From Candidatus Doudnabacteria bacterium (GTDB lineage Bacteria; Patescibacteriota; Doudnabacteria; UBA920): a stretch of 64,000 bases of DNA. The stretch is taken from positions 586,853 to 650,852 of the forward strand of contig CAWINB010000004.1 of assembly GCA_963837465.1 (NCBI GenBank), written 5' to 3'. The notes under the pieces are model-generated. The model was not told where the DNA came from, searched no databases, and was given only the letters and a program-made list of their open reading frames with translations. A program made the translations under genes and the position numbers. Within the stretch, counting starts at the first letter, position 1, and each line of letters starts with the position of its first letter. Positions 1 to 64,000 of the stretch are shown here, piece after piece.

Positions 1-987
1 CTGGTGGAAAAACCCTTTGGCTTTAATCTGGAATCCGCCAAAACCCTAAACCAACTGTTGCTGAAATATTTTGACGAAGAGCAAATTTACCGCATAGACC
101 ATTACGCCGGCAAAGAAACCGTGCAGAATTTAATGGTGGTGCGTTTTGCCAACAGTTTGTTTGAACCGTTGTGGAATAACCGTTTTATTGACCACATAGA
201 AATCAGCGTGCTGGAACAAGACAAAGTCGGCGGCCGGGTGGGCTACTATGACCAGACAGGCGCCATTAAGGATTTTTTGCAAAACCATATTCTGCAAATG
301 CTGGCTTTAATCTGCATGGATGAACCTTATAATCTAACCGCTGATTTTATCCGCGACGAAAAAATGCAGGTACTAAAAGCCCTGGAAGTTCTTACTCCGG
401 AAAAGCTGCCTCTGAGGCTGGTTAAGGGGCAATATGACGGTTATTCAAAAGAGACCAAAGGCCCCAGTTCAACGGAAACTTATTTTGCCTTAAAGATGTA
501 TGTTAATTTGCCGCGCTGGCAGGGTGTGCCGTTTTACGTGCGTACCGGAAAACGTTTAAGCAAAAAATTGACCCAAATTTCCGTGCATTTTCGCGAACCC
601 ATCCGCTGTTTGTTTATGGGCTGCGCGGCCAACGTGCTGACATTCCAAATTCAGCCGGACGAGAGCGTCCACTTGCTCATCAACAATAAAATTCCCGGGT
701 TTGGCATTAATTTGCACCAGGCTGATTTGGACTTTAATTATAAATCCGCTTTCAAAGGGGAGATTCCCGGAGCTTACGAACGTTTGCTGCTGGATTTTTT
801 GGAAGGCGACCAACGGCTGTATATCCGCAGCGACGAAATTGAGGCGGCCTGGAAATTCGTGGATTCCATTTGTGAAAATCCGGCTTTTAAAACCCTGCCG
901 ATCTGTAATTACAAACCCGGCAGCAATGGCCCCAAAGAAGCCGAGGAGTTTATGAACAAGGATTTAAAGGAGTGGTGGACGAAATAA
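1..987 (+). CDS. zwf: glucose-6-phosphate 1-dehydrogenase, C-terminal portion (5' end lies outside window)
   Basis: ORF open to window edge; RIDHYAGKE matches G6PD active-site signature RIDHYLGKE; conserved downstream G6PD blocks. Confidence 0.9.
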   Translation: MVEKPFGFNLESAKTLNQLLLKYFDEEQIYRIDHYAGKETVQNLMVVRFANSLFEPLWNNRFIDHIEISVLEQDKVGGRVGYYDQTGAIKDFLQNHILQMLALICMDEPYNLTADFIRDEKMQVLKALEVLTPEKLPLRLVKGQYDGYSKETKGPSSTETYFALKMYVNLPRWQGVPFYVRTGKRLSKKLTQISVHFREPIRCLFMGCAANVLTFQIQPDESVHLLINNKIPGFGINLHQADLDFNYKSAFKGEIPGAYERLLLDFLEGDQRLYIRSDEIEAAWKFVDSICENPAFKTLPICNYKPGSNGPKEAEEFMNKDLKEWWTK

Positions 988-1029
988 TCGGGCAAAATTA
1001 AACAAAATTCATCATAATTGACAAAATTT

Positions 1030-1944
1030 ATGAAACAAATTGCTGTTTTCGGCCTGGGTCGAATGGGCGGCCAGATTGCCCGGAGGTTGCAAAAACATAA
1101 TTTTGAAGTTCTTGGCTGGAACAGGTCCGCCGAACATCGCGATGAAGCCGCTAAAAGCGGAATAAAGACTTTTGCGGACATTAGCCGGTTGGTTGGCGAA
1201 ATGTCGGAAACTCCCAGGGTTTTTTGGCTGATGCTGCCGCATGAAATTACGCGTGATTTTATTTTTGGCGCCCAGGGACTTAAACTCTATTTAAAACCCG
1301 GCGATATTGTCATAGACGGCGGCAACAGTTTTTACAAAGATTCGCAAAAAAACGCGGCAGCGCTTAAAGCCAACGGTATAATTTTTTACGATTGCGGGGT
1401 CAGCGGCGGTATTTGGGGTTTTGACAACGGTTTTGCCCTAATGGCCGGCGGCCCAAAAGAGCAGTGGCCGCCGGTTGAGCCGGTTTTTAAAGCTTTGTCC
1501 TCCGGTGAAAATTACGGCCTGGTGGGGGAAAATGGCGCCGGACATTTTGTGAAAATGATCCACAACGGCATTGAATACGGCATGATGGAAGCCATTGGCG
1601 AAGGCTACGGTGTACTCAAAGCCAGCGCCTTTAATCTGGATTTAAAGCAAGTTACCAAAATTTACCGGACCGGCACAGTGATTAAATCCTGGCTTATGGA
1701 TTTAACCGGAAATATTTTTGAAAAAGAAAACATCGAGCAAACCAAAGGCGAAATCGCGGCCAGCGGCGAAGGCGAATGGACGGTAAACGCGGCCAAAGAA
1801 CTTGGCATAGATGTTCGGGTAATAGAAGACGCTTTGAAAGTCCGGCAAGAATCGCAGGACCCAAAAAACCAGCAAAAATTTTCCAACAAAATCGTGGCTT
1901 TATTGAGAAAACAGTTTGGGGGACATGATGTCAGTAAAAAATAA
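1030..1944 (+). CDS. gnd: 6-phosphogluconate dehydrogenase (decarboxylating), short ~300-aa form
   Basis: N-terminal Rossmann GLGRMGG motif, 6PGDH C-terminal blocks (HNGIEYGMM); ATG at 1030 preferred over TTG at 1018. Confidence 0.85.
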   Translation: MKQIAVFGLGRMGGQIARRLQKHNFEVLGWNRSAEHRDEAAKSGIKTFADISRLVGEMSETPRVFWLMLPHEITRDFIFGAQGLKLYLKPGDIVIDGGNSFYKDSQKNAAALKANGIIFYDCGVSGGIWGFDNGFALMAGGPKEQWPPVEPVFKALSSGENYGLVGENGAGHFVKMIHNGIEYGMMEAIGEGYGVLKASAFNLDLKQVTKIYRTGTVIKSWLMDLTGNIFEKENIEQTKGEIAASGEGEWTVNAAKELGIDVRVIEDALKVRQESQDPKNQQKFSNKIVALLRKQFGGHDVSKK

Positions 1945-1964
1945 CCCTCTTTAGTGTCTGGGGT

Positions 1965-1991
1965 TAGTGTCAAGGGTCACCCTTGACACTA
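1965..1991. repeat. 27-bp palindromic repeat element copy A (TAGTGTCAAGGGTCACCCTTGACACTA), preceded by partial TTAGTGTC duplication
   Basis: perfect 13-1-13 palindrome, 21 bp after gnd stop, between convergent gnd and GT4 genes. Confidence 0.85.
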
Positions 1992-2003
1992 CTGAAAAGT
2001 TTT

Positions 2004-3167
2004 TTAGTGGCGGCTAAAAAACAGGCCGCGGCATCCCCGCATAATTTTTTTGTAGTAGTTAAGGTAGTGGTTTACTATTACGCCGCCGGAAAAACCCGAG
2101 GCGGCCCGCAGGGCCGCCGCTTGGCCGAGTTGTTTTATCTGTTCCGGGTTTCCCGACAATTCAATAAGTTTTTTGGCAAACCCGCTTATATCGCCTACTT
2201 TGAACAAAAATCCGGTTTTGCCGTTTTGAGTAAATTCGGGGATGCCGCCAACATTGGTGGCCAGCACCGGCTTGCCGTAACTCATAGTCTCCAAAACTCC
2301 CATGCCGAAACTTTCTTCCTCCGAAGTGTAAACGCCAAGATCCGCCGCCGAAATATAATTTTCAATATCCAGGACGTTCTGTTTGACCACAACTTTATTT
2401 TCAATGCCAAGCCGGGCAATTAATTTTTGGTAAGGCGAAAAATCACCGCCCGCCAAAATCAGCAGTTTAATTTTAGGATGGTTTTTGGTTTTGGCTATTA
2501 TTTTCAGCAAATCGGAAATTCTTTTTACAGGACGCAAGTTGGAAAGATGGATGGCCAGGAAGTCAGTATCCTTAATCCTTAACCCTTTACGGACCACGGA
2601 AGCCGAACGTGAGGGCTTTTTGGGGTTATAGAAATTGTGGATGACTTCAATGGGTGTTTTGATATTAAGCACGGACAGGGTTTCTTTTTTCAGGCTGCGG
2701 GAAACCGCTGTCACCCCGCAGGAAAATTCTATGGAATATTTTATGACCGGCATCAGATTTTTGTCCCGTCCGAGCAAAGTAATATCGGTGCCGTGGAGGG
2801 TGGTAATTAAATGGGGGAAGCGGATTTTTTCCTTGTTGGCAATGTCCTTGGCCAAAAGTCCGGCCGTGGCGTGCGGCACGGCGTAATGCGCGTGCATAAT
2901 GTCCAGGCTGTATTTTTGCCCGACTTCCACCATTTTTACGGATAGCGGCAAAGTGTAGTCGGGGTACTTAAACAGGGAGTATTCGTTGAGCGAAACTTTA
3001 TGGAAAAAAATGTTTTTCCTTTTTAAGTCCAGACGGAACGGGGGTTCGTAGCTGATAAAATGCACCTGATGCCCCAAAGACGCCAGCTCATTGCCCAGCT
3101 GGCTGGCCACAATTCCGCTGCCGCCCACGCTGGGATAGCAGACAATTCCGATTTTTAGGTTTTTCAT
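2004..3167 (-). CDS. GT4-family glycosyltransferase (BshA/MshA-like)
   Basis: N-terminal VGGSG sugar-donor fold motif, C-terminal EEESFGMGVLE GT4 signature; ATG at 3167 (MKNLKIGIV) rather than upstream ORF start. Confidence 0.75.
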   Translation of the reverse strand: MKNLKIGIVCYPSVGGSGIVASQLGNELASLGHQVHFISYEPPFRLDLKRKNIFFHKVSLNEYSLFKYPDYTLPLSVKMVEVGQKYSLDIMHAHYAVPHATAGLLAKDIANKEKIRFPHLITTLHGTDITLLGRDKNLMPVIKYSIEFSCGVTAVSRSLKKETLSVLNIKTPIEVIHNFYNPKKPSRSASVVRKGLRIKDTDFLAIHLSNLRPVKRISDLLKIIAKTKNHPKIKLLILAGGDFSPYQKLIARLGIENKVVVKQNVLDIENYISAADLGVYTSEEESFGMGVLETMSYGKPVLATNVGGIPEFTQNGKTGFLFKVGDISGFAKKLIELSGNPEQIKQLGQAAALRAASGFSGGVIVNHYLNYYKKIMRGCRGLFFSRH

Positions 3168-3262
3168 AGTATTATTGATTGGTGGCAATCCCGCTGCGTC
3201 ATTCCGAGGGCAAGCGCGTCCGCGGCCCGGGGAATGCCTTAAAGCCGGAACGAGACTTTGTT

Positions 3263-4030
3263 TTATCCCAACCACGCGTATTCCGCCCGGTCAATTTTTT
3301 CCCGGTCAACAAATTTTACATCCGGAAAATCTCCGGGTTTTAAATATCCTTTTTCGCCTTCGCCGTAAATGTAATGGGTGGCGTGAATCACGGACTGCAT
3401 CCAGACAAACCTTTGGTCGCGCGCGGGGTTCTTCCGCCATTTTTCCACGGCTTGTTCCGGAAGGGTGATATACTTGCCGCCGCCTTCGTGCAGCTTGAGC
3501 TTGTTTTCCAGTAACCGCGCCCTGACAAGCTCGTTTTGATATTCTACATCGGCAAAGTAGTCTTTATCAAGGTCTGCGGCCTGCTCCCTGAAACTTTTGT
3601 CGCCGGAACGCGCGATTTCAACGCCATCGAGCAATCCCATCTTTTGGCACATTTCCAGGCAAAAATCCGCCACGGTTTTGGCATTGACCGACATAAACAA
3701 ATCAATCGCATCTTGGCCGGTAAACCGCGGCAGCTGTTTTTTGATTTCTTCCTTCCAGCCGCCCGGAATTTTTTTGGCGTAAAGCGGCGAGAATTTTTTT
3801 TGCAGTTTATTTTCCTGGATAAAATTCAAGCGGACTTCCGCGCCGGTCCGCCTGTCCGTCATAACGGTAATGGTCTCGCGGTAATCGGCATCGCTGTCAT
3901 GGTAAAAAAAGATGATTTTTCCGCCAATCTCATCGCGCAATTTTTTTGCAGTATTAATCTTGGCGACCAAAAATCGCTTGGGAAAAAACCCGCACGGCTG
4001 CTGGCCGAAACAAATAACAGGGCTGTTCAT
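3263..4030 (-). CDS. hypothetical protein (255 aa), adjacent to GT4 gene
   Basis: long ORF with coding-like composition; no recognisable motif. Confidence 0.5.
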   Translation of the reverse strand: MNSPVICFGQQPCGFFPKRFLVAKINTAKKLRDEIGGKIIFFYHDSDADYRETITVMTDRRTGAEVRLNFIQENKLQKKFSPLYAKKIPGGWKEEIKKQLPRFTGQDAIDLFMSVNAKTVADFCLEMCQKMGLLDGVEIARSGDKSFREQAADLDKDYFADVEYQNELVRARLLENKLKLHEGGGKYITLPEQAVEKWRKNPARDQRFVWMQSVIHATHYIYGEGEKGYLKPGDFPDVKFVDREKIDRAEYAWLG

Positions 4031-4181
4031 ATAAGCATTTTAGCATTTAAACATCCCAATATCAAAATATGCTATAATCTGGATATGGCATTAAGTTTTA
4101 GAAATAAAAGCATAAACCCCGTAAAAGTTACTTTTTAAAACAGGTTTTGGTAATTTTCCGGGGTAAAAGGAAAAATAAATT

Positions 4182-4613
4182 ATGGAAATTTTCAACGGGG
4201 TAAAAAAGTTTCTTTTCGCGGTCAGTTTGGGCGCGGGACTTTTGTTCGGGGCTTCGGCTTTGGCAGCGGCGCTGGCCCCCGGCTCTGTGTCAGGCGGACC
4301 AGTTATGCCCGGTTCCTGGCCCGCTGGCACAAGTATGCCGGCACAACAGGCCCAGGCTGGCGGCAGCGCTAAAATGGTTACGCCTTGCGTGATGACGCGC
4401 GCCGGCCAGGGCTCCGGAGTCTACAACACTGCAATGCCGTGCGGCAATAATGTAATCTACAGGTCGCTTGTGTCGCCCGGCTACGGTGTGGGCAGACCAA
4501 TGGTCACCTGGTTTGCTTTATTGTTTGTTATAACCCTAATAATGGTTTGGGTCATCTTACTTTTGCTTATAGGGATTTTGTGGCACATGCTCAAAAAGCA
4601 CCGCCGATCATAA
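4182..4613 (+). CDS. hypothetical secreted protein with C-terminal membrane anchor
   Basis: N-terminal signal-like hydrophobic segment, Gly/Pro/Ala-rich middle, C-terminal TM helix plus KKHRRS. Confidence 0.5.
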   Translation: MEIFNGVKKFLFAVSLGAGLLFGASALAAALAPGSVSGGPVMPGSWPAGTSMPAQQAQAGGSAKMVTPCVMTRAGQGSGVYNTAMPCGNNVIYRSLVSPGYGVGRPMVTWFALLFVITLIMVWVILLLLIGILWHMLKKHRRS

Positions 4614-4824
4614 AACTTCCGCCTTTTATTGGCTGTAAATATTAAAATCAAGGCTTAAAACCCACAGGCTTGGCCGATTACGTCGTTATTTTTTTGCGCC
4701 GTTTGCCATCGCCGGTAAAACAAGCCTGCCGAACATCCTCAAAAAATTCCCGTACCCGGCCAAGCGCCGAACTCCCGTCATTGTTAAACCCGCCGCTTGC
4801 TTACGCGGAGGGTTTTTAAATTGA

Positions 4825-4833
4825 TGATATAAT
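4825..4833 (+). promoter_or_regulatory. extended -10 promoter element TGaTATAAT upstream of YgjP-like gene
   Basis: sequence tgatataat 7-15 bp upstream of the ATG at 4840. Confidence 0.35.
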
Positions 4834-4839
4834 AAATCC

Positions 4840-5400
4840 ATGGAGCAAAAATTAAATTACAACGTCCGCCAAAGTTCCCGCGCCAGAAGGATGAGGATTT
4901 CCGTGGGACATGATATGAAAGTTACCGTAATTTTGCCGTTGGGGTTTTCTGCCGATGCCGCGGGGCGATTTGTTGACCGCAAAGCCAGGTGGATTAAAAA
5001 GAGTCTGGATTATTTTTCCTCCCCGGGACGGAAGCGCTTTCAAGGCCGACCGGTTTTAAAATCGCCGCGGCGCGAATATCTCAACAATAAAGAGGCGGCT
5101 TTAAAGTTGGCGAAGGCCAAGGTTTTAACCTGGAATGAGCTTTATAATTTTTCCCACAGCCGCGTCGCTATAAGGAACCAAAAAACCCGCTGGGGCAGTT
5201 GCAGTAAAAAAGGTAATTTGAATTTTAACTATAAAATTATCCGCCTGCCGGAAAATTTACTGGATTATTTGGTTGTCCACGAACTTTGTCATTTAAAAGA
5301 ACTGAATCATTCCAAAAATTTTTGGTCTTTGGTCGCGATAGCTGTTCCCGATTATAAATCCCGCCGTTCACAGCTGCGGCAGTTTAGTCCGGTATCTTAA
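4840..5400 (+). CDS. YgjP-like metal-dependent hydrolase (DUF45/M48-related)
   Basis: HELCHLKELNHSKNFW zinc-binding motif typical of the YgjP family. Confidence 0.8.
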   Translation: MEQKLNYNVRQSSRARRMRISVGHDMKVTVILPLGFSADAAGRFVDRKARWIKKSLDYFSSPGRKRFQGRPVLKSPRREYLNNKEAALKLAKAKVLTWNELYNFSHSRVAIRNQKTRWGSCSKKGNLNFNYKIIRLPENLLDYLVVHELCHLKELNHSKNFWSLVAIAVPDYKSRRSQLRQFSPVS

Positions 5401-5401
5401 T

Positions 5402-5709
5402 ATGGAGACTTTAAGGGAAAAAGCAATTGAATTTATAAAAAAAGTGCCGCGGGGCAAAGTTGTCAGCTACAGCCAGGTAGCCGCGGCCTGCGGCAGCCCG
5501 CGCGCTCCCAGGCAAGTGGGGGGATTTTGCGCGGGCTTGGCGCTTTGGACGGCCAGATCCCGTGGTGGCGCGTGGTCAATAACAGCGGTATAATCAGCAT
5601 AAAGGGCAACTGGACGGCTACAAAGGAACTACAAAAACAGTTGCTGGTTAAAGATGGGGTGGAAGTCGGTGACGACTTTACAATTAATATGGAAAAATAC
5701 AGATATTAA
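5402..5709 (+). pseudogene. alkyltransferase-like protein (ATL; Ogt-fold DNA-binding protein lacking the active Cys), disrupted by a 1-nt frameshift in a G6 run
   Basis: two overlapping ORFs (5402-5593, 5527-5709) together reproduce E. coli Atl/YbaZ order: VPRGKVVSYSQVAAACGSPRAPRQVGG / ILRGLGALDGQIPWWRVVN (PWWRVV vs PWHRVV); frame break at GGGGGG 5518-5523. Confidence 0.7.
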
Positions 5710-5710
5710 C

Positions 5711-5780
5711 TGAAATAATGAAATAAACAGAAATAAGGAAATATTTCCTTTATTTCAATCTATTTCTTGCGAAAGAATAT
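5711..5780. repeat. AT-rich imperfect palindrome (core 16-bp perfect palindrome AAGGAAATATTTCCTT flanked by GAAATAA/TTATTTC repeats)
   Basis: read directly; lies between ATL stop and msrA start. Confidence 0.6.
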
Positions 5781-5783
5781 TTT

Positions 5784-6308
5784 ATGGAAATTGAAACAGC
5801 GGTATTTGGTGGAGGATGCTTTTGGTGCACCGAAGCCGTCTTTCAAAATTTAAAAGGTGTATCGTCCGTGCTTCCGGGGTACGCCGGCGGCAGCGCTCCC
5901 GACCCGACTTACGAGCAGATTTGCGGCGGCGATACCGGACACGCGGAAGTCAGCAAAATAGAATTTAATCCGCGAATAATTAAGTTTACGGATTTATTAA
6001 ACGTTTTTTTCGCCACGCACGATCCCACAACTTTAAACCGGCAGGGGAATGACGTGGGCGACCAGTACCGCAGCGTGATTTTTTACACATCGCCGGAGCA
6101 GAAATTACAGGCCGCACAATTTATAAGCGAGGCCCAAAAAGAATTTGACTCGCCCATAGTCACCCAAGTCCAGCCCCTGGATAAATTTTATGTTGCCGAA
6201 AATTACCACCAAAATTATTTTAAAAACAACCCCGGCAACCCCTATTGCCAAATGGTCATAGGCCCCAAACTCCAAAAATTCCGCGAAAAGTTCGCGGACT
6301 TGATTTAG
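5784..6308 (+). CDS. msrA: peptide methionine (S)-sulfoxide reductase
   Basis: GGGCFWC active-site signature near N-terminus. Confidence 0.9.
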   Translation: MEIETAVFGGGCFWCTEAVFQNLKGVSSVLPGYAGGSAPDPTYEQICGGDTGHAEVSKIEFNPRIIKFTDLLNVFFATHDPTTLNRQGNDVGDQYRSVIFYTSPEQKLQAAQFISEAQKEFDSPIVTQVQPLDKFYVAENYHQNYFKNNPGNPYCQMVIGPKLQKFREKFADLI

Positions 6309-6434
6309 AACCTGTTTGAAAAATAAATCGCGGCCCGGAGTATTTTTAAAATAGGTTTTAAGTAACCCTGTCAAAATCAGCTAAACCGGGCGCCCGCTTC
6401 TTGAGGAGCCGATTTTTTGCTATAGTAGCCCTAT

Positions 6435-6836
6435 ATGAATTATTTTAACAGCCATAAAGTCAGGGTTTTTTTGCAATGGCTGGTTTTGGCTTTGCTGGTA
6501 GCGGTCGTGGCCATAACTTTGTACCAGACAGTAAATAATTTTGAAACTCTGCGTTTGAGGGGCAATATCCAGCCGCGCCGCCGCCATAACCAGGCACGGT
6601 TGGCAGCCAATCCGGACCAGATCCAGGGCTGGATGACTTTTCGCTACATAAATCTGGTTTTCCGCCTGCCGCCGGATTATTTAAAAACCCAGCTAATCAT
6701 CAGCGACACCCGTTATCCTAATTTATTGCTTGGCAGCGCGGCCAAAGAGCAAAAGATTAGCTCGGCCCAAATAATCGCCAAAACTATCGCCGCGGTAAAA
6801 AATTACCTTAGCGCCCCGCCAAAACCTCCCGCGTAA
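6435..6836 (+). CDS. hypothetical membrane-anchored protein
   Basis: single N-terminal TM helix; no motif. Confidence 0.45.
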   Translation: MNYFNSHKVRVFLQWLVLALLVAVVAITLYQTVNNFETLRLRGNIQPRRRHNQARLAANPDQIQGWMTFRYINLVFRLPPDYLKTQLIISDTRYPNLLLGSAAKEQKISSAQIIAKTIAAVKNYLSAPPKPPA

Positions 6837-6854
6837 TCTAAGAGTCTGTTTAGC

Positions 6855-7448
6855 ATGAACCACATCCTTCAAACATTGCTGGCGTATGTTTTGCTTTACA
6901 AATACCCCAGCATTTTTATTATCACTTTTTTGGGCGCTTTCGCCCTGCCGCTTCCTTCCGGCAGCGTGCTTATGGCCGCCGCGGCGTTTTCACTGCAGGG
7001 GTATATGAATTTTTACCTGGTGCTGTTTACCGGAATTTTGGGCAATATGGCCGGCGACAGCAGCGGTTACTGGCTGGTGCGGCTTTATGGCATCAGGATT
7101 ATGGACAAGCTCGGCCTGGGAAAATTTTTTAAACAAGAAAGGCTGGATGCCGCGCGTGAGCAAATAGACAAACACCCCATTCCGGCTATTTATTTGAGCC
7201 GGTTTATGACAGCTATAGCGCCGGCCGTCAACGTTATTTCCGGCCTGACAAAATTGCCCTATAAAAGATTTTTGCTGTTCGAAGGTTTGGGCGAAGTCAC
7301 CGAATGTTCCGTCTTTTGCGGCATTGGCTGGATTTTTGGCGCCAACTGGCAGTATGTGGATCAGTTTTCCGGCCGCCTGTGGATTTTGGCCGTGGCAGGG
7401 GCGCTGGTATCCATTTTGTTTTGGAGGTTGATATTAAAGGGGAAATAA
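6855..7448 (+). CDS. DedA/VTT-family membrane protein
   Basis: conserved DedA core (GxxxGNMAGDSSGYWLVRLYG, YLSRFMTAIAPAVNV) and 4-5 TM helices. Confidence 0.75.
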   Translation: MNHILQTLLAYVLLYKYPSIFIITFLGAFALPLPSGSVLMAAAAFSLQGYMNFYLVLFTGILGNMAGDSSGYWLVRLYGIRIMDKLGLGKFFKQERLDAAREQIDKHPIPAIYLSRFMTAIAPAVNVISGLTKLPYKRFLLFEGLGEVTECSVFCGIGWIFGANWQYVDQFSGRLWILAVAGALVSILFWRLILKGK

Positions 7449-7466
7449 TTCATAGCGGTCCCATTT

Positions 7467-8072
7467 ATGACTCAATTCCAACCCGGAATCCATTTATCCG
7501 AAGCCGATCCCGTTCTGGCTAAAATTATTTCTCAAATTGAACTGGCGCCTCGAAAACCCCACAAGCGTTATTTTGAAGCGCTCACCGTGGCGATTATCAA
7601 CCAGCAGCTTTCCACCAAAGCCGCGGCCGCCATAGTAAAAAAATTCGTCGCGATTTTTTCCGGAGTCAAATTTCCCACTCCCGATCAAGTCCTAAAAAAG
7701 CGTGACGCTTCCTTGCGCAAAGCCGGGCTGTCGTTCCAAAAAATCGGCTACATAAAAAGTCTGGCCAAATTAATTCGGGAGAGGAAAATAGACTTTAAAA
7801 AATTTGGAAAAATGGATGATGAACAAATCGTCCAGACCTTAATTTTAGTCAAAGGCATAGGCCGCTGGACAGCCGAAATGTTTTTAATGTCCGCTTTGGG
7901 CAGACCCGATGTCTTTAGCCACGGCGATTTGGGCCTGAAAAACGCCATTAAAAAATGGTACAAACTGGACATGAAACTCCATCCCAAAAAATATCACCGC
8001 CTGGTGGAAAGCTGGAGCCCGCACCGCACCTTAGCGGCAAGATACCTGTGGGCGAGCCTTAAAATCAAGTAG
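7467..8072 (+). CDS. HhH-GPD DNA glycosylase (AlkA-like 3-methyladenine DNA glycosylase II)
   Basis: helix-hairpin-helix LVKGIGRWTAEMF followed by catalytic D in GDLGLKNAI; stop codon TAG lies inside the palindromic repeat. Confidence 0.75.
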   Translation: MTQFQPGIHLSEADPVLAKIISQIELAPRKPHKRYFEALTVAIINQQLSTKAAAAIVKKFVAIFSGVKFPTPDQVLKKRDASLRKAGLSFQKIGYIKSLAKLIRERKIDFKKFGKMDDEQIVQTLILVKGIGRWTAEMFLMSALGRPDVFSHGDLGLKNAIKKWYKLDMKLHPKKYHRLVESWSPHRTLAARYLWASLKIK

Positions 8073-8095
8073 TGTCAAGGGTGACCCTTGACACT
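8070..8095. repeat. palindromic repeat element copy B (TAGTGTCAAGGGTGACCCTTGACACT)
   Basis: same element as copy A with centre C/G swapped; first 3 nt are the alkA-like stop codon. Confidence 0.85.
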
Positions 8096-8392
8096 CGGCC
8101 TCACCACTTAAGAGTAAGAACAAAATTTAAAACAAACTGATTTTACGCACAAGAAAAAAAGTTTAATAGGTCTGCTGGGGTGGTACGGGGTCGCGGCTAC
8201 CGTAGGCGCTTATATTTTTGTCAGCTTTTCGCTGATTTCCTCCACAAGCTGGCTGTATCAAATTTTAAATTTTACTGGCGCTTTGGGCATTACTGTAGAA
8301 ACCTATTACAAAAAAGATTACCAGCCGTTTTGGCTGAACTTAATTTGGATGATAATTGCTTTTGTGGCAATTTTGAGCATAATCTTTCGCTA

Positions 8393-8433
8393 AAAAATCC
8401 CCCTGAAGGCAGCCTTCAAGGGGATTTTATTTT
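8393..8433. terminator. bidirectional rho-independent terminator (serves msrB on minus strand)
   Basis: hairpin ATCCCCCTGAAGG-cagc-CTTCAAGGGGAT flanked by A6 upstream and TTTTATTTT downstream. Confidence 0.65.
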
Positions 8434-8457
8434 GATGCTGTAATAGCGTAAGGAATC

Positions 8458-8865
8458 TTATTCTTGTTTGCTCATCAGCAAACACGCGCCGTTTACGCAA
8501 AAGCGTTTTCCGGTGGTTTGCACAGGGCCGTCGTCAAATACGTGGCCCAAATGAGAGCCGCATTTACTACAGACTACTTCCGCGCGGGTCATGCCGTATT
8601 CGTCGTCTTTGTGAAAATCCACGGCTCCAGCAATGGCCTGGTCAAAGCTCGGCCAGCCGGTGCCGCTGTCAAATTTGGCATCGGACTTAAACAGTTCCTG
8701 GCCGCAAACGGCGCAGGCGAACATTTTTCCCTTTTCGTGGACATCCAAAAGCGGACTGCTAAAGGGCGCTTCCGTGCCTTTTTCCCGCAGTATTTTGTAT
8801 TGCCCGGGCGTGAGTTTTTTCTTTAATTCTTCTTCGTTAACCTGCATTTTTGTATCATCGGACAT
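8458..8865 (-). CDS. msrB: peptide methionine (R)-sulfoxide reductase
   Basis: two CxxC zinc motifs (CAVCGQ, CSKCGSH) and catalytic C near C-terminus; ATG at 8865 has AAGGAG Shine-Dalgarno 8 nt upstream. Confidence 0.9.
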   Translation of the reverse strand: MSDDTKMQVNEEELKKKLTPGQYKILREKGTEAPFSSPLLDVHEKGKMFACAVCGQELFKSDAKFDSGTGWPSFDQAIAGAVDFHKDDEYGMTRAEVVCSKCGSHLGHVFDDGPVQTTGKRFCVNGACLLMSKQE

Positions 8866-8887
8866 AAAAATTTCTCCTTTCAATATA

Positions 8888-8915
8888 AGTATAGCAGGAA
8901 CAAAATTGATGTCAA
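8888..8915 (-). promoter_or_regulatory. sigma70-like promoter for msrB: -35 TTGACA (8910-8915), 16-nt spacer, -10 TATACT (8888-8893)
   Basis: read on minus strand; consensus -35, good spacing, followed by SD and msrB ATG. Confidence 0.5.
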
Positions 8916-9034
8916 GTATACTTTACATTGGGTTTATCCTACCATAGGCATCTTAGATAATTCTTGATTCCGGATCCCGGATATTTTTTCGGATGCGCTC
9001 AAAAATTCCTGGATGGATACGCCACGATGCCAGG

Positions 9035-9556
9035 TTATTGCGGTATTAACTGATGCGCAAATCCGGCAAAAAATATTAACAGGCCCGCTATTCCCAAAAA
9101 CATCAGCAAAGTATCGGTCGGACTGCCGACCTTAAAGCGTAAGGCTTGGGGCAAAAGCGCGAAGCTTTTGGTCGTAAAAGGATACAAATATCCGACCTTG
9201 GCGTTAAAGCCGTCAATTAACGGGTGGCTAAAGTAGGCAGCGGCAAAGACGTAGGGCAGCAGGGGAATATATGAGTAAAAAATTGCCAGCAGAATAAAAA
9301 AGAAAATTAACGTCACCAAAATAGAGTGCATTAAGCCGCGGTGGTGAAAGTATTTGCCGTAAAATGCGCCTTTAAAAATACCCAAAAGCCCGCCGGCCGC
9401 GTAATGGATTTTGGCTCGGCTGGCGTCTATGTCCGGCAGCAGGCTGGCGACTACGGCAACCGGCAACAGCGCTAAAATTGACTGGTCAACTTTGCCAAAA
9501 AAACCGGCCAGCCAAATGGCATTGGCTCCAACCGCAGCGTGAGTTCTCCATGTCAT
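9035..9556 (-). CDS. membrane-bound metal-dependent hydrolase, YdjM/DUF457 family
   Basis: N-terminal MTWRTHAAVGANAIWLAG motif and multi-TM architecture typical of LexA-regulated YdjM. Confidence 0.6.
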   Translation of the reverse strand: MTWRTHAAVGANAIWLAGFFGKVDQSILALLPVAVVASLLPDIDASRAKIHYAAGGLLGIFKGAFYGKYFHHRGLMHSILVTLIFFFILLAIFYSYIPLLPYVFAAAYFSHPLIDGFNAKVGYLYPFTTKSFALLPQALRFKVGSPTDTLLMFLGIAGLLIFFAGFAHQLIPQ

Positions 9557-9564
9557 AAAATTTT

Positions 9565-9837
9565 TTACAAATAAATCCCATCCACATAACACCAGCGCCA
9601 GTCTTCGCCGGGCTGGAAAGATTTTATTATTGGATGTTTGGTAGCGCGAAAGTGTTTGGTGGCGTGTTTGTTTTTTGAGGAGTCACAGCAACCTATATGC
9701 CCGCAAGTCAGGCACATGCGCAAGTGTACCCAGGTGTCGCCGCTTTTTAAGCACTCTTCGCACCCTTCCGGCGTAACGGGTTTAATGTCCGGATTGATTT
9801 CCTTTAAATGCCCACAAGTTGTTTTTGGGTTTGCCAT
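9565..9837 (-). CDS. UBP-type zinc-finger domain protein
   Basis: CxHL...CxxC...WxCLxCGhxGC...HxxxH pattern of zf-UBP. Confidence 0.65.
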   Translation of the reverse strand: MANPKTTCGHLKEINPDIKPVTPEGCEECLKSGDTWVHLRMCLTCGHIGCCDSSKNKHATKHFRATKHPIIKSFQPGEDWRWCYVDGIYL

Positions 9838-9859
9838 AAGGTGTTTATCAATTATAAGA

Positions 9860-10243
9860 TTATCGGTTTAACATTCTCCAAAAATTTTTAACGCTAAAAT
9901 ATGTGGCGGCCAAAAATATCAGCACAAGGATCTGGTCCGTAATAAAAATCGCGACCAGGGGGGTTTGGGAAAACATAATGGCATGGCTCTCAAAGAACAC
10001 AATGGCCCAAAGTGAAATTACAATATCCATCCCCGCTGCCCAGCGCTGCTTCGGGCCGGTTAATCCCGCCATCACCGCCAACAGGACAATGGCGATAGTC
10101 ATAAATGTCGGGCTCTGGGGTAAATATTGCCTAAAAAACGGGTAAGTTAAAATCATAACAATCGCCCCGGCCAAAAAAAGCCTGCGGACAACACCATCCT
10201 CAAAAGGTTTCTGATTCAATTGCGGTCCCGGAGTTTCAGCCAT
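9860..10243 (-). CDS. hypothetical integral membrane protein (4 TM)
   Basis: hydrophobic helices throughout; no motif. Confidence 0.45.
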   Translation of the reverse strand: MAETPGPQLNQKPFEDGVVRRLFLAGAIVMILTYPFFRQYLPQSPTFMTIAIVLLAVMAGLTGPKQRWAAGMDIVISLWAIVFFESHAIMFSQTPLVAIFITDQILVLIFLAATYFSVKNFWRMLNR

Positions 10244-10304
10244 AAAATTGCTTTATTTTATTATACCACGGTTTAAAACAGTATTGGTTTTGGCTGTCAT
10301 AAAT

Positions 10305-11366
10305 TTAGCTATGTTTTTGGTATCTTGTCGCGCTTCCCAAACCAATTCTTTCTATCAAATTTAGTTTCAACAATTTTGCCAGGACTTGGTTAATCGTAGG
10401 GCGGTAAACTTCGGTATTTTCTGAAATTTGTCTTGGGTTAGCTTCATTCACTGTTTGCATATACTCCCAAACTTTAAGCTGCAAAGGCGATAGTAATTTT
10501 TCCACGTTTTCTTTGCTTAGCAGCTTTATAGCCATTTGCGACTGCTGCAAGAAAATATCAAAGAAAAATTCAAGCCACGGGATTATGGTTTCTTTTTTGG
10601 TTTTGAAAGTGGTCTGGCTTCGGCGTAAGGCAATATAGTATTCGCTCTTATTGTCTTCTACCAGCTTTTCGTGTGACACATAAGACATATACAAAAAGCC
10701 TGCCTGCGACAGTAAGAGATTTGTTAAAATTCGGGATGCCCTGCCGTTTCCGTCCTGAAATGGATGAATGTTCAGGAACTCCAGGATAAAATTAGCAATG
10801 ACAAGCAGAGGCTCCGTTTTTTTCTCCTTAAGTTCTTTGATTGTCCATTCAACCAACTCCAGCATTTCTTTTGGAGCTAAGTAAGCAGGAGTTGGGTTAA
10901 AGACAGTCGCGATAACTTTACCTTTTTCGTCTGTCATTACTACCTTATTTTCACCCTTTTTATAATCACCCCTATGTCGCTGGTCTTTTTCCACGTACTT
11001 AAGCAGCTCTTTGTGAAAGTGTTTAACCGTGCTTTCGGAAAAACGGATACTCCGCCAGTTATCAAAAACAATATTAAGCAGTTCGTAATAACCCTTAACC
11101 TCACCTTTGTCCCTTTCGGAAAACTTTTGCTGGCCAATGCCGCGCATTAGCTTTTCTACATCCTCGTCAGATAGCTTCGCGCCTTCAATACGGGTGGAAG
11201 CGCCGGTGGAGCTGGATAGAACGAATTTTTTAAGCCTGCCTAAAACCTGCGGGCTAAGGTTAGCCCCGGACACCCATTGGCCTTGTAACCCCTTTATTTC
11301 GCCAATTTTTGACCAAATATTGCTTGGTAAATTAGCCAGCCTCTTGTTGAATTTGTTAGTTTTCAT
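10305..11366 (-). CDS. Fic-family protein (class II, with N-terminal inhibitory SxxxEG helix and C-terminal winged helix)
   Basis: HPFQDGNGRASR Fic motif; STRIEG inhibitory motif near N-terminus. Confidence 0.85.
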   Translation of the reverse strand: MKTNKFNKRLANLPSNIWSKIGEIKGLQGQWVSGANLSPQVLGRLKKFVLSSSTGASTRIEGAKLSDEDVEKLMRGIGQQKFSERDKGEVKGYYELLNIVFDNWRSIRFSESTVKHFHKELLKYVEKDQRHRGDYKKGENKVVMTDEKGKVIATVFNPTPAYLAPKEMLELVEWTIKELKEKKTEPLLVIANFILEFLNIHPFQDGNGRASRILTNLLLSQAGFLYMSYVSHEKLVEDNKSEYYIALRRSQTTFKTKKETIIPWLEFFFDIFLQQSQMAIKLLSKENVEKLLSPLQLKVWEYMQTVNEANPRQISENTEVYRPTINQVLAKLLKLNLIERIGLGSATRYQKHS

Positions 11367-11440
11367 GATTGTATATTTTAACTATATACAATTATATACA
11401 CTCATTGGATTTTTGTCAAATCCAAGTCTTATACAATGGA

Positions 11441-12845
11441 ACATGGCCCCTATCTTTGAGACAGCCTCTAAAGGAGGACGGTACCCCAATTGCTGAAACC
11501 GGAGGGTTGCCCGGAAGCTGTACAAAGAGCATAAGCCTGCCACACTGACTTGATGACAATCGATATGACAGACTTAAGCGTTACGAGCATAGCTCAAATC
11601 AAGGAATTTCTAAAGGTCAATACAGCAATTAATTTTACCTCAGTTTCCAGAAAGGAGAAATATGAATGGATTAACAACGTCTTAAACAAGTTTGGCTATG
11701 TCCGGCTTAAAGGCAAAAAAGACAAGGGGCAGATTAAGGAATATATCCAACGGATGACCGGCATGTCGGGCAGACAGCTAAAACGACTGATTACCAACAA
11801 GAGAGGAAGTGGGTTAGTGGCCTTGTCCCCGAATTGGGGCAAGAAAAACCGGTTTGTTACTGTTTATGGCCCGGCAGAAATACTATTGCTGGCTGAAACC
11901 GATAATCTGCACCAACGAATGAATGCCCATGCCACCAAACAGATCCTAATGGCTGAATATGAAATATTCGGTGACGAACGGTTTAAAAGACTAAAAGATA
12001 TTTCCGTTTCCCATATCTACAATCTGCGAGTTAAAAGAATTTACACCAGCCACTCCACCACCTTTACCATAACCGATCCAGTAAGCACCCCGATTGGTAT
12101 TAGAAGAAGACCCGACAATATGGGCATTCCGGGCTATCTGCGGGTGGATACCGTGCATCAGGGCGACCGTAAGCTGGCTTTGGGCAAGTATGAGAAAGGT
12201 ATTTACCACTTAAACCTGGTGGATGAAGTCACCCAATGGGAAATGGTCTTCTGTGTGGAAACGATTTCCGAGCTGCATTTAAAACCCATATTTGAACAGT
12301 TGCAGCAAATGTTTCCCTTTACAGTAATTAACTTCCACTCTGACAACGGTAGCGAGAACATTAATTACACGGTAGCTGATATTCTTAGAAGGTTAGTTAT
12401 TAAACAGACAAAATCACGAAGCAGGCACTGCAATGACAATGCCTTAGTGGAAAGCAAGAACGGCAGTGTCATCAGAAAGTATATGGGCTACACTCATATC
12501 CCGAAAACCTACGCGCAGGAGATTAACGAATTTTACCAGAAGTTTTTTAACCCTTACCTGAACTTCCACAGACCCTGCGGCTTTGCCACCACCACGGTTG
12601 ACCATAAGGGCAAGGAAAAGAAAAAATATGATATTTACTTAACTCCCTATGCCAAACTGAAGACTCTGGATAATTGGACACGCTACCTTGCCCCAGGACG
12701 GACGGAAAAACAACTGGATGACATCAGCACCGGCCACAGCCATAACGGATGGGCAAAACTTATGCAGGAAGCAAAGTCAGCAGTATTTAAAAACATTAAA
12801 CTTAAGGAACATCAAAAAATGGCCGCTGGCGGATAGGGGCCATGT
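11441..12845 (+). mobile_element. insertion sequence (~1.4 kb) with 14-bp perfect terminal inverted repeats ACATGGCCCCTATC
   Basis: IRL 11441-11454, IRR 12832-12845 (reverse complement identical); single DDE transposase ORF between them. Confidence 0.65.
11550..12836 (+). CDS. DDE-type transposase / integrase-core (rve) domain protein
   Basis: N-terminal HTH region; catalytic core HSDNGSE ... NDNALVESKNGS (D,D,E arrangement). Confidence 0.8.
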   Translation: MMTIDMTDLSVTSIAQIKEFLKVNTAINFTSVSRKEKYEWINNVLNKFGYVRLKGKKDKGQIKEYIQRMTGMSGRQLKRLITNKRGSGLVALSPNWGKKNRFVTVYGPAEILLLAETDNLHQRMNAHATKQILMAEYEIFGDERFKRLKDISVSHIYNLRVKRIYTSHSTTFTITDPVSTPIGIRRRPDNMGIPGYLRVDTVHQGDRKLALGKYEKGIYHLNLVDEVTQWEMVFCVETISELHLKPIFEQLQQMFPFTVINFHSDNGSENINYTVADILRRLVIKQTKSRSRHCNDNALVESKNGSVIRKYMGYTHIPKTYAQEINEFYQKFFNPYLNFHRPCGFATTTVDHKGKEKKKYDIYLTPYAKLKTLDNWTRYLAPGRTEKQLDDISTGHSHNGWAKLMQEAKSAVFKNIKLKEHQKMAAGG

Positions 12846-13141
12846 CTTGATTAGAAACTACTATCCACTTAATGCCGCTGGAAAAAATAGAAAAATCCAA
12901 ACAAAAAACCGAGATACGATTCTCGATTTTTTAGATGGTTGGGATGCCCGAAGGGGGTTGGACTGCCCAAGTTTCTCAAGCTGTGGCACAATATAGAGCT
13001 ACTTGGCTGTGAAGGATTGATGTAAACATTATATACTGCGCAGCTTGTTTTGCACTCGTTCCGATAAATATGTTATAATTAAAGCAACAATTTAATTGCC
13101 TAAACCTACTGCCGCAAGGCTTGGGCACGGCATAAAAACAT

Positions 13142-13245
13142 CGTGAAGCACGAAGACGGTCATCCGTCTTGCTTAATGCTTCACGGTGTTGCCAAGGGAA
13201 ACTTTGGTAGGCTCGCAAGAGCCGGGCAAGCGGGTGGCCCTTTTT
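13142..13245 (+). other. candidate structured RNA / multi-hairpin element upstream of bPH gene
   Basis: nested hairpin CGTGAAGCA[CGAAGACGG-tcat-CCGTCTTG]cttaaTGCTTCACG, then GGCTC-GCAA-GAGCC GNRA-loop hairpin and GGGC..GCCC + T5. Confidence 0.3.
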
Positions 13246-13273
13246 GTAGCCCGTAGAAAGGAACAACTAAGCA

Positions 13274-13735
13274 ATGGAATATCAAAAAGTCTGGGAGAAG
13301 ATATTAAACCCGGACGAAAAAGTAGAATACGAATTTTCGTTTAGTGATAAATATCGCAAAACTGTGCTAATTGTGTGGTCTATCGTTAGTCTTCTGTTTT
13401 TATTGTTGCACTGGATTTTTGTCGGCATCCTTACTTTTTTAATTGTGTTGTTGTGGTGGTATAGGGTCAAGGTAGCTAATGCCTATGCTTTTACCGACAG
13501 ACGCGTAGTTGTTCATAAGGGATGGCTGTCTACCAAAACCACGACCGTTGATTACGACAAAATAGTGGAGGTTTCTGTTAAAGAACCGTTTACCGAACGT
13601 AAATTTTACGGAAGCGGCGACCTTAACATTAAGACTGCTGGTAGTATAGTCCACGACCTAAGACTTGCCCATATAAACGCTCCTTATGAAGTTAAAAAGA
13701 AATTAGACCAATTAAGAAATAATTATTTAAAGTAA
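13274..13735 (+). CDS. bacterial PH-domain (bPH_2, YdbS/YdbT-like) membrane protein
   Basis: two N-terminal TM helices followed by FTDRRVVVHKGWLSTKTTTVDYDKI bPH_2 pattern. Confidence 0.7.
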   Translation: MEYQKVWEKILNPDEKVEYEFSFSDKYRKTVLIVWSIVSLLFLLLHWIFVGILTFLIVLLWWYRVKVANAYAFTDRRVVVHKGWLSTKTTTVDYDKIVEVSVKEPFTERKFYGSGDLNIKTAGSIVHDLRLAHINAPYEVKKKLDQLRNNYLK

Positions 13736-13780
13736 AGATGGCAGACTGGTGTCTACCATCGGCAGAAAGGAAAAAATTAT

Positions 13781-14521
13781 ATGAACGGTTTATTTATGTT
13801 TTTGTTCCTGCTTTCAATCGTTGGACTGATAGTGGGACTGATAAAACCGGCATTATTTAACAAATTGTTTAAAGGAAATGCGAACAGAAAAAATACAAGT
13901 GTAGCTTTTGGAGCCGCCATAGTTTTATTTTTTATATTGACCGGCGTTACAAGTCCAAAAAGTAATACGGCCAGCCAACAAGCAAATATTCAACCCCAGC
14001 AACAGACCTCCGCGGTAACTCAAAATGCGGCTATTCCTACAAGCAGCCCGGCTGCTGCGATAGCAATACCTCCAACAGCCCCACCAAAGACAATCAAAGC
14101 TGCTCCAAACATTCCTGCCAACCCTCAACCAAAACAGCCAGCAGCTACCACACCTGCGCCTGTTGCAACTCCGCAACCAACGCAAGCTCCACAAACAGAC
14201 AATCAAAATACTTCACCAACCTCAAATGAAACAGTTAGTCAACAAAATGCTGTTGCAAAAGCAAAAGATTATTTAAATTACACGGCATTTTCTCATGATG
14301 GATTGGTTGCTCAATTGGAGTACGACCAATTTTCACCGGCTGATGCGACCTATGGTGCAGATAATTCCGGTGCTAACTGGGATGCGGAGGCAGCTGCAAA
14401 GGCCAAAGACTACATGAGCTATTCAGCTTTTTCACGCGGTGGTCTTATCGCACAGTTGGAATATGATAAATTCACACAAGAACAAGCAGAGTACGGAGCT
14501 AACGCGGTTGGACTACAATAG
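13781..14521 (+). CDS. membrane-anchored protein with Pro/Thr/Gln-rich linker and two tandem Ltp-like (phage superinfection-exclusion lipoprotein family) domains
   Basis: repeats KAKDYLNYTAFSHDGLVAQLEYDQFSPADATYGA and KAKDYMSYSAFSRGGLIAQLEYDKFTQEQAEYGA. Confidence 0.6.
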   Translation: MNGLFMFLFLLSIVGLIVGLIKPALFNKLFKGNANRKNTSVAFGAAIVLFFILTGVTSPKSNTASQQANIQPQQQTSAVTQNAAIPTSSPAAAIAIPPTAPPKTIKAAPNIPANPQPKQPAATTPAPVATPQPTQAPQTDNQNTSPTSNETVSQQNAVAKAKDYLNYTAFSHDGLVAQLEYDQFSPADATYGADNSGANWDAEAAAKAKDYMSYSAFSRGGLIAQLEYDKFTQEQAEYGANAVGLQ

Positions 14522-14554
14522 GACAAATAAAAACGCTATTGATAATAAAATAAG

Positions 14555-15076
14555 TTGGTTATTATAATGGCAAATATTTTCAATAAGGAATTATCAAGCA
14601 GAGACCGCCGCTGGAAGTCACAACTTGAATGTTTAGGCGCAAGTCCAACAGATTTTGAAAGGACACGTCTTATGCTTACAAAAAGGTTTGGGCAAAAACC
14701 AAACTTTGATGATATTATCTGGTCAATTTTCAACGAATTAATAATTAAAACAAATGGTACCGGTGTGTTATTTTATTGGATGGCTTTATTTCAGGATGAA
14801 AAGGGAAGAAATTCGGCTCATCTACTTTACGATAGCCAGCGGTCTTGGTTGAAAATTTGGTTTAAAACGGGAGTGATAACTGTAAAAATTTGCACGGCTG
14901 GAGAAAAAGCCTGCAAAAACTGCCAAAAATTGGAAGGTATAATTACTCCCATAGACCAAGCCTTTCAAAATCCCATTATACCCTGTAAAGATTGTATTTT
15001 TCGTATGAATCCAAAAAGTCGGTTTGCCTTTTGCCGTTGTATGTACCGGCCGGAAGATGTGGGCAAGATAGGATAG
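14555..15076 (+). CDS. hypothetical protein with Cys-rich C-terminus (CKNC...CKDC...CRC)
   Basis: ORF; possible ATG at 14567; putative zinc-ribbon-like Cys pairs. Confidence 0.5.
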   Translation: MVIIMANIFNKELSSRDRRWKSQLECLGASPTDFERTRLMLTKRFGQKPNFDDIIWSIFNELIIKTNGTGVLFYWMALFQDEKGRNSAHLLYDSQRSWLKIWFKTGVITVKICTAGEKACKNCQKLEGIITPIDQAFQNPIIPCKDCIFRMNPKSRFAFCRCMYRPEDVGKIG

Positions 15077-15146
15077 TTACTACCGTGGTTAGCATATTTA
15101 AAATTATTTTTACGGGGTAAGGCATACAATTTATCAACCTTGCAAA

Positions 15147-15173
15147 ATAAACGCGCCTCAATCGCGTTTTTTT
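15147..15173 (+). terminator. rho-independent terminator
   Basis: AAACGCG-cctcaat-CGCGTTT followed by T7. Confidence 0.6.
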
Positions 15174-15283
15174 GATGTCAAGCCATAGAGTAAACCGGAC
15201 TAACGCATTAGAAACGGCGGTCGAGTTGCATTTTTTCAGGAAGGGCATTATAACATTGTAAATCCAGTATTAAGTTAAAGCGT

Positions 15284-15508
15284 ATGCGTTTTGCCAGCAA
15301 AGAGCAAAAATTACAATGGTTAAAAGCGGCAGCGGAAAAAATCCGCCATATGGAAGCCGAGCCTAACGCGGCGATAATGGCGCAAGAGTTTGGACGAGCA
15401 TATAGTTTATTGCGCGGGCTGAATTATGCCAAAGTTCAGTTTCGCAAAGTCAGCCACGGCCTCCGTAAAAGTTGCACCGTAAAAGTTGCAGTTGACCGTA
15501 GGTTATAA
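15284..15508 (+). CDS. small hypothetical protein (74 aa)
   Basis: ORF only. Confidence 0.3.
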   Translation: MRFASKEQKLQWLKAAAEKIRHMEAEPNAAIMAQEFGRAYSLLRGLNYAKVQFRKVSHGLRKSCTVKVAVDRRL

Positions 15509-15634
15509 AGGGCATATAATATGTAAGGATAACGGCTGGCACAGCAGACGTTATTAGACAGCTCTCCATATTCTGTGCGAGAGTTTTTTTGTTTTAAACT
15601 TTCAACTTGAAACTTTATAACTTTTAACTCATAT

Positions 15635-15709
15635 GGTGCCTGTAGCTCAATGGTAGAGCACCGCTCTGTGGCAGCGGCTACGAGGGTCCGATTCCCTTCA
15701 GGCACCCCA
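15635..15709 (+). tRNA. tRNA-His (anticodon GUG) with genomically encoded G-1 and 3' CCA
   Basis: cloverleaf folded by hand: G-1, acceptor GTGCCTG/CAGGCAC, D-stem GCTC/GAGC, anticodon stem CCGCT/AGCGG with loop CTGTGGC, T-arm, discriminator C + CCA. Confidence 0.9.
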
Positions 15710-15864
15710 AGTTCTGAATTTAATATAATCAAATAGATTTCCTCGGAGCTCTGCTCCGGATGATACTTTGCGCAACTCTTGCGCGATTTTTAGACTTGGC
15801 AACTATAATATATTAGGATATAATCGTATATAGTTAGGTATATACGATTAAACTACTATCAATT

Positions 15865-16932
15865 ATGGAAAACAACAAGTTTAGTAAAAGAATACGCTAT
15901 GATCAAGAAATCGTTAATTTACTGTCAAAGGTCGGAGATTTTAAGGCTCAATGGCAGGGCGGTTTAAGGCTTAGCCCGCAGATTTTGGGCAGGATTAAGT
16001 CTTGGGTCATCATTACCAGCACAGGGGCTTCTACCCGTATAGAAGGATCAAAAATGAGCGATAAGGAAGTCGCCCGTCTTTTACGTGGTCTAAAGAATAA
16101 AAAGCCGCAAGGCAGGGATGCCCAAGAAGTTGCTGGCTATGCTGATTTGATTGGCAGGATTTTTGACAACTACAAAACCTTAAAGCTAACCGAAAATAAC
16201 ATTTTGCAATTCCATAGCATGCAGCTGCAATTTTCAGAAAAAGACGAATACCACAGAGGCAAATATAAGGCTACCGATAATACTGTAATTATGAAAACGC
16301 CAGAGGGTCAGACAGTAGTATTGTTTCAACCCTCGCCGCCATACCTCGTTAAGCCAGAAATGGAAAGCGTTATTGCTTGGACTAACGAACAGCTGGAAAA
16401 AGACGAAATCCACCCCTTACTCGTTATTGCGAATTTTGTGTTTGAATTTTTAGCAATACACCCGTTCTCTGATGGTAACGGGCGTCTTTCTCGTGCCTTA
16501 ACCAATTTACTGCTTTTAAGAGCTGGCTATACTTATGTCCCTTATGTTTCTATGGAAGAAATAATTGAGGAACGCCGGACGGATTATTATTTGGCTTTAA
16601 GGCGAACCCAAAAAAACCATAAAAGCGAACACGAAGATATTACTGCTTGGGTCAAATACTTCTTGGAAGTTTTAGGAGAGCAAGCCGATCGAGCACGGAA
16701 GTTAATGGAATTGGAACAGCCAGAAAAGCTTCTTTCAAAAAAACAAGCGCAAATATATAAGTTATTTACGCACGGTCAAGAATTAGCGATTAAAGAAATA
16801 GATAAAAAGCTAAAAGGCGCTATACCGCAAGTAACAATCAAGCAGGCTGTAAACCGTTTGGTTGAATTAAAATTAGTTGAACGTTTAGGTATGGGCAGAG
16901 GTATTAGATATAAGAAGCTGTATCTATTTTAG
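15865..16932 (+). CDS. Fic-family protein (class II), paralog of 10305-11366 in inverted orientation
   Basis: HPFSDGNGRLSR Fic motif; STRIEG inhibitory motif; ~50% aa identity to first Fic. Confidence 0.85.
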   Translation: MENNKFSKRIRYDQEIVNLLSKVGDFKAQWQGGLRLSPQILGRIKSWVIITSTGASTRIEGSKMSDKEVARLLRGLKNKKPQGRDAQEVAGYADLIGRIFDNYKTLKLTENNILQFHSMQLQFSEKDEYHRGKYKATDNTVIMKTPEGQTVVLFQPSPPYLVKPEMESVIAWTNEQLEKDEIHPLLVIANFVFEFLAIHPFSDGNGRLSRALTNLLLLRAGYTYVPYVSMEEIIEERRTDYYLALRRTQKNHKSEHEDITAWVKYFLEVLGEQADRARKLMELEQPEKLLSKKQAQIYKLFTHGQELAIKEIDKKLKGAIPQVTIKQAVNRLVELKLVERLGMGRGIRYKKLYLF

Positions 16933-16980
16933 TCTAGAAAGGCTATAATTAGGTTATTAAATGGTATAGAAAGGACTATT

Positions 16981-17172
16981 ATGGCGTTTGAAAGTATAGT
17001 TTTTCCCTTTGATAAGGACTTTAAAAGCTTTGAGCGGAAGGTCGGGGAGACCATGGCTTTAAGGGCCGAAGTGGAGCTTTTAAGGAGTGTGCTTATGGAA
17101 GACGGTAAAAGAGATGTCATAAAAAAAGCCGAAAAGGAAATGTACAAGCGGCATGCCGATTTGGCATCTTAA
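16981..17172 (+). CDS. small hypothetical protein (63 aa)
   Basis: ORF only, charged/coiled-coil-like. Confidence 0.35.
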   Translation: MAFESIVFPFDKDFKSFERKVGETMALRAEVELLRSVLMEDGKRDVIKKAEKEMYKRHADLAS

Positions 17173-17193
17173 AATAGGTTCTGGACAAAACCA

Positions 17194-17484
17194 ATGCATT
17201 ACGATTTTGACGCCTTTTTAAGCGCCATAAAATACCTGGACAAGGAAGATATTCTCGTGGCTGCTTATAAAAAACATAAATCTTTGGACAAGTCTTCCAC
17301 AATGTACACAATGGAAGCGCGTTTGGATTTGCAAAACAGTGTCGGCGATCTTTTGTATTTTTTGGAAAAAAACGAACGGCCGCCAAACGTTAAAGATTAC
17401 AATTTTGAAAAATTGAAACCCATTTGTGAAAATCTGATAAAAAAAGGACAGATGGACGCCGGGGCAATAAAATTATTTCAGTAA
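17194..17484 (+). CDS. hypothetical protein (96 aa)
   Basis: ORF only. Confidence 0.45.
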   Translation: MHYDFDAFLSAIKYLDKEDILVAAYKKHKSLDKSSTMYTMEARLDLQNSVGDLLYFLEKNERPPNVKDYNFEKLKPICENLIKKGQMDAGAIKLFQ

Positions 17485-17490
17485 ACATCA

Positions 17491-17525
17491 AAAAATCCCT
17501 TGCCGGTAACCGGCAAGGGATTTTC
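17491..17525. terminator. bidirectional rho-independent terminator between convergent genes
   Basis: A5-TCCCTTGCCGG-taa-CCGGCAAGGGA-T4. Confidence 0.7.
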
Positions 17526-17541
17526 AACTTTTAACTACAAG

Positions 17542-18867
17542 TTATCTCCACGATCTGTTGCCACTTTGCGTAGAAGGCCCGCGCGATCCCCGCGCGTAGC
17601 CGCCGGGACGGCGGAATTCGCCCTGGGAATTCGCGCGGGCAAAGCGGGAGGAGCTACTGTTGCCCGAAGAAGGACGACGGCCAAAACCGCCGCGTTGCGG
17701 CGGCGGGCTGTAAGGAGCCGGAGTGTGGGCCGGAAGCGAAGCCTTGCCCAAAGGCAGGTTCATCCTGATTAGCCGTTCAATGCTTTTAACCTCAAATTTT
17801 TGGTCGGGCGTGGCAAAAGAAATGGCTTTGCCGGACATTCCGGCGCGGCCGGTGCGACCGATTCTGTGGACGTAATCTTCGGAAGTCGAGGGTAAGTCGT
17901 AGTTAACCACCAGCTGGATGCCGGTAACATCTATACCTCTGGCCGCTATGTCCGTTGCCACCAAAACTCTGTAACGGCCGATTTTAAAACCTTCCAAAGC
18001 TTCTATTCTCTGGTTTAAAGAGCGGTTGGAATGGATTTCCGAGGCGGTATGTCCGTAGTTGCGGATAGTTTGGGCGATTTTTTTTGCCGCGAATTTAGTG
18101 CGGGAAAAAACCAAAATGCTGCCGGTGTATTCACTGAGGATATTTTGTAAAAGTTTGGCCTTGTCTTCTTTGCGCACAAAAAACAGTTCCTGCTCCACCA
18201 GTTCAATGGCCGTGCCCGCGGGCGCCACTTCTATTCTCAGCGGCAGGGACATATAAGATTTGGCAATGTCCACAATTTCGTTGGGCATAGTGGCGGAAAA
18301 AAGTAAGGTCTGCCTGACTTTGGGCACCGTGGCCAGAATTTTTTTAATCTGCGGCGCGAAACCCATATCCAGCATCCTGTCGGCTTCATCCAAAACCAAA
18401 ATGCTGACAGTAGTTAAACTGATCTGGCGGCTTTCCAGATGATCAATCAGCCTGCCCGGAGTGGCAATAATAATATGCGGGTTCATTCTTAACATCTTAA
18501 TTTGTTTGCCCATGCTCTCGCCGCCAATTAGTATGGCGGTTTTAAGTCCCAGACTGCCGCCGATTTTTTTTAAAGTTTCATTAACCTGAAGCGCCAATTC
18601 TCGGGTCGGTAAAATCACCAGACCTTTTTGTTTGCCGCCAGCTTGCGCCAGCCTTTGTATCATCGGTACGCCAAAAGCCAGGGTCTTGCCCGTGCCGGTT
18701 TGCGCGATACCCATAATGTCCTTGCCTTGTATGGCAGGAGGAATAGATTGATGCTGAATAGGCGTTGGCGTAATAAACTTATGCGCCTGCAAAATTTGCA
18801 AAAGCTTGGGCGCGATGCCCAAATTCTGAAAGCCGTTTGGGATAGTTGTTGATGGTGTAGTATTCAT
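17542..18867 (-). CDS. DEAD-box ATP-dependent RNA helicase with RGG/Arg-Gly-rich C-terminal tail
   Basis: motifs AQTGTGKT, DEAD, SAT, HRIGRTGR. Confidence 0.9.
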   Translation of the reverse strand: MNTTPSTTIPNGFQNLGIAPKLLQILQAHKFITPTPIQHQSIPPAIQGKDIMGIAQTGTGKTLAFGVPMIQRLAQAGGKQKGLVILPTRELALQVNETLKKIGGSLGLKTAILIGGESMGKQIKMLRMNPHIIIATPGRLIDHLESRQISLTTVSILVLDEADRMLDMGFAPQIKKILATVPKVRQTLLFSATMPNEIVDIAKSYMSLPLRIEVAPAGTAIELVEQELFFVRKEDKAKLLQNILSEYTGSILVFSRTKFAAKKIAQTIRNYGHTASEIHSNRSLNQRIEALEGFKIGRYRVLVATDIAARGIDVTGIQLVVNYDLPSTSEDYVHRIGRTGRAGMSGKAISFATPDQKFEVKSIERLIRMNLPLGKASLPAHTPAPYSPPPQRGGFGRRPSSGNSSSSRFARANSQGEFRRPGGYARGSRGPSTQSGNRSWR

Positions 18868-18889
18868 AAGCGTCTTTTCTACTAAGAAC

Positions 18890-19126
18890 CTATCTTACCA
18901 TAAATTTTGGTTTCTGTCCAGTCTTGCCGGTAATATGTACAGACATATGGCGGTTTTCAGAAAGGTGCCCTAAATCAAGGCCATCAATAAACATCTCGCG
19001 TAACCTCAATTTTAGCGCTTTTTTCCAAATTTTGGCCGTAAAACCTTTATCGGAACTTAACCGTAGCCGTTGGCCGCGCTTTTGTTCCCCTTGAGGTTTT
19101 TCGCTCAAAATTGTGAAAAAAATCAT
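18890..19126 (-). CDS. small basic hypothetical protein (78 aa)
   Basis: ORF only; weak resemblance to RnpA N-terminus judged insufficient. Confidence 0.3.
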   Translation of the reverse strand: MIFFTILSEKPQGEQKRGQRLRLSSDKGFTAKIWKKALKLRLREMFIDGLDLGHLSENRHMSVHITGKTGQKPKFMVR

Positions 19127-19155
19127 CTAAAAGCAGGTTACGCGAGAGGCATATT

Positions 19156-19192
19156 AAAAAACCGCCCTGCTCGAGTGCGAGGGCGGATTTTT
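19156..19192. terminator. bidirectional rho-independent terminator
   Basis: A6-CCGCCCT...AGGGCGG-ATTTTT. Confidence 0.6.
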
Positions 19193-19197
19193 AGAGT

Positions 19198-19587
19198 TTA
19201 CTGCGGGGTAATGCTGTTTGAGGATGGCATCGCCGATGGGACTGACGGCGCCGTGGATGAGGCTGAGCCGCTTCTGGTTCCGCGCGTTTGGACGCGTATC
19301 ATGGGACTCCCGGGGTTATATCTCATGCGCATCCCCCCGCCGCGGCCGACAAAACCACCCGCGCCGTAAGGGTGACGCATGCTGCCCACTAAAATTCCCA
19401 GCCAAAAAACAATCAGCACGATTATAATTCCCAAAATTATCCTGAAAGCGTTATGGCCATAACCATAACCCCGCCCATGCCAGGATTTTGGCCCCTGGGA
19501 TTGGCCCGAGGGATTTTGGGAAGAGTTGTCTTGTGCTGATGGTTTGTTTACTGGATTGGTGTTTTGGATGTTTGAATTATCGTCCAT
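19198..19587 (-). CDS. small Gly-rich membrane protein
   Basis: Q/N/S-rich N-terminus, one TM helix, Gly/Arg-rich tail. Confidence 0.5.
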   Translation of the reverse strand: MDDNSNIQNTNPVNKPSAQDNSSQNPSGQSQGPKSWHGRGYGYGHNAFRIILGIIIVLIVFWLGILVGSMRHPYGAGGFVGRGGGMRMRYNPGSPMIRVQTRGTRSGSASSTAPSVPSAMPSSNSITPQ

Positions 19588-19713
19588 ATTTAATTCTAAG
19601 ATTAATTAATATTAAATTAACTCCGCCTAAATTGTACGATTTTTTTTGACATAAAGATGCAATTATAAAAGCCCTTTTATTTGGGGGATTTTTACGCGTT
19701 GACGAAGTTGGTT

Positions 19714-21342
19714 TTAGGCAAACCCCGGGAAAAAGTCGCTTTTAACATGGCTTTTTTTAATGCCCATTTGGCTTAAAACCGCCTCAAAATTATCCACCAT
19801 AGACTTGGGTCCGGAAACGTAAAATATCCTGTCCCGGTAGTCGGGGACTTTGTTTTGGATCATGGCGAGGTCAATGTACCCGATTTCCCCGGACCAGGAA
19901 TTTTGCCCGTCGTTTTTTGTCACGGTGTAAATAGTTTTAATGCCGAGTCGGTTTTCCGCTTCATCCAGAATTTCTTTATAAACCACGTCCTCGGGCGACC
20001 TGCTGGCGTAAAAAATTATGATATCGCGCTTTTCTTTGGCATCCATCAAGTATTTAAGCATGCTGCGGAAAGGCGTAATGCCGATGCCGCCGGCAATAAA
20101 GGCCAGTTTTTGGTTTTTGTTTTTGGGCAAAGTAAAATCTCCGGCTAATTGCCCGGCCATAATGGTTTGTCCCGGCAACATGGCCAGCAGGGATTTTTTA
20201 AAGCTGCTCGCCCCGTGGGAACCTGTTTTTTTTACGGGGCTCGCCCCGCGCGTTTTATTTGCCATTTCCGGCGGCCGATAAAACTTTACCCCCAAAATAA
20301 TTTCGCTTTCCGTCGGCGATGAAGCCAGGGTAAAATAGCGGCGGTTGCCCCGGTTGTCCGGGTTTTTGTGGCCCAAAGTCCATTCCAGATATTGGCCCGC
20401 GGAAAACCGGATTTTTTTATCGGCCTGAAAAATGAAATCGTAAATATCCGGGGATTTTTGGATTTTTTGTTTTAGGGTCAGCATCAGTTTTTGTTTGGGG
20501 CTGACTATGTAGGCAAAAATATTCCCAATACAGAGTGCCAGTTCAGGCGTGGAATAAATGCCGCCTATATGCAGCAGCGGAGAGAATAAAAAACCGGTCA
20601 GGACGCCGTAAGCTATTTGTAAATTGTTGGTGGGCGGGGTGGTTAGCGGCTCGGTCAGCATTATAAAACCCAAAAAAAACAGCGGCGTGTCCAGGAGCAA
20701 TTCTTTGGCAATAACCGTAACGCTGCTGCCGTTAAAAACCCCCAAAGTCAGGCAGGTTAAAGCCGCGGCCACAAAAAACCCAAACACCAAATCCCAGCGC
20801 TGGATTTTTCTTACGATTAAAAATCCGGTGATTAAGACCAGCGGCAGCATAGAGGCCGTGCCGACCCACCAACTTGCCGATTGCCCCAAAGCGAAGGAAG
20901 TAATAACTACGGCAATGGCCGCCGGGTTAAAAATATGTTTTTTCCCTATGGCTAAAACAAACTTGGACGCCATGGCCAAAATTCCGGCCGTGAGTAAAAA
21001 CAAATAGTCATTCCCGGTTTTGGCCGGGGTAATTATGAGGGCCAAAATCAGGGCGGTAATGTAAACCGATTCCAGGTTGGCGTGGGTTCTAAACACCGCG
21101 CAAAACAGCCGGTTGCCCAGCCAGCAGACAGCGGTTAAAAACAGAGCGGAAAAAATTATGGGGAAAAAACCGTAAGATAAAATGCCAAACAGGCTTAAAG
21201 TAGCCGCGCCGGCCAAAAGTACAATCAGAGAATACAGCACCAGGCGGTACATGGTAATCCTGTTTAGGAAGTTGTCTATGGGTTTTAGCATGGAGTGTTT
21301 ATGGAGGATATTAAGATATTGATAGGTATAACCGCGGAGCAA
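19714..21342 (-). CDS. polytopic membrane protein (~8 TM) fused to C-terminal FNR-like FAD/NAD(P)-binding oxidoreductase domain
   Basis: RRYFTLASSP (RxYS FAD motif) and LAFIAGGIGITPF (NAD(P) binding) in C-terminal third; true start possibly internal Met. Confidence 0.7.
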   Translation of the reverse strand: MLRGYTYQYLNILHKHSMLKPIDNFLNRITMYRLVLYSLIVLLAGAATLSLFGILSYGFFPIIFSALFLTAVCWLGNRLFCAVFRTHANLESVYITALILALIITPAKTGNDYLFLLTAGILAMASKFVLAIGKKHIFNPAAIAVVITSFALGQSASWWVGTASMLPLVLITGFLIVRKIQRWDLVFGFFVAAALTCLTLGVFNGSSVTVIAKELLLDTPLFFLGFIMLTEPLTTPPTNNLQIAYGVLTGFLFSPLLHIGGIYSTPELALCIGNIFAYIVSPKQKLMLTLKQKIQKSPDIYDFIFQADKKIRFSAGQYLEWTLGHKNPDNRGNRRYFTLASSPTESEIILGVKFYRPPEMANKTRGASPVKKTGSHGASSFKKSLLAMLPGQTIMAGQLAGDFTLPKNKNQKLAFIAGGIGITPFRSMLKYLMDAKEKRDIIIFYASRSPEDVVYKEILDEAENRLGIKTIYTVTKNDGQNSWSGEIGYIDLAMIQNKVPDYRDRIFYVSGPKSMVDNFEAVLSQMGIKKSHVKSDFFPGFA

Positions 21343-21347
21343 TATCC

Positions 21348-22094
21348 TTAATATCCTGCGGTATATTTTTCAAACCCGCTCGTCATAGTCGCGACGCCGT
21401 CTTTGTCCACGACATATCCCTCCAGTCCGTCCAGTTGCTCTATAAAAGTAATGCCGTCTTTGCCCATGGCAAAGGCGGCGGTGGCAAAGCGATCGGCTTC
21501 ATAGACATTGGGACCGAGCACGGTTATGCTGACAATCTCAATAATGAGGGAGTCGCTGAAAGGATTGTAGATATGCTGGTCGCGCTCGTAGGTTCCGGAG
21601 GTGGCAAGCCCGGCATTGTTCAGCTCCACTACTTTTATTATTTCTTTGGGCTTAAAAGGATTGCGAATGCCCGCGCGCCAGGATTGGCCGTCTTTATTTT
21701 GGCCGTAAGCCTGGATATCGCCGCCGGCCTCGACGTAAAAATTTTTAAAACCGGTTTGCTTAAGCAAACCGGAAGCCTGATAAACCGCCCAACCTTTAAC
21801 CAGGCCCGACGGGTCAATTTTTCCTTTATGGGAAATATCAAAATAACCCCGGCTCTGGTTTTTTGTCTGTTCAGCCAGGCTGAAAATTTCTTTCATCCCG
21901 GGGCTGTAGTCGGTGGGGTTTATTTCCCGGCGGTTGATTTTTGAAATTTCGCTTTGGGGCTTAAAAGGGCTGAATTTCCCGTCAACCCTTATAAAGTAAT
22001 CAAAAATTTTTTCTATATCAGTTTCACGAACATTACCGTCCATAACTTCAATGGTAATAGGCATGCCCATAATATCTGTTCTGGTCTTTTTCAT
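21348..22094 (-). CDS. apbE: FAD:protein FMN transferase (ApbE family)
   Basis: ApbE-family conserved blocks (AGGDIQAYG, ATSGTYER). Confidence 0.85.
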   Translation of the reverse strand: MKKTRTDIMGMPITIEVMDGNVRETDIEKIFDYFIRVDGKFSPFKPQSEISKINRREINPTDYSPGMKEIFSLAEQTKNQSRGYFDISHKGKIDPSGLVKGWAVYQASGLLKQTGFKNFYVEAGGDIQAYGQNKDGQSWRAGIRNPFKPKEIIKVVELNNAGLATSGTYERDQHIYNPFSDSLIIEIVSITVLGPNVYEADRFATAAFAMGKDGITFIEQLDGLEGYVVDKDGVATMTSGFEKYTAGY

Positions 22095-22166
22095 ATAGTT
22101 AAGATATTCGGGGCAAGACGCCGAAATTCTGAAATCGCGGCAGAAATGGATCTCTTCAGGCAGCCT

Positions 22167-22670
22167 CTAAGACGCCGCCTGGTTCAATGCCGACTGCAAA
22201 GATTGCGTAAATGCCTGGCTGTCCTGGGTAGCTCCGGAGACAACATCCACTTGAGCGCTTTGGGCGGCTATGGCCTCGCTTTTAAGCTGGGGCAGCGCCG
22301 TGCTGCTGACTTGGACGGAGTGCTGCGGAGCGTTGGGATACTGTAAAAACTGGATGTCCGTAAGTTTACCGCCGGAAATAACCGCCTCAACCTGGATGTT
22401 GCCGTAAACAGCATCGGCCACCGCGCCTGTGTAGCTGCCGTCTTTAAATTTTCCGGATGCTGTGGCGGGAGCGGACGGAGTTGGGGAAGTTATGGTCGTT
22501 GTGGCTGTACCGGGAGTTGAAGTTAATGGCGGGGTTGAGTTTGGAGTTTGGGTGGACGCGGTTTGCGTAGTCGTGGACAAGCTTGGAGCTTTTTGGCTTT
22601 CAGCGTGCTGGTAAAAAACATAAGCGGCAAAAATGACAACTACACCTACGGATAACAGAATTTTTTTCAT
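22167..22670 (-). CDS. secreted FMN-binding domain protein with SGAT flavinylation motif
   Basis: signal peptide, Thr/Ser/Pro-rich linker, FMN_bind domain with DVVSGATQDS (ApbE target Thr). Confidence 0.75.
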   Translation of the reverse strand: MKKILLSVGVVVIFAAYVFYQHAESQKAPSLSTTTQTASTQTPNSTPPLTSTPGTATTTITSPTPSAPATASGKFKDGSYTGAVADAVYGNIQVEAVISGGKLTDIQFLQYPNAPQHSVQVSSTALPQLKSEAIAAQSAQVDVVSGATQDSQAFTQSLQSALNQAAS

Positions 22671-22836
22671 TAGGATTAAATTTGATTAATAATTTTTTTA
22701 GTCTTTTTATTATACTATAGTACGTTATTTTTTAAAAGTCAGGCTCAAAGCCCATAAAACGAGGATTACCCTCGCTTTATATAAAAAAGTGTTATAATAA
22801 ACAAAAGGTTAAATCGGACTTAATAATATAAAATAA

Positions 22837-23874
22837 GTGGAAAATCAAAATTTTAAACCTGATGGAGCGGGAAAAAAAAGTAAAATTTTACTTTTTGCGC
22901 TCTTGGCTTTTGATATTCTGCTTTTGGTAACCTGTATTTTGCAAATAGTCTGGCCGCGCGTCAGTTTTAATAACAGCAGTTTTTTAAATCCTAAGGGTTT
23001 AATAGCTCAGCAGGAACGCGCGCTCATAGTAAAGGCCGTTTTAATAATGCTCATTGGCACAATTCCGGTTTACATTCTGATTTTTTTCTTTGCCTGGAAA
23101 TACAGGGCCGACAGGACGGAAACAAAATATTCTCCGGATTTGGAGGGTAAGGCATTGGGCGGAATCGCGCTTTGGGCGCTTCCCGCTTTAATTATTTTAG
23201 CGCTCTCGGTCATAAACTGGAAAAGCACCCACTTGCTGGATCCCTCTAACACAATCGCTTCCGGCGTGCCGCCCATAACCATAGAGGTTGTCGCTTTGCA
23301 ATGGAAATTTTTATTTATTTATCCGAAACAAAATATCGCTACCGTAAATTTTATTGAATTCCCTCAGGGTACGCCCCTGAATTTTGAGCTAACCGCGGAC
23401 GCGCCGATGAGCTCATTTTGGATTCCGCAGCTCGGCAGCCAAATTTACGCCATGGCCGGAATGCAAACACATCTAAACCTTATTGCCGACCAGCCGGGAG
23501 ATTTTAAAGGTATGGATACGGAAATAAACGGGACGGGCTTTTCGGGCATGAAATTTATTGCCAGGTCAACTTCGCGGGCGGACTTTGACCAATGGGTGGC
23601 ATCGGTAAAACAATCCGGCGCCAAGCTTAATCTGGATGATTACAATCAACTGGCCGAACCCAGCCAGAACAACCCCCAGGCTTACTATTCGTCCGTCGAT
23701 CCCGGTCTGTATGATACAATTATGATGAAAAATATGATGCCCATGACCCAGGCGCGAATGGAGCAGATGAGCAGTTTGGGATTGGGTGCCGCGAATTCTT
23801 CCGCAACGACTATGCCGGGAATGAATATGGGCAGTTCGTCGCCAATGAACATGCAGGGGATGGACATGAAGTAG
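22837..23874 (+). CDS. cyoA: cytochrome bo3-type quinol oxidase subunit II (no CuA ligands) with Met-rich C-terminal tail
   Basis: COX2 fold blocks WKFLFIYP, FWIPQLG; CuA Cys/His replaced (FSGMKF); tail with multiple MxM/MxxM. Confidence 0.8.
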   Translation: MENQNFKPDGAGKKSKILLFALLAFDILLLVTCILQIVWPRVSFNNSSFLNPKGLIAQQERALIVKAVLIMLIGTIPVYILIFFFAWKYRADRTETKYSPDLEGKALGGIALWALPALIILALSVINWKSTHLLDPSNTIASGVPPITIEVVALQWKFLFIYPKQNIATVNFIEFPQGTPLNFELTADAPMSSFWIPQLGSQIYAMAGMQTHLNLIADQPGDFKGMDTEINGTGFSGMKFIARSTSRADFDQWVASVKQSGAKLNLDDYNQLAEPSQNNPQAYYSSVDPGLYDTIMMKNMMPMTQARMEQMSSLGLGAANSSATTMPGMNMGSSSPMNMQGMDMK

Positions 23875-23912
23875 AACCTATTTTTCAAATAGGTTCTAAG
23901 TAGTCCATCTTA

Positions 23913-25979
23913 TTGGCTGGAAAAACTATGGAACATTTTCTTTTAGGAAAACTTACCTGGGACGCGCTGCCGCACGAGTGGTTTACCATTGGCGGGACGG
24001 TTGCCATTGGCATTGGCGGCTTGTTTGTCGCGATTCTGTTAACCTGTCTTAAACGCTGGAAATGGCTATGGAAGGAATGGCTTACGTCCACCGATCCCAA
24101 AAAAATCGGGGTCATGTACATTGTTGTGGCCTCGCTGATGCTGTTTCGCGGCGCGGTTGACGCGGGAATGATATGGCTGCAACAGTCGCTTTCCGTTGGA
24201 ACATCGCAAGGATATTTAAACGCCGACCACTTCCAGCAAATTTTTACCGCGCACGGCTCCATTATGATTCTTTTTGTGACCATGGGTTTTTTGTTCGGCC
24301 TGATGAACTATATTATCCCCCTGCAAATTGGCGCGCGCGATGTTGCCTTTCCGCTTCTAAATACTTTGAGTTTCTGGCTGTATGTCGCCGGGGCCGTGCT
24401 GATTAACCTGTTTTTTGTGGTTGGCGGACAATTCGCCGCCGCCGGCTGGCTGTCCATGCCGCCGCTGTCGGAACTGGCCTACAGCCCGGGCGTGGGCGTG
24501 GATTATTGGATATGGAGTTTGCAAATCTCCGGCCTGGGCAGTTTGCTGTCCGGAATTAATTTTCTTGTAACCATCGTAAAAATGCGCGCTCCCGGAATGA
24601 CGCTGATGAAAATGCCCATGTTCGCCTGGACTACTCTTTGCAGCATGATTCTGGTTATTTCCGCTTTCCCTATTCTTACCATGACCCTTATCCTGCTTTC
24701 CCTGGACCGGACTTTGGGCATGCATTTTTTTACTTCCAGTTTTGGCGGCAATCCCATGATGTACGTCAATTTAATTTGGTCGTGGGGACATCCGGAAGTT
24801 TATATACTCATGATTCCGGCCTTTGGTATTTATTCGGAGGTCGTAACTACCTTCAGCAGGAAAAAATTGTTCGGCCACACCGCGGCTGTGGCAGCGACTA
24901 TTGGCATTACGCTTATGTCTATGCTGGTCTGGCTGCACCATTTTTTTACCATGGGCGCGGGAGCCGATGTAAACGCTTTCTTCGGCATCATGACCATGAT
25001 TATCGCCATTCCCACGGGCGTGCTGGTCTACAATTGGCTGGCGACTATGTTTAGGGGACGGATTACTTTTGCCACACCTATGTACTGGTTTATGGGTTTT
25101 GTCTGTACTTTTACCATGGGCGGCATGGCCGGCGTGCTGATGGGTATACCCGGGGCGGATTACCTGCTGCACAATACTTTATTTTTAGTGGCGCATTTTC
25201 ATACCATGGTCATCGGGGGCGCCCTGTTCGGGATTTTTGCCGGCATTACCTACTGGTGGCCCAAGGTCACGGGGTTTCGGCTGAACGAACGGATTGGCAA
25301 ATATGCTTTTTGGCTTTGGATAGTCGGATTTTTTACCTCGTTTTTACCGCTCTATATTCTGGGTTTTATGGGAGCTACCAGGCGCATGGACCATTACGAC
25401 CCTTCCACCGGCTTTCAACCTCTGTTTATAATCGCGGGATGCGGTTTTGTAATTATTTGCTGCGCCGCCGCCGCGCAAATCTGGCAGATTATAGTTAGCG
25501 TTATGGAACGCAAAGCAACCGTTGATACTACCGGCGACCCGTGGGATGGACGCACGCTTGAGTGGGCAACGTCATCCCCGCCGCCGATTTACAATTTCGC
25601 CATTATACCTACAGTAACTACGCGGGATGCTTTTTGGGAAGCCAAACAATCAAGTGTCATTGCGAGCGCGGCCGAAGCAATCTTTCCATCGACGGGAAAG
25701 ATTGCTTCGTCGCCAGGTAAAGCCCTGGCTCCTCGCAATGACACTCGGCTGGTCTATGAAGACATCATGATGCCAAAAAATACGGCCATGGGGATATACA
25801 TATCCGGTTTCGTTTTCCTGATGGGTTTCGCCCTGGTCTGGCATATTTGGTGGCTGTTGGTTGTGGGATTAATCGGCGCGGTTGTTTGCGTTATAGTTCG
25901 CGCGTTTGAGGAAGAAACGGAATACGTAATCCCGGCGGCGGAAGTGGAGAGGATGGAAAAAGATAGTAAAAGAAAATAG
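23913..25979 (+). CDS. cyoB: heme-copper quinol oxidase subunit I
   Basis: 12+ TM helices, WGHPEVYILMIPAFG and WAHHMF-type (HHFFTMG) signatures. Confidence 0.9.
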   Translation: MAGKTMEHFLLGKLTWDALPHEWFTIGGTVAIGIGGLFVAILLTCLKRWKWLWKEWLTSTDPKKIGVMYIVVASLMLFRGAVDAGMIWLQQSLSVGTSQGYLNADHFQQIFTAHGSIMILFVTMGFLFGLMNYIIPLQIGARDVAFPLLNTLSFWLYVAGAVLINLFFVVGGQFAAAGWLSMPPLSELAYSPGVGVDYWIWSLQISGLGSLLSGINFLVTIVKMRAPGMTLMKMPMFAWTTLCSMILVISAFPILTMTLILLSLDRTLGMHFFTSSFGGNPMMYVNLIWSWGHPEVYILMIPAFGIYSEVVTTFSRKKLFGHTAAVAATIGITLMSMLVWLHHFFTMGAGADVNAFFGIMTMIIAIPTGVLVYNWLATMFRGRITFATPMYWFMGFVCTFTMGGMAGVLMGIPGADYLLHNTLFLVAHFHTMVIGGALFGIFAGITYWWPKVTGFRLNERIGKYAFWLWIVGFFTSFLPLYILGFMGATRRMDHYDPSTGFQPLFIIAGCGFVIICCAAAAQIWQIIVSVMERKATVDTTGDPWDGRTLEWATSSPPPIYNFAIIPTVTTRDAFWEAKQSSVIASAAEAIFPSTGKIASSPGKALAPRNDTRLVYEDIMMPKNTAMGIYISGFVFLMGFALVWHIWWLLVVGLIGAVVCVIVRAFEEETEYVIPAAEVERMEKDSKRK

Positions 25980-26035
25980 GTTCTAATAGGATCGGCGCTC
26001 ATAGGAATATCCTAATATCCAATATTATAAACCAA

Positions 26036-26635
26036 ATGGCAATTGATACAAATCAACAAACGATAAATAATTCTGCGCATCATGTCGACAAAACCATCTT
26101 CGGGTTTTGGGTCTACTTGATGACGGATTTGATAATGTTCGCCGCGTTGTTTGCCTGCTACGCGGTGCTGCGGACAAATACCTTTGGCGGTCCGGGTGCC
26201 GGACAACTTTTAAGTTTAGACGGCGCGCTGGCGGAAACTTTGATATTGCTCGCCAGCAGTTTTACCTGTGGCTTGGCAATGCTGGCGGTTCATAAAGGCG
26301 ACAAAAAACAGGCGCTGGTTTGGTTTGGGGTAACAGTGCTTTTGGGGCTTTTGTTTTTGACCCTGGAATTGCGCGAATTTTCCGGACTTATAGCCGGCGG
26401 CAACAGCTTTACCAGCAATGCCTTCCTGTCATCCTTTTTCGCGCTTGTGGGCACGCACGGGCTGCACATATCCATTGGCTTATTATGGATGCTGGTTTCC
26501 ATGGTTATGGTTTGGCGCCGCGGCCTTACGCCGGCCATTATAAGCAAGCTTACGCGCTTAAGTTTATTCTGGCATTTTTTGGATATTGTCTGGATTTTTA
26601 TTTTTACCATTGTATATTTATATGGGCACATTTAA
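26036..26635 (+). CDS. cyoC: quinol oxidase subunit III
   Basis: 5-TM subunit III pattern, C-terminal HFLDIVWIFIFT. Confidence 0.8.
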   Translation: MAIDTNQQTINNSAHHVDKTIFGFWVYLMTDLIMFAALFACYAVLRTNTFGGPGAGQLLSLDGALAETLILLASSFTCGLAMLAVHKGDKKQALVWFGVTVLLGLLFLTLELREFSGLIAGGNSFTSNAFLSSFFALVGTHGLHISIGLLWMLVSMVMVWRRGLTPAIISKLTRLSLFWHFLDIVWIFIFTIVYLYGHI

Positions 26636-26954
26636 ATTATATTTAACAGGATTTGCGGCATCCATCATACTCACTCTGGCGGCATATTTCGCCGTGGCCG
26701 CGCATATTTTAAGCGGTTCGATGCTGATTGCCGCTATTATGGCGCTTGCGATTATTCAGCTCATCGTCCAGTTGATATTTTTCCTGCATTTGGGCAAAGG
26801 ACAGGATTCAACCTGGAATTTGGTGGTGTTTTTTTCCACAGTCACGCTTGTGTTAATAATTGTCGTAGGCTCCCTCTGGATTATGAACCACTTAAACTAC
26901 AATATGACCCCCCAGGACATCAATAATTATATGAGCAGCCAGGACGGGATATAA
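26622..26954 (+). CDS. cyoD: quinol oxidase subunit IV
   Basis: 3-TM small subunit immediately after cyoC; ATG at 26622. Confidence 0.6.
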   Translation: MGTFKLYLTGFAASIILTLAAYFAVAAHILSGSMLIAAIMALAIIQLIVQLIFFLHLGKGQDSTWNLVVFFSTVTLVLIIVVGSLWIMNHLNYNMTPQDINNYMSSQDGI

Positions 26955-27041
26955 AAGAATTGCGGGATATTCAGATATTGCGGATATTGCCGACAGCATA
27001 ATATCCTAATATCTAAAGTATTTATTAATGTCTGGTAACGT

Positions 27042-27923
27042 ATGTTTAGACTTTACTACCACCTAACCAAACCCGGAATAATTTACGGCAATGCCATAAC
27101 TGCCATTGCCGGGTTTTTTTTGGCTTTAAATTCAAATGAATATTTAGTGTCAAGGGTGACCCTTGACACTAAACTTTTTTTTGCGATGCTGGTTGGGCTG
27201 TCTTTTATAATCGGTTCTTCCTGTGTTTTTAACAATGTCTGGGACGGGGATATTGACGCAAAAATGGAGCGGACAAAAAAACGGGCAATGGTTACCGGAG
27301 AGATCGGCAAAATATCGGCGATTATTTTTGCGAGCATATTGGGTTTGCTTGGCGCGTTCATCTTAGGCCTGCTCACTAACCCCTTAACTCTAATCGTCGC
27401 CCTGCTGGGCATGTTTTTTTATTTGATTTTATACACTCCGCTGAAGCGCAAAACCGCATACGGTACTTTAATCGGCGCGATCGCGGGAGCTACGCCGCCC
27501 GTTGTTGGATACGTTGCCGTCACCAATAATTTTGATACCGCGGCATTGCTGCTGTTTTTTATTTTGGTGTTTTGGCAAATGCCGCATTTTTACGCCATTG
27601 CCATCCGCCGGCTGGATGAGTATAAAGCCGCTTCAATTCCGGTACTGCCGGTTAAGGAGGGTATACATAATACAAAAATAAAAATGCTCGCGTACATTGC
27701 CGCGTTTATTTTAGCCACCGCGGGGTTAACTTATTTTAAATATACAAGCTATATGTATTTAGTTGTTATGATTTTACTCGGGCTATATTGGTTGTGGATT
27801 GGAGTTAGTGGTTTTAAAAAAACATCCGATGATAACAAATGGGCCAGCAAAATGTTTTTGTCGTCGCTTATAATCCTGACCTTGTTTTCGGTTGTCGTTT
27901 CATTTGGAACTCGTTTGCCATAA
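27042..27923 (+). CDS. cyoE: protoheme IX farnesyltransferase (heme O synthase) carrying in-frame palindromic-repeat insertion
   Basis: UbiA-family motifs NNVWDGDIDAKMERT and second Asp-rich region; 9 TM. Confidence 0.85.
   Translation: MFRLYYHLTKPGIIYGNAITAIAGFFLALNSNEYLVSRVTLDTKLFFAMLVGLSFIIGSSCVFNNVWDGDIDAKMERTKKRAMVTGEIGKISAIIFASILGLLGAFILGLLTNPLTLIVALLGMFFYLILYTPLKRKTAYGTLIGAIAGATPPVVGYVAVTNNFDTAALLLFFILVFWQMPHFYAIAIRRLDEYKAASIPVLPVKEGIHNTKIKMLAYIAAFILATAGLTYFKYTSYMYLVVMILLGLYWLWIGVSGFKKTSDDNKWASKMFLSSLIILTLFSVVVSFGTRLP
27145..27171. repeat. palindromic repeat element copy C, inserted in-frame inside cyoE/ctaB
   Basis: TAGTGTCAAGGGTGACCCTTGACACTA translated in gene frame as LVSRVTLDTK, an extra segment in the heme O synthase. 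Confidence 0.85.
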
Positions 27924-28064
27924 CAATACCAATGCATCATCCCGAATGCATCTGAGGGATCCCTTAAAGATGACAGTTTATCAAGGATTGGGGATAAGGA
28001 ATTCCTCTCTCGGCTGCCACTGTCTGGGAATGGTAATAGTAAAAAGCTTGAGTTTTTAAAATTA

Positions 28065-28340
28065 TTGCGCTATGATATTTATATGATTCTAATTTTCCAC
28101 ATCATCGTTGCCTTATCCAGCCTGGCTTACACCGGCTATGTTTTTCTTTTCCCTTCAAAACGGGGACTTTACGCGGCTTACGGTCTTGTCGCTCTGACTG
28201 TGGCCAGCGGTACCCTGCTTTTAATCCAAAACCCCGGTTCCATGCGCCAAGTCTGTACTACCGGATTGGTTTATTTAGCTGTTGTAACAGTTGGAATAAT
28301 CTTTGTCCATCATAAATTGGCGACAAGAGCGCAATCTTAG
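28065..28340 (+). CDS. small 3-TM membrane protein
   Basis: ORF, hydrophobic. Confidence 0.4.
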   Translation: MRYDIYMILIFHIIVALSSLAYTGYVFLFPSKRGLYAAYGLVALTVASGTLLLIQNPGSMRQVCTTGLVYLAVVTVGIIFVHHKLATRAQS

Positions 28341-28407
28341 TTTTACAACAACTAAAAAGGATTCCCCTAGGTTGCCTAGGGGAATCCTTTTTAAATTTCA
28401 ACGATCT

Positions 28408-29916
28408 TTATTCCACATGCACATGCACGTTATCGCTGCCTTTTTGCACGTTAATCCAAAATGAGGTGATGACGCCAACAAATACCAGGACGGCGGCGGT
28501 CACAAAAACGTAAGCGTAAGCGGAAACCTGGGCTTTTAAGATGATCAGGGCGATGAATTTTTGGTAATCCGAAGGGTTGGTGCTGTTTAAAATGCTGTGG
28601 GCGTTTATTTTTAACACGTAACTGTTGGTGGCGTTGGTTAAGATAGTGCTGAAAATCGCAATGCCAAAAGCGCCGGCCACGTTCCTGACCAAGGCTAAAA
28701 TAGAAGAAGCCACGCCGATTTCCTGGGTCGGCACCACCGCGGCAATAACGTTAGTTCTCTGGGCCATGCCAAAGCCCAGGCCAAAAGACATAATAGTCAG
28801 CGGTATCATAATATCCAAAGCCGTGGAACGGGGATCCAAACCACGCAGTAAAAAAATACCCAGAGCCGCCACAAAAGTACTGGCCGCTATTACGTATTTG
28901 GGTTTAACTTTTCCGGTCAGCGCCCCGCCAATTGGCGCGGCGGCCATAAGCCCTACCGCAAGAGGGATAAACAAGTAGCCGCTTTGGGTGGCGGAGTCGC
29001 CCAAAAAAGTCTGGGCAAAAATCGGGATTAGAAATATGGCGCCGTAAAGGCCCATAAAAACGATAAAATTGTTGAGCAGGGTGTTAACGAAGGCGCTGAT
29101 CTTAAAAAACTTTAAGTCCACAATCGGCTCCGGTACCAGCTTTTCTATCCACAAAAATATCCAGGTAAATGCCACTATCGCGGCGTAACAAACCCAGGCC
29201 TGCCAGGAACTCCAGCCCCAGGCGGGCCCCTGGTCCAGTATCAAAACCAAAGCGGAAAGCGCCGCGCCCAAAGTAATGGCACCCCACCAGTCAAAAAATT
29301 TGGTCTTTTTTTCGGATACGGATTCCTTAACGAAAGTTAAAGCCATAAACAAACCGAGCAGGCCAATGGGCAAATTAACCAAAAAAACCGAGCGCCAGCC
29401 GAAGTTGTCTATAAGCGGGCCGCCAATAAGCGGGCCAAACACGGCCGCGGCCGCGAACGAAGAAGACCAAATCCCCAAAGCCTGGGCGCGTTCTTTTTCG
29501 CCCTTAAAAGTTACGGCCAAAATAGCCATGGCAGTGGGGTAATCGGCTGAACCGGCAATGGCCTGGATAACCCTAAATGATATCATGGAGCTTAAATTCC
29601 AGCTAAGTCCGGCCAGTACCGAGCCGAAAATAAAAATGGAAAAACCCAAGATGTAGACTTTTTTGCGGCCGATGGTATCGCCCAGCTTGCCCCAAATCGG
29701 CACGAAAATGGCATTGGCCAGAATGTAAGCCGTGGCAATCCAGCCGGCGGCGGAGACGGAAATATTAAAGTCGGTGATAATTTTCGGCAGCGCCAAATTT
29801 ACAATGGTCTGGTCCAGCCGGCCAAGAAAAGTCCCGACGATAACCGTCAGGAGTATCCACCATTTGAGACTGGAAGATTCTTTTGCGGGTTCGGTTAGGG
29901 TCGTTGTGGTAGCCAT
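28408..29916 (-). CDS. MFS drug:H+ antiporter, 14-TM DHA2 (EmrB/QacA-like)
   Basis: MFS signature GKLGDTIGRKK, 14 predicted helices. Confidence 0.85.
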   Translation of the reverse strand: MATTTTLTEPAKESSSLKWWILLTVIVGTFLGRLDQTIVNLALPKIITDFNISVSAAGWIATAYILANAIFVPIWGKLGDTIGRKKVYILGFSIFIFGSVLAGLSWNLSSMISFRVIQAIAGSADYPTAMAILAVTFKGEKERAQALGIWSSSFAAAAVFGPLIGGPLIDNFGWRSVFLVNLPIGLLGLFMALTFVKESVSEKKTKFFDWWGAITLGAALSALVLILDQGPAWGWSSWQAWVCYAAIVAFTWIFLWIEKLVPEPIVDLKFFKISAFVNTLLNNFIVFMGLYGAIFLIPIFAQTFLGDSATQSGYLFIPLAVGLMAAAPIGGALTGKVKPKYVIAASTFVAALGIFLLRGLDPRSTALDIMIPLTIMSFGLGFGMAQRTNVIAAVVPTQEIGVASSILALVRNVAGAFGIAIFSTILTNATNSYVLKINAHSILNSTNPSDYQKFIALIILKAQVSAYAYVFVTAAVLVFVGVITSFWINVQKGSDNVHVHVE

Positions 29917-30004
29917 AGATTTTGAGATAATCGGAGAAATCAGAGAATCAGAAAAATCGGAAGCTCAGATTCTCTGATTTCTCCGATTTTTCTGGAGTTC
30001 CAGT

Positions 30005-30703
30005 TTACTTCGTGAATATTGTCAGTTTCGCCGACATTCCGTTCTTAAGCTCCGGATACTCCGATGTATTAAAGCGCACTTTAACGTTAAACTGCTGTTC
30101 CTCGCGCTGATCGGAAATATTAAACACAACATCACTTTGGTTGGATGTCGGATCCACTTCGTCCACCACGCCGGAATATTTTTTGCCGCCGAAAGCGTCC
30201 ACGGTAAAACCGGCCAATTGGCCGACGGCTATCCTGTCCAGACCCTTGTTTTCGTCCAGAGTGCCCACCACCCTTAGCTGGCTCGGGTCTATCATGCTGA
30301 CTACCGCGTCGCCGGGATTAAAAGTTTTGCCTATCTCGTTGTCTACGGTTATAATTTCACCCGCGACCTGGGTTTTAATAATTTCCGTGCCGACTTCGGC
30401 TACGGGCGTGTTGGCGGCCACCGTATCGCCTTCGTTGACGTAAAGCGCCTGCAGCTGTCCGGGTGTGCTGGGGGACAGGTCAATAATCGGGGCGGAAATA
30501 AGCGACGTGTCTATGCCTACGCGGCTGCCTGACATTTGCCAGTAAACAAAACCGCCGGCAAGAACCAAAACCAGAACGGCCCAGCTTAAAGATTTAATCC
30601 AGGGGTTCCGCAAAATACCGCGTTCGGCTTTTTCGACTTTGTCTTCGGTCCCGCCGATGGCTTTTAAAATTTGGTCTTCGTTGTTTTTATCGTTGTTATC
30701 CAT
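30005..30703 (-). CDS. HlyD-family membrane-fusion/adaptor protein (EmrA-like, short)
   Basis: N-terminal TM anchor, biotinyl/lipoyl-like hairpin and beta-barrel blocks. Confidence 0.65.
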   Translation of the reverse strand: MDNNDKNNEDQILKAIGGTEDKVEKAERGILRNPWIKSLSWAVLVLVLAGGFVYWQMSGSRVGIDTSLISAPIIDLSPSTPGQLQALYVNEGDTVAANTPVAEVGTEIIKTQVAGEIITVDNEIGKTFNPGDAVVSMIDPSQLRVVGTLDENKGLDRIAVGQLAGFTVDAFGGKKYSGVVDEVDPTSNQSDVVFNISDQREEQQFNVKVRFNTSEYPELKNGMSAKLTIFTK

Positions 30704-30731
30704 ATATTAAATAGTGTTAGATTGTTCAAAT

Positions 30732-32295
30732 TTAACTTCCAAAAGTCGCGACCTCCTGGCCCTGGTTCAGCCCGCCGGTTATTTGCACATTGCCGTCAAT
30801 CCCGGAAATGCCGATTTGAACCGGCGTGAGCCGGGTTTTGCCGTTGTTCTGGGTAATGACGTAATTTTGATTATTCTGCTGGATAACCGAGCTGGCAGGG
30901 ACAACTAAAGCGTTTTGGAGTGTTTGGTCGGTAATGCTGATGCTCGGCATCCATACCTTCTTTAATTCTGGCGTCGTTTTGGTTAAATTGCAGGGTGGTT
31001 TTGTAAGTATTTATCCCGTTCTGCACGGTGGAGGATGGGTCTATCGCGATAACGGTGGCGGGAAAAACCACGCCGCTGCCATAAGCTGTTAAAGTTACAG
31101 TGGCGCTGTCGCCGACTTTAATTTTTCCCACATTGGTTTCCGAAACGTAGGACTGGATTTGGAATTGCGAGCTGGAAATCATTTTGATGGCATCGGGACC
31201 AGGAGCCAAAGTGCTGCCGGCTACCGTCTGTCCGACTTTGGTATCCACCGAAGTGATTACGCCGTCTATGGGGGCGGTTAAAACAGTTTGGCTGTAAGTG
31301 TTTTGCGCGGATTGGACTTCGGCTTTGGCTTCATCAACCGCGGCCTGGGCCGAGGCTATATCTTCGGGTTGGGCCGGAGCCTGCTTTAGCTGCAGGGCTG
31401 CCTGGGCTTGGGTTAACGCGGACTGCGCGCTGTCAACCGCAGTCTGTGCCGTAGTTAGGGCCTGGTTTTGGGTTTGCAGCGCCGCGTTGTAGGCGTTTTG
31501 GTTGGCAACATAGCTGGCCGCGGCCGTGTTGGGAATGTTTACGGTCCAGCTATCACCCGAGTAAAGCTGTCCGGAAGGGAACTGGATCGTTAATCCCTGG
31601 GTGCCAAGAGGTACCGGCCCAATATTGCTGGCTGTTCCCTGGAAATTTTCCAGCCCGCTGGCCGTAAATTGTATGCCGCTGCCGGTATTGTAAAGTTTGA
31701 TTAAATATTGCCCCTGCTGGGTGCCGGTATAGCTGCCGCCGATAGCGGGGTTCTGGCTGGAAAGATTATTGGATGAGGGTGTGGCGGCCAGGCCGGAATT
31801 AAGCAAAGCGGTCAGGGCGTTTTGCACGGCCTGTTTTTGCTGGCTTATGACAGCCTGCTGGTTTAGCTGGGCGTTAGCCAGGGCGCTTTGAGCGGCTGTT
31901 ACGGCAGTTTGCGAGACGTTAATATCCGCGGAAGTGTCGCCGCTTACAACTTTCTGGTAATTGGCCTGGGCCTGGCTAAGTCCTGCCTCGGCCTGGCTTA
32001 AGGCCGCGGCTACGTCGCCGGAATCAAGTTTAACCAAAGCCTGTCCCTGCTTGACGGTTTGGTCGGCGACAACGTCAACTTCCGAGACTGTGCCGCCTTG
32101 TTGAAAGGCCAGAGACAAGTCCTGGGCGGCCACTACTGTGCCGCTAACGTTTACTCCCTGGGTAATGGAGGAGTTTTGGGCATTGGTAAAGTTAAGCTGG
32201 GGGCGTTTGGTTAAAGACCAGCTTATGTAGCCGGCGGCGGCTAAAATCACGATTATGGCAATTACTGTTACTGTTATAGGCTTGCTTGTTTTCAT
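30732..32295 (-). pseudogene. HlyD/MacA-like periplasmic adaptor with long coiled-coil, split by a frameshift near 30940
   Basis: ORF 30871-32295 ends ...ARIKEGMDA then frame switches; ORF 30732-30950 encodes the conserved C-terminal barrel/MP domain (SISITDQTLQNALVVPASSV...). Confidence 0.6.
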
Positions 32296-32400
32296 AGAAT
32301 CTGGTTTGCGTTTAATTGTTGTTCCTGCTCGTCATGATTGTAAAATTATTTACGGTTTCTTGATAGCGTATGTTTCCGTTTTGGAAACGTCCGGATAAAA

Positions 32401-32841
32401 TTAAGGCGTGCCGGCCATCTTTTTTAGAATTTTTAAAAAATCCAGCTGCTCCCTGACGCTTAGATTGTCCAACAAATGCTTAAAAATTCCGCAGCGCTGC
32501 TTAATGCCTTTTTGCAGTACGCCGTCGCCTTTTTTGGTCAGCTGTAAATGAACGGTGCGGCGGTCCGAACTGCTCGATTTTCTGGTGATAAATCCGGCCA
32601 CGACCAAATTATTAATCAATACGGTAGCCGAAGGAGGGGTGATGGCCAGAAAATCCGCTACTTCCTTCATGGTGGACTGTTTCTTTTCCTCAATAAAGCG
32701 GAGCGTTTCCACGTGGGCCATTGGAAGGTTGTAGAGGGGATTGTTTAAGTCCGTTTTTTGTTTTAGGGCCCGAAAAGCGCTAAAAAACAGCGAAGCTATT
32801 TCGTCAGTTTTGTTATTTTTCATCGGAAAAATATTAGACAT
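32401..32841 (-). CDS. MarR-family transcriptional regulator
   Basis: winged-HTH block TPPSATVLINNLVVAGFITRKSSSSDRRTVHLQLTKKG. Confidence 0.8.
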   Translation of the reverse strand: MSNIFPMKNNKTDEIASLFFSAFRALKQKTDLNNPLYNLPMAHVETLRFIEEKKQSTMKEVADFLAITPPSATVLINNLVVAGFITRKSSSSDRRTVHLQLTKKGDGVLQKGIKQRCGIFKHLLDNLSVREQLDFLKILKKMAGTP

Positions 32842-32914
32842 ACAAAATATTAGATACTCTAATAATATACCATATTTCGGGCTTTGTCAAGGGCGATTTC
32901 TTTAAATTTTTAAA

Positions 32915-32953
32915 CAAGGGGCGCCCTTTGCCGCAAAGGGCGCCCCTTGTTTT
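32915..32953 (-). terminator. GC-rich hairpin terminator downstream of malic enzyme gene
   Basis: CAAGGGGCGCCCTTTG-ccg-CAAAGGGCGCCCCTTG with flanking T/A runs. Confidence 0.6.
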
Positions 32954-32971
32954 GGGGCAGGCCCCTTATAT

Positions 32972-34129
32972 TTATTTTATGGCTGCGGCTACAGCGTTGG
33001 ACGCTTTTTTATCAAACAGGTCCGGCAGGATTTTTTTGGACGTGGGATTTTTTACCAGCGCGGCCAGATTTGCCGCCGCGGCGATCAGCATTTTTCGCGT
33101 GACCAGGCGGATTTTATTGTCCAGCGCCCCGCGGAAAATCCCCGGGAAAGCCAGGACGTTATTTATTTGGTTGGGGAAGTCGCTCCGGCCCGTGGCTACA
33201 ATCAAAGCTCCGGCTTTTACGGCCGTCTGGGGCATTATCTCGGGCACAGGGTTGGCCAGGGCGAAAATAATGGGTTTGGGGTTCATGGATTTTACCATAG
33301 CCGGTTTTAGCAGTCCCGCTTTGCTTACGCCGATGAAAACGTCGGCATTGTTTAAACAGCCTTCCAGTCCTCCCCGGAGGTTTTTTTGGTTGGTTTGCTT
33401 GGCCAGCCGCAGTTTTTCGGCATTTAAGCCGCTTCGTCCTCTATATATAGCGCCTTGGCTGTCCAGTATTATCAGATTTTTAAAGCCGTAAGCCAGCAAT
33501 AATCCGGCAATGCCTGTTCCGGCGGCGCCCGCGCCGTTGATAATAATTCTTGAACGTTTAGGGTGGAGAGTATGGGGTATAATAATGGCGGAACGGCATT
33601 TTAAAGCATTTACCAGCGCCGCCAAAACCACCACCGCCGTTGAATGCTGGTCATCGTGCAAAACGGGTATATCCAATTCCGCCTGGAGCCTTTTTTCAAT
33701 TTCAAAGCAGCGCGGCGCGGAAATATCTTCCAGCTGGACGGCGCCAAACACCGGCGCGATCATTTTAACCGTCCTGATGATTTCTTCGGTATCCTGCGTA
33801 TCCAAACAAACCGGAAACGCGTCTATGCCGGCAAACTTTTTCAGCAAAATCGCCTTGCCCTCCATAACCGGCAAAGCAGCCAAAGGCCCGATATTTCCCA
33901 AACCCAAAACCGCGCTGCCGTCCGTCACAACGGCCACGGTATTTTTTTTGATGGTATAGGTTGCCGCCAACCTGGCATCCCGGGCAATCAGTTTGCAAAC
34001 CTCAGCCACTCCCGGGGTATAAGCCAGGCAAAGATCGCTCGATGTCTCCAACCGAACCCCGCTCTTTATTCCCAGCTTGCCGCCGCGGGCTTTGTGCAGC
34101 AATAAAGATTTTTTAGCGATGTCGCGCAT
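32972..34129 (-). CDS. NAD(P)-dependent malic enzyme (short form)
   Basis: malic enzyme blocks YTPGVAEVC, VVTDGSAVLGLGNIG, GAGAAGTGIA. Confidence 0.85.
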   Translation of the reverse strand: MRDIAKKSLLLHKARGGKLGIKSGVRLETSSDLCLAYTPGVAEVCKLIARDARLAATYTIKKNTVAVVTDGSAVLGLGNIGPLAALPVMEGKAILLKKFAGIDAFPVCLDTQDTEEIIRTVKMIAPVFGAVQLEDISAPRCFEIEKRLQAELDIPVLHDDQHSTAVVVLAALVNALKCRSAIIIPHTLHPKRSRIIINGAGAAGTGIAGLLLAYGFKNLIILDSQGAIYRGRSGLNAEKLRLAKQTNQKNLRGGLEGCLNNADVFIGVSKAGLLKPAMVKSMNPKPIIFALANPVPEIMPQTAVKAGALIVATGRSDFPNQINNVLAFPGIFRGALDNKIRLVTRKMLIAAAANLAALVKNPTSKKILPDLFDKKASNAVAAAIK

Positions 34130-34209
34130 ATTCTGATTCTAGCAAATAAATACCTGTAGCGGAAACCTAAAAAATGCTATAATGACTCCGTAAAATTAAT
34201 TTAAGATGT

Positions 34210-34572
34210 ATGCGCGTAGTATTTAGAATTTTATTTACCGCTTTAGGCGTGCTTTTGGCCGCTTATATTGTGCCGGGAATAGCAGTGGCCGGTTTTTGGA
34301 TCGCGGTTTTGGTGGCTGTGGTTTTGGCGATTTTAAATGTTACCGTCGGGGCGTTGTTAAAAATTTTGACTTTGCCCTTAAGCATTGTAAGCTTTGGTTT
34401 TTTCTTCCTTATTATTAACGCTTTTATGTTCTGGGCGGCCAGTTTTGTAAAAGGCTTCCACGTGGCCGGGTTCTGGGCGGCGTTTTTTGGGTCGTTGATA
34501 GTTACCGTGGTAGCAATGCTGGGCAGGCGCTTTATCCGCGGATCATCGCGAAATTACCGTAGCCAATTTTAA
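34210..34572 (+). CDS. 4-TM phage-holin-family (superfamily IV / DUF360-like) membrane protein
   Basis: 120 aa, four TM helices, pattern typical of YvlD-like holin family. Confidence 0.5.
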   Translation: MRVVFRILFTALGVLLAAYIVPGIAVAGFWIAVLVAVVLAILNVTVGALLKILTLPLSIVSFGFFFLIINAFMFWAASFVKGFHVAGFWAAFFGSLIVTVVAMLGRRFIRGSSRNYRSQF

Positions 34573-34665
34573 ACTTTAGTGCTAAAATTGTGAGGAATCG
34601 CATTCTGGAGCGGAATCGGCCGCAACATTTTTGGAATTTGATATTTGTAATTTAAAATTTTCCCA

Positions 34666-35886
34666 ATGCCCTACATTAGCGAACTTTTAAACAACAGAGT
34701 TACCGACAGCTCCGATGTTACGGCGGGAAAATTACGGGATATTCTAATCAGCCCCAAGGAAGGCGCTTTTGCCCCCCTGGAGTTTTTGGTGGTTAAGGAC
34801 CTTCAAGGCCAAATCCGTTTTGTGCCTTACGAGTTTGTGGCAAATTTTAACAGCAGCCGGATTTCCCTAAAAAACCTGTTCGGTAAAATAGCGCTGGACC
34901 GCCTGCCTCCCAACCACTCCTACGTTTATTTAAAAAAAGAAATTCTTGACCGCCAGATTGTGGATGTGGCCGGCACCCGCGTAGTCAGGGTTAATGATCT
35001 GCGCATCGGCAGTTTTGAAAATAAAATGTGCGTTTTGGGCATAGACTCTTCTTTCCGCGGCATTCTGCGCCGTTTGGGTTTGGGCGATTCCTATTTCGGC
35101 TGGCTGTTCGACGTAAAGCTGATCGACTGGAGGCAGGCCAAGCTTTTGGAAGGCAGCGCTCCTTTGCGGTTAAACACGGCCGAGGAACAGCTAAGCCGCC
35201 TGCATCCAGCTGACCTGGCTAATTTGGTGGAAGATCTGGACGTAAAATACGCCAGCAGCCTGCTGGCATCTTTGGATTCCGCGGACGCGGCCAAAGTTTT
35301 GGAAGAAGTTGACCCGCGCCTGCAAACTATTCTGGTTAAATATCTGGGTCCGGAAAAGGCCGGAAGAATTTTATCGCAAATGTCCAGCGACGAATTCGTG
35401 GATTTGCTCAAAACTTTGTCCAAGCCCGAAGCCCAGGAATTTCTCTCGCAGGTCAAGGCCGGCAAAACCAAAAACCTGCAGAAACTTATCAATTATCCCG
35501 ATAATACGGCCGGCGGGCTTATGACCGTGGATTTTATTTCGGCCAGGCCCGAATGGTCCGTGGACAAAGTTATCCAAGAGATCAGGAAAGTTTCCGATGT
35601 GATGCGCTCCATAATGTACGTCTACGTTACCGCGGAGGATGGCGCGTTTTTGGGCGTGGTGTCCATAAGAAGGCTGCTTTTGGCCGACCGCGCGGCGGTT
35701 ATGGGCGATTTGGCCAAGCAGTTTCCGGATTACGCTTTTTTAAAGCCGTACCATAAAATCCAAAAAATCATTAAGCTGATGACTAAGTATAACTTATACA
35801 CGGCCGCGGTGGTGGACAAAGAAAAAAAGCTGGTCGGGGTAGTGACGATTGACGATGTGATGAGGCAGTTGTTCCCGAGCGCTTAG
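34666..35886 (+). CDS. MgtE N-terminal domain + tandem CBS domain protein (cytoplasmic Mg2+-sensing module, no TM domain)
   Basis: MgtE_N-like acidic helical region followed by two CBS motifs ending VVDKEKKLVGVVTIDDVMRQ; ORF stops before any TM segment. Confidence 0.75.
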   Translation: MPYISELLNNRVTDSSDVTAGKLRDILISPKEGAFAPLEFLVVKDLQGQIRFVPYEFVANFNSSRISLKNLFGKIALDRLPPNHSYVYLKKEILDRQIVDVAGTRVVRVNDLRIGSFENKMCVLGIDSSFRGILRRLGLGDSYFGWLFDVKLIDWRQAKLLEGSAPLRLNTAEEQLSRLHPADLANLVEDLDVKYASSLLASLDSADAAKVLEEVDPRLQTILVKYLGPEKAGRILSQMSSDEFVDLLKTLSKPEAQEFLSQVKAGKTKNLQKLINYPDNTAGGLMTVDFISARPEWSVDKVIQEIRKVSDVMRSIMYVYVTAEDGAFLGVVSIRRLLLADRAAVMGDLAKQFPDYAFLKPYHKIQKIIKLMTKYNLYTAAVVDKEKKLVGVVTIDDVMRQLFPSA

Positions 35887-35908
35887 TGCTTCGTAAACCC
35901 CAATTTCA

Positions 35909-37171
35909 ATGAAAATTTTTTGGCAAAAGCATAGAACCCAAATTCTTATTTTCCTTGCCGTCGTCGGCCCGGGACTGATTACCGCTATGGCCGATAACGA
36001 CGCCGGAGGCGTGGCCACTTACAGCGTGGCCGCCGCGCTTTACGGTATGAGTTCCCAGTATTTTGTGCTCCTGACCACCATACTTTTGGGCGTAACCCAG
36101 GAAATCGGCGCGCGGATTGCCATTGTCACTGGCAGCGGCCTTGGGGATTTAATCCGCGAGCATTACGGCGTAAAGACCGCGGTGATTTTGTTCTTTTTTT
36201 ATTTTATTGTCAATCAGGGCGTGGTTTTGCAGGATGTTACCGGGCTGAAATCATCCATCCAGCTGTTTGGCTTGCCCTGGCAGCCTATTTTAATTCTATG
36301 CTGCGCGGCTCTGGTTTTTTTGGTCATTTTTTTAAACTATAAAAGTCTCCAGCGGATTTTTTTGGCCACCATCCTGTTTTACGCCACTTATATTTTTTCC
36401 GCTTTTCTTTCGCACCCCAACTGGAAACAGGCCATAAACCAGAGTCTGTTTTTGCCGCAAAAAGCCTACCTGACGGATTTGCATTTCTGGTTTACGCTTA
36501 TAGCGGTTTTGGGAACTACGGTAACGGCCTGGGGCCAGTTTTTTGTCCACAGTTATATCGCGGACAAGGGCCTAAAAGTTTCCGAGCTCAAACAGGAGCA
36601 GGCGGAAGTTTATTTTGGTTCTTTTTTGACCAACTTTTTTTCCTGGATGATAGCCATTGCCGTAACCTACACTATTTTTATCCACGGCATCCATATAACC
36701 GACGCGCGAACCGCGGCTTTGGCCATAAAGCCTTTGGCCGGCAATTTGTCTTACGGCTTGTTCGCGGTCGGGCTTTTGGCCGCTTCGTTTTTAGGCCTAA
36801 CGATTGTGCCGCTGGCCACCGCCTATGTGTTTACGGAATTTTTCGGCTACGAAAGGACTTTAAACGCGAGTTTTTTAAAAGGCAGGGTTTTTTATTCGTT
36901 TTTTATAATCCAAATTTTAATCGGCCTTTTGGTTGCGCTGTTCCCCAAAATTAATTTGTTCGGCCTGACTTTGTACGCCGATTACCTAAACGGCGCGCTG
37001 CTGCCGGTAATTTTTTACTTCCTAATCCGCTTTTCCGAAGACAAACTGATTATGGGTGAAAAATACGTCTCAAAAGGCTTTTCCAGCTGGTTTTTAAAAC
37101 TCTCGGCCGTAGTTATAACCATAGCGGTAATTGCTACGTTTGTGGGAGGGTTTGTGTTGCATTTAAGTTAA
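35909..37171 (+). CDS. NRAMP (SLC11)-family divalent metal transporter, divergent metal-site motifs
   Basis: 11 TM; helix-1 region GPGLITAMADNDAGGVATYS in place of canonical DPGN. Confidence 0.75.
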   Translation: MKIFWQKHRTQILIFLAVVGPGLITAMADNDAGGVATYSVAAALYGMSSQYFVLLTTILLGVTQEIGARIAIVTGSGLGDLIREHYGVKTAVILFFFYFIVNQGVVLQDVTGLKSSIQLFGLPWQPILILCCAALVFLVIFLNYKSLQRIFLATILFYATYIFSAFLSHPNWKQAINQSLFLPQKAYLTDLHFWFTLIAVLGTTVTAWGQFFVHSYIADKGLKVSELKQEQAEVYFGSFLTNFFSWMIAIAVTYTIFIHGIHITDARTAALAIKPLAGNLSYGLFAVGLLAASFLGLTIVPLATAYVFTEFFGYERTLNASFLKGRVFYSFFIIQILIGLLVALFPKINLFGLTLYADYLNGALLPVIFYFLIRFSEDKLIMGEKYVSKGFSSWFLKLSAVVITIAVIATFVGGFVLHLS

Positions 37172-37243
37172 TAAGTATAGAAGTATAGAAGGATGTAGGT
37201 ATTGCCGACATATTCAAATCCTTCCATCCCTAAATCGTCCAAG

Positions 37244-39076
37244 ATGTTCCCCTACCTAAAATTCCTATCCAAATACTGGCAGGGTGAGCGCGGCAAGATC
37301 GCGCTGATTTTTATTTTTGTGATTATCAGCCAGTCGCTGTCTTTGCTGGAGCCGTTTTTCTTTGCCACAATAATCAGCAAATATTTGGGGATGCCGCAAA
37401 GCTTTGCCAATTCAGGCGTATTTTTTCATAGTTTAACCAAAATTGTTCTGGTCTGGGTGGCGGTGGCTTTTGGCGCGCGGACTTTTAAGAATTTGCAGAC
37501 TTATTACGTCAACACCGTGGCCGACAGGATTGGCATAAGGGTGCTGGAAAACGCCTACAACCACGTTTTGGCTTTGCCGATGTCTTACCACAGCCAGCAA
37601 AAGGGCGGCGAACTTTTCCGCAAACTAAGCAAAGCGCGGGACGACGTGACCACGCTGTTTATGACTTTGTTTGACAAGGTTTTCCAAAACGGCTTTTCCA
37701 TTTTGGTGGTATTCATTATCGTTTTTTGGAAAGCCTGGAGGATTGGCATTGTGCTGTTCGGTTTTATCCCGCTGTTCTTTTTTGTCAGCTGGCTGTTTAC
37801 CAGGAAGATTAAAAAGACCCAGGTGGAAATTAATAAAATCAACGAAAATCTTTTCGGCTCCAGTTTTGAGGCCATCACCCACGTGGAACTGGTTAAGGCT
37901 TTTTCTTCCGAGGAAAAAGAAAAAGAAAATTTGCAGCACGACAACCAGCTGCAGCATGCGCGCTTAAAGAAAAAAACCATGGCTTACCAGGGGCTTGGGT
38001 TCGCGCAGGGGACCGTGGTAAATTTGGCTCGCGTGGTTTTGCTGTGGTGGGGCGCGGTGCTGGCTTACCGCAACCTGCTTTCTTTTGCCAATGTTATTTT
38101 GTTTAATTTTTACTCCTTCGCGGTTTACCAGCCGCTTTACGATTTGGGGGATATTTATACCAAGTACACAGAAGGCATTGCCGCTGTTGACCGTTTGCAG
38201 AGCGTTTTGGATGAGCCGATAACCATTAAAAATTCCCCGGGCGCTGTAATGGTGGAAAAATTAAAAGGCAAAGTGGAGTTTAGGAATGTCAGTTTTGATT
38301 ACGGGGCGCTTGTGGGAGAGGCTGACAGATCTCTTGTTTTGCCTCAAGGAGAAAGGCCGCGGCAAATTTTAAACAACGTTTCCTTTATCGTCGAGCCTGG
38401 AAAAAAACTGGCGCTGGTCGGGCAAACCGGCAGCGGCAAGTCCACCATTGTTAAACTGTTGTTGAGGTTTTACGAGCCTACGGCCGGGGAAATATTGATT
38501 GATGACAGGCCGATTCACAGCTATGATATGGAAAGCCTGCGCCGACGGATTGGCCTTGTTCTGCAGGATAACGTCTTATTTAACAGCAGTATCGCGGAAA
38601 ATATCCGCTATGGCACATTTGAGGCGCCGGAAAAAATGGTGGAGGACGCGGCTCAGCGCGCCAGTTTGCAGCCGTTTTTGGCTAAGCTATCGGACGGCCT
38701 GTTTACTAAAGTCGGCGAGCGTGGTTTAATGGTTTCAGGCGGGGAGAAGCAGCGCATTGCCATTGCCCGTTCCATAATCAAGCATCCGGATATTTTAATT
38801 TTTGACGAGGCAACTTCGGCCTTAGACAGCCATACCGAAGAAGCCATCCGTAAATCCATCCTGGAGGTTTCCAAAGGCGTAACCTCCATAACCGTAGCTC
38901 ACCGTTTTGCCACAGTAGTGGACAGCGACGAAATCATCCTCCTGGTTAACGGCTCCATCTACGAACGCGGCACCCACTCCCAACTGCTTACCAAAAAAGG
39001 CGAATACGCCAGAATTTACAACCTCCAAACCCAGCGCCGCCAGGCCGCGCAGGAACTTTCCGAGGAGTTTGAGTAA
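37244..39076 (+). CDS. ABC exporter, fused permease/ATPase (MsbA-like)
   Basis: 6 TM then Walker A GQTGSGKST, signature VSGGEKQR, Walker B ILIFDEATSALD. Confidence 0.85.
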   Translation: MFPYLKFLSKYWQGERGKIALIFIFVIISQSLSLLEPFFFATIISKYLGMPQSFANSGVFFHSLTKIVLVWVAVAFGARTFKNLQTYYVNTVADRIGIRVLENAYNHVLALPMSYHSQQKGGELFRKLSKARDDVTTLFMTLFDKVFQNGFSILVVFIIVFWKAWRIGIVLFGFIPLFFFVSWLFTRKIKKTQVEINKINENLFGSSFEAITHVELVKAFSSEEKEKENLQHDNQLQHARLKKKTMAYQGLGFAQGTVVNLARVVLLWWGAVLAYRNLLSFANVILFNFYSFAVYQPLYDLGDIYTKYTEGIAAVDRLQSVLDEPITIKNSPGAVMVEKLKGKVEFRNVSFDYGALVGEADRSLVLPQGERPRQILNNVSFIVEPGKKLALVGQTGSGKSTIVKLLLRFYEPTAGEILIDDRPIHSYDMESLRRRIGLVLQDNVLFNSSIAENIRYGTFEAPEKMVEDAAQRASLQPFLAKLSDGLFTKVGERGLMVSGGEKQRIAIARSIIKHPDILIFDEATSALDSHTEEAIRKSILEVSKGVTSITVAHRFATVVDSDEIILLVNGSIYERGTHSQLLTKKGEYARIYNLQTQRRQAAQELSEEFE

Positions 39077-39098
39077 CATCTTAAAAGGATAACCTGAT

Positions 39099-39863
39099 AT
39101 GCCAGAATTTTCAACCAACCAGATAGAGGGCCAGTCTGTTAACCCTTATCGAAGAGAGAAGCATGAAGTATTGCCAGAAATCAAAGAAAAAGCATTGGCA
39201 GAATATAAGAAAAAAAAGAATTCGCTGATTATTGCTGCGATTAAGAAACACATTGAAGCTGTTTCTTCTCGCGCTATAAGAGTTGGGAGCGCCGTTTTGG
39301 CTTACAACTCCAGGATGAAAGATGGTTACGATGTCCGAGCGGATCATAATTTTAAGCCCTGGAAACACCATCAGCAGCAATGGGATAAATTGTGTGCCGA
39401 AAACAACGCCTGTTCAATGGCTATTGTCAACGGAGCCGATTATATTTCGGCTATTGTGGTGACCAGTCACCATAAAGAGGTTGGGAAAGAGACGGAAGAT
39501 GCTACTCATAGCGACAAAGCCCTGCATTCCTGTCTTAACTGCCGAAACCTTTATAGGGAGCTTATTGAGCAAGGTATAATGAGCGATGAAACTGTTGTTT
39601 TATTCGTGGACGATGGTCCCTTGTTATATGAAGATGCTCAAGACACGGATCCGTTTATTGTAGACACTTTTTCAGGGCCGGTTAAAGTAAACCACCCACG
39701 GCTTAAATTATTAAAGAGAGAAATTACAGAAAATGATGTTACCGATTTACCCCAGGAAGAAATGACAATGAAGAAATTTTTGAACTTAGAAATATATCAA
39801 ACTGACCCCAAATCCGAGCCGGGAAAAACACCCCCTCCGTATTATCACGTTTTGCCCGGATAG
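39099..39863 (+). CDS. hypothetical protein with cytidine-deaminase-like zinc-binding fold (CAE ... SCxxC)
   Basis: CAENNACSMAIVNGADYISAIVV ... HSCLNCRNLYRELIEQG...VVLFV parallels CDA/blasticidin-S deaminase CAE...PCGxCRQ. Confidence 0.45.
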   Translation: MPEFSTNQIEGQSVNPYRREKHEVLPEIKEKALAEYKKKKNSLIIAAIKKHIEAVSSRAIRVGSAVLAYNSRMKDGYDVRADHNFKPWKHHQQQWDKLCAENNACSMAIVNGADYISAIVVTSHHKEVGKETEDATHSDKALHSCLNCRNLYRELIEQGIMSDETVVLFVDDGPLLYEDAQDTDPFIVDTFSGPVKVNHPRLKLLKREITENDVTDLPQEEMTMKKFLNLEIYQTDPKSEPGKTPPPYYHVLPG

Positions 39864-39866
39864 TTT

Positions 39867-40541
39867 TTACCCCAACAAGCTCCTCAAGTTTTCAATTATC
39901 TCCTCCGTGACTTCCCATTCGTAAATATCGGCGTTGGCTACGTCTTTGCCCAGGTCTTGGTGGTCGCGGTAGACGCGGGGGATTTCGGGGAAGTGGAACA
40001 GGAGCAGGCGGATAATGCCGTCGTGGGTGACTATGCCTATATTTTTGTCCCGGTAGTTTTGGGCAATGTCCAAAATGGCGCCTATGGCCCGTTTCCTTAC
40101 ATCCGCCACGTTCTCAGCCCCGAACGGACGGTAGTCGTAGGTCTGCATTTGCTCTTTTTCATCGCCGTCCGGAACGAGCTTGATAAATTCTTCCTGCGAT
40201 TTGCCGGTTAAGGAGCCAAAGTCCCGCTCGCGCAGGCGCGAATCGTGAATGATGGGAATTGCCTTGGGCAAGTGGGCGCCAATTAAAACCGCGGTTTCCT
40301 CGGCCCGGTGCAGATACGAAGTAAATAAAATATCCAAATTCAGCAAGCTGATGAATTCGGATATTTTTTCTATCTGCAAAACTCCCTGGCCGTCCAGGTA
40401 ATCGTCAATTTGTATGCCTTGGTGGATATGCTGCTTATTACTGGGGGTTTGCCCGTGGCGGATAAAATAAAGCGTGGTTGGATTTTGATTTGCGCGCTTT
40501 AATTTTATTCCTGATGGTTCGTTCCGCGGTGCGTTATTCAT
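39867..40541 (-). CDS. histidine phosphatase family protein (phosphoglycerate-mutase-like)
   Basis: LYFIRHGQT RHG catalytic motif, second His in VTHDGII. Confidence 0.75.
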   Translation of the reverse strand: MNNAPRNEPSGIKLKRANQNPTTLYFIRHGQTPSNKQHIHQGIQIDDYLDGQGVLQIEKISEFISLLNLDILFTSYLHRAEETAVLIGAHLPKAIPIIHDSRLRERDFGSLTGKSQEEFIKLVPDGDEKEQMQTYDYRPFGAENVADVRKRAIGAILDIAQNYRDKNIGIVTHDGIIRLLLFHFPEIPRVYRDHQDLGKDVANADIYEWEVTEEIIENLRSLLG

Positions 40542-40607
40542 ATTTTAAATAGCGGCAATCGTCCGCAAAATGAACGTTAAAATTATGGCGCGGGAGCCGT
40601 TATAAAA

Positions 40608-40988
40608 TTATTTCGCGGCCCTTTTTTTGGCCGGCCCTTTTTTTGGCGCCACGACTTCGGCCGCGTGTTTGGCAATGCTTTCCCAGTGCTGTTTCAGCTC
40701 GGCGCCAAAAGCCATTACCTCTTTGGGGTCAATATTTTTGGCCTGCTTGTATTTGGCCATCACCTCTTTGGCCGCCTGCTGGTAAGCTTTTTCGCTAAAA
40801 TTTTTCATATCCTGAATTTTGGCCACCATATCTTTTTTGGCGCTTTCCGTCCAGGCTCTGGCCTTTTTGAGGTTTTTTTTGCCTTCGGCGCTTGAAAAAT
40901 AATAAGTCGCCGCCGCCGCGGCCGCCAATGCCGCTACACCCAAACCCCGCGTTATTTTGGTGGATGCTGATGATGTTTTTTTCCGCAT
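40608..40988 (-). CDS. hypothetical Lys/Ala-rich helical protein
   Basis: ORF; stress-protein-like low complexity. Confidence 0.45.
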   Translation of the reverse strand: MRKKTSSASTKITRGLGVAALAAAAAATYYFSSAEGKKNLKKARAWTESAKKDMVAKIQDMKNFSEKAYQQAAKEVMAKYKQAKNIDPKEVMAFGAELKQHWESIAKHAAEVVAPKKGPAKKRAAK

Positions 40989-41079
40989 ATAAGTTCTCCT
41001 TAAATTTAGTTGATATTAACCGGCTTTTTGAAGCGAATACCTTTTAATTAATATTTTTTTAATAAATGGCAAGTCAAAA

Positions 41080-41361
41080 TTATTTCTTTTCTTTTTTACG
41101 CGAGGAGTTAAAAAAGCTCCAGAAAAATTTAAATTTCGCCCCTTTGTCTTTAATGTTGGTACGCAACTCGGACAAATCCTGGGATATCAAATCGGCCTCA
41201 TTTTTGGCTTTTTTGGAAATATACCTAATATCCCGCGAGATTTTAATAATGTAGACAATAAGTATTGCCAGCAAAAGAGTCAGGACAATTACCGCTATGG
41301 TGGTGACAAAAAAGAATACATCTTGCTTGTAGAATGGATCCATATATCTATTATACCACAC
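41080..41361 (-). CDS. small membrane protein (DUF948/YtxG-like)
   Basis: one TM helix then charged helix. Confidence 0.45.
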   Translation of the reverse strand: MWYNRYMDPFYKQDVFFFVTTIAVIVLTLLLAILIVYIIKISRDIRYISKKAKNEADLISQDLSELRTNIKDKGAKFKFFWSFFNSSRKKEKK

Positions 41362-41366
41362 AATAA

Positions 41367-41921
41367 TTAAATCTGCGGCGCGTTTTTGTACCTACTGAAC
41401 AATTCCTCCAAAATACCCTGGTATTGCTGCCGGGTATTTTGGTCGTAGCCGACTTCCAAAACTTCGTCGTTTAAATTGGTGGCGCTGGAAGTCCAGTTGT
41501 AGCTGCCGCTTAAATATTGCTTGTCCGTGACCAGCGCCTTCATATGCATAATTCCCTGGCTGTCCTGTTCGTATACCGGAATGCCAGCTTTGCGCAAAGC
41601 GTTGATAAGATCCTTTTGCCCGGCCGCCGACTCATACTGGTCGCGGTCGGTAATGCCAACTACGGTTAACCCGCGGTACTTGGCGGCCAGCAAAGCGTCT
41701 TCTATATCTTTGCGGGTAAAAGTATAAACCGCGAAATAAACGAACTTGTCGGCGTTTTCCACGGCGCCGATAACTTCCTCGTTCAGCGGATGGTCTTGGT
41801 TATAGTACACTTTAACCTGGCTTCGCGGTTGATAACGGTAGGAATAGTAAAATTGGGCTGATAAGCCGAGCAGCAAAATAATTACGCCTGTGTAAATCAG
41901 TTCTTTTTTGTTTTTCATCAT
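41367..41921 (-). CDS. secreted/membrane-anchored PLD-family (HKD) Nuc-like endonuclease
   Basis: N-terminal TM/signal, single HKD motif GIMHMKALVTD...SGSYNWT; ATG pair at 41921 preferred to TTG at 41972. Confidence 0.7.
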   Translation of the reverse strand: MMKNKKELIYTGVIILLLGLSAQFYYSYRYQPRSQVKVYYNQDHPLNEEVIGAVENADKFVYFAVYTFTRKDIEDALLAAKYRGLTVVGITDRDQYESAAGQKDLINALRKAGIPVYEQDSQGIMHMKALVTDKQYLSGSYNWTSSATNLNDEVLEVGYDQNTRQQYQGILEELFSRYKNAPQI

Positions 41922-41971
41922 CGTTTTGATATTCAAATATTTGATGGATATTTCGAGCTGCCAATTTCCCA

Positions 41972-42131
41972 AGAGCCTGTTTAAAAATTCATTTTGGCCG
42001 CAATTTCAGGAATCCGGCCGCGAAAGCTTCATAAAAATTCACCGATACTTTGGCATCGCTTCATTTTCCTTCAGCTTTTTCGCTCGGATTCCTGAAATTT
42101 CGCTTCAAAAGCAATTTATTAAACAGGCTCT
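41972..42131. repeat. ~160-bp long imperfect inverted repeat (nested arms AGAGCCTGTTTAA and ATTTCAGGAATCCG with their complements)
   Basis: left arm 41972-42031 is ~75% identical to the reverse complement of the right arm 42061-42131. Confidence 0.6.
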
Positions 42132-42564
42132 AATACCCCAATTTCCTAATGTCCTTCATATCTTCCCTCTTCTTTATGTAATCCCGTTTGTCCGTCTTCT
42201 TCCGCGCTTTGCCCAACCCAACCCTGATTTTTAAAAGTCCGCGCGCGCCCTGGAAAATTTCCAGCGGGATAATTGTTAATCCTTTTTCCTTGCCCAGCAG
42301 CTGGTTTATTTCGTTTTTATTCAAAAGCAGGCGGCGGCTTTGGGTGGGTTCGTATTTTTCCTGGCGCGCGTATTTGTAAGGGCCGATGTGGCAGTTAATC
42401 AAACTGGCGCCGCCGGTGTTAACGCTTACGTAAGCGCCGGCCAGCGAAACATTGCCGCCCTTTACGCTTTTGACCTCCGGTCCGCTCAATACCAAACCCG
42501 CCACGAAACTGCTTTTAATATCGTAGTCAAATCCCGCTCTTCTGTTTTCCGCCAAAATTTTCAT
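42130..42564 (-). CDS. smpB: SsrA-binding protein
   Basis: typical SmpB sequence incl. C-terminal basic tail. Confidence 0.9.
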   Translation of the reverse strand: MKILAENRRAGFDYDIKSSFVAGLVLSGPEVKSVKGGNVSLAGAYVSVNTGGASLINCHIGPYKYARQEKYEPTQSRRLLLNKNEINQLLGKEKGLTIIPLEIFQGARGLLKIRVGLGKARKKTDKRDYIKKREDMKDIRKLGY

Positions 42565-42704
42565 AATTTTATCCCTTACTCCTCTTATTCTAGCACTTTT
42601 TTAAACATAAGTCAGGACTCGCTTATCGGATTATTTAATTTGCCGCGTATTTTTCAATGAAACATTAGGCGATGGCTATTTTTATGTTACAATAAACACA
42701 GCTT

Positions 42705-44471
42705 ATGAATAGTGAAACAATGACAATCCATCCTAAAAAATATCTTTACCGGATGCTTTCCGATGTCGCCGGATTATTGTACTCGGAGCAAAAAACGCGA
42801 GTTCTGCCTGCCGTAGAAATCAGCGTGCCGGAAAGCAGGTTTGGGGATTATTCCAGCAATTTAGCCTTGCGTCTGGCCCGGAGCATGAAGCTTAACCCCA
42901 AAGATGTGGCGGAAAAATTGGCCTCGCGCCTTAAGGAACTGGATACGCGCGGGATCTTTGAATCCGTAGAACCTGTCGGCGGTTTTTTGAATTTTAAATT
43001 GTCGGCCGATTGTCTGCTGCAAAATCTGGAAACAATTTTACGGCAGGGAGATTTGTACGGATGTTCTTTGGAGGGCGAAGGCAAAACTGTTGTTGTGGAA
43101 TATTTCCAGAATAACGTGGCCAAGCCGCCGCACGTGGGGCATTTGCGCTCGGCCGTGATAGGCGATTGTTTATTGCGCGTTTTAAAATCACAAGGCTACA
43201 AAACCGTGAGCGACACCCATATTGGCGACTGGGGCGTGCAGTTCGGGATTTTAATTTACGCTTTTAAAACTTTTGGCGACCGCGCGGTGGTGGAAAAGGA
43301 TCCCATTAACCAACTTAATAAATTATATGTGGAAATGTCGGCAAAAATAGAGGCCGATGCGTCTTTAAGGGATAAAGGCAAAGAAGAATTTATCAAGCTG
43401 GAAAAAGGCGATACGGAAAATCGGGAATTGTGGCAGTGGTTTGTCAGGGTTTCCCTGGAAGACTTTGAAAAGTACCGGGATCTTTTGGATGTCCAGCCGT
43501 TTGACCACAACCTGGGCGAAAGTTTTTACGAAGACAAAATGCCGGCCGTGCTGGAAGAATTAAAATCCAAAAAATTGGTAATGGTCGGGGAAACAGGGGA
43601 GCAGTATGTAGACCTTGAACAGTATGATTTAGGCCGGTGTATTTTGGTTAAAAGCGATGGCGGCACCACTTACCACCTGCGGGATTTTGCTACTTACATA
43701 TACAGAAAAAAACAATTCAATTTTTACAAGAATATTTATGAAGTCGATAACAGGCAAGCACATCATTTTAAACAACTGTTTAAAACTTTGGAGCTCGCGG
43801 GTTATCCGGCCGAAAGCGACAGTGCGCATGTTGAGCACGGCTTTATGAGTTTGCCTGAGGGCGCTGTTTCCAGCAGAAAAGGCAATACAATCAGTTTACA
43901 AAATTTGCTTTCGGAAGCCGGAGGCCGCGCGCTTAAAATTATAAACGATAAAAACCCGGAACTGGCAAATAAGGAAGCTGTTTCTAAGCTAGTTGCTTTG
44001 GCGGCAATTAAATATTTTGATTTGTCCCACAACCGCAAAACGGAAATTGTTTTTACCTGGGACATCGCGCTAAGCTTCGAAGGCAATACCGGGCCTTATT
44101 TGCAATACACGTACGCAAGAATTCAAGGTATATTAAGAAAGAATGGCAGTGTAGTCAGCCCATTTATGGGCTCAAACAAAACAGCCGATAAATCGGCTAA
44201 CTACAATCCCCACGAAACCGCCGTCCTCCGCAAGCTCGTCCAATTCCCGCAAATTGTTTCCCAAGTTACGGTTGATTTTTTACCCAATCTTTTATGCAAT
44301 TATTTATTTGAACTGTCACAGTCATTTAATAGTTTTTATCAAGAAGTGCCGGTTCTTGCAGAAAAAGACCAAGCATTAAAATCATTCCGCCTAAACCTAA
44401 TCACAGCCGCGGCGCAGGTTATAAGCAACGGTTTATATTTATTGGGCATCGAGGCCCCGGAAGAAATGTAA
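42705..44471 (+). CDS. argS: arginine--tRNA ligase
   Basis: class I HVGH (PHVGHLRS) motif, ArgRS anticodon-binding C-terminal domain. Confidence 0.95.
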   Translation: MNSETMTIHPKKYLYRMLSDVAGLLYSEQKTRVLPAVEISVPESRFGDYSSNLALRLARSMKLNPKDVAEKLASRLKELDTRGIFESVEPVGGFLNFKLSADCLLQNLETILRQGDLYGCSLEGEGKTVVVEYFQNNVAKPPHVGHLRSAVIGDCLLRVLKSQGYKTVSDTHIGDWGVQFGILIYAFKTFGDRAVVEKDPINQLNKLYVEMSAKIEADASLRDKGKEEFIKLEKGDTENRELWQWFVRVSLEDFEKYRDLLDVQPFDHNLGESFYEDKMPAVLEELKSKKLVMVGETGEQYVDLEQYDLGRCILVKSDGGTTYHLRDFATYIYRKKQFNFYKNIYEVDNRQAHHFKQLFKTLELAGYPAESDSAHVEHGFMSLPEGAVSSRKGNTISLQNLLSEAGGRALKIINDKNPELANKEAVSKLVALAAIKYFDLSHNRKTEIVFTWDIALSFEGNTGPYLQYTYARIQGILRKNGSVVSPFMGSNKTADKSANYNPHETAVLRKLVQFPQIVSQVTVDFLPNLLCNYLFELSQSFNSFYQEVPVLAEKDQALKSFRLNLITAAAQVISNGLYLLGIEAPEEM

Positions 44472-44531
44472 TCCACATACGCGCAGATTGAGGCAGGTTG
44501 CGCAAATAAAAAGAATTAAGAATTTACAATT

Positions 44532-47500
44532 ATGCCAGAAGAAAAACCACAACAATCGGGGGCTCCAAATTTTAACGATTTGGAGCAGAATATTTTAAAG
44601 TTTTGGGATGAGGGGAATATTTTCCAAAAATCTTTGGAGGCTACTAAAAACGGCGAGCCTTATATTTTTTATGATGGGCCGCCTTTTGCCACGGGACTGC
44701 CGCATTATGGGAGTATTTTGCCATCTGTCATCAAAGACGCCATCCCAAGATATCAAACCATGAAAGGTAGATACGTCCGCCGTAGGTGGGGCTGGGATTG
44801 CCACGGTTTGCCCATAGAAAATATTGTGGAGCGGAAGCTGAAAATTTCCGGCAAAAAACAGATAGAAGAATTCGGCGTGGATAAATTCAACCAGGCCTGC
44901 CGCGACAATGTTTTAAGCTACGCCGAAGAGTGGGGCAAAACCATCAACCGCATCGCGCGCTGGGTGGACTTTGATAATTCCTACAAGACCATGGACACTT
45001 CCTACCAGGAAAGTGTCTGGTGGGGATTAAAACAAATTTGGGAAAAGGGATTAATCTACGAAGATCGTAAAGTCCTTTTATATTGCTCCCGCTGCGAAAC
45101 GCCGATATCCAATTTTGAAGTCGCCATGGACAACAGCTACCGCGACATTACCGAAGAATCGGTTTACGCCAAATTTAAACTGCCCAAAGGCCAGAGAATA
45201 GTAAACGACCTGACCAACGATAAAACTTATATTTTAGCCTGGACCACCACCCCGTGGACTTTGCCGGCCAACACATCTTTAAATTTGGGGCTGGATATAA
45301 AATATATTTTGGTGGAGCAAAACGGAGAACGTTATATTCTGGCCAAAGACCGCCTGTCTGTATTAAACGGCGAATATGAAATAGTTTCGGAATTTCCGGC
45401 GCGGGCTTTAACAGGCCTGCGGTATGAGCCGCCTTATCCGGGCGTAATTCCCGACAACGGAAAAGCGCACCGGATATACATAGAGGATTTTGTCACCGTG
45501 GAAGACGGCACGGGCATAGTCCACAGCGCGGTTATGTACGGAGAAGAAGATTTTTTGGCCGCTAAAAAAAGCGGTCTGCCGCAAATTCCCAGCCTGGACC
45601 ACAAGGGCCGGTATGTCAACGAAGACCGGATGCCTCCGCGTTTGCGCGGCGTGTTTTTTAAGGACGCGGAAAAAATTATCCTTAAGGAACTGGCCGCGCG
45701 CGGGCTGGTTTATAAAACGGAAAATTATACCCACAGCTACCCGCATTGCTACCGCTGCGGCACGCCTTTGTTTTACAACGCTTTGCCTGCCTGGTTTATT
45801 AACATCCAAAAAATCAAACCTCAGCTGCTAAACAACAACGAGGCCGTTAACTGGTACCCGGAGCACTTAAAGCACGGGAGGTTTAAGCAGGGAGTGGAGA
45901 ACGCGCCGGACTGGAACATTTCCCGCGACCGCTACTGGGCCACGGCTCTGCCGTTTTGGAAGTGCGAAAATTTGGGATGTCGCCAGGTTGTATGTATGGG
46001 GTCTGTAAAAGATTTACGGAATTTTTCCGTAAATTTTGACGAAGTCTATCCCAAATTTAAAGATGATATTTCCAGTCTTGAGCAGATTGATCTGCATAAG
46101 CCATATATCGATCAAATTAAATTAAAATGCGAAAAATGCGCCGGCCAAATGTCGCGCGTGCCGGAAGTCGTGGACTGCTGGGTGGAGAGCGGCAGCATGC
46201 CATTTTCGGAATTGCATTATCCGTTTGAGAATAATCAGCGGACAGCAATCAGCGGACAGCAATCAGCGGACAGCAATCAGCAAGTACAAGTAGTAGGTGC
46301 CGAGAGTTTCCAGAAGCGTTTTCCGGCCGATTTTGTGGTGGAATATATTCCGCAGACCCGCGCCTGGTTTTACGTTACGCATGTCATCAGCAGCATACTG
46401 TTCGGCCGCACGCCGTTTAAAAATGTGGTTACTACCGGCACCATTTTGGCCGAAGACGGCAGCAAGATGAGCAAATCCAAAAATAATTATCCGGACCCGA
46501 ACCTGGTCATTCAAAAATACGGTGCCGATGCTTTGCGCTTTTACCTGCTGACCAGCCCGGTGGTCGCCGGCGAAGACCTGAATTTCTCCGAAAAAGGCGT
46601 GGCCGAAGTTGGCCGCAAAGTCAACATGCTGCTTTACAATGTCTGGAGTTTTTCGCGCCTTTACACCCAGGAAAAATTCAGCGGACAACTTCCGGCTTCG
46701 GAAAATATTCTGGACCAGTGGGTTATTTCCCGGCTGTCCCAGGTCCACAAGCAGGTAACCGGTTATTTGGATGTTTACGATACCGCGCGGGCCGGAAAAA
46801 CCGTCTCCTTTTTTACAGACGAGCTCTCCACTTGGTATTTGCGCCGCAGCCGCGACCGCATAAAAAACGGCGGCGACAGCGCCAAAACCGCGCTGGCGAC
46901 TTTGGCTTTCGTATTAGTGGAGCTTTCCAAAATGCTGGCGCCGTTTATGCCGTTTTTGTCGGAATTTATTTATCGCGATTTGACGGGCCAGGAATCTGTG
47001 CATTTAACCTCCTGGACCGAAGAGATTCCCGGTGACGATGAATCTATCAGGCAGAAAATGCATTTCGTTAAAGAACTTGTGGAAACCGGTTTGTCTTTGC
47101 GCAAAGAAAGCAACTTAAAAGTCCGCCAGCCTTTGGCCGAGGTGGAATACCATATACAGAACAAAGAATATGATTTAGGCTCGGAATTCGAGCGGCTGCT
47201 GGCTGATGAACTGAACGTAAAACTGATAAGCAAAAGGCAGGATTTCGCGGCTAAGGCCGGCTGGGCTTACCGCGAGACGCCTGGTTTTAAGCTGGCGCTG
47301 AATTTGGAATTGAACGACGAGCTTAAAGCCGAAGGGCTTTCGCGCGAGCTTGAGCGGGCGGTGCAGGATTTGCGCAAAAAAAGCGGGCTTAAAGTCGGAG
47401 AGCTGGTGGATGTTTATTACAATACCCAGGACGAACAGCTGGAAGAAGTGCTGCTGAAACTGTTTGACCGCAAAAAAACTTTTGTCAGCCAAATAAGTAA

Positions 47501-47582
47501 AAGTCTGGAAGTGGAAGTGGATTTTGAGGCGCAGACGGAAGTGGAAGGAAAAGCGGTGTGGATTGGAATTATTAAGGTTTAG
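44532..47582 (+). CDS. ileS: isoleucine--tRNA ligase (type 2-like)
   Basis: PPFATGLPHYGS (HIGH region), KMSKS, IleRS-type CP1 and anticodon domains; contains in-frame 14-bp tandem repeat. Confidence 0.9.
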   Translation: MPEEKPQQSGAPNFNDLEQNILKFWDEGNIFQKSLEATKNGEPYIFYDGPPFATGLPHYGSILPSVIKDAIPRYQTMKGRYVRRRWGWDCHGLPIENIVERKLKISGKKQIEEFGVDKFNQACRDNVLSYAEEWGKTINRIARWVDFDNSYKTMDTSYQESVWWGLKQIWEKGLIYEDRKVLLYCSRCETPISNFEVAMDNSYRDITEESVYAKFKLPKGQRIVNDLTNDKTYILAWTTTPWTLPANTSLNLGLDIKYILVEQNGERYILAKDRLSVLNGEYEIVSEFPARALTGLRYEPPYPGVIPDNGKAHRIYIEDFVTVEDGTGIVHSAVMYGEEDFLAAKKSGLPQIPSLDHKGRYVNEDRMPPRLRGVFFKDAEKIILKELAARGLVYKTENYTHSYPHCYRCGTPLFYNALPAWFINIQKIKPQLLNNNEAVNWYPEHLKHGRFKQGVENAPDWNISRDRYWATALPFWKCENLGCRQVVCMGSVKDLRNFSVNFDEVYPKFKDDISSLEQIDLHKPYIDQIKLKCEKCAGQMSRVPEVVDCWVESGSMPFSELHYPFENNQRTAISGQQSADSNQQVQVVGAESFQKRFPADFVVEYIPQTRAWFYVTHVISSILFGRTPFKNVVTTGTILAEDGSKMSKSKNNYPDPNLVIQKYGADALRFYLLTSPVVAGEDLNFSEKGVAEVGRKVNMLLYNVWSFSRLYTQEKFSGQLPASENILDQWVISRLSQVHKQVTGYLDVYDTARAGKTVSFFTDELSTWYLRRSRDRIKNGGDSAKTALATLAFVLVELSKMLAPFMPFLSEFIYRDLTGQESVHLTSWTEEIPGDDESIRQKMHFVKELVETGLSLRKESNLKVRQPLAEVEYHIQNKEYDLGSEFERLLADELNVKLISKRQDFAAKAGWAYRETPGFKLALNLELNDELKAEGLSRELERAVQDLRKKSGLKVGELVDVYYNTQDEQLEEVLLKLFDRKKTFVSQISKSLEVEVDFEAQTEVEGKAVWIGIIKV
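46233..46281 (+). repeat. tandem repeat, 14-bp unit AATCAGCGGACAGC x3.5, inside ileS
   Basis: read directly; encodes ...RTAISGQQSADSNQQ... Confidence 0.9.
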
Positions 47583-47662
47583 ACAATCTATTTCCTCTAT
47601 TTCAATTTATCTCCATGTGTTTCCCGTTTCTTGGAAATAAGGTTGAAACAAAGCTGAAATAA

Positions 47663-48397
47663 ATGGAAATATATCGCATGTCCCGAGAATCCCATTACAC
47701 CGCCATCATTTTAAAAAAACAACCCTTTGCTGAGGCGGATGAGATTATCACTTTTTTTACCAAAGAGCAGGGCAAGGTCCGGGCGCTGGCTAAGTCCGTA
47801 AAACTGGCCAAGTCAAAGCTACAGTCAAGATTGCAGGCTTTGTTTTTGGTGGAAATAACCCTGGCCGGCGGCAAGCTGCCAAAAATTACTGCCGTGGAAA
47901 CGCTGAAGGTGTTTGAAAGCGTCAGGCAAAACCTGGCCGCCGTGAAAATGGCTTTTTACGCTTCGGAGCTGGTTTTAAAATTCACGCCGGACGGGCAAAA
48001 AAATGAACAGCTGTTTAGTTTGCTGGAAAATTTTTTTGACGTCCTGAATTTTGCCCAAACCCCGGCCGCTTTGGATGCGGCCTTGGCCAAGTTTAAAATC
48101 GGAATTTTGGATGCCGTGGGCTTGGGTATCCAGGCTGTGTTTGCCGCCCGCCCATCCCAATTATATTTTAGCCCGGCTTCCGGCGGCTTTAGGTCTGTAC
48201 AAACTGTTGATGCCGTCGCGGTTAACTTTTCAAGTTACCAGGCATTTTCAAACCTAAAATCTGCTGGCTTTAAAAACTTGCCCAAATTAAACAATAATAT
48301 AGCCGAGCTTCAACACCTCCTGTCGCGATTTATAGAATACCAGCTGGAGCGCGAGGTTAAATCGGAAAAATACCTTAATAATGGCGATATGTTATAA
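47663..48397 (+). CDS. recO: DNA repair protein RecO
   Basis: N-terminal OB-fold block typical of RecO. Confidence 0.8.
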   Translation: MEIYRMSRESHYTAIILKKQPFAEADEIITFFTKEQGKVRALAKSVKLAKSKLQSRLQALFLVEITLAGGKLPKITAVETLKVFESVRQNLAAVKMAFYASELVLKFTPDGQKNEQLFSLLENFFDVLNFAQTPAALDAALAKFKIGILDAVGLGIQAVFAARPSQLYFSPASGGFRSVQTVDAVAVNFSSYQAFSNLKSAGFKNLPKLNNNIAELQHLLSRFIEYQLEREVKSEKYLNNGDML

Positions 48398-48519
48398 TAT
48401 AATCAGGACTTACGCTTTCGGGGTTTATATTACGGCTTTTTTAAAAGCCGATTGGACAATACCCAAAACGATATTATCAAAAGCGTAAGTTTTGATAATT
48501 ATAATTCTCCAATTTTAAA

Positions 48520-50364
48520 ATGCCAGAACAAACCGATATCGGGTCGCCGCAAAATCCAGAAAGTTCGGATTTTGTAAAAAAACCGATCGAAACTCCAATT
48601 TTGGATTCCGACGTAAAAAATCACCTTGCCTCCATGGGGCAAAGCCGCGGCGGCTTTAAAGGTTTTTACCGTTCCAATAAGCTTTATTTTTGGGCGATTT
48701 TGGCGGCGGCGGTAGTTATAGGACTCTTGTCTTATTTTGCCTTTAAAAAATCACCCCAAGCCGCGCCCAAAGAAGCCAATATTGCCATTTCCGTGGATGT
48801 GCCGCCCACCGCGCAAAGCGGCGGCCAGGCGGTTTACCAGATTACCATACAGAACAATGACACTCAAAAGTTGGTGGACATGCAATTGGAGCTGGCTTAT
48901 CCGGACGGCGAAACCTACCAGAGCAGCAGCCCCAACGCCCAAAACCTTTCCGGTACTTTGTTCGCGGTGCCGGATTTGATTCCCGGACAAAACGCCACGG
49001 TATTTTTAAAGACCGCGGTTACCGGCAACGTTAACGACCAGGAAACCCTGGACATTAAACTTCATTACAGCTACAGCAATTTTAATTCCGAATTTGTTAA
49101 GGAGCAGACTTCCACCATCCGTTTGGTGGCTTCCAATATTAATTTAACTCTCCAGGGACCATCTGATACCAGCAACGCGCAGCTGGTAATTTACACAATT
49201 AATTACCAAAATAATTCTTCCAATGCTATTTCCGGCGCCCGCGTGCAAATGGATTACCCGGACGGTTTTGTGTTTGCCGCGGCCACACCGCCGCCGGATT
49301 TGGGATCTAACAGTTGGGACATAGCCAGTCTTGCCAAAGGCGGCAGCGGGCAAATCCAGGTGCAGGGGACTTTTTCTTCGGCCAATCCCGGTGACAGCAA
49401 AACGGCCACCGCCGAGTTTTTAATCCTGGCTCCGGACGGCAGTTTTTATACCCAAAACAGCGCCAGCCTGACCACGTCTATTGCCAGTTTGCCTTTACTG
49501 GTTACCCAGGCTCTTAATCCCGCAAACACCATCGGCGTGGTTAATCCCGGCGATACTTTGAACTTTAATATTACCTACCAAAATAACTCCAGTGTCGCGG
49601 CCACGGGCGTAAATGTGGAAGTGGATTTAAATTCCAAAGCCATAAATCCTTCCACCATAAGCGCCCAGGGCGCCCAAATTAATAACGATACAATTATCTG
49701 GAATGCCGCGGCCGTGCCCCAGTTGGCCAGTCTTTTGCCCAACCAATCGGGCCAGTTGTCGTTTAGCGTAAAGGTTAATAATCCTGCCACTAAAGACGCG
49801 TCTACCAATTTAACGGTGGTATCAAATATTAAAATCCAGTCAAACGAATACACCACGGCTTTTCCCGGCAACCAGCTGACTTTGCAAATTTCCAGCCCTG
49901 CCAGCATCAACACCAACGTAACTTATGTCTCGGGCGCTTTGCCGCCGCAAGTCGGCAAGAATACGATTTACCAAATAACCTTGTCGCTGGCCAATTCCAG
50001 CAATTCTTTTTCCAGCGGCGTGCTGACCGCGTTTTTACCCTCCGCCAGTTTTATAGTCGGCAGTGTTTCCAGCGCCGAAACCGCCGGCACCCAGTTTGAT
50101 CCTTCCACATCTATGTTGACCTGGAATTTCGGCAGCCTGTCGGCCAACACCGGCCGTTTTGGGCCGCCGCGGATTTTAAGTTTTGACGTTACTTTAAACC
50201 CGGCATCTTCCGCCGCCGGCCAAGCCCCAACCCTGCTTAAAACCATTGCTGTTACGGCTACTGACCTGTTCACCAACCAACCCGTAACCCTAACCGCCCC
50301 CGACATCCTAACCTCCGACCTTCAAACCCAAAACGGTTTTGGGGATGGGGTGGTACAGCAGTAG
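48520..50364 (+). CDS. cell-surface protein with N-terminal TM anchor and multiple DUF11-like beta-repeat domains
   Basis: repeated ~100-aa Thr/Ser/Asn-rich segments with recurring NYQNNSS / YTI / GQ motifs. Confidence 0.6.
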   Translation: MPEQTDIGSPQNPESSDFVKKPIETPILDSDVKNHLASMGQSRGGFKGFYRSNKLYFWAILAAAVVIGLLSYFAFKKSPQAAPKEANIAISVDVPPTAQSGGQAVYQITIQNNDTQKLVDMQLELAYPDGETYQSSSPNAQNLSGTLFAVPDLIPGQNATVFLKTAVTGNVNDQETLDIKLHYSYSNFNSEFVKEQTSTIRLVASNINLTLQGPSDTSNAQLVIYTINYQNNSSNAISGARVQMDYPDGFVFAAATPPPDLGSNSWDIASLAKGGSGQIQVQGTFSSANPGDSKTATAEFLILAPDGSFYTQNSASLTTSIASLPLLVTQALNPANTIGVVNPGDTLNFNITYQNNSSVAATGVNVEVDLNSKAINPSTISAQGAQINNDTIIWNAAAVPQLASLLPNQSGQLSFSVKVNNPATKDASTNLTVVSNIKIQSNEYTTAFPGNQLTLQISSPASINTNVTYVSGALPPQVGKNTIYQITLSLANSSNSFSSGVLTAFLPSASFIVGSVSSAETAGTQFDPSTSMLTWNFGSLSANTGRFGPPRILSFDVTLNPASSAAGQAPTLLKTIAVTATDLFTNQPVTLTAPDILTSDLQTQNGFGDGVVQQ

Positions 50365-50386
50365 TTTCTAACAAATAAGAAGAATC

Positions 50387-50818
50387 ATGACTCAGGAAAT
50401 CCTCGACTACATAAAAAGCCAACGAGTAGGTGTTCTGTCCCTTGAAATGCTTGATGGTTCGCCCCATGCTTCAACGGTGCATTTTGCGAACTCCGAAAGC
50501 CCGTTAATATTTTTATTTGAAACGTATCGTCAATACCGTAAATGCGAAACTTTATTCGGGAGAAAAATAAGCCGCGCCTCTATGGTAATTGGATCGGATG
50601 AAAGTAATATGAAAACATTGCAGATGGACGGAGAAGCAAGGCTCACGCATGAAGAAGAAAAAGAAAAATTATTCTCAAAAATTTATTTGGAAAAATTTCC
50701 TGAAAAAAAAGAAAAATCCAAAGACCCTAAAGTTGTGTCGTTCCTGTTTATTCCAAAATGGTGGCGTTTTACAGACTGGACGAAACCGGAAGGAAAGTTT
50801 ATTTTAACCTCGAAATAA
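50387..50818 (+). CDS. pyridoxamine 5'-phosphate oxidase-family FMN-binding protein
   Basis: split-barrel pattern MTQEILDYIKSQRVGVLS...HAST. Confidence 0.6.
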   Translation: MTQEILDYIKSQRVGVLSLEMLDGSPHASTVHFANSESPLIFLFETYRQYRKCETLFGRKISRASMVIGSDESNMKTLQMDGEARLTHEEEKEKLFSKIYLEKFPEKKEKSKDPKVVSFLFIPKWWRFTDWTKPEGKFILTSK

Positions 50819-50823
50819 TTTTA

Positions 50824-50850
50824 CAGTGTCAAGGGTCATCCTTGACACTG
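50824..50850. repeat. palindromic repeat element copy D (CAGTGTCAAGGGTCATCCTTGACACTG, one arm mismatch)
   Basis: between convergent PNPOx-like and CHAP genes. Confidence 0.8.
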
Positions 50851-50920
50851 AGTTAGATAAAACTAAAAACCATCCTCGGATGGTTTTTTAAATTCCTAAT
50901 TCCTGCTTCCTAATTCCATC

Positions 50921-52261
50921 TTACGGATAAATATATCCGCGAATCGCAGAGCTGTGGATGGAGAGGGTGCGTTCGTCTACGCGGTTAAAGTGGTCGTAAT
51001 TCATTTCGGAAACTGTGATGGTGCCGTCGCCGTTAACGGACTGTACATAAGCCACGTGGCCGTAGCGGCCGTAACCGTAACCGCTAAAGACCACGGCAGA
51101 GCGCACGGCCGGCTGCTGGCCGGTAACGTAGCCGGAAGCCCTGGCGTTGGCCAGCCAGTTTTTGGCGTTGCCGCCGAAAGTAATTTTCATTTGACTCGCT
51201 ACGTAATAAGTACAGTAACCTACCGGGAAGTAGTGGTCCGTATCGTCATAGCCGGAACTGACGCTGGTTACATTATTGCCGCTATTATCAGCGCCTGGGG
51301 ATTTATGCTTGCTTGGAGGAGGTGTTGGCGCGGCAGGCGGTGTAGCCACCACGCCGCCGGGGATGATTAAAAAGTCGCCGGGGTTGATGTCTTCGGCGCT
51401 GTCCAGGCCGTTGTAGGAAATAATCGCGGCCAAAAGCTGAGCGGCGCTGTTTTGCCGCACCGTCGCGTCCGGATTATACCGCTCGGGGCTGTATTCAACC
51501 GCCAAATCCGGCAGAGTGGTGTTGGCATTGGCCGTAACAGCCACGCCGTCCACCGGCGGAATGACCAAATCCCAACCGGGTTTCAGGTTATCCGAAGTTA
51601 GGGAAGGGTTGCTCCAGCGGATGCTGTCGGCCGAAACTCCGTTGGCCGCCGCGATGGATTGTATGGTATCGCCGGCCGCAGTAGTATAGATTTTTTTTAC
51701 GGCTTGGTTGACGAGTCCCTGTATGCTGTCGGGGTTCGGAGCCAGAATGCTGTTGTCGTCGCTCATAACCAGGCTGCTGCCGTCGTTTTGGGAGGCTGTA
51801 TTGCCGCTGTTTCCGCCATCGTCACTTAAGTTTTGCCCGTCAAGACCGGTAAAATCATCAGCCTGGGCTTCGGGCACGAAACTGTTCTCTCCGGAAACCA
51901 CCGTAACAATACTGCTGTTTTTGTCGTAAAGCCGCGGGTTAAGGTTTTGGTGGTTGCCTACAAAATCCCCGGCCAGGCTTAAATCCTGAAAGTTTTTGCC
52001 GCTGCTGCCGGCAAAGAAAAAAATGTTCAATCCGGCCACCATAACTGCCAGCAGAACCACCAAAAGCTCCCCGGAAAATTTAAGCAGAAAATCCATCCAG
52101 TCCATTGGGTTTAGGTGGATGGCGGCAAAGCTGTCTAAGTGAAGCTTTTTTAAGTTTGGCGCTCTCTTTTTTATTTGGAATAAGAGCTTTTTGATATAGT
52201 ATTGAAGCAGGAAAGCTATTTTGGAGCCGAACTTCTTAAGCTCCAAAAACCGGATTTTCAT
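50921..52261 (-). CDS. membrane-anchored peptidoglycan hydrolase: LysM domain + C-terminal CHAP domain
   Basis: LysM (GDTIQSIAAANGVSADSIRWSNP), CHAP Cys (GYCTYYV) and His (YGHVAYV). Confidence 0.75.
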   Translation of the reverse strand: MKIRFLELKKFGSKIAFLLQYYIKKLLFQIKKRAPNLKKLHLDSFAAIHLNPMDWMDFLLKFSGELLVVLLAVMVAGLNIFFFAGSSGKNFQDLSLAGDFVGNHQNLNPRLYDKNSSIVTVVSGENSFVPEAQADDFTGLDGQNLSDDGGNSGNTASQNDGSSLVMSDDNSILAPNPDSIQGLVNQAVKKIYTTAAGDTIQSIAAANGVSADSIRWSNPSLTSDNLKPGWDLVIPPVDGVAVTANANTTLPDLAVEYSPERYNPDATVRQNSAAQLLAAIISYNGLDSAEDINPGDFLIIPGGVVATPPAAPTPPPSKHKSPGADNSGNNVTSVSSGYDDTDHYFPVGYCTYYVASQMKITFGGNAKNWLANARASGYVTGQQPAVRSAVVFSGYGYGRYGHVAYVQSVNGDGTITVSEMNYDHFNRVDERTLSIHSSAIRGYIYP

Positions 52262-52489
52262 TTTTTGAATGGCAAACCCCTTATCTCTGAAGTTGGATAC
52301 CGGCTTTACAACCGCAATCAGTAAATTAACGCAAGTAACCCAAAAGCAGAGTTAATATTTTTTTAATATGACAAAATTAATTTTAGCAGGCTATGGTTCG
52401 GGGAGCAAGGATTTTAATCCACAGTTAATCCACTTTTTGTTTTATATAAGGGAGATTTTATTGTATGGGTTTTAAAAATGGGGAGAATT

Positions 52490-52498
52490 GGGGGGGGG
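52490..52498. repeat. G9 homopolymeric tract in 570-bp gene-free region upstream of pcrA
   Basis: read directly. Confidence 0.9.
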
Positions 52499-52837
52499 TG
52501 TTTAAGCATGGGTGATTATCCTCTAACAGCGTATATATTATCTAAGAAGCTGTTTAAAAAGTCATTTGGGCCGCAATTCCAGAATGTTTGGCGCCTTGCC
52601 GGAAAAAATTTTTCCGCTTAGCTTTAGGCTAAACGTCAAAATTTGTTTCCGTCAATCCGCGCAAAATTCTGTAATTTCTCCTACAAAGCACTTTTTAAAC
52701 ATCTTCTAAGTAGATGCTGTCAAGGGATAATCGCCAAAGCATGGAAGCATATAGCATATAAGCATCTTCGAGGCCGCGTTACGCTTAAATATTTAAATGC
52801 TTACATGATTAAATGATTCATGTGTTAAAATGACTAA

Positions 52838-54985
52838 ATGGATTTATCTTCCCTTAATAAAAAACAGCAGGAGGCTGTCACGGCCCCGCTCGGTCCCGTG
52901 CTGGTTTTAGCCGGCCCGGGCAGCGGCAAAACCAAAACATTAAGCCACCGCATAGCTTATATTATAGAGAACAAAATGGCGGCTCCCGCCAGCATTTTGG
53001 CCTTAACCTTTACCAACAAGGCTTCCAAGCAAATGAGGGAACGGGTTGGCGTGCTTTTGGCCCGCTACAAATCCGCGGCAGAACAGCTGACTATGGGCAC
53101 GTTCCATTCCGTTTGCGCCAAAATCCTGCGCCACGAAATAGCCCGTCTCGGTTATTCTTCTGATTTTGTGATTTTTGATACCGAAGACCAGCACAAAGTT
53201 TTGCGCGAGATTTTGGAGGACCTGCGCGTAGACAACAAAAAAATGCCCATACCGCTTTTTGGCGCGCTTATTTCCCGCGCCAAAAACCTGCTGCAGCTGC
53301 CATCGGAACTGGACTTGGGCCTGGAAGGGCCGATAAATGAACGCCTGTCCGAAGTTTACGCCCGCTACCAGGACAGTCTCTATAAACAAAATGCCCTGGA
53401 TTTTGACGACCTGCTGATGCTGACCGTAAAAATTTACGAGAATTTTCCGCCGGTTTTGCAAAAATACCAGAAAAAATTCAGTTATATATTGGTGGATGAA
53501 TACCAGGATACCAACCTGGCCCAATACCGACTGCTGCAATTATTGGCCGCGCGCAGGAACCTGTTTGTAGTCGGCGACGATGCCCAGAGCATTTACAAGT
53601 TCCGCGGCAGCGACATTACCAACATCTTAAATTTTGAAAAAGATTATCCGGAAAGCCTGGTTGTCAAACTGGAACAGAATTACCGTTCCACCAAAAATAT
53701 CCTGGAAGCGGCGCAAAAAGTAATTGAGCTTAATCCCGAACAAAAATTCAAAACCCTGTGGACGGAAAATCCGCGGGGGGAAAAAATCATATTAACCTGC
53801 GAACAGGATGAGCGCGCCGAGGCCGAGTTTGTGGCGCGCAATATAGTTAAGTTGGCCTCCAATGAACCGGCAGGGGAGCTGGAGTACGAGGCGGAGGTTC
53901 AGGATAATGCCAAGCCCGTTTTTTCCATTTTGGACCGTTTTATTAAAGCCAAAAGAATACAGGCGCAGTACACGTCGTCTTTTGGCCGTGGCCTATTACC
54001 CCAACTTCCCAAAAAGCATGAAAGCCTAAAAGAGTTTTGCGTGCTTTACCGCACCCACGCGCAATCGCGCAACATTGAAGAAGCCTTAATTGAAGCCTCT
54101 ATTCCGTACCAAATTGTTGGAGGTTTAAAATTTTACGAACGCAAGGAAATTAAAGATGTCCTGGCCTACTTGCGCCTGACCATAAACTTCCGCGACCTGG
54201 TTTCGCTTAAACGGGTGATTAACGAACCGCCGCGGGGCATTGGCGATAAATCTTACAGCATCATCCGTGAACACATGCTTAATTTGGGAGAGCGCGATAA
54301 GGAAATATCCATTAAAGATTTTAGGGTCGGTTTTGCCGGGATAAAAATCCAGCCCAAGGCTTGGCAGGCAGCCCAGGATTTTTTCCTCCTGATTGAGGAA
54401 TTTTCGGGCTTCAGCGAAAAGTTCGCTTTGCCGGAACTGATGCGGCTGATAGTCAAAAAAACCGGCTACGAAAAATATTCGCGCGATGGCAGCGAAAAAG
54501 GCGAATCGCGCCATGAAAACGTCCAGGAGCTGATTAACGTGGCCCACAAGTACCACAACTTGCCCTGGCGCGAGGCTTTGCGGGAATTTTTGGAAGAAGT
54601 CGCTTTGATTTCCGAACTTGACCAGAAAGACGAGGGTAAGGACGCCGTAACTTTGATGACTTTGCACAGCGCCAAGGGTCTTGAGTTTGACAATGTTTTT
54701 TTTGTGGGGCTGGAAGAAGGCATATTGCCGCATTCCCGAAGTTTAATGGACCCGGCGGAACTGGCGGAAGAAGTCCGCCTGGCTTACGTAGGCTTGACCC
54801 GCGCCCGCAAACGCCTGTTTTTGGTTTACACCCACAGCCGCCGGGTTTTTGGCAACGTGCAAATTAACCAGCCGTCGCGCATTTTAAAAGTCTTGCCCAA
54901 AGCGCAGGTGGATTATCGGGGGATGGCCAAGGAACATTTTAAGGATGAGGAGGGAGAGTTGGTGGTGGAGAAGTTGGATTTTTAA
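52838..54985 (+). CDS. pcrA: ATP-dependent DNA helicase PcrA/UvrD
   Basis: Walker A AGPGSGKT, SF1 helicase motifs (DEYQDTN, VGDDAQSIY, YRS). Confidence 0.9.
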   Translation: MDLSSLNKKQQEAVTAPLGPVLVLAGPGSGKTKTLSHRIAYIIENKMAAPASILALTFTNKASKQMRERVGVLLARYKSAAEQLTMGTFHSVCAKILRHEIARLGYSSDFVIFDTEDQHKVLREILEDLRVDNKKMPIPLFGALISRAKNLLQLPSELDLGLEGPINERLSEVYARYQDSLYKQNALDFDDLLMLTVKIYENFPPVLQKYQKKFSYILVDEYQDTNLAQYRLLQLLAARRNLFVVGDDAQSIYKFRGSDITNILNFEKDYPESLVVKLEQNYRSTKNILEAAQKVIELNPEQKFKTLWTENPRGEKIILTCEQDERAEAEFVARNIVKLASNEPAGELEYEAEVQDNAKPVFSILDRFIKAKRIQAQYTSSFGRGLLPQLPKKHESLKEFCVLYRTHAQSRNIEEALIEASIPYQIVGGLKFYERKEIKDVLAYLRLTINFRDLVSLKRVINEPPRGIGDKSYSIIREHMLNLGERDKEISIKDFRVGFAGIKIQPKAWQAAQDFFLLIEEFSGFSEKFALPELMRLIVKKTGYEKYSRDGSEKGESRHENVQELINVAHKYHNLPWREALREFLEEVALISELDQKDEGKDAVTLMTLHSAKGLEFDNVFFVGLEEGILPHSRSLMDPAELAEEVRLAYVGLTRARKRLFLVYTHSRRVFGNVQINQPSRILKVLPKAQVDYRGMAKEHFKDEEGELVVEKLDF

Positions 54986-54987
54986 TA

Positions 54988-55070
54988 GTTTACGAAGTAC
55001 GAACAGGTACGAACTTACGAATCAATGACGCATCGTTTCGTAAGTTCGTAAAGCTTCGTACTTCGTAAAC
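54988..55070. repeat. 83-bp nested palindrome built from four TACGAA repeats and four TTCGTA repeats
   Basis: outer 16-bp arms GTTTACGAAGTACGAA/TTCGTACTTCGTAAAC, inner 14-bp arms GTACGAACTTACGAA/TTCGTAAGTTCGTA; between pcrA stop and rsmA start. Confidence 0.85.
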
Positions 55071-55084
55071 TCATTGGTTAACTT

Positions 55085-55981
55085 ATGGACACAGAGCAGC
55101 TCAAAAACCTGTTAAGGAGCTATGGCCTAAAGCCCAATTTTACCTATGGGCAGAATTTTTTAATCGATGATTTTGTTTTGCGGGATATCGCGGACGCGGC
55201 GGAAATAACATCAAGCGACAGGGTTTTGGAAATCGGGCCGGGCATTGGCAATTTAACCCGCCTGTTGTGCGAGCGCGCCGGATTTGTTTTAAGCATTGAA
55301 AAAGACCCAAAATTTTTCCCTGTCCTTAAGGCGCTAAAAAAGGATTTCCCCAAAAACTTCCGTTTTGAAATCGCCGACGCGCTGGAATTTAATTTCCAGG
55401 ATGTGTTGCGTAGCGTGCCCATAAATGGGCACGCTGCACTTCGAGCGCAACTAACCCCTAACCCCTATACCCTAACCCCTGGTTACAAAGTTGTCGCCAA
55501 CATCCCGTACTACATCACCGGAAAAATTTTGCAAATGTTAATGACCGCGAAATTTAAACCAAGCTCAATAACTATATTGACCCAAAAAGAAGTCGCGTAT
55601 AATTTGGCGGCGCAGGCGGGCAAGCTGGGCATACTGGCAATTTCCGTACAGCTGTTCGGCCGGCCAAAATTAATACAAACGGTTTTGGCCAGAAGTTTTT
55701 ATCCCGCTCCCAAAGTTGACAGCGCCATTGTAAAAATAGATTTGTACAGGGAGCCAAAATATAAAATCACCGACGAAAAAAGATTTTTTAAAATTGTTAA
55801 AGCCTGCTTCTCCGGCAAACGAAAACAAATCCACAACACCCTGGTTAACAACCTGCATTTGGAAAAAATCCGCGCGATGGATGTTTTAGCCGAGTTAAAA
55901 ATAAATCCCGCGGCAAGACCGCAGGAGTTGACGATAGAGCAATGGGTAACATTAACAGATAAAATTTCAAATTTCAAATGA
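55085..55981 (+). CDS. rsmA: 16S rRNA (adenine1518/1519-N6)-dimethyltransferase
   Basis: SAM motif LEIGPGIGNLT, VVANIPYYIT; contains in-frame heptamer-repeat insertion. Confidence 0.85.
   Translation: MDTEQLKNLLRSYGLKPNFTYGQNFLIDDFVLRDIADAAEITSSDRVLEIGPGIGNLTRLLCERAGFVLSIEKDPKFFPVLKALKKDFPKNFRFEIADALEFNFQDVLRSVPINGHAALRAQLTPNPYTLTPGYKVVANIPYYITGKILQMLMTAKFKPSSITILTQKEVAYNLAAQAGKLGILAISVQLFGRPKLIQTVLARSFYPAPKVDSAIVKIDLYREPKYKITDEKRFFKIVKACFSGKRKQIHNTLVNNLHLEKIRAMDVLAELKINPAARPQELTIEQWVTLTDKISNFK
55451..55480 (+). repeat. CTAACCC-like heptamer repeats (telomere-like CCCTAA register) inside rsmA
   Basis: CTAACCCCTAACCCCTATACCCTAACCCCT; encodes LTPNPYTLTP insert. Confidence 0.85.
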
Positions 55982-56037
55982 ATGACTTAATTTAAAAATC
56001 AGGATTTTATTTGAAATTTGAAATTTGAAATTTGTAA

Positions 56038-56535
56038 TTAGTTTATAAGCCGGACTTCATCTCCGGTTTTTATTTTGTTTTCCGCCGTCCACCCGGCGTT
56101 AACCTCCACCACCCAGTTGACAGGCGATGGGGGATAGTACAGCGGAAGGTTTTTCTGACAGCCGACAGCCGACAGCTGACAGCTGGGCGCCGGAACGTTG
56201 GCAGTTATCCCGATGACTTTATTTTTATAAATCCAAATCATATCCAGATTAAATTTCATATCCGGCATCCAAAACGCCGGGTCAACCGCCGCGTCGCTGC
56301 CAAAATCAAACAACATGCCTTGGCTGTTTTCCATAGACGCCCTGTCCGACAAACCCTGGGCTTCCGTCCGCGGCGTGTCGGCAATTTCCACCATCAAAAC
56401 CTGACTACCTATTTGCAGCCGATGCGTGTAGTTGTAAGCCGGTGAAAAATTGGCGGAGCTGGGCGATATAATCGGCCTTGAGCTGCAGCCGGCAGCCAAA
56501 AATATTAAACCGATTAAAACAATGTCCCTTTTCAT
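56038..56535 (-). CDS. DUF192-domain lipoprotein
   Basis: lipobox LAAGCSS after signal; DUF192 block GMLFDFGSDAAVDPAFWMPDMKFNLDMIW. Confidence 0.65.
   Translation of the reverse strand: MKRDIVLIGLIFLAAGCSSRPIISPSSANFSPAYNYTHRLQIGSQVLMVEIADTPRTEAQGLSDRASMENSQGMLFDFGSDAAVDPAFWMPDMKFNLDMIWIYKNKVIGITANVPAPSCQLSAVGCQKNLPLYYPPSPVNWVVEVNAGWTAENKIKTGDEVRLIN
56157..56185. repeat. tandem heptamer (GACAGCY)x4 inside DUF192 gene
   Basis: GACAGCCGACAGCCGACAGCTGACAGCTG. Confidence 0.85.
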
Positions 56536-56709
56536 TATTTTATAGTAGCATCTATTGCAAAATTTTTCCAAGTGTGCTATAATGAATTTACAAAGTTAAA
56601 AGAAAGCGCAAGAAACCAAAACAAAACTTAAATTGATAAAAGCGCGTTTGTCATAAGCTTAATTTTTTAGGCTTATTTATGCTTGTGAAACAAAAATAAA
56701 TTTAAATTT

Positions 56710-57189
56710 ATGAGGCATTATCATATAACAAGAGTTTTATATATTTCATTAGTGGCGACTGTTTTGACTTGCGGAGCGGTTATCGCGATTTACGCCCAGG
56801 TTCAGCCTGCTCAAGCTCAGGTGGCGCAGCCTTTTATACCCGAAGGAGGCAGAATCATAAGCACCGTAGTCCCTGTTATCGGCATTCCCGGAATTTCGCA
56901 GTTGGCGTGTCCTTCTTATGTATTAATACAGAACAGTGACCCCACCAGTCCGCTGCCGCAGTTTGGGTTATTTATTCCTCCCGGTTTGCAAGCCGACATA
57001 TACGATTATAAAAATTTAGTTACTCCGGGTGTCGCGGAACTCGGAGGTTATGTGCCGGTTCCTGACGCTGCTTGCGGCGTAACTCTCAGCGGTTTTTCGG
57101 TGTTCCCGCTTTTTTACAACGCCCCTTTTCTTTTTAATAGGTACCGGTGCCGTGCCGGGAAATTAAATATGGGATTAAAAATTTTATGA
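56710..57189 (+). CDS. hypothetical secreted protein (159 aa)
   Basis: N-terminal signal peptide with AQAQ cleavage region; Pro/Gly-rich. Confidence 0.45.
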   Translation: MRHYHITRVLYISLVATVLTCGAVIAIYAQVQPAQAQVAQPFIPEGGRIISTVVPVIGIPGISQLACPSYVLIQNSDPTSPLPQFGLFIPPGLQADIYDYKNLVTPGVAELGGYVPVPDAACGVTLSGFSVFPLFYNAPFLFNRYRCRAGKLNMGLKIL

Positions 57190-58013
57190 ACTATCCGGAA
57201 TCTCAAAATTTATCTTTGTCCGCCAAAGCTCCCATTCACTGGGGGCACTTTGGAGTTATTATGATGACAGCGGTTTTGCTGCTGGGACTTTCCTGGTTTG
57301 AAAAACCGCAGCTTTTTGATTTTCATAAAAGCCAGGACGTGGCGGATAACAGCGACGTGCCGCGTTACTATCCTTATGTCGCGCCGTCCCAGGATCAGGT
57401 TCAGCCCCAGGTTTTGGGAGCCAGTACAGACCAGGGGCCGGAAATTATCGGCGACGACGGTACGGTTCAGCCGGTGGATTTGGGAGAAGTTTTGGGCGCT
57501 AGTACCCAGGGTGTCGTATTGTCCACCGCTGACGTAAAAGTTAATACAATTCCGGACTCGGCCATGGCCATAACAAATTATTTTATCCAGGCTGAGAAAA
57601 TAGAACTTGATCCGGTCGATGACGCGGCCTTTGAAGCGGCCCTGTCTTCCAACGACCAAAATCAGTTAAACCAGCAGGCTCAAAAACTAACGGCCGTGGT
57701 CAATGCTTTACAAAAATTATCCGTGCCGCGAAGCCTGGTTAATCTGCAGCAGCTAAAAATTGTACAATATAATTCCGCTATTGCTTTACTCCAAAATTTT
57801 ACGCAGGCTGATCAGAACCCAACTTTGGTGGATCAATACTTGGAACAGTTTATAAAAAGTCAGCAGGACTTGGATACGGAAAATGCCAACATAGCGCAAA
57901 AATTTGGCAGCCTGGATCCGCAGGCGGCTTTGTATTCCCAAAGCAGTCAATCTGCCGATGGTCTTTCCGGTACTTTAAACGACTCAAACGCAACCGATAA
58001 TGCTTCGCAATAA
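57186..58013 (+). CDS. hypothetical membrane-anchored Gln-rich protein
   Basis: one TM helix then Q/A/L-rich coiled region. Confidence 0.45.
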   Translation: MNYPESQNLSLSAKAPIHWGHFGVIMMTAVLLLGLSWFEKPQLFDFHKSQDVADNSDVPRYYPYVAPSQDQVQPQVLGASTDQGPEIIGDDGTVQPVDLGEVLGASTQGVVLSTADVKVNTIPDSAMAITNYFIQAEKIELDPVDDAAFEAALSSNDQNQLNQQAQKLTAVVNALQKLSVPRSLVNLQQLKIVQYNSAIALLQNFTQADQNPTLVDQYLEQFIKSQQDLDTENANIAQKFGSLDPQAALYSQSSQSADGLSGTLNDSNATDNASQ

Positions 58014-59934
58014 ATTGCAAAAAATCGTTATTGCTTTTTTAATCCTCAGCCAACTCATTTGGCCGTATCTTGTTTTGGCCCAGGTATCGGTGCCAGTTAC
58101 CGACAGTAATAATGGTAATACTGCCGGAGGTGTGGCAGGGGTTCTGACAAATACGTCGGAGCTAGCGATTTTGACTGGCTATTTCAAAACTTTATATCAG
58201 GTGGCCTGCCTGGCGCCCGTGCAATATGCCGAGAAAGGCTATGCTGCGGCTCATTTTTCAGCTTCAACTGCAGCGATCACAAATCCTAGCGGCAGTGCCC
58301 TGCAAATACAGGCCATGACGGACTTGGATACAGTTTATCTTACTTATATGATTTGTGCCGGACTTCAATTGGGTCAGAGCTTTGTGGGAACAGCGGCTCC
58401 TCCTATTATTTTGGCAAATTTACCCGCATCCAGTACTTATGTAGGCAATGTTAAGCAACAATATCTCAACCAGATCACCCAAGACCTTAACAATTACAGT
58501 AAAAAGGAACAAAATTTGTCTGCTCAGTTGGACAGCGCCAACCAGGGGTTTTGGAAAACTTTGTTGATCAGCGTGTTGCTGCAAACCAGTAAAGCCGTGG
58601 CCGATGCTTTGGTCAGCAAGCTGGTCAGCAATTATAAAATTACCAACCTAAAGCAGTACACCAATTCCGTAGCCACGTTAATGTACGACAACCAGTTTAT
58701 CCGCGACAACTTTCCGGACAGCCAGGGGCAGTTAATGGCGCGGGCGATTTTGGAGAATCCGGCTTTTCGCGCTCAAATCCAGCCGGGGATTTTTGCGGCC
58801 GCCGACGCGGCTTTGGGGTATAACCCCAGCGCCATCAACCCGGCCAGCCCGACTTTTTACACCCAAATGGCCGCCGCGGGATCAAGTTCGGCCAATCCTT
58901 ATTTTATGCAGAGCTCTTACGTGGCCGGTGTTGACCAATCCCACGCCGCCTCCATGGCCACGGCCCAGCAGCAAATTAGCCAGGGCAGCGGTTACAAAGC
59001 CCCGGTTAACTGCGCGGGTGCTTTATCCCAGCAGCAGCAAATTGATACTATAGACACCGCGGCCCAGGCCCAATTGGCCAATCGCCAGGCTTTGCTTTTA
59101 AATCTCCAGCAAGCCCAGGCCGCGGGTCAGAAAGTTTCAGCCAGCGATATTAATAAAGCACAGAGCGATTACAACGCGTCTTTAAACGCCTGGAATAATT
59201 TACCTTATACGGTTTCCGGCACCAGCAGCGTAAGCAGCCTGTCGGCCTCCGGTGGAAATAATACGGAGGGTTCCATGGCCATTGTTATGTGCGAGGCTGT
59301 TTCTTCCCCTGCCGTTTTAATCAACCAGGGAATTAATTCCATATTTACGGCTTTGGGAGGCAATCTGACCCAGTACAACAGCAGCAACCTGCCGGCTTAC
59401 ATTAACACCATCACTGGCGTGGCCTCCCAAATTGGCACCAGTATGGTGCTGGGCGGCTTGAACGCCGGCGCCAGCAGCGCTTTGGTAAATGAAAATAAAA
59501 CCGTAGCGGCTACGGCGCAACTGGGCGGGCAAATTTCTTCCAGCAACACGGCATCGAATTTGGGCAGCGGGATTGTGTTTTATTCCACCCAGGGTTCCGG
59601 CAGTTCCGCTACTTTAAACTGGCAAATTTCGACCGCCCAGCTGACTACGGCCAGCTATGTGACTGTTACGGGTCCGGGTTTGCAGCCTGGTAATCAGCCG
59701 TTAACAGGAAGTGTTAGCGTGGCGCCAAGCTTCGCCGCCAATTACGTGCTGACAGTTTTTAGCGCCGCCAACCAAAACTTGGGTTCATCCACCGTCAATG
59801 TAATCCCAAGCTCCGGCGCCGGCTTAAGTTACAACAACACGGGCGCCCCGGAAGTCGCCGGCGCGTTTATTGCCGCCACAGGCATTGCCACCCGCGGCCC
59901 GCTGCCTGACTTTGAGCCCCGCGGCCCGCGGTAA
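58000..59934 (+). CDS. hypothetical secreted protein (644 aa), Ala/Ser/Gln/Asn-rich
   Basis: signal peptide VLAQVS, no further TM, low-complexity surface-protein-like composition. Confidence 0.5.
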   Translation: MLRNKLQKIVIAFLILSQLIWPYLVLAQVSVPVTDSNNGNTAGGVAGVLTNTSELAILTGYFKTLYQVACLAPVQYAEKGYAAAHFSASTAAITNPSGSALQIQAMTDLDTVYLTYMICAGLQLGQSFVGTAAPPIILANLPASSTYVGNVKQQYLNQITQDLNNYSKKEQNLSAQLDSANQGFWKTLLISVLLQTSKAVADALVSKLVSNYKITNLKQYTNSVATLMYDNQFIRDNFPDSQGQLMARAILENPAFRAQIQPGIFAAADAALGYNPSAINPASPTFYTQMAAAGSSSANPYFMQSSYVAGVDQSHAASMATAQQQISQGSGYKAPVNCAGALSQQQQIDTIDTAAQAQLANRQALLLNLQQAQAAGQKVSASDINKAQSDYNASLNAWNNLPYTVSGTSSVSSLSASGGNNTEGSMAIVMCEAVSSPAVLINQGINSIFTALGGNLTQYNSSNLPAYINTITGVASQIGTSMVLGGLNAGASSALVNENKTVAATAQLGGQISSSNTASNLGSGIVFYSTQGSGSSATLNWQISTAQLTTASYVTVTGPGLQPGNQPLTGSVSVAPSFAANYVLTVFSAANQNLGSSTVNVIPSSGAGLSYNNTGAPEVAGAFIAATGIATRGPLPDFEPRGPR

Positions 59935-59961
59935 TAAAACCCAGGTAAGTTGTTAATAAAA

Positions 59962-59992
59962 AACCTATCCATAAAAGGATCGGTTTTTTTTG
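59962..59992 (+). terminator. weak hairpin plus T8 terminator
   Basis: AACCTATCC-ataaaa-GGATCGGTT followed by TTTTTTTT. Confidence 0.4.
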
Positions 59993-60142
59993 TGAGGATA
60001 AGTCAGTCAAAACAGTCAATGCAAAATTCCCCTTGATGACAGCCTTTAAGGGGAATGAGGTGGTAAGCCATCTTTATCAGGTGGTTTCGTCCGCAGATGT
60101 TCTTAGACTCCGATTTATATCCAGAATATCCCCACCGCTCTT

Positions 60143-60171
60143 AAAAATTTTGTGATTTTTTAAATTTGTGG
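60143..60171 (+). promoter_or_regulatory. sigma70-like promoter: -35 TTGTGA, 16-nt spacer, extended -10 TGgTATAAT
   Basis: read directly upstream of 60228 ORF. Confidence 0.5.
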
Positions 60172-60227
60172 TATAATTTTAATGAAATTTGAACCAAAAA
60201 AGCCGTATTCATTAAACTTTTAAAGCC

Positions 60228-63200
60228 TTGCCCGGCCCTAATTTGAAACAAAAAAAAGAAAATAAAAAATCCCTTTTTACCCTCAACCGATTAACAACAT
60301 CGTCTATTTTTACATTCAAATTAGCGGCGGGCTTGTTTGAGAAATTAAAACAAAATTTTTTGAAGTTTAGTTTAAATAAATCCCTAATATTTTTGTCCCT
60401 TCCAGCCATAGCCCTAGGGATGGCTTTTTTATTGCCTCAAACGGCTTTGGCGCAGACTCCTACCGCAGTCACTTACCCAAGCGGCGGCATAACGGCAAAA
60501 GTGGATGTACAAGTAAACGGACAAAACAGTAATTATGTTCAATCATCCGGTCAAGGTGTAAGTTTTACTGTTTTACTGACTATCACTGGCCTTACGGATG
60601 TTAATGGGCAGAGTAATCATCCCCAGTTAAACCTTGGAACAGATATGCTTAAGGGACCCTCGACCAATAGCGGCTTTGTAATCTCGTCTTTTGGGGCAGG
60701 AGTTGATATTGCTGGCACGAGTGCCAATGGCAATACTTGCCAAACAATTAGCAGTAATTACGATACATGCAATTTTTCCAAAGGAAGCGGACAGGTTCAG
60801 GTTAATGGAAATTCAATCGTGTTGAATCAACAATACCCTGTTGTTTTCAATTTAAGCGCCACCGCCCTAAATTCTTTAAAAGTTACTACTCCCTGCGCCT
60901 GGAATAAGTCTGCTGCGAATCCCCAGACAGGCTGCTTCGCTATTTATCCTTATTTTAATTTACAGGCTTGTTTTAATAATAGTTGTTCGGCAGTTCAGCC
61001 GCTTGCCTTAGATAATGTGGGGTTTGCAATGTACGTTGGGTCTGCTGCGACTGCGCCAACTGATGTTCCTGCTTACGGCAGCACAACTGGGACTGCGAAT
61101 AGCACGCAAGCTCCATCCGCCGTAAATGGAATAATTAGCCTGCTCATCTCCGTCGTCCAATTTATTGTTGGCTTGCTTATCGCTTTTGTTTATTGGGTTT
61201 TTTCTTTGGTTATTGTGCCAATTATTAGCGGGGTGTTGGGCATACATGCTTATACCGACAACTTTGTGGCGGTTATATATCCGGGGTGGATTGTTATTCG
61301 GAATTTGTGCGATATATTTTTTGTTATCGCGCTTATAATTATTGCCATGGCCACACTGTTTAGAATAGAGAGCTACCAGTATAAGCATTTGCTGGTGCAG
61401 TTGATTGTGGCCGCGCTGTTAATAAATTTTAGCTTGGTTATTGGCCAGGCGGTTTTGGGTTTGGCCGATACCGTGCAAAGCCAGTTTTTACCGCAAAATC
61501 AAAAGCAAGTAGAGGCTTTGGGCGGTGATTTAATGGCCGGAGCCAGAAATGCCACAATAAATTATACTCAAGCCACTACAGCCAACGCGCCAAATACCGG
61601 CGACCTTTTGGCGCAGGTTGTCCAGCCGATGTTCTGGCTTGCTTTGGCCACCGGAACTTTTGCCGTGTTTTGCGCCATTGCGGTGTTTTTGTGCATTAGG
61701 ATAATTGCTTTGTGGATTTTGCTTATGATATCACCCATAGCCTACGCTTGTGGCGTGCTGCCCAGTACGGCAGGGTATCGTGATGAATGGTGGAAAAACT
61801 TTTTAAAGTACGCATTTTTTACGCCCATAATGGCTATGTTCCTTAACATTGCCGCTGTAGTTGCCTTGTCTTCGGCCGCGGCGCCGGTGTTCCAGCAAGC
61901 CGCGGGCTTAAGCCTTACCAACCTTTCCGCCAACGTTGGCAGTTTTGTTTTTTCCGTAGGCAGTTACGTTTTACTCCTAGTCTTCCTGGTAGCCTCCCTA
62001 ATGGTCGCCGAAAAATTCAGCATCTTCGGCGCAGAGGGCATAACCAAACTGGCCAAACAAGGCATCTACGCGCCTTTTGCTGTGGCAGGGAAAGGATTTA
62101 AGGCCGCAGGTAATCGCAGTTTAGAATTTGCGAGCGATACAACCCACGTTGAATTAGACCCCAGAGTTTGGCAACATGAAATAGGTGAGTACCTAAAAAA
62201 AAGGAAGAGAGACAGGCAATTGGCCAGAGAAGAAAGAACATTAGGTGGGTTGCCTACAGGCTCTCCCCGAGATTTATTGGAAAATTATGTAAACGGCAGA
62301 GGTATGAAGCGCGTATGGGAGAGCAGGTTTGGGTTAAGAGGCTTTAAACATAATATGACAAAGGCCAAAGAATTAGAAGAAAAAGCTAAGTTACTTTCTG
62401 ATAATGACAGGGCAAGAGTGCAAAGCGAAATCGCAGCTAATAATAGCAATCTAAGTAATCTTATGAATCAACGTTCGGCTTTAGTAGCTGCTGGTGGAGA
62501 CACTAAAGCGATTGATGTGCAAATTTCTAGCTTGAATGTAGTTATAAAAACAGCCACAGATAAATTGGCAGATGATTTGAGAAGAAGGATAGATGAAAAG
62601 GTTGGCAATACTTGGTCAGATGAGCAGAGAGATAAAGTTAAAGCAGAATACAAAAAGTTTTTGGCTCTTGCTGAACAAGTAGAAAGACCCGAGGCTTATT
62701 ACGCGCGAGCGGCGCGTTTAGAGAGAGAGGCCGAGGAGGATAAGAAGATTTCTAAAATACATGATGAAGGTGAACTTAATAAGTTGCTTAGAAACGCCAG
62801 GCGACAAGGGGACAAGCCAAAAGCGGTAGCTATTTGGAAAAAACTGACTAGAGACAGAAACTTAAATGAAGCTTTGGAAGACGAAGGTCTTAGTACAAGT
62901 TTTGAAGATATAATCAAGTTCTACGAGGGCTGGACCGATGACGAAGGAGTTGCGCATGCAGGTTTGGCTAAGGATTTGGGCATGAATCATCACGAAATGA
63001 TGCAAGTGGCCACGGAGGTTGGCTATGATGCTGAAGAATCAAAGCAATATAATGGTGCCCGTATGACTTGGATTGACCCAACAACCGGGCAATTAAATTG
63101 GAACGGTTATAAAGGGCATCATTCTGACGGCGGTGTTCAGCATACGAAACATGTTTTAACCGAAGCTAGGAAGTCCGAGCCAAGAAGGAGAGCCGGCGAT

Positions 63201-63530
63201 TTGCCCAGGTGGACTTATGGTGATGAACACTACGATGAAAACCTTGGCCGCAGGGTTTTCAAATTGAATAGAGTAGGTATGGATTTGCTTTTAGATTATG
63301 CCAGCCCTGGTCAGGAACGATGGGCCAGAGAGCAATTTAATACCTGGTCAGCTGCGGCCGCTGAATCTGATCCCGAATTTGAACAGAAGCTAAGAGCCCG
63401 CGGAAAAGAAAGAGGGCTGGATATCCCGGTAGAAGATCCCGCCAAGCCGGGGGTAAAAGTAAATTATGTTGATAAGGTTATTGAAAATATCCATATGGTT
63501 GGCAAAGGAGAATATACTAGTAAAAAATAA
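60228..63530 (+). CDS. large (up to 1100 aa) VirB6/TrbL-like polytopic membrane protein: signal peptide, ~280-aa Asn/Ser/Gln-rich extracytoplasmic domain, ~8 TM core, ~500-aa charged coiled-coil cytoplasmic tail
   Basis: hydrophobicity pattern and domain order read from translation; real start may be TTG near 60360 giving signal MKFSLNKSLIFLSLPAIALGMAFLLPQTALA. Confidence 0.6.
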   Translation: MPGPNLKQKKENKKSLFTLNRLTTSSIFTFKLAAGLFEKLKQNFLKFSLNKSLIFLSLPAIALGMAFLLPQTALAQTPTAVTYPSGGITAKVDVQVNGQNSNYVQSSGQGVSFTVLLTITGLTDVNGQSNHPQLNLGTDMLKGPSTNSGFVISSFGAGVDIAGTSANGNTCQTISSNYDTCNFSKGSGQVQVNGNSIVLNQQYPVVFNLSATALNSLKVTTPCAWNKSAANPQTGCFAIYPYFNLQACFNNSCSAVQPLALDNVGFAMYVGSAATAPTDVPAYGSTTGTANSTQAPSAVNGIISLLISVVQFIVGLLIAFVYWVFSLVIVPIISGVLGIHAYTDNFVAVIYPGWIVIRNLCDIFFVIALIIIAMATLFRIESYQYKHLLVQLIVAALLINFSLVIGQAVLGLADTVQSQFLPQNQKQVEALGGDLMAGARNATINYTQATTANAPNTGDLLAQVVQPMFWLALATGTFAVFCAIAVFLCIRIIALWILLMISPIAYACGVLPSTAGYRDEWWKNFLKYAFFTPIMAMFLNIAAVVALSSAAAPVFQQAAGLSLTNLSANVGSFVFSVGSYVLLLVFLVASLMVAEKFSIFGAEGITKLAKQGIYAPFAVAGKGFKAAGNRSLEFASDTTHVELDPRVWQHEIGEYLKKRKRDRQLAREERTLGGLPTGSPRDLLENYVNGRGMKRVWESRFGLRGFKHNMTKAKELEEKAKLLSDNDRARVQSEIAANNSNLSNLMNQRSALVAAGGDTKAIDVQISSLNVVIKTATDKLADDLRRRIDEKVGNTWSDEQRDKVKAEYKKFLALAEQVERPEAYYARAARLEREAEEDKKISKIHDEGELNKLLRNARRQGDKPKAVAIWKKLTRDRNLNEALEDEGLSTSFEDIIKFYEGWTDDEGVAHAGLAKDLGMNHHEMMQVATEVGYDAEESKQYNGARMTWIDPTTGQLNWNGYKGHHSDGGVQHTKHVLTEARKSEPRRRAGDLPRWTYGDEHYDENLGRRVFKLNRVGMDLLLDYASPGQERWAREQFNTWSAAAAESDPEFEQKLRARGKERGLDIPVEDPAKPGVKVNYVDKVIENIHMVGKGEYTSKK

Positions 63531-63551
63531 GCAACCTTAGGTTTTTAACTT

Positions 63552-64000
63552 ATGCTCCAAGATACTATAAAATATCTGCAACAGGATTTTGACGATATAA
63601 TAAAATTTGGCGAAGTTGGTTTTGCTTTGGAAAAACTCTCAATTATAGATGAGCTTTTACAGGAGAATCCGGAGGTTGCGGCTTCGCCGCAAGATAGAAA
63701 CATTTTGGAAGCCATGTCACGTAAACTTGAACTAGTATGCTTGCCGAATCTTGATGACGACAGGTGTTTGGAAGTGCTAAAAAACAATTTGTTTTTGGCC
63801 TTTACTATGCCGGGTTATGATCTAGAAGACAAATTAGCGCAGAAAATAATTTTTAAACAGTACGAAGAATTGGAGATTGAATTTGCTCAAAAGATATTGA
63901 AAGTTTTTAAAGAAAGCAACACTAGAATAGGAAGTGAAAACTTAATTGTAAATGGGAAGGTTTTAGAGCCTAGTTTAAAAAATTGGTTGCTAGATTATGA
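63552..64000 (+). CDS. hypothetical protein, 5' part (continues past window end)
   Basis: ATG at 63552, open frame to window edge, acidic helical composition. Confidence 0.4.
   Translation, partial: MLQDTIKYLQQDFDDIIKFGEVGFALEKLSIIDELLQENPEVAASPQDRNILEAMSRKLELVCLPNLDDDRCLEVLKNNLFLAFTMPGYDLEDKLAQKIIFKQYEELEIEFAQKILKVFKESNTRIGSENLIVNGKVLEPSLKNWLLDY

Follow-up and report, generated by a model that had tools for sequence, protein, structure and literature searches.

A 27-nt palindrome is translated in frame within the heme O synthase gene (cyoE/ctaB) of the window, by which we mean the whole 64-kb stretch of DNA analyzed here. The source is an ultra-small bacterium of the Patescibacteria type. 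We regard it as likely that this palindrome is one copy of a REP-type (repetitive extragenic palindrome) repeat family of Patescibacteria, associated in related genomes with the gene of a RAYT-like Y1 HUH transposase, and that the copy in ctaB is a tolerated passenger. The repeat is assigned to the REP type because of its linkage to an IS200-like Y1 (RAYT-type) transposase gene, which it flanks on both sides.

An in-frame palindrome in an intact heme O synthase gene

The ctaB gene is the last of a cyoABCD-E cluster (Table 1). With 341 bits (cut-off 285), its product exceeds the threshold of the NCBIfam heme o synthase equivalog NF003348, and with 291 bits (cut-off 210) that of TIGR01473, in agreement with the function given in the initial annotation. 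All 54 invariant alignment columns are kept in the element-bearing protein, and N64, N65, D68, and D72 of the Asp-rich motif NNxxDxxxD are invariant in the alignment. A Foldseek search with the predicted structure pointed to the UbiA family, with TM-scores of up to 0.79 (7bpu, 6m31) and further matches to 4od5 and 4tq3; a PDB sequence search with the protein gave no match at E ≤ 0.001.

The element in ctaB, TA-GTGTCAAGGGT-G-ACCCTTGACAC-TA, is a perfect palindrome with a 13+1+13 layout and coincides exactly with the conserved 27-nt unit of the repeat. Perfect pairing extends to 29 nt (27144-27172, TTAGTGTCAAGGGT-G-ACCCTTGACACTAA). The initial annotation had read this palindrome in frame as LVSRVTLDT(K) and the open reading frame as intact through it, and both statements hold: the element encodes L35-V-S-R-V-T-L-D-T43, followed by K44, and the frame is uninterrupted from start to stop. 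Sequences with at most three mismatches to the unit occur at three places in the window, as compared to none expected from window shuffles. An Rfam scan of positions 26000-29000 found no family covering the element; two weak, chance-level matches lie near 28325-28451. An assembly artefact was rejected, since the same in-frame arrangement is found in independent JGI, NCBI, ENA, and Logan assemblies.

Table 1. Repeat copies in the window and features of the ctaB locus
Feature	Position	Strand	Remarks
Degenerate half-copy	1952-1964		beside copy A
Putative REP, copy A	1965..1991	.	follows a 6-phosphogluconate dehydrogenase-like gene (stop 1944); a glycosyltransferase gene (stop 2004) converges from the other side
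Putative REP, copy B	8070..8096	.	its TAG is the stop codon of an HhH-GPD glycosylase-like gene (7467-8072)
cyoA, cyoB, cyoC, cyoD	22837..26954	+	quinol oxidase subunits II, I, III, IV; immediately precede ctaB
cyoE/ctaB	27042..27923	+	heme O synthase, 293 aa, intact; putative REP in predicted TM1-TM2 loop
Codons 29-36 (LNSNEYLV)	27126..27149	+	8 residues unmatched in the closest homologs (protein alignment)
Putative REP, copy C (ctaB copy)	27145..27171	.	encodes L35-T43 of heme O synthase
T8 run	27176..27183	+	native Leu/Phe codons starting TM2; with the hairpin of copy C, an intrinsic-terminator-like site inside the gene
Putative REP, copy D	50824..50850	.	decayed, 4 mismatches; 6 nt after a PNPOx-like gene (50387-50818)

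The insert lies in the loop between the first two transmembrane helices

The window protein contains 8 residues more than 25 of 29 aligned homologs. At the element site, these 8 residues are missing from the six closest homologs, which are 72-77% identical to the window protein along the whole length, and the element-free proteins carry a widespread loop of the type A-SKG-HF-D/N. Relatives with the element were found as well (P0010 and P0093). An extra segment of ∼15 aa had been proposed initially: the segment is real, with a length of only ∼8-9 residues, and the KLFF that follows the element is the native start of TM2 and not part of the insert. Residues 1-28 align with all homologs, and because they are conserved the start codon can be placed upstream of the element. 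Judged from these sequence comparisons, the segment is an insertion and not ancestral sequence.

The AlphaFold model of the protein (pLDDT 94.6, pTM 0.91) has a single interior block of low confidence, residues 31-40 (mean pLDDT 59), located between helices 11-30 and 43-67. Alignment and model thus agree in placing the insert in the TM1-TM2 loop, between TM1 and the NNxxDxxxD motif as suggested in the initial annotation. This loop presumably lies outside the cytoplasm, across the membrane from the Asp-rich active site. The ctaB copy would accordingly add a short disordered loop and appears to be a tolerated passenger, probably neutral for enzyme function.

A dispersed repeat family

Copies A, B, and D of the window each lie 0-23 nt past the stop codon of a gene on the + strand, two of them between convergent genes. 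With four copies in 64 kb, the window has about one copy per 16 kb; the density is lower in relatives. The core pattern turned up in DNA scans at 21 loci in genomes and at 37 in metagenomes, and viral contigs gave no match. Doudnabacteria-like genomes are the main carriers of the repeat, which is also present in Saccharibacteria MAGs. Altogether, 66 distinct copies were collected, about 55 of which are outside recognizable genes, mostly just past stop codons. The remaining 11 are located in frame inside genes, namely ctaB, purQ, guaA, topA, and those for RNase R, an ABC transporter, and a proA-like product. These in-gene copies always use the sole stop-free frame and encode the same peptide. 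The element falls between Pfam domains in two of the host proteins, RNase R and the ABC transporter.

Pairing is well preserved throughout the family: at each of the stem positions 3-13, 61-66 of the 66 copies form a Watson-Crick pair, and one stem position covaries (G-C in 40 copies, A-T in 22, mixed in 4). In a set of 65 copies, the 23-nt core is preceded by A at position -1 (52/65) and T at -2 (41/65) and followed by T at +1 (58/65). Beyond these TA flanks there is no conserved target motif in this set, nor a conserved target of 4-5 nt beside the copies. The tag conserved as part of the palindrome is TAG, not GTAG, with G at the first tag position in only 9 of 65 copies; window copies A (on the minus strand) and B do read GTAG.

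Other classes of palindromic elements were considered and rejected. A transcription-factor operator does not fit, since copies lie between convergent gene ends and not at promoters, and the in-gene copies arose by insertion. CIRCE, parS, dif, uptake sequences, and CRISPR repeats do not match the sequence, the copy pattern, and the flanking of a transposase gene.

A Y1 transposase gene bracketed by the repeat

At four independent loci of related Doudnabacteria-type genomes (L016, L067, L068-70, and L071-72), the palindrome brackets an IS200-like Y1 gene of 206-209 aa on both sides. Of the bracketing copies, one precedes the ATG by 24-35 nt, and the other lies at the stop codon or follows it at a distance of 6 nt; in L071, the two copies are inverted relative to each other and have an asymmetric loop. 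The gene was found at one place in each locus fetched; in L016 it occupies positions 2894-3523. Its product matches Pfam Y1_Tnp with 32.9 bits (cut-off 23), and the only NCBIfam match is "REP-associated tyrosine transposase" (NF047646), with 35.2 and 33.4 bits and hence below the cut-off of 80. Across 15 homologs of this protein, the H-x-H and Y-I-H-x-N-P motifs show no variation, and two more distant homologs (P0194 and P0215) carry the JGI name "REP element-mobilizing transposase RayT". Based on these sequence matches, we read the RAYT-like protein as a divergent relative of REP-associated tyrosine transposases.

By analogy to E. coli TnpA(REP) and the TnpA of IS200/IS605, the RAYT-like enzyme would recognize the hairpin of the repeat in single-stranded DNA, cut and rejoin at the foot of the hairpin, and thereby seed copies in the genome. 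It is from this analogy that we infer RAYT-mediated mobility of the repeat; we know of no demonstration that any REP moves in vivo. Most surviving copies are located just past stop codons. Survival inside a gene would be possible for a unit of nine codons that lands in a permissive loop or interdomain linker and has one stop-free frame of three, (L)VS[R/K]VT[L/F]DT, with a central base that serves as the wobble base of a valine codon. The stop-free frame is the same on either strand because the unit is a palindrome. For the window copy, the landing place would be the TM1-TM2 loop of heme O synthase.

Recurrence of the element at the same ctaB codon

At least three ctaB lineages carry the element at one and the same codon, and a neighbor-joining tree places each of them among relatives that lack it. 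Besides the window gene, these lineages are represented by P0010 (L001, 188-210) and P0093 (L002, 1240-1262), and P0041 contains a decayed copy (21/30 nt). The copies of L001 and L002 are perfect palindromes, although the genes share only 56-62% of residues. By our own count, the 3′ boundary of the element falls at the same codon, 8 residues before the invariant G52, in four ctaB lineages, with a net gain of +24, +18, +15, and +9 nt and never of 27 nt. A comparable site exists in purQ, where at least 14 of 120 homologs harbor the element, in both sequence variants. In purQ of three genomes, the element is identical at 26-27 of 27 nt, as compared to 63-78% identity of the flanking coding DNA. 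The same ctaB and purQ sites hold unrelated insertions in other homologs. For guaA, a comparison of L020 and L068 as a filled and an empty site was uninformative, as L068 has a different, longer loop at this position. Random insertion with subsequent selection is not sufficient on its own to account for the recurrence at one codon.

Alternative explanations

Recurrence could reflect a target preference, in which the native ctaB loop DNA resembles the repeat and is hit or converted repeatedly, so that the element partly replaces the loop. The common 3′ boundary in four lineages nested among element-free relatives would be expected from this, as would net gains of 9-24 nt instead of 27 nt and the repeated occupation of one purQ site by both variants. 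Moreover, the peptide encoded by the REP, S-K-V-T-F-D-T-K, runs colinear with the native consensus S-K-G-H-x-D-x-K, and the native TCAAAGGGTG of L029 resembles the repeat arm TCAAGGGTG; an empty site resembling the repeat would read, for example, TCAAAGGGT...GAYnnnAAA. However, the likeness between native loop and repeat was noticed post hoc and by our estimate has a chance probability of ∼0.01 at best, the 65 copies share no target motif other than the TA flanks, and the unrelated insertions at both sites point to permissiveness rather than targeting. We consider a target preference rather unlikely. A wider proposal, that the repeat homes to or is converted into a few hairpin-like codon positions in essential genes (the TM1-TM2 loop of ctaB and RWVD..SPWL of purQ) and is kept perfect there by selection on DNA or RNA or by RAYT-dependent homogenization, appears similarly doubtful; if true, it would describe a site-specific, frame-compatible system of nine-codon cassettes common to Patescibacteria. 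It is less probable still that the in-gene copy is kept for a role in cis, as an attenuator or terminator of ctaB, an RNA-stability hairpin, or a binding site for a RAYT-like or nucleoid protein. The terminator scan did find a stem of 14 pairs on the + strand and called the ctaB hairpin together with CTTTTTTTTG terminator-like, and the RNA fold of the region (-24.2 kcal/mol) is far more stable than that of shuffled sequences (z = -5.8). The excess conservation of the purQ element over its flanks, the perfect palindromes in diverged ctaB genes, and the 3′-end position of intergenic copies, as expected of RNA elements, are also consistent with such a role. But the T-run is native coding sequence of TM2 that is present after the window copy and absent from the ctaB copies of L001 and L002, such a run is missing from many intergenic copies, and a distinct terminator hairpin lies downstream of copy D. 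The host genes are functionally unrelated, and conservation above that of the flanks can also be explained by recent insertion or by homogenization among copies.

Two further explanations concern the origin of the segment. That the repeat is a minimal MITE made of two terminal inverted repeats, moved by a transposase of the IS630/Tc1 DDE type that duplicates TA, is very improbable. The TA on both sides of the 23-nt core in most copies would suit it, but 23 nt plus a 2-nt duplication amounts to 25 nt, which breaks the frame, yet 11 copies are in frame. In addition, no DDE transposase associated with the repeat was found, the only gene repeatedly bracketed is that of the Y1 HUH transposase, and no longer element with such ends was seen in the window. 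There is hardly any likelihood that nothing was inserted and that the segment is an ancestral loop variant or lies upstream of the true start codon. Three other homologs do have the same or a similar peptide at this position, but they share the DNA palindrome or a decayed copy of it as well and are not mutual closest relatives. The lack of the segment in 25 of 29 homologs, the conserved family sequence of residues 1-28, and the presence of the identical 27-mer in intergenic DNA and in unrelated genes likewise contradict this explanation, which the initial annotation had named as what would disprove an insertion. The REP/RAYT-type element that we favor has to accommodate some observations of its own: tblastn detected no RAYT homolog in the 64-kb window, the copy density is low, the net gain in ctaB deviates from the unit length, the RAYT-like protein reaches 33-35 bits against a cut-off of 80, and the tag is TAG instead of the canonical 5′ GTAG.

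Comparison with known systems

Rickettsia RPEs of the RPE-1 type are ∼100-150 bp long and, like the repeat described here, are palindromic sequences found in frame in genes that remain open, adding a surface peptide to the protein. The initial annotation had named in-frame colonization of genes as their hallmark. The present unit is unlike them in its length of 27 nt, the lack of a CGTC end, the absence of sequence similarity, and its different host lineage, and it flanks an IS200-like Y1 (RAYT-type) gene. Kinship is thus not upheld, and the comparison is an analogy only. In Rickettsia, a CGTC tag is found on the short REP families RPE-4 and RPE-6 (PMC3733652).

The view that in-frame colonization of genes is otherwise rare was likewise overstated, since GTAG- and CGTC-tagged REPs that lie inside known-protein ORFs and keep the frame have been cataloged in several phyla (PMC3733652). 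Both intragenic REPs and the REP-RAYT arrangement ("REPtron") have been described (Di Nocera, De Gregorio and Rocco 2013, PMC3733652), including different REPs at about one recB site in two Xanthomonas species. The repeat presented here differs from these intragenic REPs in that single nine-codon units are found in genes for respiratory cofactor, purine, proline, RNA, and topology functions, and in the occupation of one ctaB codon in at least three lineages.

With the REP/RAYT systems of E. coli (REP-TnpA(REP)) and Pseudomonas (REPINs), the repeat has in common a short (20-40 bp) dispersed palindromic unit, a location of copies mainly downstream of genes or between convergent genes, and a single Y1 HUH gene bracketed by the repeat (inverted in L071), with the HUH and Y-x-H-x-N-P motifs kept. 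It is distinguished from them by a mostly perfect 13+1+13 unit without bulge or asymmetry, the tag TAG, a low copy number, a divergent RAYT-like protein, and a high share of in-gene copies (11 of 66 distinct copies in frame). As for IS200/IS605, the linked protein belongs to Pfam Y1_Tnp, and single-stranded hairpin recognition is the model adopted here from its Y1 HUH enzyme TnpA; in contrast, the Patescibacteria repeat is not an IS end and lacks a conserved 4-5 nt target beside its copies. The literature searched contained no description of REP/RAYT in Patescibacteria.

Implications

Since REPs inside genes have been described before (Di Nocera 2013, PMC3733652), the event in the window is of a known kind in a new group of organisms. 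It would establish a REP/RAYT system in the Patescibacteria (CPR), with their tiny, densely coded genomes. Intergenic space is scarce there, and more copies of the repeat may end in proteins, as the 11 of 66 in-frame copies suggest. The unit seems well suited to survival in genes, being 27 nt long, with one open frame common to both strands and its center on a wobble position. For annotators and structure modelers, the peptide VS[RK]VT[LF]DT and its DNA provide a marker that can be masked, and the occupied positions map permissive loops of conserved enzymes. The recurrent sites in ctaB and purQ offer a test case for the target preference of REP insertion.

An in-frame palindromic element in the heme O synthase gene

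The in-frame palindromic insertion in ctaB is real and was correctly spotted in the initial annotation. The host ORF encodes a heme O synthase of 293 aa according to NCBIfam NF003348 (341 bits, cut-off 285) and TIGR01473 (291 bits, cut-off 210); Pfam UbiA also matches. In a 30-sequence alignment, the protein retains the residues of all 54 invariant columns, N64, N65, D68 and D72 among them. Nucleotides 27144-27172 read TTAGTGTCAAGGGT-G-ACCCTTGACACTAA, a 29-nt perfect palindrome with one central base, and the conserved 27-nt unit of the repeat family coincides exactly with the palindrome first described. The peptide LVSRVTLDTK was likewise read correctly, the element contributing L35 V S R V T L D T43 K44. 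Allowing up to three mismatches, the 29-mer finds three sites within the window and none in dinucleotide shuffles; a fourth window copy is decayed.

Coordinates of the repeat copies and associated features
Sequence	Position	Feature
Window	1965-1991	Copy A; upstream gene 6-phosphogluconate dehydrogenase-like
Window	8070-8096	Copy B; upstream gene HhH-GPD glycosylase-like
Window	22837-26954	cyoA, cyoB, cyoC, cyoD, directly preceding the heme O synthase gene
Window	23913-25979	cyoB ORF
Window	25653-25745	Second composite palindrome, in cyoB
Window	27042-27923 (+)	ctaB (cyoE), heme O synthase
Window	27145-27171	In-gene copy, in ctaB
Window	28065-28340	Small ORF directly 3' of ctaB
Window	29929-29994	Long intergenic inverted repeat
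Window	50824-50850	Copy D, decayed; upstream gene PNPOx-like
Window	52838-54985, 55085-55981	ORFs on either side of the following repeat
Window	54987-55071	Inverted repeat
Window	55962-56039	Long intergenic inverted repeat
L011, L022, L059	1849-1871, 586-608, 1387-1409	Copies in purQ
L019, L045	5547-5589, 395-430	Truncated copies in tandem
L026	2171-3500	AAA_18 gene and nucleotidyltransferase/HepT-like pair
L028	2206-2871	N6/N4 DNA methyltransferase gene
L052	7531-7593	Complete copy nested in the loop of another
L052	7551-8323	Fic/DOC-family gene and its bracketing copies

The nearest homologs in a set of 5.8 billion proteins are 72-77% identical and 284-288 aa long. The alignment places 8 additional residues in the window protein immediately past TM1, where 25 of the 29 other sequences have a short loop, A-SKG-HF-D/N-..-L. 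The extra segment claimed for this gene thus stands, but at 8 residues rather than about 15. E. coli CyoE shares the ASKG motif of the short loop, which is therefore probably the ancestral form. At the DNA level, the three element-free orthologs aligned with the window gene (L026, L028, L029) have native loop codons in place of the palindrome. Because residues 1-28 match the conserved sequence of the family, the start codon lies upstream of the element; a gene start downstream of it was thereby ruled out.

An AlphaFold2 model built on this alignment is of high overall confidence (pLDDT 94.6, pTM 0.91) and matches solved structures of the UbiA family: 7bpu and 6m31, each at a TM-score of 0.79, as well as 4od5 and 4tq3. 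Its sole weak interior block, residues 31-40 (mean 59; residues 35-37 below 50), lies between helices 11-30 and 43-67 and contains the insert, in line with the proposed loop placement. In UbiA enzymes, the Asp-rich motif is found on the cytoplasmic side. This and the Lys/Arg-rich N-terminus and segment past TM2 of the window protein suggest, by the positive-inside rule, that the TM1-TM2 loop would be exposed on the outer side of the membrane, at a distance from the active site.

After the hairpin come a C and then T8, which are the Leu-Phe-Phe codons native to TM2. Hairpin and T-run together are classed as terminator-like on the + strand by a consensus scan, and the RNA fold of the element region reaches -24.2 kcal/mol, as might be expected if the in-gene copy acted as an attenuator within ctaB. 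However, the ctaB copies of L001 and L002 (the loci of homologs P0010 and P0093) have no T-run after them, and we therefore regard attenuation as a minority reading only.

The element belongs to a dispersed repeat family

A similar peptide occupies the same ctaB position in two more distant homologs, P0010 (61% identity) and P0093 (58%), and in their DNA the palindrome recurs, altered symmetrically at two positions (TTAGTGTCAAAGGTCACCTTTGACACTAA). Homologs sharing the peptide therefore share the DNA element too, and we rejected an ancestral loop common to them without the palindrome. The P0093 gene lies on a contig of 2478 bp (L003; GCA_035638135.1, DASRAQ010000059.1) labelled 'Candidatus Limnocylindria bacterium' at NCBI; because the nearest relatives of P0093 are Patescibacteria proteins, this short contig is probably mis-binned.

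Scanning one genome per species with the pattern GTGTCAANGGTNACCNTTGACAC gave 21 loci: 16 in Candidatus Doudnabacteria MAGs or one unclassified MAG (eight loci with nine copies in the latter), 3 in Saccharibacteria MAGs and 2 in bins labelled Prevotellaceae (L013) and Eubacteriales (L021), which may reflect binning errors or matches by chance. Metagenomes yielded 37 loci, and none of the viral contigs scanned matched the core pattern. The merged scans comprise 66 distinct copies of a unit TA + 23 nt + TA, with no conserved motif outside it among the copies compared. Stem positions 3-13 are Watson-Crick paired in 61-66 of the 66; one covaries (G-C in 40 copies, A-T in 22, mixed in 4), and all four bases occur at the centre. 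Nested and tandem truncated copies also occur, and in L018, L025 and L050 a complete copy is trailed immediately by an additional terminal half-unit, C(T)TTGACACTA. Such nested and partial copies may be the trace of cutting and joining chemistry.

The three other window copies lie 0-23 nt 3' of stop codons, and the glycosylase-like gene ends on the repeat's own TAG. Two of the three have convergent genes on both sides; such gene-end, convergent placement is classical for REPs. Recognisable genes contain 11 of the 66 distinct copies: ctaB (three copies), purQ (three genomes), RNase R, guaA, an ABC transporter, topA and a proA-like aldehyde dehydrogenase. All 11 are translated as (L)VS[R/K]VT[L/F]DT, because the other two frames hold TAG or TGA and, the element being palindromic, both strands give identical three frames. 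The unit spans 9 codons, with its variable centre at the third position of a valine codon. The copies in RNase R and the ABC transporter are located between Pfam domains.

Copies of the repeat bracket a transposase gene

In locus L016, two copies 680 bp apart bracket an ORF of 209 aa that matches Pfam Y1_Tnp (IS200-like transposase; 32.9 bits, cut-off 23). Its sole NCBIfam match is 'REP-associated tyrosine transposase', at 35 bits, which is below the 80-bit cut-off. A homolog search returned 3125 matches; two more distant homologs, P0194 and P0215, carry the JGI name 'REP element-mobilizing transposase RayT'. Three further homologs (63-77% identity), in differing gene neighbourhoods, are each bracketed likewise by the palindrome. 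One copy lies 24-35 nt upstream of the ATG, and the other provides the stop codon (TAG or TAA at the element end) or lies 6 nt past it. The repeat of L071-72 has an asymmetric loop (GGGGCAACC vs GGTTGCCCC), and its flanking copies are mutually reverse-complementary. H80-x-H82 and Y140-I-H-x-N-P are invariant among 15 transposase homologs. A transposase gene bracketed by the repeat, as seen in these relatives, is the defining REP/RAYT arrangement (PMC3733652, PMC5581495, PMC6006769). No transposase homolog is present within the 64-kb window of the 868,218-bp source contig. In L052, and in the same arrangement in L055, two copies (750 bp apart in L052) enclose not a transposase but a Fic/DOC-family gene (184 aa in L052).

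The element probably functions like the REP of a REP/RAYT system, sharing most of the characters compared: size and hairpin-forming ability, dispersed copies at 3' ends, and, in relatives, a Y1 HUH transposase gene that lies between two copies and has conserved motifs. Differences are its end tag (TAG instead of GTAG in most copies), the divergent RAYT score of the associated protein and its low copy number. The comparison with Rickettsia palindromic elements did not hold, since length and end tag differ. In-frame intragenic REPs were catalogued in 2013, including different REPs near the same recB site in two Xanthomonas species (PMC3733652), so the earlier statement that such colonisation is otherwise rare was too strong. 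In the paper library searched, we found nothing relevant on RAYT/REP in Patescibacteria or the candidate phyla radiation, or on palindromic elements in Doudnabacteria, and the family appears to be undescribed in this lineage.

Recurrent occupation of the ctaB and purQ sites

A neighbour-joining tree of 120 ctaB homologs, built with the loop masked, nests each element-bearing gene among element-free relatives: the window gene with P0002 and P0004, P0093 with P0073, P0010 near P0114, and P0041, which has a decayed copy (21/30 nt), with P0026. Nevertheless, by manual count, the element's final codon (K or E) is in all four lineages exactly 8 residues upstream of the invariant G52. The net gain is 24, 18, 15 or 9 nt, never 27, and the native S-K-G-H-x-D-x-K aligns colinearly with the REP peptide S-K-V-T-F-D-T-K. 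Random insertion plus selection does not explain these three observations, which form the basis of a less likely alternative reading, a target preference that would draw the element to specific ctaB and purQ positions. Five other homologs carry unrelated insertions at the same ctaB loop.

The pattern is stronger in purQ than in ctaB. In three genomes, the purQ element is identical at 26-27 of 27 nt and its flanks at 63-78%. At least 14 of the 120 nearest PurQ homologs (P0241-P0360) have a REP peptide at the site RWVD..SPWL; both the R/L and the K/F variant are represented, and some of the peptides are decayed. In dozens of the 120, other insert families occupy this site (PPLTKGGRGG type; VIARSASDEAI..KKIAS..ALAMT type), and about 45 contain nothing there. 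This one Patescibacteria PurQ loop is an insertion hot spot. Same-codon recurrence and in-gene conservation over background add somewhat to the significance of the element.

Other inserts and repeats

cyoB contains, in frame, a second and unrelated composite palindrome of 93 nt, equivalent to 31 codons, with outer arms AGTGTCATTGCGAG / CTCGCAATGACACT and an inner hairpin CGAAGCAATCTTTCC / GGAAAGATTGCTTCG. This palindrome encodes the peptide SVIASAAEAIFPSTGKIASSPGKALAPRNDT, and the L028 COX1 lacks it (659 vs 688 aa). Two genes of one operon therefore carry in-frame palindromic inserts of different families. In the close relatives L028 and L026, other genes interrupt the cyo operon, between COX1 and COX3 and between cyoD and ctaB, respectively. 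The small ORF 3' of ctaB (91 aa) lacks a Pfam match, and a gene of similar size (85-91 aa) also follows ctaB in L026, L027, L028 and L074. Further downstream, an inverted repeat between two ORFs has 41-nt arms, 85% complementary, with four TACGAA motifs each; the two other long intergenic inverted repeats consist of AAATTTCAAATTTCAAAT / ATTTGAAATTTGAAATTT (55962-56039) and of AATCGGAGAAATCAGAGAATCAGA and its complement (29929-29994).

Follow-up and report, generated by a model that had tools for sequence, protein, structure and literature searches.

Two forward-strand genes stand side by side in the window, the whole 64,000-nucleotide stretch of Candidatus Doudnabacteria DNA that we analyzed (Table 1). 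ORF A encodes a partner protein related to the cytoplasmic part of the MgtE channel, and ORF B encodes an NRMT-type transporter. The matches behind these assignments lie far beyond chance, and we consider both identities close to certain. Because the spacer is 22 nt, the ATG of ORF B falls 23 nt after the stop of ORF A. A terminator scan found no terminator-like site in the spacer, which is consistent with co-transcription. The promoter matches upstream of ORF A each agree at 9 of 12 positions and show no enrichment over shuffles. An M-box (RF00380-type) riboswitch was absent, both from the whole window at the Rfam gathering threshold and from positions 33900-35000 at E values up to 10.

Table 1. 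Positions, within the window, of the genes, domains and metal-site residues at the locus.
Feature	Position	Strand	Description and evidence
Two sigma-70-like promoter matches, weak	34560-34658	+	93-nt gap upstream of ORF A
ORF A, sensor/partner gene	34666-35886	+	406 aa; tandem PRC-barrel + MgtE_N + CBS pair; ORF list, Pfam, PDB sequence match, AlphaFold, Foldseek
PRC-barrel 1	34666-34899	+	aa 1 to ~78; Pfam PF05239 aa 3-60; beta-strand domain, pLDDT ~90
PRC-barrel-like domain 2 (probable)	34927-35175	+	aa ~88-170; second beta domain in models; invariant motif QIVD..GTRVVRVNDL
MgtE_N helical domain	35182-35490	+	aa 173-275; helices in model; D242, E243, D246 = TtMgtE D91, D92, D95
CBS pair	35503-35871	+	aa 280-402; D397 = TtMgtE D247; N376/R400 for D226/D250; Pfam, model, site table
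Intergenic spacer ORF A/ORF B	35887-35908	.	22 nt; terminator scan
ORF B, NRMT-type SLC11/NRAMP-fold transporter gene	35909-37171	+	420 aa; Pfam Nramp, EleNRMT match, NCBIfam cut-offs
Helix-1 metal-site motif D31-A-G-G34	35999-36010	+	MADNDAGG; DxxG for DPGN; alignments
Helix-6 metal-site motif T203-T-V-T206	36515-36526	+	GTTVTAW; TxxT for AxxM (canonical GATVMPH); alignments
D358 codon	36980-36982	+	Aligned with EleNRMT Gln379 (helix 10); alignment

Domains and ligands of the partner protein

Pfam assigns ORF A an MgtE_N domain (aa 179-280, E 1.9e-22) and two CBS stretches (E 2.8e-16), and the protein aligns with residues 20-252 of Thermus thermophilus MgtE (TtMgtE) at ~30% identity (E 8.5e-30). 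It stops about 4 residues past this alignment, near Tt residue 256, and therefore lacks both the plug helix and the pore domain; the final helix of its model is the CBS2 helix (395-402). Against the TIGR00400 mgtE profile it covers positions 21-248 of 450 and scores 138 bits, below the cut-off of 232.75 because the membrane half is missing. Pfam gave no match to the PF01769 pore domain in ORF A, no 19-mer of the protein reaches a Kyte-Doolittle hydrophobicity of at least 1.7, and no MgtE transmembrane domain occurs anywhere in the window. For these reasons, together with the early C-terminus, ORF A is not an MgtE channel, and the first-pass annotation was correct in describing it as a pore-less MgtE-N and CBS pair. 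The AlphaFold model (pLDDT 84.2) superposes in Foldseek on 2yvy, 5x9g, 8gpv, 8gps and 2oux over ~232 residues, with target-normalised TM scores of 0.82-0.89 and an rmsd of 2.0-2.5 A.

The tandem PRC-barrel at the N-terminus of an NRMT partner is new here. PRC-barrel 1, absent from the first-pass annotation, scores 23.5 bits in the whole-protein scan, against a PF05239 cut-off of 21.2; with aa 1-83 scanned alone the score is 20.6 bits, slightly under that cut-off. The second domain has no Pfam match in the window protein alone, and its predicted fold and the Eggerthellaceae orthologue of ORF A, which has two Pfam PRC stretches (E 8e-12), together support a probable second barrel. A Foldseek search with aa 1-172 retrieved CdpB1/CdpB2 (8qzo, E 6.7e-6), MTH1859, RimM and reaction-centre H subunits. 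The best structural match is to the archaeal CdpB1/CdpB2 proteins (8QZO, 8ONW), whose two-barrel layout aligns over 186-194 columns with TM 0.55-0.65; the likeness is in fold only (11-16% identity), and the CdpB proteins lack both MgtE_N and CBS.

The same module is found on complete channels. The PRC-MgtE proteins P0419, P0432 and P0484 (~600 aa) carry PRC, MgtE_N and CBS in the order of ORF A and match its residues 1-170 at E 1e-11 to 1e-14; unlike ORF A, they keep PF01769 and all cytoplasmic Mg2+ ligands. One of them, P0419, sits 16 nt upstream of an NRMT; at locus L086 the gene upstream of the NRMT is a full PRC-MgtE with its pore domain. No NRAMP gene neighbours P0432, P0484 or the related P0503. 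We also considered the PRC-barrels as an NRMT-specific docking adaptor, an idea weakened because the module also occurs on complete MgtE channels that have no NRAMP neighbour.

Conservation of the ligand positions was counted in 100 CPR partners. D242 is kept in 88/100, E243 in 96/100, D246 in 100/100 and D397 in 94/100, and D242, D246 and D397 (Tt D91, D95 and D247) are kept in every lineage sampled. Relative to TtMgtE, ORF A has K210 for E59, N376 for D226, R400 for D250, K364 for D214 and Q366 for E216; the Mg5 (N376/R400), Mg7 (K210) and plug- or TM-linked ligands are lost, and 93-100 of 100 family members have gaps where the plug-helix residues E258 and D259 would align. From the alignments, Mg4 (D91/D247) and Mg6 (D95) appear to be the only MgtE acidic ligands conserved in the CPR partner. 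In MgtE itself, D91A/D247A and D95A abolish Mg2+-dependent closure (PMC5882242).

ORF A and T. thermophilus MgtE (2YVY/2YVX/2ZY9/5X9G) thus share the fold of the N domain and CBS pair along with the Mg4 and Mg6 ligands. However, ORF A lacks the plug helix and PF01769, carries the extra tandem PRC-barrel, has Asn/Arg and Lys in place of the Mg5 and Mg7 ligands and Leu in place of the adenine-stacking Phe227, and is a separate polypeptide beside an unrelated LeuT-fold carrier. The Eggerthellaceae partner differs from ORF A in having a C-terminal hydrophobic helix and in keeping more of the MgtE Mg2+ ligands (E59, D250).

An NRMT-type transporter and its metal site

ORF B matches Pfam Nramp (PF01566) at E 4.1e-56. 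Its best solved relative is EleNRMT, with aa 7-411 aligning to residues 31-431 of 7qia (E 6.7e-72, 246 bits, 34% identity); the identity spans the whole 11-helix core, and EleNRMT has 11 membrane-spanning segments (PMC8806188). Against canonical MntH/Nramp structures the E values are 1e-8 to 1e-11 for MntH and 6.5e-11 to 1e-3 across the best canonical structures, and ORF B falls under all curated MntH/Nramp cut-offs (NF001923, 75.7 against 430; TIGR01197, 48 against 272.5; NF037982, 31.5 against 50). The published NRMT signature is DxxG-TxxA/T (PMC8806188), and ORF B reads DxxG-TxxT. D31 and G34 are invariant in the 74/74 CPR loci with a residue at those positions, and T203, T206 and W208 occur without exception wherever a CPR locus has a residue at the position in question. 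When ORF B is aligned with EleNRMT and MntH, the canonical Mn2+/Fe2+ ligands are not retained. The first-pass annotation had reported an NRAMP gene 23 bp downstream of the sensor, with MADNDAGG in place of DPGN, and had placed it in the NRMT subgroup; coordinates, Pfam Nramp and alignments agree on the former, and the signature, the EleNRMT match and the failed MntH/Nramp cut-offs bear out the latter.

The NRMT class is characterised by uncoupled transport of Mg2+ and Mn2+ but not Ca2+, and by the loss of proton-pathway residues (two His in helix 6b and a charged network in helices 3 and 9). The crystallised EleNRMT of Eggerthella lenta (7QIA/7QIC/7QJI/7QJJ; Ramanadane et al. 2022), which transports both Mg2+ and Mn2+ uncoupled from H+ (PMC8806188), shares with ORF B the conserved Asp, Gly and Thr ligands and the Trp (W208 in ORF B) at the first proton-pathway His position. 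At the second such position, a gapless alignment with EleNRMT gives V213, and HMMER aligns the adjacent H214 to Dra H237. ORF B differs from EleNRMT in Thr206 for Ala227, which is still within DxxG-TxxA/T, in Asp109 for Glu133 at the helix-3 Glu position (N or D across the CPR family), and in Asp358 for the essential Gln379. Of the partnered CPR loci, 50 have D at this last position, 12 have N and one has Q, and the Eggerthellaceae and archaeal NRMTs have Q; D358 is a clade-specific substitution, and the helix itself is not lost. In EleNRMT, Q379A strongly compromises transport (PMC8806188). ORF B has PF01566, the LeuT fold and the helix-1 Asp in common with the canonical Mn2+/Fe2+ : H+ symporters (DraNramp, ScaDMT, EcoDMT), but it carries DAGG for DPGN and TxxT for AxxM, and the first proton-pathway His is replaced.

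Conservation of the pair and its precedent

The choice of two conserved patterns, ADNDAGGV and T[VI]TAWGQF, confined the genome scan to CPR; other phyla were sampled through EleNRMT relatives and a representative search. Among Patescibacteria (CPR) loci with room for a partner, 65 of 75 have one adjacent on the same strand; over 63 CPR loci the two genes are a median of 7 nt apart, with overlap in 18 pairs. In Eggerthellaceae the partner lies 4 nt from NRMTs that share 91% identity with crystallised EleNRMT, and an archaeal pair overlaps. Partners down to 25-30% identity keep their position beside the transporter. At ten CPR loci no partner lies within 6 kb of the transporter, and one orphan partner exists (P0405). 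Other genomes do carry an MgtE-N/CBS gene next to an SLC11 gene, an arrangement for which the first-pass annotation had proposed a search. The fused form named in the same proposal was not seen among the top matches: no NRMT homologue exceeded 558 aa among the matches listed, and none of the 150 best-scoring proteins with the PRC module reached 800 aa. A 1117-aa "NRMT" ORF in L076 is spurious and arises from a stretch of masked N. In a near-identical contig, L084, the sensor is split (67 + 339 aa) by two 1-nt homopolymer deletions, probably a sequencing artefact.

A larger conserved operon was considered and rejected. Synteny extends to the PF04020 membrane protein upstream in 9/80 loci and to the ABC exporter downstream in ~21/80, in close relatives only; the flanks vary, and the pair alone is conserved across CPR. 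Some relatives place the partner close to the membrane, through the hydrophobic helix of the Eggerthellaceae protein or the full PRC-MgtE upstream of the NRMT at L086, and the forms sampled can be arranged as a graded series, from PRC-MgtE beside an NRMT (L086) through PRC-N-CBS with one membrane helix (Eggerthellaceae) to soluble PRC-N-CBS (CPR, archaea).

The first-pass annotation regarded the split architecture as undescribed. In fact, Shin et al. (2014, PLoS Genet; PMC4072509) had already reported the gene pair: an MgtE-like gene accompanies most NrmT genes, and cytoplasmic feedback regulation was proposed. Clostridia, Deltaproteobacteria and Acidobacteria show the linkage, and an M-box Mg2+ riboswitch often controls the pair (PMC4072509). 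The window pair is a CPR-lineage copy of this two-gene unit known since 2014, not a new system. In the C. acetobutylicum Ca_c0685 operon, in Acidobacterium capsulatum Acp2976/Acp2977 (PMC4072509) and in the window, the homologue of the MgtE cytoplasmic part lies directly upstream on the same strand, and the A. capsulatum and window loci are both without an M-box. The window locus differs in belonging to CPR/Patescibacteria, a group that the accessible text does not name, and in having one intact partner gene, which is split in two in Ca_c0685. The paper describes the partner as MgtE-N-terminal-like only, with no mention of PRC or CBS, whereas ORF A consists of a tandem PRC, MgtE_N and CBS. Our additions are the PRC-barrels, the presence of the module on MgtE channels, the Mg4/Mg6-only ligand set, Asp or Asn for Gln379 and the missing M-box. 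Our literature search found no paper later than 2014 on the role of the MgtE-like partner.

Proposed regulation in trans and other readings

In CorA and MgtE, cytoplasmic gating domains couple intracellular Mg2+ demand to transport (PMC4072509). We propose that the locus is a two-gene divalent-cation uptake unit in which ORF A acts in trans as a feedback sensor of ORF B, and we give this statement as a whole about even odds (probability roughly 0.5). ORF B would be a LeuT-fold carrier with an enlarged all-hard-ligand site (Asp31, Gly34, Thr203 and Thr206, plus Asp358) that admits Mg2+ with most of its hydration shell, as well as Mn2+; as in EleNRMT, the membrane potential would power this uptake, with no coupling to protons. 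ORF A would correspond to the whole cytoplasmic portion of an MgtE channel with PRC-barrels, minus its plug helix and pore; co-translated with ORF B, it would bind the cytoplasmic face of the carrier. High cytoplasmic Mg2+ would then bridge the N and CBS domains via Asp242/Asp397 (Mg4) and Asp246 (Mg6), and the compacted ORF A would restrain ORF B, a carrier that otherwise has neither gate nor coupling, and thereby prevent overload. What the two proteins are, how they fold, which motifs and ligands are conserved and how the genes are linked can be read directly; that the proteins touch, that Mg2+ is the signal and that its effect is inhibitory are what we infer. In favour of the proposal are the close and recurrent linkage, the Mg4 and Mg6 ligands kept in every lineage sampled, the H+-uncoupled transport of EleNRMT and the membrane proximity of the partner in some relatives. 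A direct regulatory partnership between ORF A and ORF B has slightly the better of the odds, and Mg2+ as the signal sensed by ORF A falls a little short of even.

Several observations speak against a feedback sensor, and equally against the MgtE-type gate on a NRAMP-fold channel that the first-pass annotation suggested. NRMTs are active when the partner is absent, both in B. subtilis, where C. acetobutylicum NrmT gives complementation (PMC4072509), and in liposomes, where purified EleNRMT transports (PMC8806188). In the one published test, co-expression of A. capsulatum Acp2976 and Acp2977 left Mg2+ rescue unchanged (PMC4072509), and the transporter rescued a Mn2+ defect instead. ORF A is also missing the plug helix, through which MgtE passes on its gating signal, as well as the Mg5, Mg7 and plug- or TM-linked ligands. 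The 10 partnerless CPR loci, the orphan P0405 and the lack of a fusion among the best 150 PRC carriers point the same way.

As has been suggested for the A. capsulatum pair, the window unit may be mainly a Mn2+ or other transition-metal importer whose partner senses that metal in place of Mg2+. Acp2977, which has an MgtE-like neighbour and no M-box, gave full rescue of a Mn2+-transport mutant and only partial rescue for Mg2+ (PMC4072509), and EleNRMT carries Mn2+ as well as Mg2+ (PMC8806188); the window locus likewise has no M-box, and two residues of its CPR site are not those of EleNRMT (T206 for A227, D358 for Q379). We nevertheless think this unlikely, given that the site has hard oxygen ligands only and the transition-metal-favouring Met is absent. 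ORF B retains, as T203, the Thr224 that EleNRMT needs for Mg2+, TxxT belongs to the published NRMT signature (PMC8806188), and the extra carboxylate D358 would better suit a hard cation. The signal may also be something other than a metal, if the CBS pair binds ATP, ADP, AMP or another ligand and tunes uptake to the energy state of the cell. Adenosine ligands are common in CBS pairs, the MgtE CBS domain binds ATP, which modulates Mg2+ gating (PMC5529423), and the equivalents of Tyr170 and Arg187 (Y318 and R335) are kept in 62/100 and 65/100 CPR partners. However, the residues that hold adenine and ribose are replaced (F227 by Leu in 86/100, D188 by Arg, N203 by Lys), F227A abolishes ATP binding in MgtE (PMC5529423), and among functional residues conservation is strongest at the Mg4/Mg6 acidic ligands, so that an adenine-nucleotide sensor is distinctly improbable.

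It is also conceivable, though we consider it quite unlikely, that the partner does not gate at all and serves as a chaperone, an assembly or stability factor, a metal buffer or a metallochaperone that passes on the imported cation. Shin et al. raised such roles and list "metal chaperone activity" among the options (PMC4072509). The unaffected Mg2+ rescue on co-expression (PMC4072509) and the missing plug helix are in keeping with this, and PRC-barrels are general protein-protein interaction modules (CdpB1/B2, RimM, RC-H). A chaperone role is nonetheless hard to justify because free cellular Mg2+ is at millimolar levels (PMC4072509), the conserved residues are the inter-domain bridging ligands that MgtE uses for conformational sensing, and the PRC-N-CBS module is also carried by real MgtE channels, where only a regulatory role is possible. 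Finally, the two genes might be independent and their adjacency meaningless, a reading that the evidence already disfavours and that we regard as highly implausible. The ten stand-alone CPR transporters, the orphan partners and the lack of fusions among the best 150 PRC-module carriers would fit, but the 65/75 adjacent same-strand loci amid variable flanks, the very short spacing or overlap, and the persistence of the arrangement at 25-30% partner identity do not. The pair is also present in Actinomycetota and Archaea, as well as in the phyla that Shin et al. treated (PMC4072509).

CPR bacteria have very small genomes, and a 100% identical match to the transporter lies on a contig of 868 kb. 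The two genes are tightly linked and retained in most members despite this small size, and we therefore argue that the partner matters. Its role is now easier to test, with the PRC-barrel, the module on MgtE channels, D242/D246/D397 and the clade-specific Asp in hand. More speculatively, the NRMT partner may be an MgtE gating module freed from its own pore and now gating a transporter of unrelated fold in trans, a view that we hold only tentatively. If true, a regulatory domain would have been transplanted in nature from one Mg2+ uptake system to another of unrelated structure, and the CPR set of Mg4 and Mg6 ligands only, with Asp at the Gln379 position, would be a retuned version.

Pore-less relatives of ORF A often carry the database label "magnesium transporter," a recurrent misannotation of NRMT partners that the domain analysis exposes.

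Identities of the two genes

The identities of the two genes are, in our judgment, close to certain. ORF A, the partner, encodes 406 amino acids and is co-oriented with ORF B, the transporter. Pfam assigns its residues 179 to 280 to MgtE_N (E = 1.9e-22) and two further stretches to CBS (E = 2.8e-16), and T. thermophilus MgtE aligns with it over residues 20 to 252 (E = 8.5e-30), with ORF A ending about four residues beyond. An AlphaFold model (39 homologues as input; mean pLDDT 84.2, confident) predicts β domains at residues 1 to 75 and 90 to 170, a helical N domain at 173 to 275, and a CBS pair at 280 to 402, with no additional helix after residue 402. In Foldseek, the C-terminal two-thirds fits all solved MgtE cytoplasmic domains (target-normalized TM 0.82 to 0.89, rmsd 2.0 to 2.5 Å). 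We found no hydrophobic segment in ORF A, and the 64-kb window does not code for an MgtE pore domain at any position. Domain matches and model therefore agree with the first-pass annotation of an MgtE_N domain and CBS pair without a pore. Because the membrane half is absent, ORF A matches only profile positions 21 to 248 of 450 in the NCBIfam mgtE equivalog and scores 138 bits, below the cut-off of 232.75. Public records P0003, P0014, P0016, P0090, and P0093 name the pore-less partner "magnesium transporter," a misleading label since the partner has no transmembrane domain.

ORF B starts 22 nt past the ORF A stop, with no terminator-like site found between them. It is an Nramp protein (Pfam, E = 4.1e-56) but falls far under the cut-offs of all three curated MntH/Nramp models. 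Among solved structures, the NRAMP-related Mg2+ transporter (NRMT) of Eggerthella lenta, EleNRMT, is by far its closest relative (7qia; E = 6.7e-72 over residues 7 to 411), whereas canonical Nramps reach 1e-8 to 1e-11. The NRMT signature is DxxG-TxxA/T, compared to DxxN-AxxM in canonical transporters (Ramanadane et al. 2022, PMC8806188), and ORF B carries the Thr variant (D31-A-G-G34 and T203-T-V-T206). D31, G34, T203, T206, and Trp208, which occupies the first proton-pathway histidine position, are present in all Patescibacteria (CPR) loci in which the alignment columns concerned are occupied. Thus, the canonical ligands are not retained, and the proposed non-canonical metal site and NRMT membership are both supported. 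Two positions differ from EleNRMT: helix-3 Glu133 is Asp109 in ORF B (N or D across the CPR clade), and helix-10 Gln379 is Asp358, which may bring another carboxylate, the second, into the binding site. Replacing Gln379 with Ala strongly compromises EleNRMT transport (PMC8806188). Among partnered CPR loci, 50 have D at the equivalent position, 12 have N, and 1 has Q; Gln is kept in Eggerthellaceae and one archaeal NRMT.

Coordinates of the gene pair, its neighbors, and related loci
Sequence	Feature	Position	Strand	Remark
Window	LOOT RNA motif RF03000	13097-13223	+	full-length
Window	PF04020 (Phage_holin_4_2 family) membrane protein	34210-34572	+	93 nt upstream of ORF A
Window	ORF A, partner	34666-35886	+	406 aa
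Window	ORF B, NRMT	35909-37171	+	420 aa
Window	Asp358 codon of ORF B	36980-36982
Window	ABC exporter (TM + NBD)	37202-39076	+	30 nt past ORF B stop
L084	split sensor gene	3472-4646		67 + 339 aa
L081 (also L082, L083)	Eggerthellaceae partner	3644-4996		450 aa
L090/L091	archaeal partner and NRMT	3501-4829 + 4771-6102		overlapping genes
L086	PRC-MgtE P0419	611-2410
L086	NRMT	2427-3389
L085	PRC-MgtE type	4001-5818		~600 aa, no NRAMP neighbor
L087	PRC-MgtE type	108-1916		~600 aa, no NRAMP neighbor
L089	PRC-MgtE type	4001-5824		~600 aa, no NRAMP neighbor

Prior description and distribution of the pair

The split architecture had been taken as undescribed, which is wrong: Shin et al. published the gene pair in 2014 (PMC4072509), found it for most NrmT genes, and put forward feedback regulation from the cytoplasm; the pair in the window is a new CPR member of it, not a new architecture. 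That paper reports a C. acetobutylicum partner split in two and nowhere mentions PRC or CBS; archaea do not come up in its available portion. The partner is not discussed in the 2022 structural paper (PMC8806188) nor, within the literature that could be searched, in the SLC11 papers that followed or in a 2025 preprint classifying MgtE proteins. What remains of value is the question of the partner's function, together with anatomical details here that make it testable.

The window is of CPR origin; its closest relatives bearing a name are Candidatus Doudnabacteria, and a sequence 100% identical to the transporter lies on a contig of 868 kb. Scanning one genome per species gave 427 ORF B relatives, and the top 80 loci all belong to CPR, a restriction that follows from the motif patterns used. 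Among the 75 CPR loci with room upstream, a full-length ORF A homologue lies immediately upstream of the transporter on the same strand in 63 and immediately downstream in 2, with no partner within 6 kb in 10. Median spacing is 7 nt (overlap in 18 pairs, ≤50 nt in 50). Across these loci, identity falls to 25 to 30% for the partner but holds at ∼50% for the transporter; even so, the partner's length and position are unchanged. Genes flanking the pair are syntenic in close relatives only, the ABC exporter at ∼21 and the PF04020 protein at 9 of the 80 loci. The ten partner-less NRMTs (L018, L019, L021, L023, L028, L031, L033, L034, L040, and L073) share the site motifs and mostly lie in divergent orientation to an unrelated ∼600-aa gene, and an orphan partner, P0405 (∼425 aa), lacks a neighboring NRAMP gene; a partner in cis is therefore common without being required.

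In a near-identical Logan contig (L084), the sensor gene is broken in two. The contig departs from the window by the loss of one nucleotide in each of two homopolymers, a T run and an A run (window 34767 and 35822), which makes sequencing or assembly error a more probable cause than a pseudogene.

Outside CPR, a PRC + MgtE_N + CBS gene ends 4 nt upstream of Eggerthellaceae genes whose products are 91% identical to the crystallized EleNRMT. At its C terminus, this partner has a strongly hydrophobic helix (residues 427 to 445, Kyte-Doolittle 2.59), probably a membrane anchor; no such helix was found in CPR or archaeal partners. The archaeal pair has TFIIB and NucS as neighbors. The pairing is thus real and conserved in CPR, Eggerthellaceae, and an archaeon, so that the first-pass proposal is not refuted by a lack of adjacency in relatives.

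A PRC-barrel module shared with MgtE channels

The first-pass annotation lacked the PRC-barrel at the ORF A N terminus (Pfam, 23.5 bits; cut-off 21.2). The N-terminal 170 residues are modeled as two PRC-barrels in tandem. Folded on their own (pLDDT 80, pTM 0.77), they match two-barrel archaeal CdpB1/CdpB2 (Foldseek, E = 6.7e-6), as well as MTH1859, RimM, and reaction-centre H subunits. The Eggerthellaceae orthologue has two PRC stretches in Pfam (E = 8e-12). Our literature search found no paper combining PRC-barrel and MgtE, and the 2025 preprint does not mention a PRC-bearing MgtE subclass.

An exhaustive search of residues 1 to 170 against 1.84 billion representative proteins returned 949 at E ≤ 1e-3, including 151 at E ≤ 1e-10. 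The best 150 of the 949 are mostly ∼400 to 430 aa, and none of these 150 reaches the length expected of an NRAMP fusion. Three ∼600-aa proteins (P0419, P0432, and P0484) combine PRC, MgtE_N, and CBS with the MgtE pore domain (PF01769) and are therefore complete channels bearing the PRC module of ORF A. A further related protein, P0503, has the cytoplasmic domains and no PF01769 match. No NRAMP gene was found next to P0503, P0484, or P0432. The PRC-MgtE gene for P0419, in contrast, is followed after 16 nt by an NRMT gene whose product carries the motifs DNDAGG and GTTVTPW.

Possible roles of the partner

In the best-supported reading, ORF A and ORF B would form a two-gene uptake unit, in which ORF B would be an uncoupled NRMT carrier of hydrated Mg2+ (and Mn2+), and ORF A a cytoplasmic sensor that descends from a PRC-MgtE channel and acts on the carrier in trans. 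We put a direct regulatory partnership, whose contact and direction we infer, at roughly 55%; that Mg2+ is the signal sensed is a more tentative proposal, at slightly under even odds. An uncoupled, potential-driven carrier would need feedback restraint, as CorA and MgtE do. Beside NRMTs, the partner also occurs with a membrane anchor or with a pore, which suggests that it acts at the membrane. Mapping MgtE ligands onto 100 CPR partners gave a divided picture: the Mg4 ligands D242 and D397 are kept in 88 and 94 of them and the Mg6 ligand D246 in all 100, but there is loss of the Mg5 ligands (D226/D250 to N/R), of Mg7 (E59 to K), and of the plug-helix ligands; partners of other lineages retain more, including E59 and D250 in Eggerthellaceae. 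A further point for the trans-sensor reading is that mutating precisely these Mg4/Mg6 ligands blocks Mg2+-dependent closure of MgtE (PMC5882242).

However, several observations weigh against gating in trans. According to Shin et al. (PMC4072509), complementation succeeded without the partner, and co-expressing the A. capsulatum partner gave no better Mg2+ rescue, a single negative test; in addition, the plug helix is absent, and stand-alone transporters and orphan partners exist. The partner could instead be a non-gating chaperone or assembly factor or, least probably, the adjacency could have no functional meaning, a view to be set against 65 adjacent partners in 75 CPR loci. The unit might also be oriented to Mn2+: in that paper, the A. 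capsulatum transporter rescued a Mn2+ defect. Lastly, the partner may be a nucleotide sensor. The MgtE ATP site (PMC5529423) is only partly retained: the Tyr and Arg are kept, whereas Leu replaces the Phe that stacks on adenine and Arg replaces the Asp that binds ribose.

At the RNA level, neither an Rfam gathering scan nor a permissive E-value scan upstream found an M-box riboswitch. The window does contain a LOOT RNA motif, unrelated to the pair, with a score of 67 bits (gathering threshold 46.4).

Follow-up and report, generated by a model that had tools for sequence, protein, structure and literature searches.

The segment 56710-64000 of the 64,000-nucleotide stretch of Candidatus Doudnabacteria DNA analysed here (hereafter the window) is, with a probability that we put at about 85%, the 5′ half of a chromosomal type IV secretion system (T4SS) locus of the Patescibacteria type, Doudnabacteria-like and derived from the MPF_FATA class, whose fourth gene encodes VirB6. 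This type of locus is already known from ultra-small Patescibacteria; the locus described here carries in addition an uncharacterised trio of secreted proteins and an enlarged VirB6.

Results

Five co-directional genes lie on the plus strand between 56710 and 64000. Genes 1 (56710-57189, 159 aa), 2 (57183-58013, 276 aa, or 288 aa if an alternative GTG at 57147 is the start) and 3 (58000-59934, 644 aa) overlap by 7 and 14 bp respectively. Gene 4 is a 1100-aa ORF (60228-63530), for which the public annotation uses a TTG start (60243-63530, 1095 aa), and gene 5 begins with an ATG at 63552 and runs past the window end at 64000. All five genes are real: dozens of related genomes have a conserved homologue of each, with the gene order maintained. 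Hydropathy revealed N-terminal signal or anchor segments in the products of genes 1 to 4. ORFs and hydropathy thus agree with an initial annotation of this DNA, which had listed proteins of 159, 276, 644 and ~1100 aa, with a signal peptide or TM segment in each, and a truncated fifth gene.

A promoter-like site, TTGCAA-17-TG-TATAAT (56555-56583, plus strand), was found 5′ of gene 1, and an extended −10 promoter-like site, TTGTGA-16-TG-TATAAT (60150-60177, plus strand), 5′ of gene 4. Both match the consensus at 10 of 12 positions and carry the TG, so they are of equal quality as consensus matches, their functional role being putative; the second had already been pointed out as a promoter, and is real as a consensus match. 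A terminator-like hairpin with an A-tract and U8 (59958-59991, plus strand, −14.2 kcal/mol, z = −2.1) lies 3′ of gene 3, and was missed by a consensus scan because of one stem mismatch. These signals suggest two transcription units: an operon of the three secreted-protein genes, and then a T4SS operon that would start with the VirB6-like gene. Of the co-directional cluster proposed initially, the common direction stands, but the promoter-like sites and the hairpin make two units likelier than a single one.

Gene 4 encodes a member of the VirB6/TrbL family, in an extended form. Four observations lead to this conclusion: a TrbL profile match, TrbL matches in relatives, weak fold matches to TrwI, and linkage to VirB4 and PrgI in relatives. 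The match to Pfam TrbL (PF04610; aa 393-583, E = 1e-5) is borderline, its 25.9 bits being the gathering cut-off. TrbL was matched by 19 of the 33 members of the family, and precomputed matches to TrbL (PF04610) and TrbL_3 (PF19590) exist for a protein identical to gene 4 and for most homologues, some of which carry the name 'type IV secretion system protein [Patescibacteria]'. A profile search against PDB sequences gave no match. When the AlphaFold model (pLDDT 73) was compared to the PDB with Foldseek, TrwI/VirB6 chains of R388 took all of the best four places (prob 0.98-1.0); these matches are weak, with E values of 0.013-0.05 and TM-scores on the target of 0.39-0.46. The VirB6/TrbL-like character attributed to the large protein in the initial annotation is therefore borne out.

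The protein starts with a signal or anchor segment (aa ~47-65, by hydropathy), followed by a variable, beta-rich ecto-domain (aa ~76-290), a conserved polytopic helical core (aa ~293-634, with long helices modelled by AlphaFold at a pLDDT of about 80-89), a charged helical region (aa ~640-885) and an alpha/beta domain (aa ~886-1087). Hydropathy placed ~7 hydrophobic helices between aa 307 and 586, VirB6 proteins being polytopic with at least 5. Taking hydropathy and AlphaFold together, the TM count is uncertain (6-8), and so is the side of the membrane on which the C-terminal extension lies; this ~470-aa extension is probably cytoplasmic. The ecto-domain (aa 76-305) is only 5% charged and has 6 Cys, Trp and Phe make up 9.7% of the TM core, and the C-terminal 470 aa contain 34.7% K/R/D/E and no Cys. 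An extracytoplasmic N-domain, a Trp/Phe-rich core and a charged extension had all been predicted and were all recovered, the cytoplasmic side of the extension having the qualified status just given. Median identity is 53% in the core and about 16% at the ends. The C-terminal domain was found in about 59 representatives only, all Patescibacterial, where it is nearly always C-terminal in proteins of 900-1300 aa.

The window ends at 64000, and we infer VirB3 and VirB4 of the source genome from the conserved gene order in relatives. Conservation and synteny had been proposed as a check in the initial annotation, and 80 related loci were found to have a common order: UvrD, KsgA, DUF192 (−), F12 (facultative), F5, F3, VirB6-like, F0a, F0b, PrgI, F7 and VirB4, where F12, F5, F3 and F0a are the families of genes 1, 2, 3 and 5. 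Downstream genes were counted in the 50 related loci with at least 7 kb of DNA 3′ of VirB6. The VirB4 ATPase was present in all 50, its start lying a median of 3.6 kb beyond the VirB6 stop, and ahead of it were PrgI/VirB3 (47/50) and the TraC/TrsD-like F7 (49/50). On representatives from the relatives, Pfam detected PrgI at 3.6e-11 and, in the ATPase, the TraG P-loop domain (1.3e-28), AAA_10 and DUF87. This VirB4 is 615 aa long, 83-100% identical across the clade, and its family is named 'type IV secretory pathway VirB4 component' or 'TraC' by JGI. The similarity of F7 to TraC_F_IV is weak (3 of 23 members, best E = 0.0012), and its copy in the distant relative L082 has a precomputed TraC-like match (PF26593). 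L082 retains the layout though its VirB6 is only 27% identical. In some lineages, proteins 3′ of VirB4 carry SLT or Peptidase_M15 domains, and RadA is found 3′ of the locus in many relatives.

Inside the window, no secretion ATPase was detected by Pfam in a search covering most ORFs of at least 150 aa, the rest being shorter than 260 aa; the ORFs tested are housekeeping, respiratory or transport genes. It had been anticipated that the ATPase would be missing here and the machinery would lie downstream, and the 50 loci with VirB4 3′ of VirB6 point the same way for the source genome. No VirB2-like pilin was found among genes 1-3 (Pfam T4SS_pilin/VirB2) or within 10 kb on either side in relatives, except for one weak T4SS_pilin match (PF18895) in L082, inside a 731-aa protein. 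PrgI was the only recurrent small family with at least 2 TM helices in the related loci.

Gene 5 (63552-64000, plus strand, cut by the window end) encodes a cytoplasmic orphan, whose reading frame can be followed on a 5.8-kb Logan contig to a length of at least 349 aa. No TM segment was predicted by hydropathy in its 149 in-window residues or in four full-length relatives, and its initial inclusion in a cluster of secreted or TM proteins is not upheld. Its family, F0a, always lies directly 3′ of the VirB6-like gene and is followed in relatives by F0b, a second, unrelated orphan; a search with the gene 5 family returned 32 F0a matches and no F0b match. Neither Pfam nor the PDB gave a match to gene 5 or F0a.

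Gene 1 (56710-57189, plus strand) encodes a Pro/Gly-rich secreted protein with a signal peptide-like segment at aa 9-27, followed by AQA-Q, and two conserved cysteines, C67 and C122, that are invariant in the family alignment; it is an orphan and a variable accessory that 14 of the 51 related loci carry. The product of gene 2 (57183-58013, plus strand), an orphan present in 46/51, has a TM anchor at aa 18-36 by hydropathy and is predicted to be extracellular, with a Gln/Ala/Ser-rich linker containing two VLGAST motifs and then a C-terminal region conserved in the family alignment. Gene 3 (58000-59934, plus strand) encodes a secreted orphan found in 48/51 loci, immediately 5′ of VirB6. Its AlphaFold model (mean pLDDT 67) shows a long stretch of helices, one of them spanning ~90 residues, and a C-terminal Ig/FnIII-like beta-sandwich (aa 525-601); four cysteines and a tail motif are conserved. 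The computed compositions (gene 2: Q 11.6%, L 10.5%, A 10.1%, S 9.1%; gene 3: A 14.1%, S 11.3%, L 9.3%, Q 8.2%, N 7.9%) agree with the earlier description of the two middle proteins as Ala/Ser/Gln/Asn-rich. Genes 1 and 2 had no match in Pfam, NCBIfam or PDB profile searches, none of 56 gene 3 homologues had a Pfam domain, and the gene 3 model matched only generic Ig/FnIII structures of the PDB in Foldseek. No similarity to VirB2, VirB5 or VirB8 was detected for genes 1-3 with Pfam, NCBIfam and PDB profiles, nor with Foldseek for gene 3, the one compared by fold; the pilus- or adhesin-like character initially read from the composition of the two middle proteins is thus no more than putative. 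Genes 1-3 and gene 5 are lineage-restricted orphans, with a putative link to the T4SS by adjacency only; as the neighbourhood is syntenic throughout the clade, housekeeping genes included, this adjacency is weak functional evidence.

The locus is chromosomal, as judged from the conserved synteny and from its housekeeping flanks (UvrD, KsgA and aminoacyl-tRNA synthetase genes). Its GC content is ordinary, with no compositional anomaly. RecO (47663-48397) and UvrD (52838-54985) lie upstream. No relaxase, coupling protein (VirD4) or integrase was found in the tested window ORFs or in the Pfam-tested representative flanking genes of relatives. Upstream of UvrD, a minus-strand gene (50921-52261) encodes a 446-aa peptidoglycan hydrolase with CHAP (Pfam, 1.5e-17) and LysM (1.8e-12) domains. 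Its synteny extends to 36 of the 51 related loci, a LysM + Peptidase_M23 protein occupies its position in the distant relatives L082 and L083, and it is a candidate VirB1-like cell-wall hydrolase that may serve the T4SS.

Discussion

The relation of genes 1-3 to the secretion system leaves most room for another reading. They may form an independent cell-surface operon, concerned for example with the envelope or adhesion, that sits beside the T4SS by chance in a syntenic clade; we consider this a serious possibility, though not the one we favour. The trio has its own promoter-like site and is separated from the VirB6-like gene by the terminator-like hairpin, VirB6 through VirB4 are kept in L035, L040 and L043 while F5 and F3 are absent at this position, and F12 occurs in merely 14 of 51 loci. 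Similarity to T4SS families is lacking as well (Pfam, NCBIfam and PDB profiles, and fold for gene 3), and the housekeeping neighbours are equally syntenic. However, 48 of the 51 loci have F3 directly 5′ of VirB6 and 46 have F5 there, and where optional genes (a PaaX-like regulator, an LCAT-like lipase, an uncharacterised protein) are inserted between F3 and VirB6, F5 and F3 stay adjacent. In L082, moreover, a ~300-aa TM-anchored and a ~730-aa secreted protein directly precede VirB6: this pair has no detectable sequence similarity to the families of genes 2 and 3, but matches them in arrangement, and an N-terminal VPVTDS motif is shared as well.

Other alternatives concern the machine itself. 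An apparatus for nucleic-acid import or exchange, comparable to Helicobacter ComB or archaeal Ced and with a functional tie to the DNA-processing genes that flank it, appears unlikely. RecO and UvrD/PcrA upstream and RadA downstream in relatives would suit it, as would the comF, recG and radA genes noted close to the T4SS in class ABY1 (PMC12102498) and the absence of nucleotide synthesis from Patescibacteria (PMC10633639). But Pfam on representatives found no relaxase, coupling protein or ComEC-like gene, the repair genes are ordinary housekeeping in a compact genome, and S. epibionticum is viable without comEC while its T4SS is essential (PMC12857230). We give very little credit to an integrated conjugative element or plasmid performing classical conjugative DNA export: VirB4, VirB3 and VirB6 do descend from monoderm conjugation systems (PMC12102498), and JGI uses the name 'conjugal transfer ATP-binding protein TraC' for the ATPase, but housekeeping synteny is conserved in about 50 genomes, with no patchy distribution seen, compositional anomaly is absent, no relaxase, integrase or VirD4-type gene was seen in the window ORFs and representative flanking genes tested, and a VirB4 with 83-100% identity in the clade fits a vertically inherited core gene. 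Least probable of all is a spurious TrbL match, the 1095-aa product then being some unrelated transporter or other membrane protein. A TrbL score at threshold, no PDB profile match and Foldseek E values above 0.01 speak for it, against TrbL matches in 19/33 relatives, VirB6 chains as best four fold matches, and an invariant linkage to PrgI and VirB4.

If the locus is a Patescibacteria-type T4SS, as we favour, the operon would continue past the window with the rest of gene 5, the second cytoplasmic orphan, PrgI/VirB3 and a TraC/TrsD-like (VirB4 N-domain-like) protein, then the highly conserved VirB4 ATPase, and then membrane or cell-wall-hydrolase proteins. In the translocation channel, gene 4 would provide the polytopic membrane subunit, and VirB4, anchored by VirB3, would drive transport through this VirB6-lined channel across a single membrane. 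The fast-evolving VirB6 ecto-domain may point toward a host cell; the products of genes 1-3 may face it also, and may build or decorate a contact structure. Substrate recruitment or channel regulation could be the task of the C-terminal extension and the two cytoplasmic orphans. As neither a relaxase nor a coupling protein was seen nearby, host interaction is likelier than classical conjugation, with a possible use in an epibiotic lifestyle, either to export effectors or to take up macromolecules from the host. In the Saccharibacterium Southlakia epibionticum, the T4SS is essential for epibiotic growth (PMC10633639).

Patescibacteria T4SS comprise VirB4, TrsD, PrgI/VirB3 and VirB6, are related to MPF_FATA by descent from monoderm conjugation, rarely have relaxases, and commonly have KsgA and radA as neighbours (PMC12102498). 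The present locus resembles those described (S. epibionticum SEML1_0006-0019; Quinonero-Coronel et al. 2025; PMC12102498; PMC10633639) in being chromosomal in an ultra-small monoderm, in its VirB6, PrgI/VirB3, TrsD/TraC-like protein and VirB4 (the last three known here from relatives), in having no relaxase or coupling protein seen nearby, and in its KsgA and radA neighbours and nearby peptidoglycan hydrolases. It differs by the clade-specific orphan trio upstream, the two cytoplasmic orphans between VirB6 and VirB3 and the lineage-restricted C-terminal domain of VirB6. In addition, a VirB2-like pilin array was not found in the window or within 10 kb on either side in relatives, with the weak L082 exception; such genes near virB4 are frequent, not universal, in Patescibacteria T4SS (PMC12102498).

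Compared to MPF_FATA conjugative T4SS, of which pCF10 has PrgH (VirB6), PrgI (VirB3) and PrgJ (VirB4), the order VirB6, VirB3, VirB4 seen in relatives is the same, as are the PrgI-family VirB3, the monoderm envelope and the CHAP/SLT-type hydrolases. In contrast, the locus here is off mobile elements, shows no relaxase, T4CP, PrgB-type adhesin or recognisable VirB8 among the genes tested, has two extra genes between VirB6 and VirB3, and encodes the VirB4 N-domain-like protein as a separate gene.

TrwI/VirB6 of R388 (PDB 7O3V, 8RT9, 8RTD), the best, though weak, structural match to the gene 4 core (TM-score on the target 0.39-0.48, 13-16% identity), is only ~340 aa long, has neither of the extensions, and belongs to a diderm system, where its place is beneath a VirB5 pentamer; a VirB5 homologue was not found here by profiles of genes 1-3 or by the fold of gene 3. 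Gene 4 shares with the recognised class of extended VirB6 proteins (that of Alvarez-Martinez and Christie, which includes the Rickettsiales paralogues and Tn916 Orf15; PMC12857230) at least 5 hydrophobic helices and large hydrophilic domains, one of them C-proximal. It departs from it by an extra N-terminal extracellular beta-domain and by an extension whose sequence relatives do not go beyond the 59 or so Patescibacterial representatives. The Rickettsiales proteins, to which gene 4 had initially been likened, form a paralogue array where a single copy is present here; Gram-positive (MPF_FATA) extended VirB6 proteins and the published Patescibacteria T4SS are better comparators.

Organisation of the gene cluster

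ORF calling over 56710-64000 revealed five tightly packed genes on the plus strand, four complete and a fifth cut by the window end, as the initial annotation had described. Genes 1, 2 and 3 (56710-57189, 159 aa; 57183-58013, 276 aa, or 288 aa from an alternative GTG at 57147; 58000-59934, 644 aa) overlap by 7 and 14 bp. Gene 4 is an ORF of 1100 aa (60228-63530), which the public annotation (P0001) starts at TTG 60243, giving 1095 aa. Gene 5 starts at ATG 63552 and reaches at least 349 aa on a short Logan contig (5.8 kb) identical to the window. For the end of gene 1 a frameshift was considered and dismissed, as the alignment showed an in-frame insertion.

Promoters and terminators were called as matches to consensus. 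Two extended -10 promoter-like sites, each with 10 of 12 consensus matches and the TG, are present, one at 56555-56583 and the other at 60150-60177, i.e. ahead of the large gene, where such a site had been announced. Between genes 3 and 4 lies a terminator-like A-tract/hairpin/U8 element (~59958-59991, -14.2 kcal/mol, z = -2.1). On account of these signals the five genes look like two transcription units, genes 1 to 3 and then gene 4 onwards.

Gene 4 encodes a VirB6-family protein

By simple hydropathy analysis, the gene 4 product has a signal-peptide-like leader with an AxA-type site (ALA-Q), a low-charge ecto-domain containing 6 Cys (aa 76-305), a hydrophobic core of ~7 hydropathy peaks with 9.7% Trp+Phe (aa 307-586), and 470 C-terminal residues, 34.7% of them charged and none a Cys. 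All three parts of the layout first proposed for this protein, N-terminal ecto-domain, Trp/Phe-rich core and long charged C-terminal region, were therefore found. The number of TM segments is ambiguous; the C-terminal extension is tentatively placed in the cytoplasm because it is highly charged, devoid of Cys, and has a precedent among VirB6 proteins.

The Pfam TrbL/VirB6 model (PF04610) matched aa 393-583 with E = 1e-5 and 25.9 bits, which is exactly the gathering cut-off, and 19 of 33 aligned relatives had an individual TrbL match. A large-database search returned 104 homologues, nearly all 900-1400 aa long, many with precomputed TrbL and/or TrbL_3 domains; those that are named come from 'Candidatus Doudnabacteria' or 'Patescibacteria group', and some are labelled 'type IV secretion system protein'. 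When the family profile was searched against PDB sequences, no solved relative was recovered, only low-complexity coiled-coil noise. In an AlphaFold2 model built on the alignment of relatives (mean pLDDT 73), the N-domain is rich in beta structure, with strands at 84-266, and residues 293-634 form long helices (pLDDT ~80-89); another helical stretch spans 640-885, followed by a well predicted alpha/beta domain at ~886-1087 (pLDDT ~85-95). The top four Foldseek matches of this model in the PDB are all TrwI/VirB6 chains of the R388 T4SS (8rtd_L, 8rt9_F, 7o3v_F and 7o3v_J), with probabilities of 0.98-1.0, E-values of only 0.013-0.05, and TM-scores of 0.39-0.46 on the target. Each line taken singly is weak; all point the same way, as does the gene context, and we conclude that gene 4 encodes a VirB6-family membrane protein.

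How well the family is conserved varies strongly from domain to domain. Measured against the window protein, the membrane core has a median identity of 53%, compared to 16% for the ecto-domain, and 17% and 16% for the helical and alpha/beta parts of the C-terminal extension. The 470-aa extension had only 59 phmmer matches among 1.84 billion representatives, nearly all at the C-terminal end of 900-1300-aa proteins, so that it is a lineage-restricted domain, found only together with this VirB6-like core.

Gene order in related genomes

To place gene 4 in context, relatives were scanned using one genome per species. This gave 80 loci with flanks of up to 10 kb, almost all from Doudnabacteria/Patescibacteria MAGs, in which ORFs were called and then clustered, flanking families being assessed through their representatives. 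Synteny is strikingly conserved. The upstream part reads DUF11 surface protein, LysM-CHAP hydrolase (minus strand), UvrD helicase, KsgA and DUF192 (minus strand); then come the gene-1 family (optional), the gene-2 and gene-3 families, an optional gene, the VirB6-like gene, and two orphans, F0a (the gene-5 family) and F0b, which is unrelated to F0a. These are followed by a 2-TM protein of ~150 aa, a ~228-aa protein and a ~615-aa protein, and, farther on, by variable membrane proteins, a PD40 beta-propeller protein and RadA. Pfam identified the representatives of the ~150-aa family as PrgI (E = 3.6e-11), the VirB3 found in Gram-positive systems, and those of the ~615-aa family as a VirB4-type ATPase (TraG P-loop, 1.3e-28; AAA_10; DUF87), which the sources name 'type IV secretory pathway VirB4 component' or 'TraC'. 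The ~228-aa protein, with weak TraC_F_IV matches and one precomputed 'TraC-like' match, is in keeping with the TrsD-like VirB4-N-domain protein, which among Patescibacteria is reported to be the most frequent partner of the T4SS (PMC12102498). A duplicate-looking 'second F2' copy was considered as VirB4 and rejected, being a separate membrane protein.

Among loci with at least 7 kb downstream, VirB4 was found in 50 of 50, the TraC-like protein in 49 and PrgI in 47, the median distance from the VirB6 stop to the VirB4 start being 3.6 kb. With at least 7 kb upstream, the gene-3 family was present in 48 of 51 loci, the gene-2 family in 46 and the gene-1 family in 14. The distant relative L082, whose VirB6-like protein is only 27% identical, nevertheless follows the same plan: LysM-M23 hydrolase (minus strand), UvrD, KsgA, a TM-anchored 308-aa protein, a secreted 732-aa protein, the VirB6-like protein, a 742-aa orphan, PrgI, TraC-like and VirB4.

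We conclude that the locus is chromosomal, and that in comparable genomes the VirB6-like gene heads an operon with VirB4 and VirB3; by extension from these relatives, both are presumably present in this very genome. The downstream secretion ATPase that had been predicted does exist as far as relatives show, and the large protein was not reassigned to another family. The proposal of a T4SS locus marked by a large VirB6/TrbL-like protein is supported by the TrbL match, the weak TrwI fold matches and the linkage to PrgI and VirB4.

Several accessory genes were observed around this core. The 290-bp spacer between gene 3 and gene 4 is occupied in some relatives by optional genes: a PaaX-like regulator in 15 loci (e.g. 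L011 8189-8875), a secreted LCAT/lipase-like alpha/beta hydrolase with an Ig-like domain in 3 (L028 5102-8026), possibly a membrane-attacking effector, and an uncharacterised ~400-aa protein with an N-terminal hydrophobic segment in 6 (L038 7850-9115). Small selfish- or defence-looking genes are scattered between the T4SS genes of relatives, encoding 23S rRNA-intervening-sequence/bAvd-like four-helix proteins and a GIY-YIG protein (e.g. L007 16939-17358; L082 13244-13504). Directly downstream of the T4SS genes, some relatives carry a DsbA/thioredoxin-like protein (L038 19702-20520), which fits the disulfide need of the Cys-containing secreted proteins of the locus. On the upstream side, the LysM + CHAP peptidoglycan hydrolase (50921-52261, minus strand) is kept in 36 of 51 loci, and distant relatives have a LysM + Peptidase_M23 protein at the same position and strand (L082 278-1366; L083 7410-8402, both minus); this domain swap at a fixed position suggests a VirB1-like role. 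The 614-aa DUF11-repeat surface protein (48520-50364, plus strand) lies at the edge of the same syntenic block in 18 loci. In some lineages the protein after VirB4 bears an SLT or Peptidase_M15 domain, reminiscent of S. epibionticum, where hydrolases encoded downstream of virB4 are essential (PMC12102498).

The proteins flanking VirB6

Hydropathy segments were found in the products of genes 1 to 4, in agreement with their description as signal-peptide or TM proteins. Genes 1 and 3 have signal-peptide-like segments with AxA-type sites (AQA-Q and VLA-Q, respectively), and gene 2 an uncleaved-looking TM anchor; no hydrophobic segment was detected by hydropathy in the 149 in-window residues of gene 5. 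The F0a family is cytoplasmic, very divergent (~20% identity), and always first after VirB6. The Ala/Ser/Gln/Asn richness attributed to the middle proteins was borne out for gene 2 (Q 11.6%, A 10.1%, S 9.1%) and gene 3 (A 14.1%, S 11.3%, Q 8.2%, N 7.9%). For genes 1, 2, 3 and 5, nothing above noise came from Pfam, NCBIfam or PDB profile searches, or from scanning members of their families with Pfam, and no resemblance to VirB2, VirB5 or VirB8 was seen.

Gene 3 has 56 homologues, all unannotated and all from the same clade, and its family has four conserved Cys, as expected of an extracellular protein. In its AlphaFold model (pLDDT 67), a long array of helices, one of them ~92 residues in length, is joined by a C-terminal Ig/FnIII-like sandwich (aa 525-601), the sole part that Foldseek recognises, and generically. 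A motif, V[LA]GA[SFY]T, is common to genes 2 and 3 in the family alignments A3 (gene 2) and A5: it occurs twice in the gene-2 linker (57440-57560, aa ~77-110) and, in relatives, once in the gene-3 C-terminal tail (59850-59934), followed there by RGP...R. Among ~1,050 ORFs, 44 of its 45 occurrences belong to these two families, and the proteins holding the equivalent positions in L082 lack it. It could be a processing or assembly signal.

Whether genes 1 to 3 belong to the T4SS has to be weighed. The putative assignment of genes 1, 2, 3 and 5 rests on adjacency, on topology and on the analogous pair of L082, where a TM-anchored and a secreted protein again precede the VirB6-like gene; that pair speaks against genes 1 to 3 being merely an independent surface operon. 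Yet L035, L040 and L043 keep the T4SS genes with the gene-2 and gene-3 families absent at this position, and the housekeeping neighbours are as syntenic as genes 1 to 3, so that an independent operon is a serious possibility, if somewhat short of even odds. No significant homology was found between the gene-2 and gene-3 families and the 308- and 732-aa proteins of L082 by HMM, hhalign or BLASTP, and only the gene-1 family had a weak match in that locus (21.8 bits). The mature N-terminus of gene 3, SVPVTDS (aa 30-36, 58087-58107), resembles KVPVTDS, found close to the N-terminus of the otherwise dissimilar 732-aa protein that takes the place of gene 3 in L082 (7636-9834).

Uneven evolution and proposed working

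VirB4 is 83-100% identical among the 120 closest relatives listed (581-807 aa, most 614-617 aa, e.g. L007 17376-19223), compared to ~40% for the VirB6-like protein and gene 3; overall, the VirB6-like, gene-3 and gene-5 families beside this VirB4 are only ~20-58% identical. The ecto- and C-terminal domains of VirB6 and the flanking orphans evolve very fast (~16-40% identity, with the core at ~53%). This contrast singles out the parts that most probably face the host or choose the substrate, which thereby become concrete targets for complex structure prediction and genetics, and it agrees with a motor that is conserved while host-facing or specificity parts adapt rapidly.

Patescibacteria make up a large, mostly uncultured share of bacterial diversity and apparently live attached to other cells. 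To our knowledge, theirs is the only T4SS shown to be essential for the growth of its owner. In 2020 the system was noted in Saccharibacteria (PMC7427843), in 2023 it was shown to be essential (PMC10633639), and 2025 brought a phylum-wide survey (PMC12102498) and a review (PMC12857230), extended VirB6 proteins being a recognised class (PMC12857230). The present locus is this T4SS, and its clade features amount to variants of a known system rather than a new kind. Its clade differs from the known systems by an orphan upstream trio, by the two orphans between VirB6 and VirB3, by the restricted C-terminal domain of its VirB6, and by having no detectable VirB2-like pilin array: PrgI excepted, no recurrent small two-TM family was seen in the related loci, and proteins downstream of VirB4 gave no general match to T4SS_pilin. 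No description of these Doudnabacteria-type features was found in the literature searched. The locus adds an example with a clear division of labour between frozen ATPase, conserved core and fast-evolving ends.

VirB6, VirB3 and VirB4 make up the translocon of the cytoplasmic membrane, in which VirB3 anchors VirB4 and VirB6 serves as the lining or base of the channel (PMC12857230). Host contact, or the extracellular part, would fall to the hypervariable VirB6 ecto-domain and possibly to genes 1 to 3, and substrate recruitment to the VirB6 C-terminal extension with F0a and F0b, replacing the coupling protein. No relaxase or T4CP was seen in the surveyed flanks, which, as in published work (PMC10633639, PMC12102498), speaks against classical conjugation; with RecO, UvrD and RadA in the flanks, a nucleic-acid-handling role is possible.

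We put at roughly one in five the chance that, in T4SSs of the Doudnabacteria type, a clade-specific, fast-evolving extracellular apparatus replaces the VirB2/VirB5 pilus, with the VirB6 cytoplasmic domain and the two orphans substituting for the coupling protein. The apparatus would consist of the VirB6 ecto-domain, the TM-anchored 276-aa protein and the 644-aa protein with its helical stalk and Ig domain, the 159-aa Cys protein being an optional part, and V(L/A)GA(S/F)T might serve as a processing or strand-exchange signal during assembly. If true, epibionts would here have a new architecture for achieving contact-dependent transport.

Other features of the window

A haem-copper quinol-oxidase-like gene set lies at 22837-27923 (plus strand), with a COX_ARM-containing subunit II (22837-23874), a COX1 subunit I (23913-25979, E = 2.8e-139), a 199-aa ORF (26036-26635) and a UbiA-family prenyltransferase, possibly haem O synthase (27042-27923). 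Patescibacteria are said to lack a respiratory chain, and the set is therefore unusual in a genome of this type. At 19714-22094 (minus strand), a 542-aa protein combining an NQR2/RnfD/RnfE-like membrane domain with an oxidoreductase NAD-binding domain adjoins an ApbE flavin transferase; the two may form a redox module related to the nearby oxidase genes.

A LOOT RNA (Rfam RF03000) was found at 13097-13223 (plus strand), scoring 67 bits where the gathering score is 46.4; downstream of it are a 153-aa ORF and the gene for an Ltp-type lipoprotein (13781-14521). Two Fic/DOC-domain proteins of ~353 aa (10305-11366, minus strand; 15865-16932, plus strand) cluster as paralogues, and the only tRNA gene of the window, tRNA-His (15636-15709), is located just upstream of the second.
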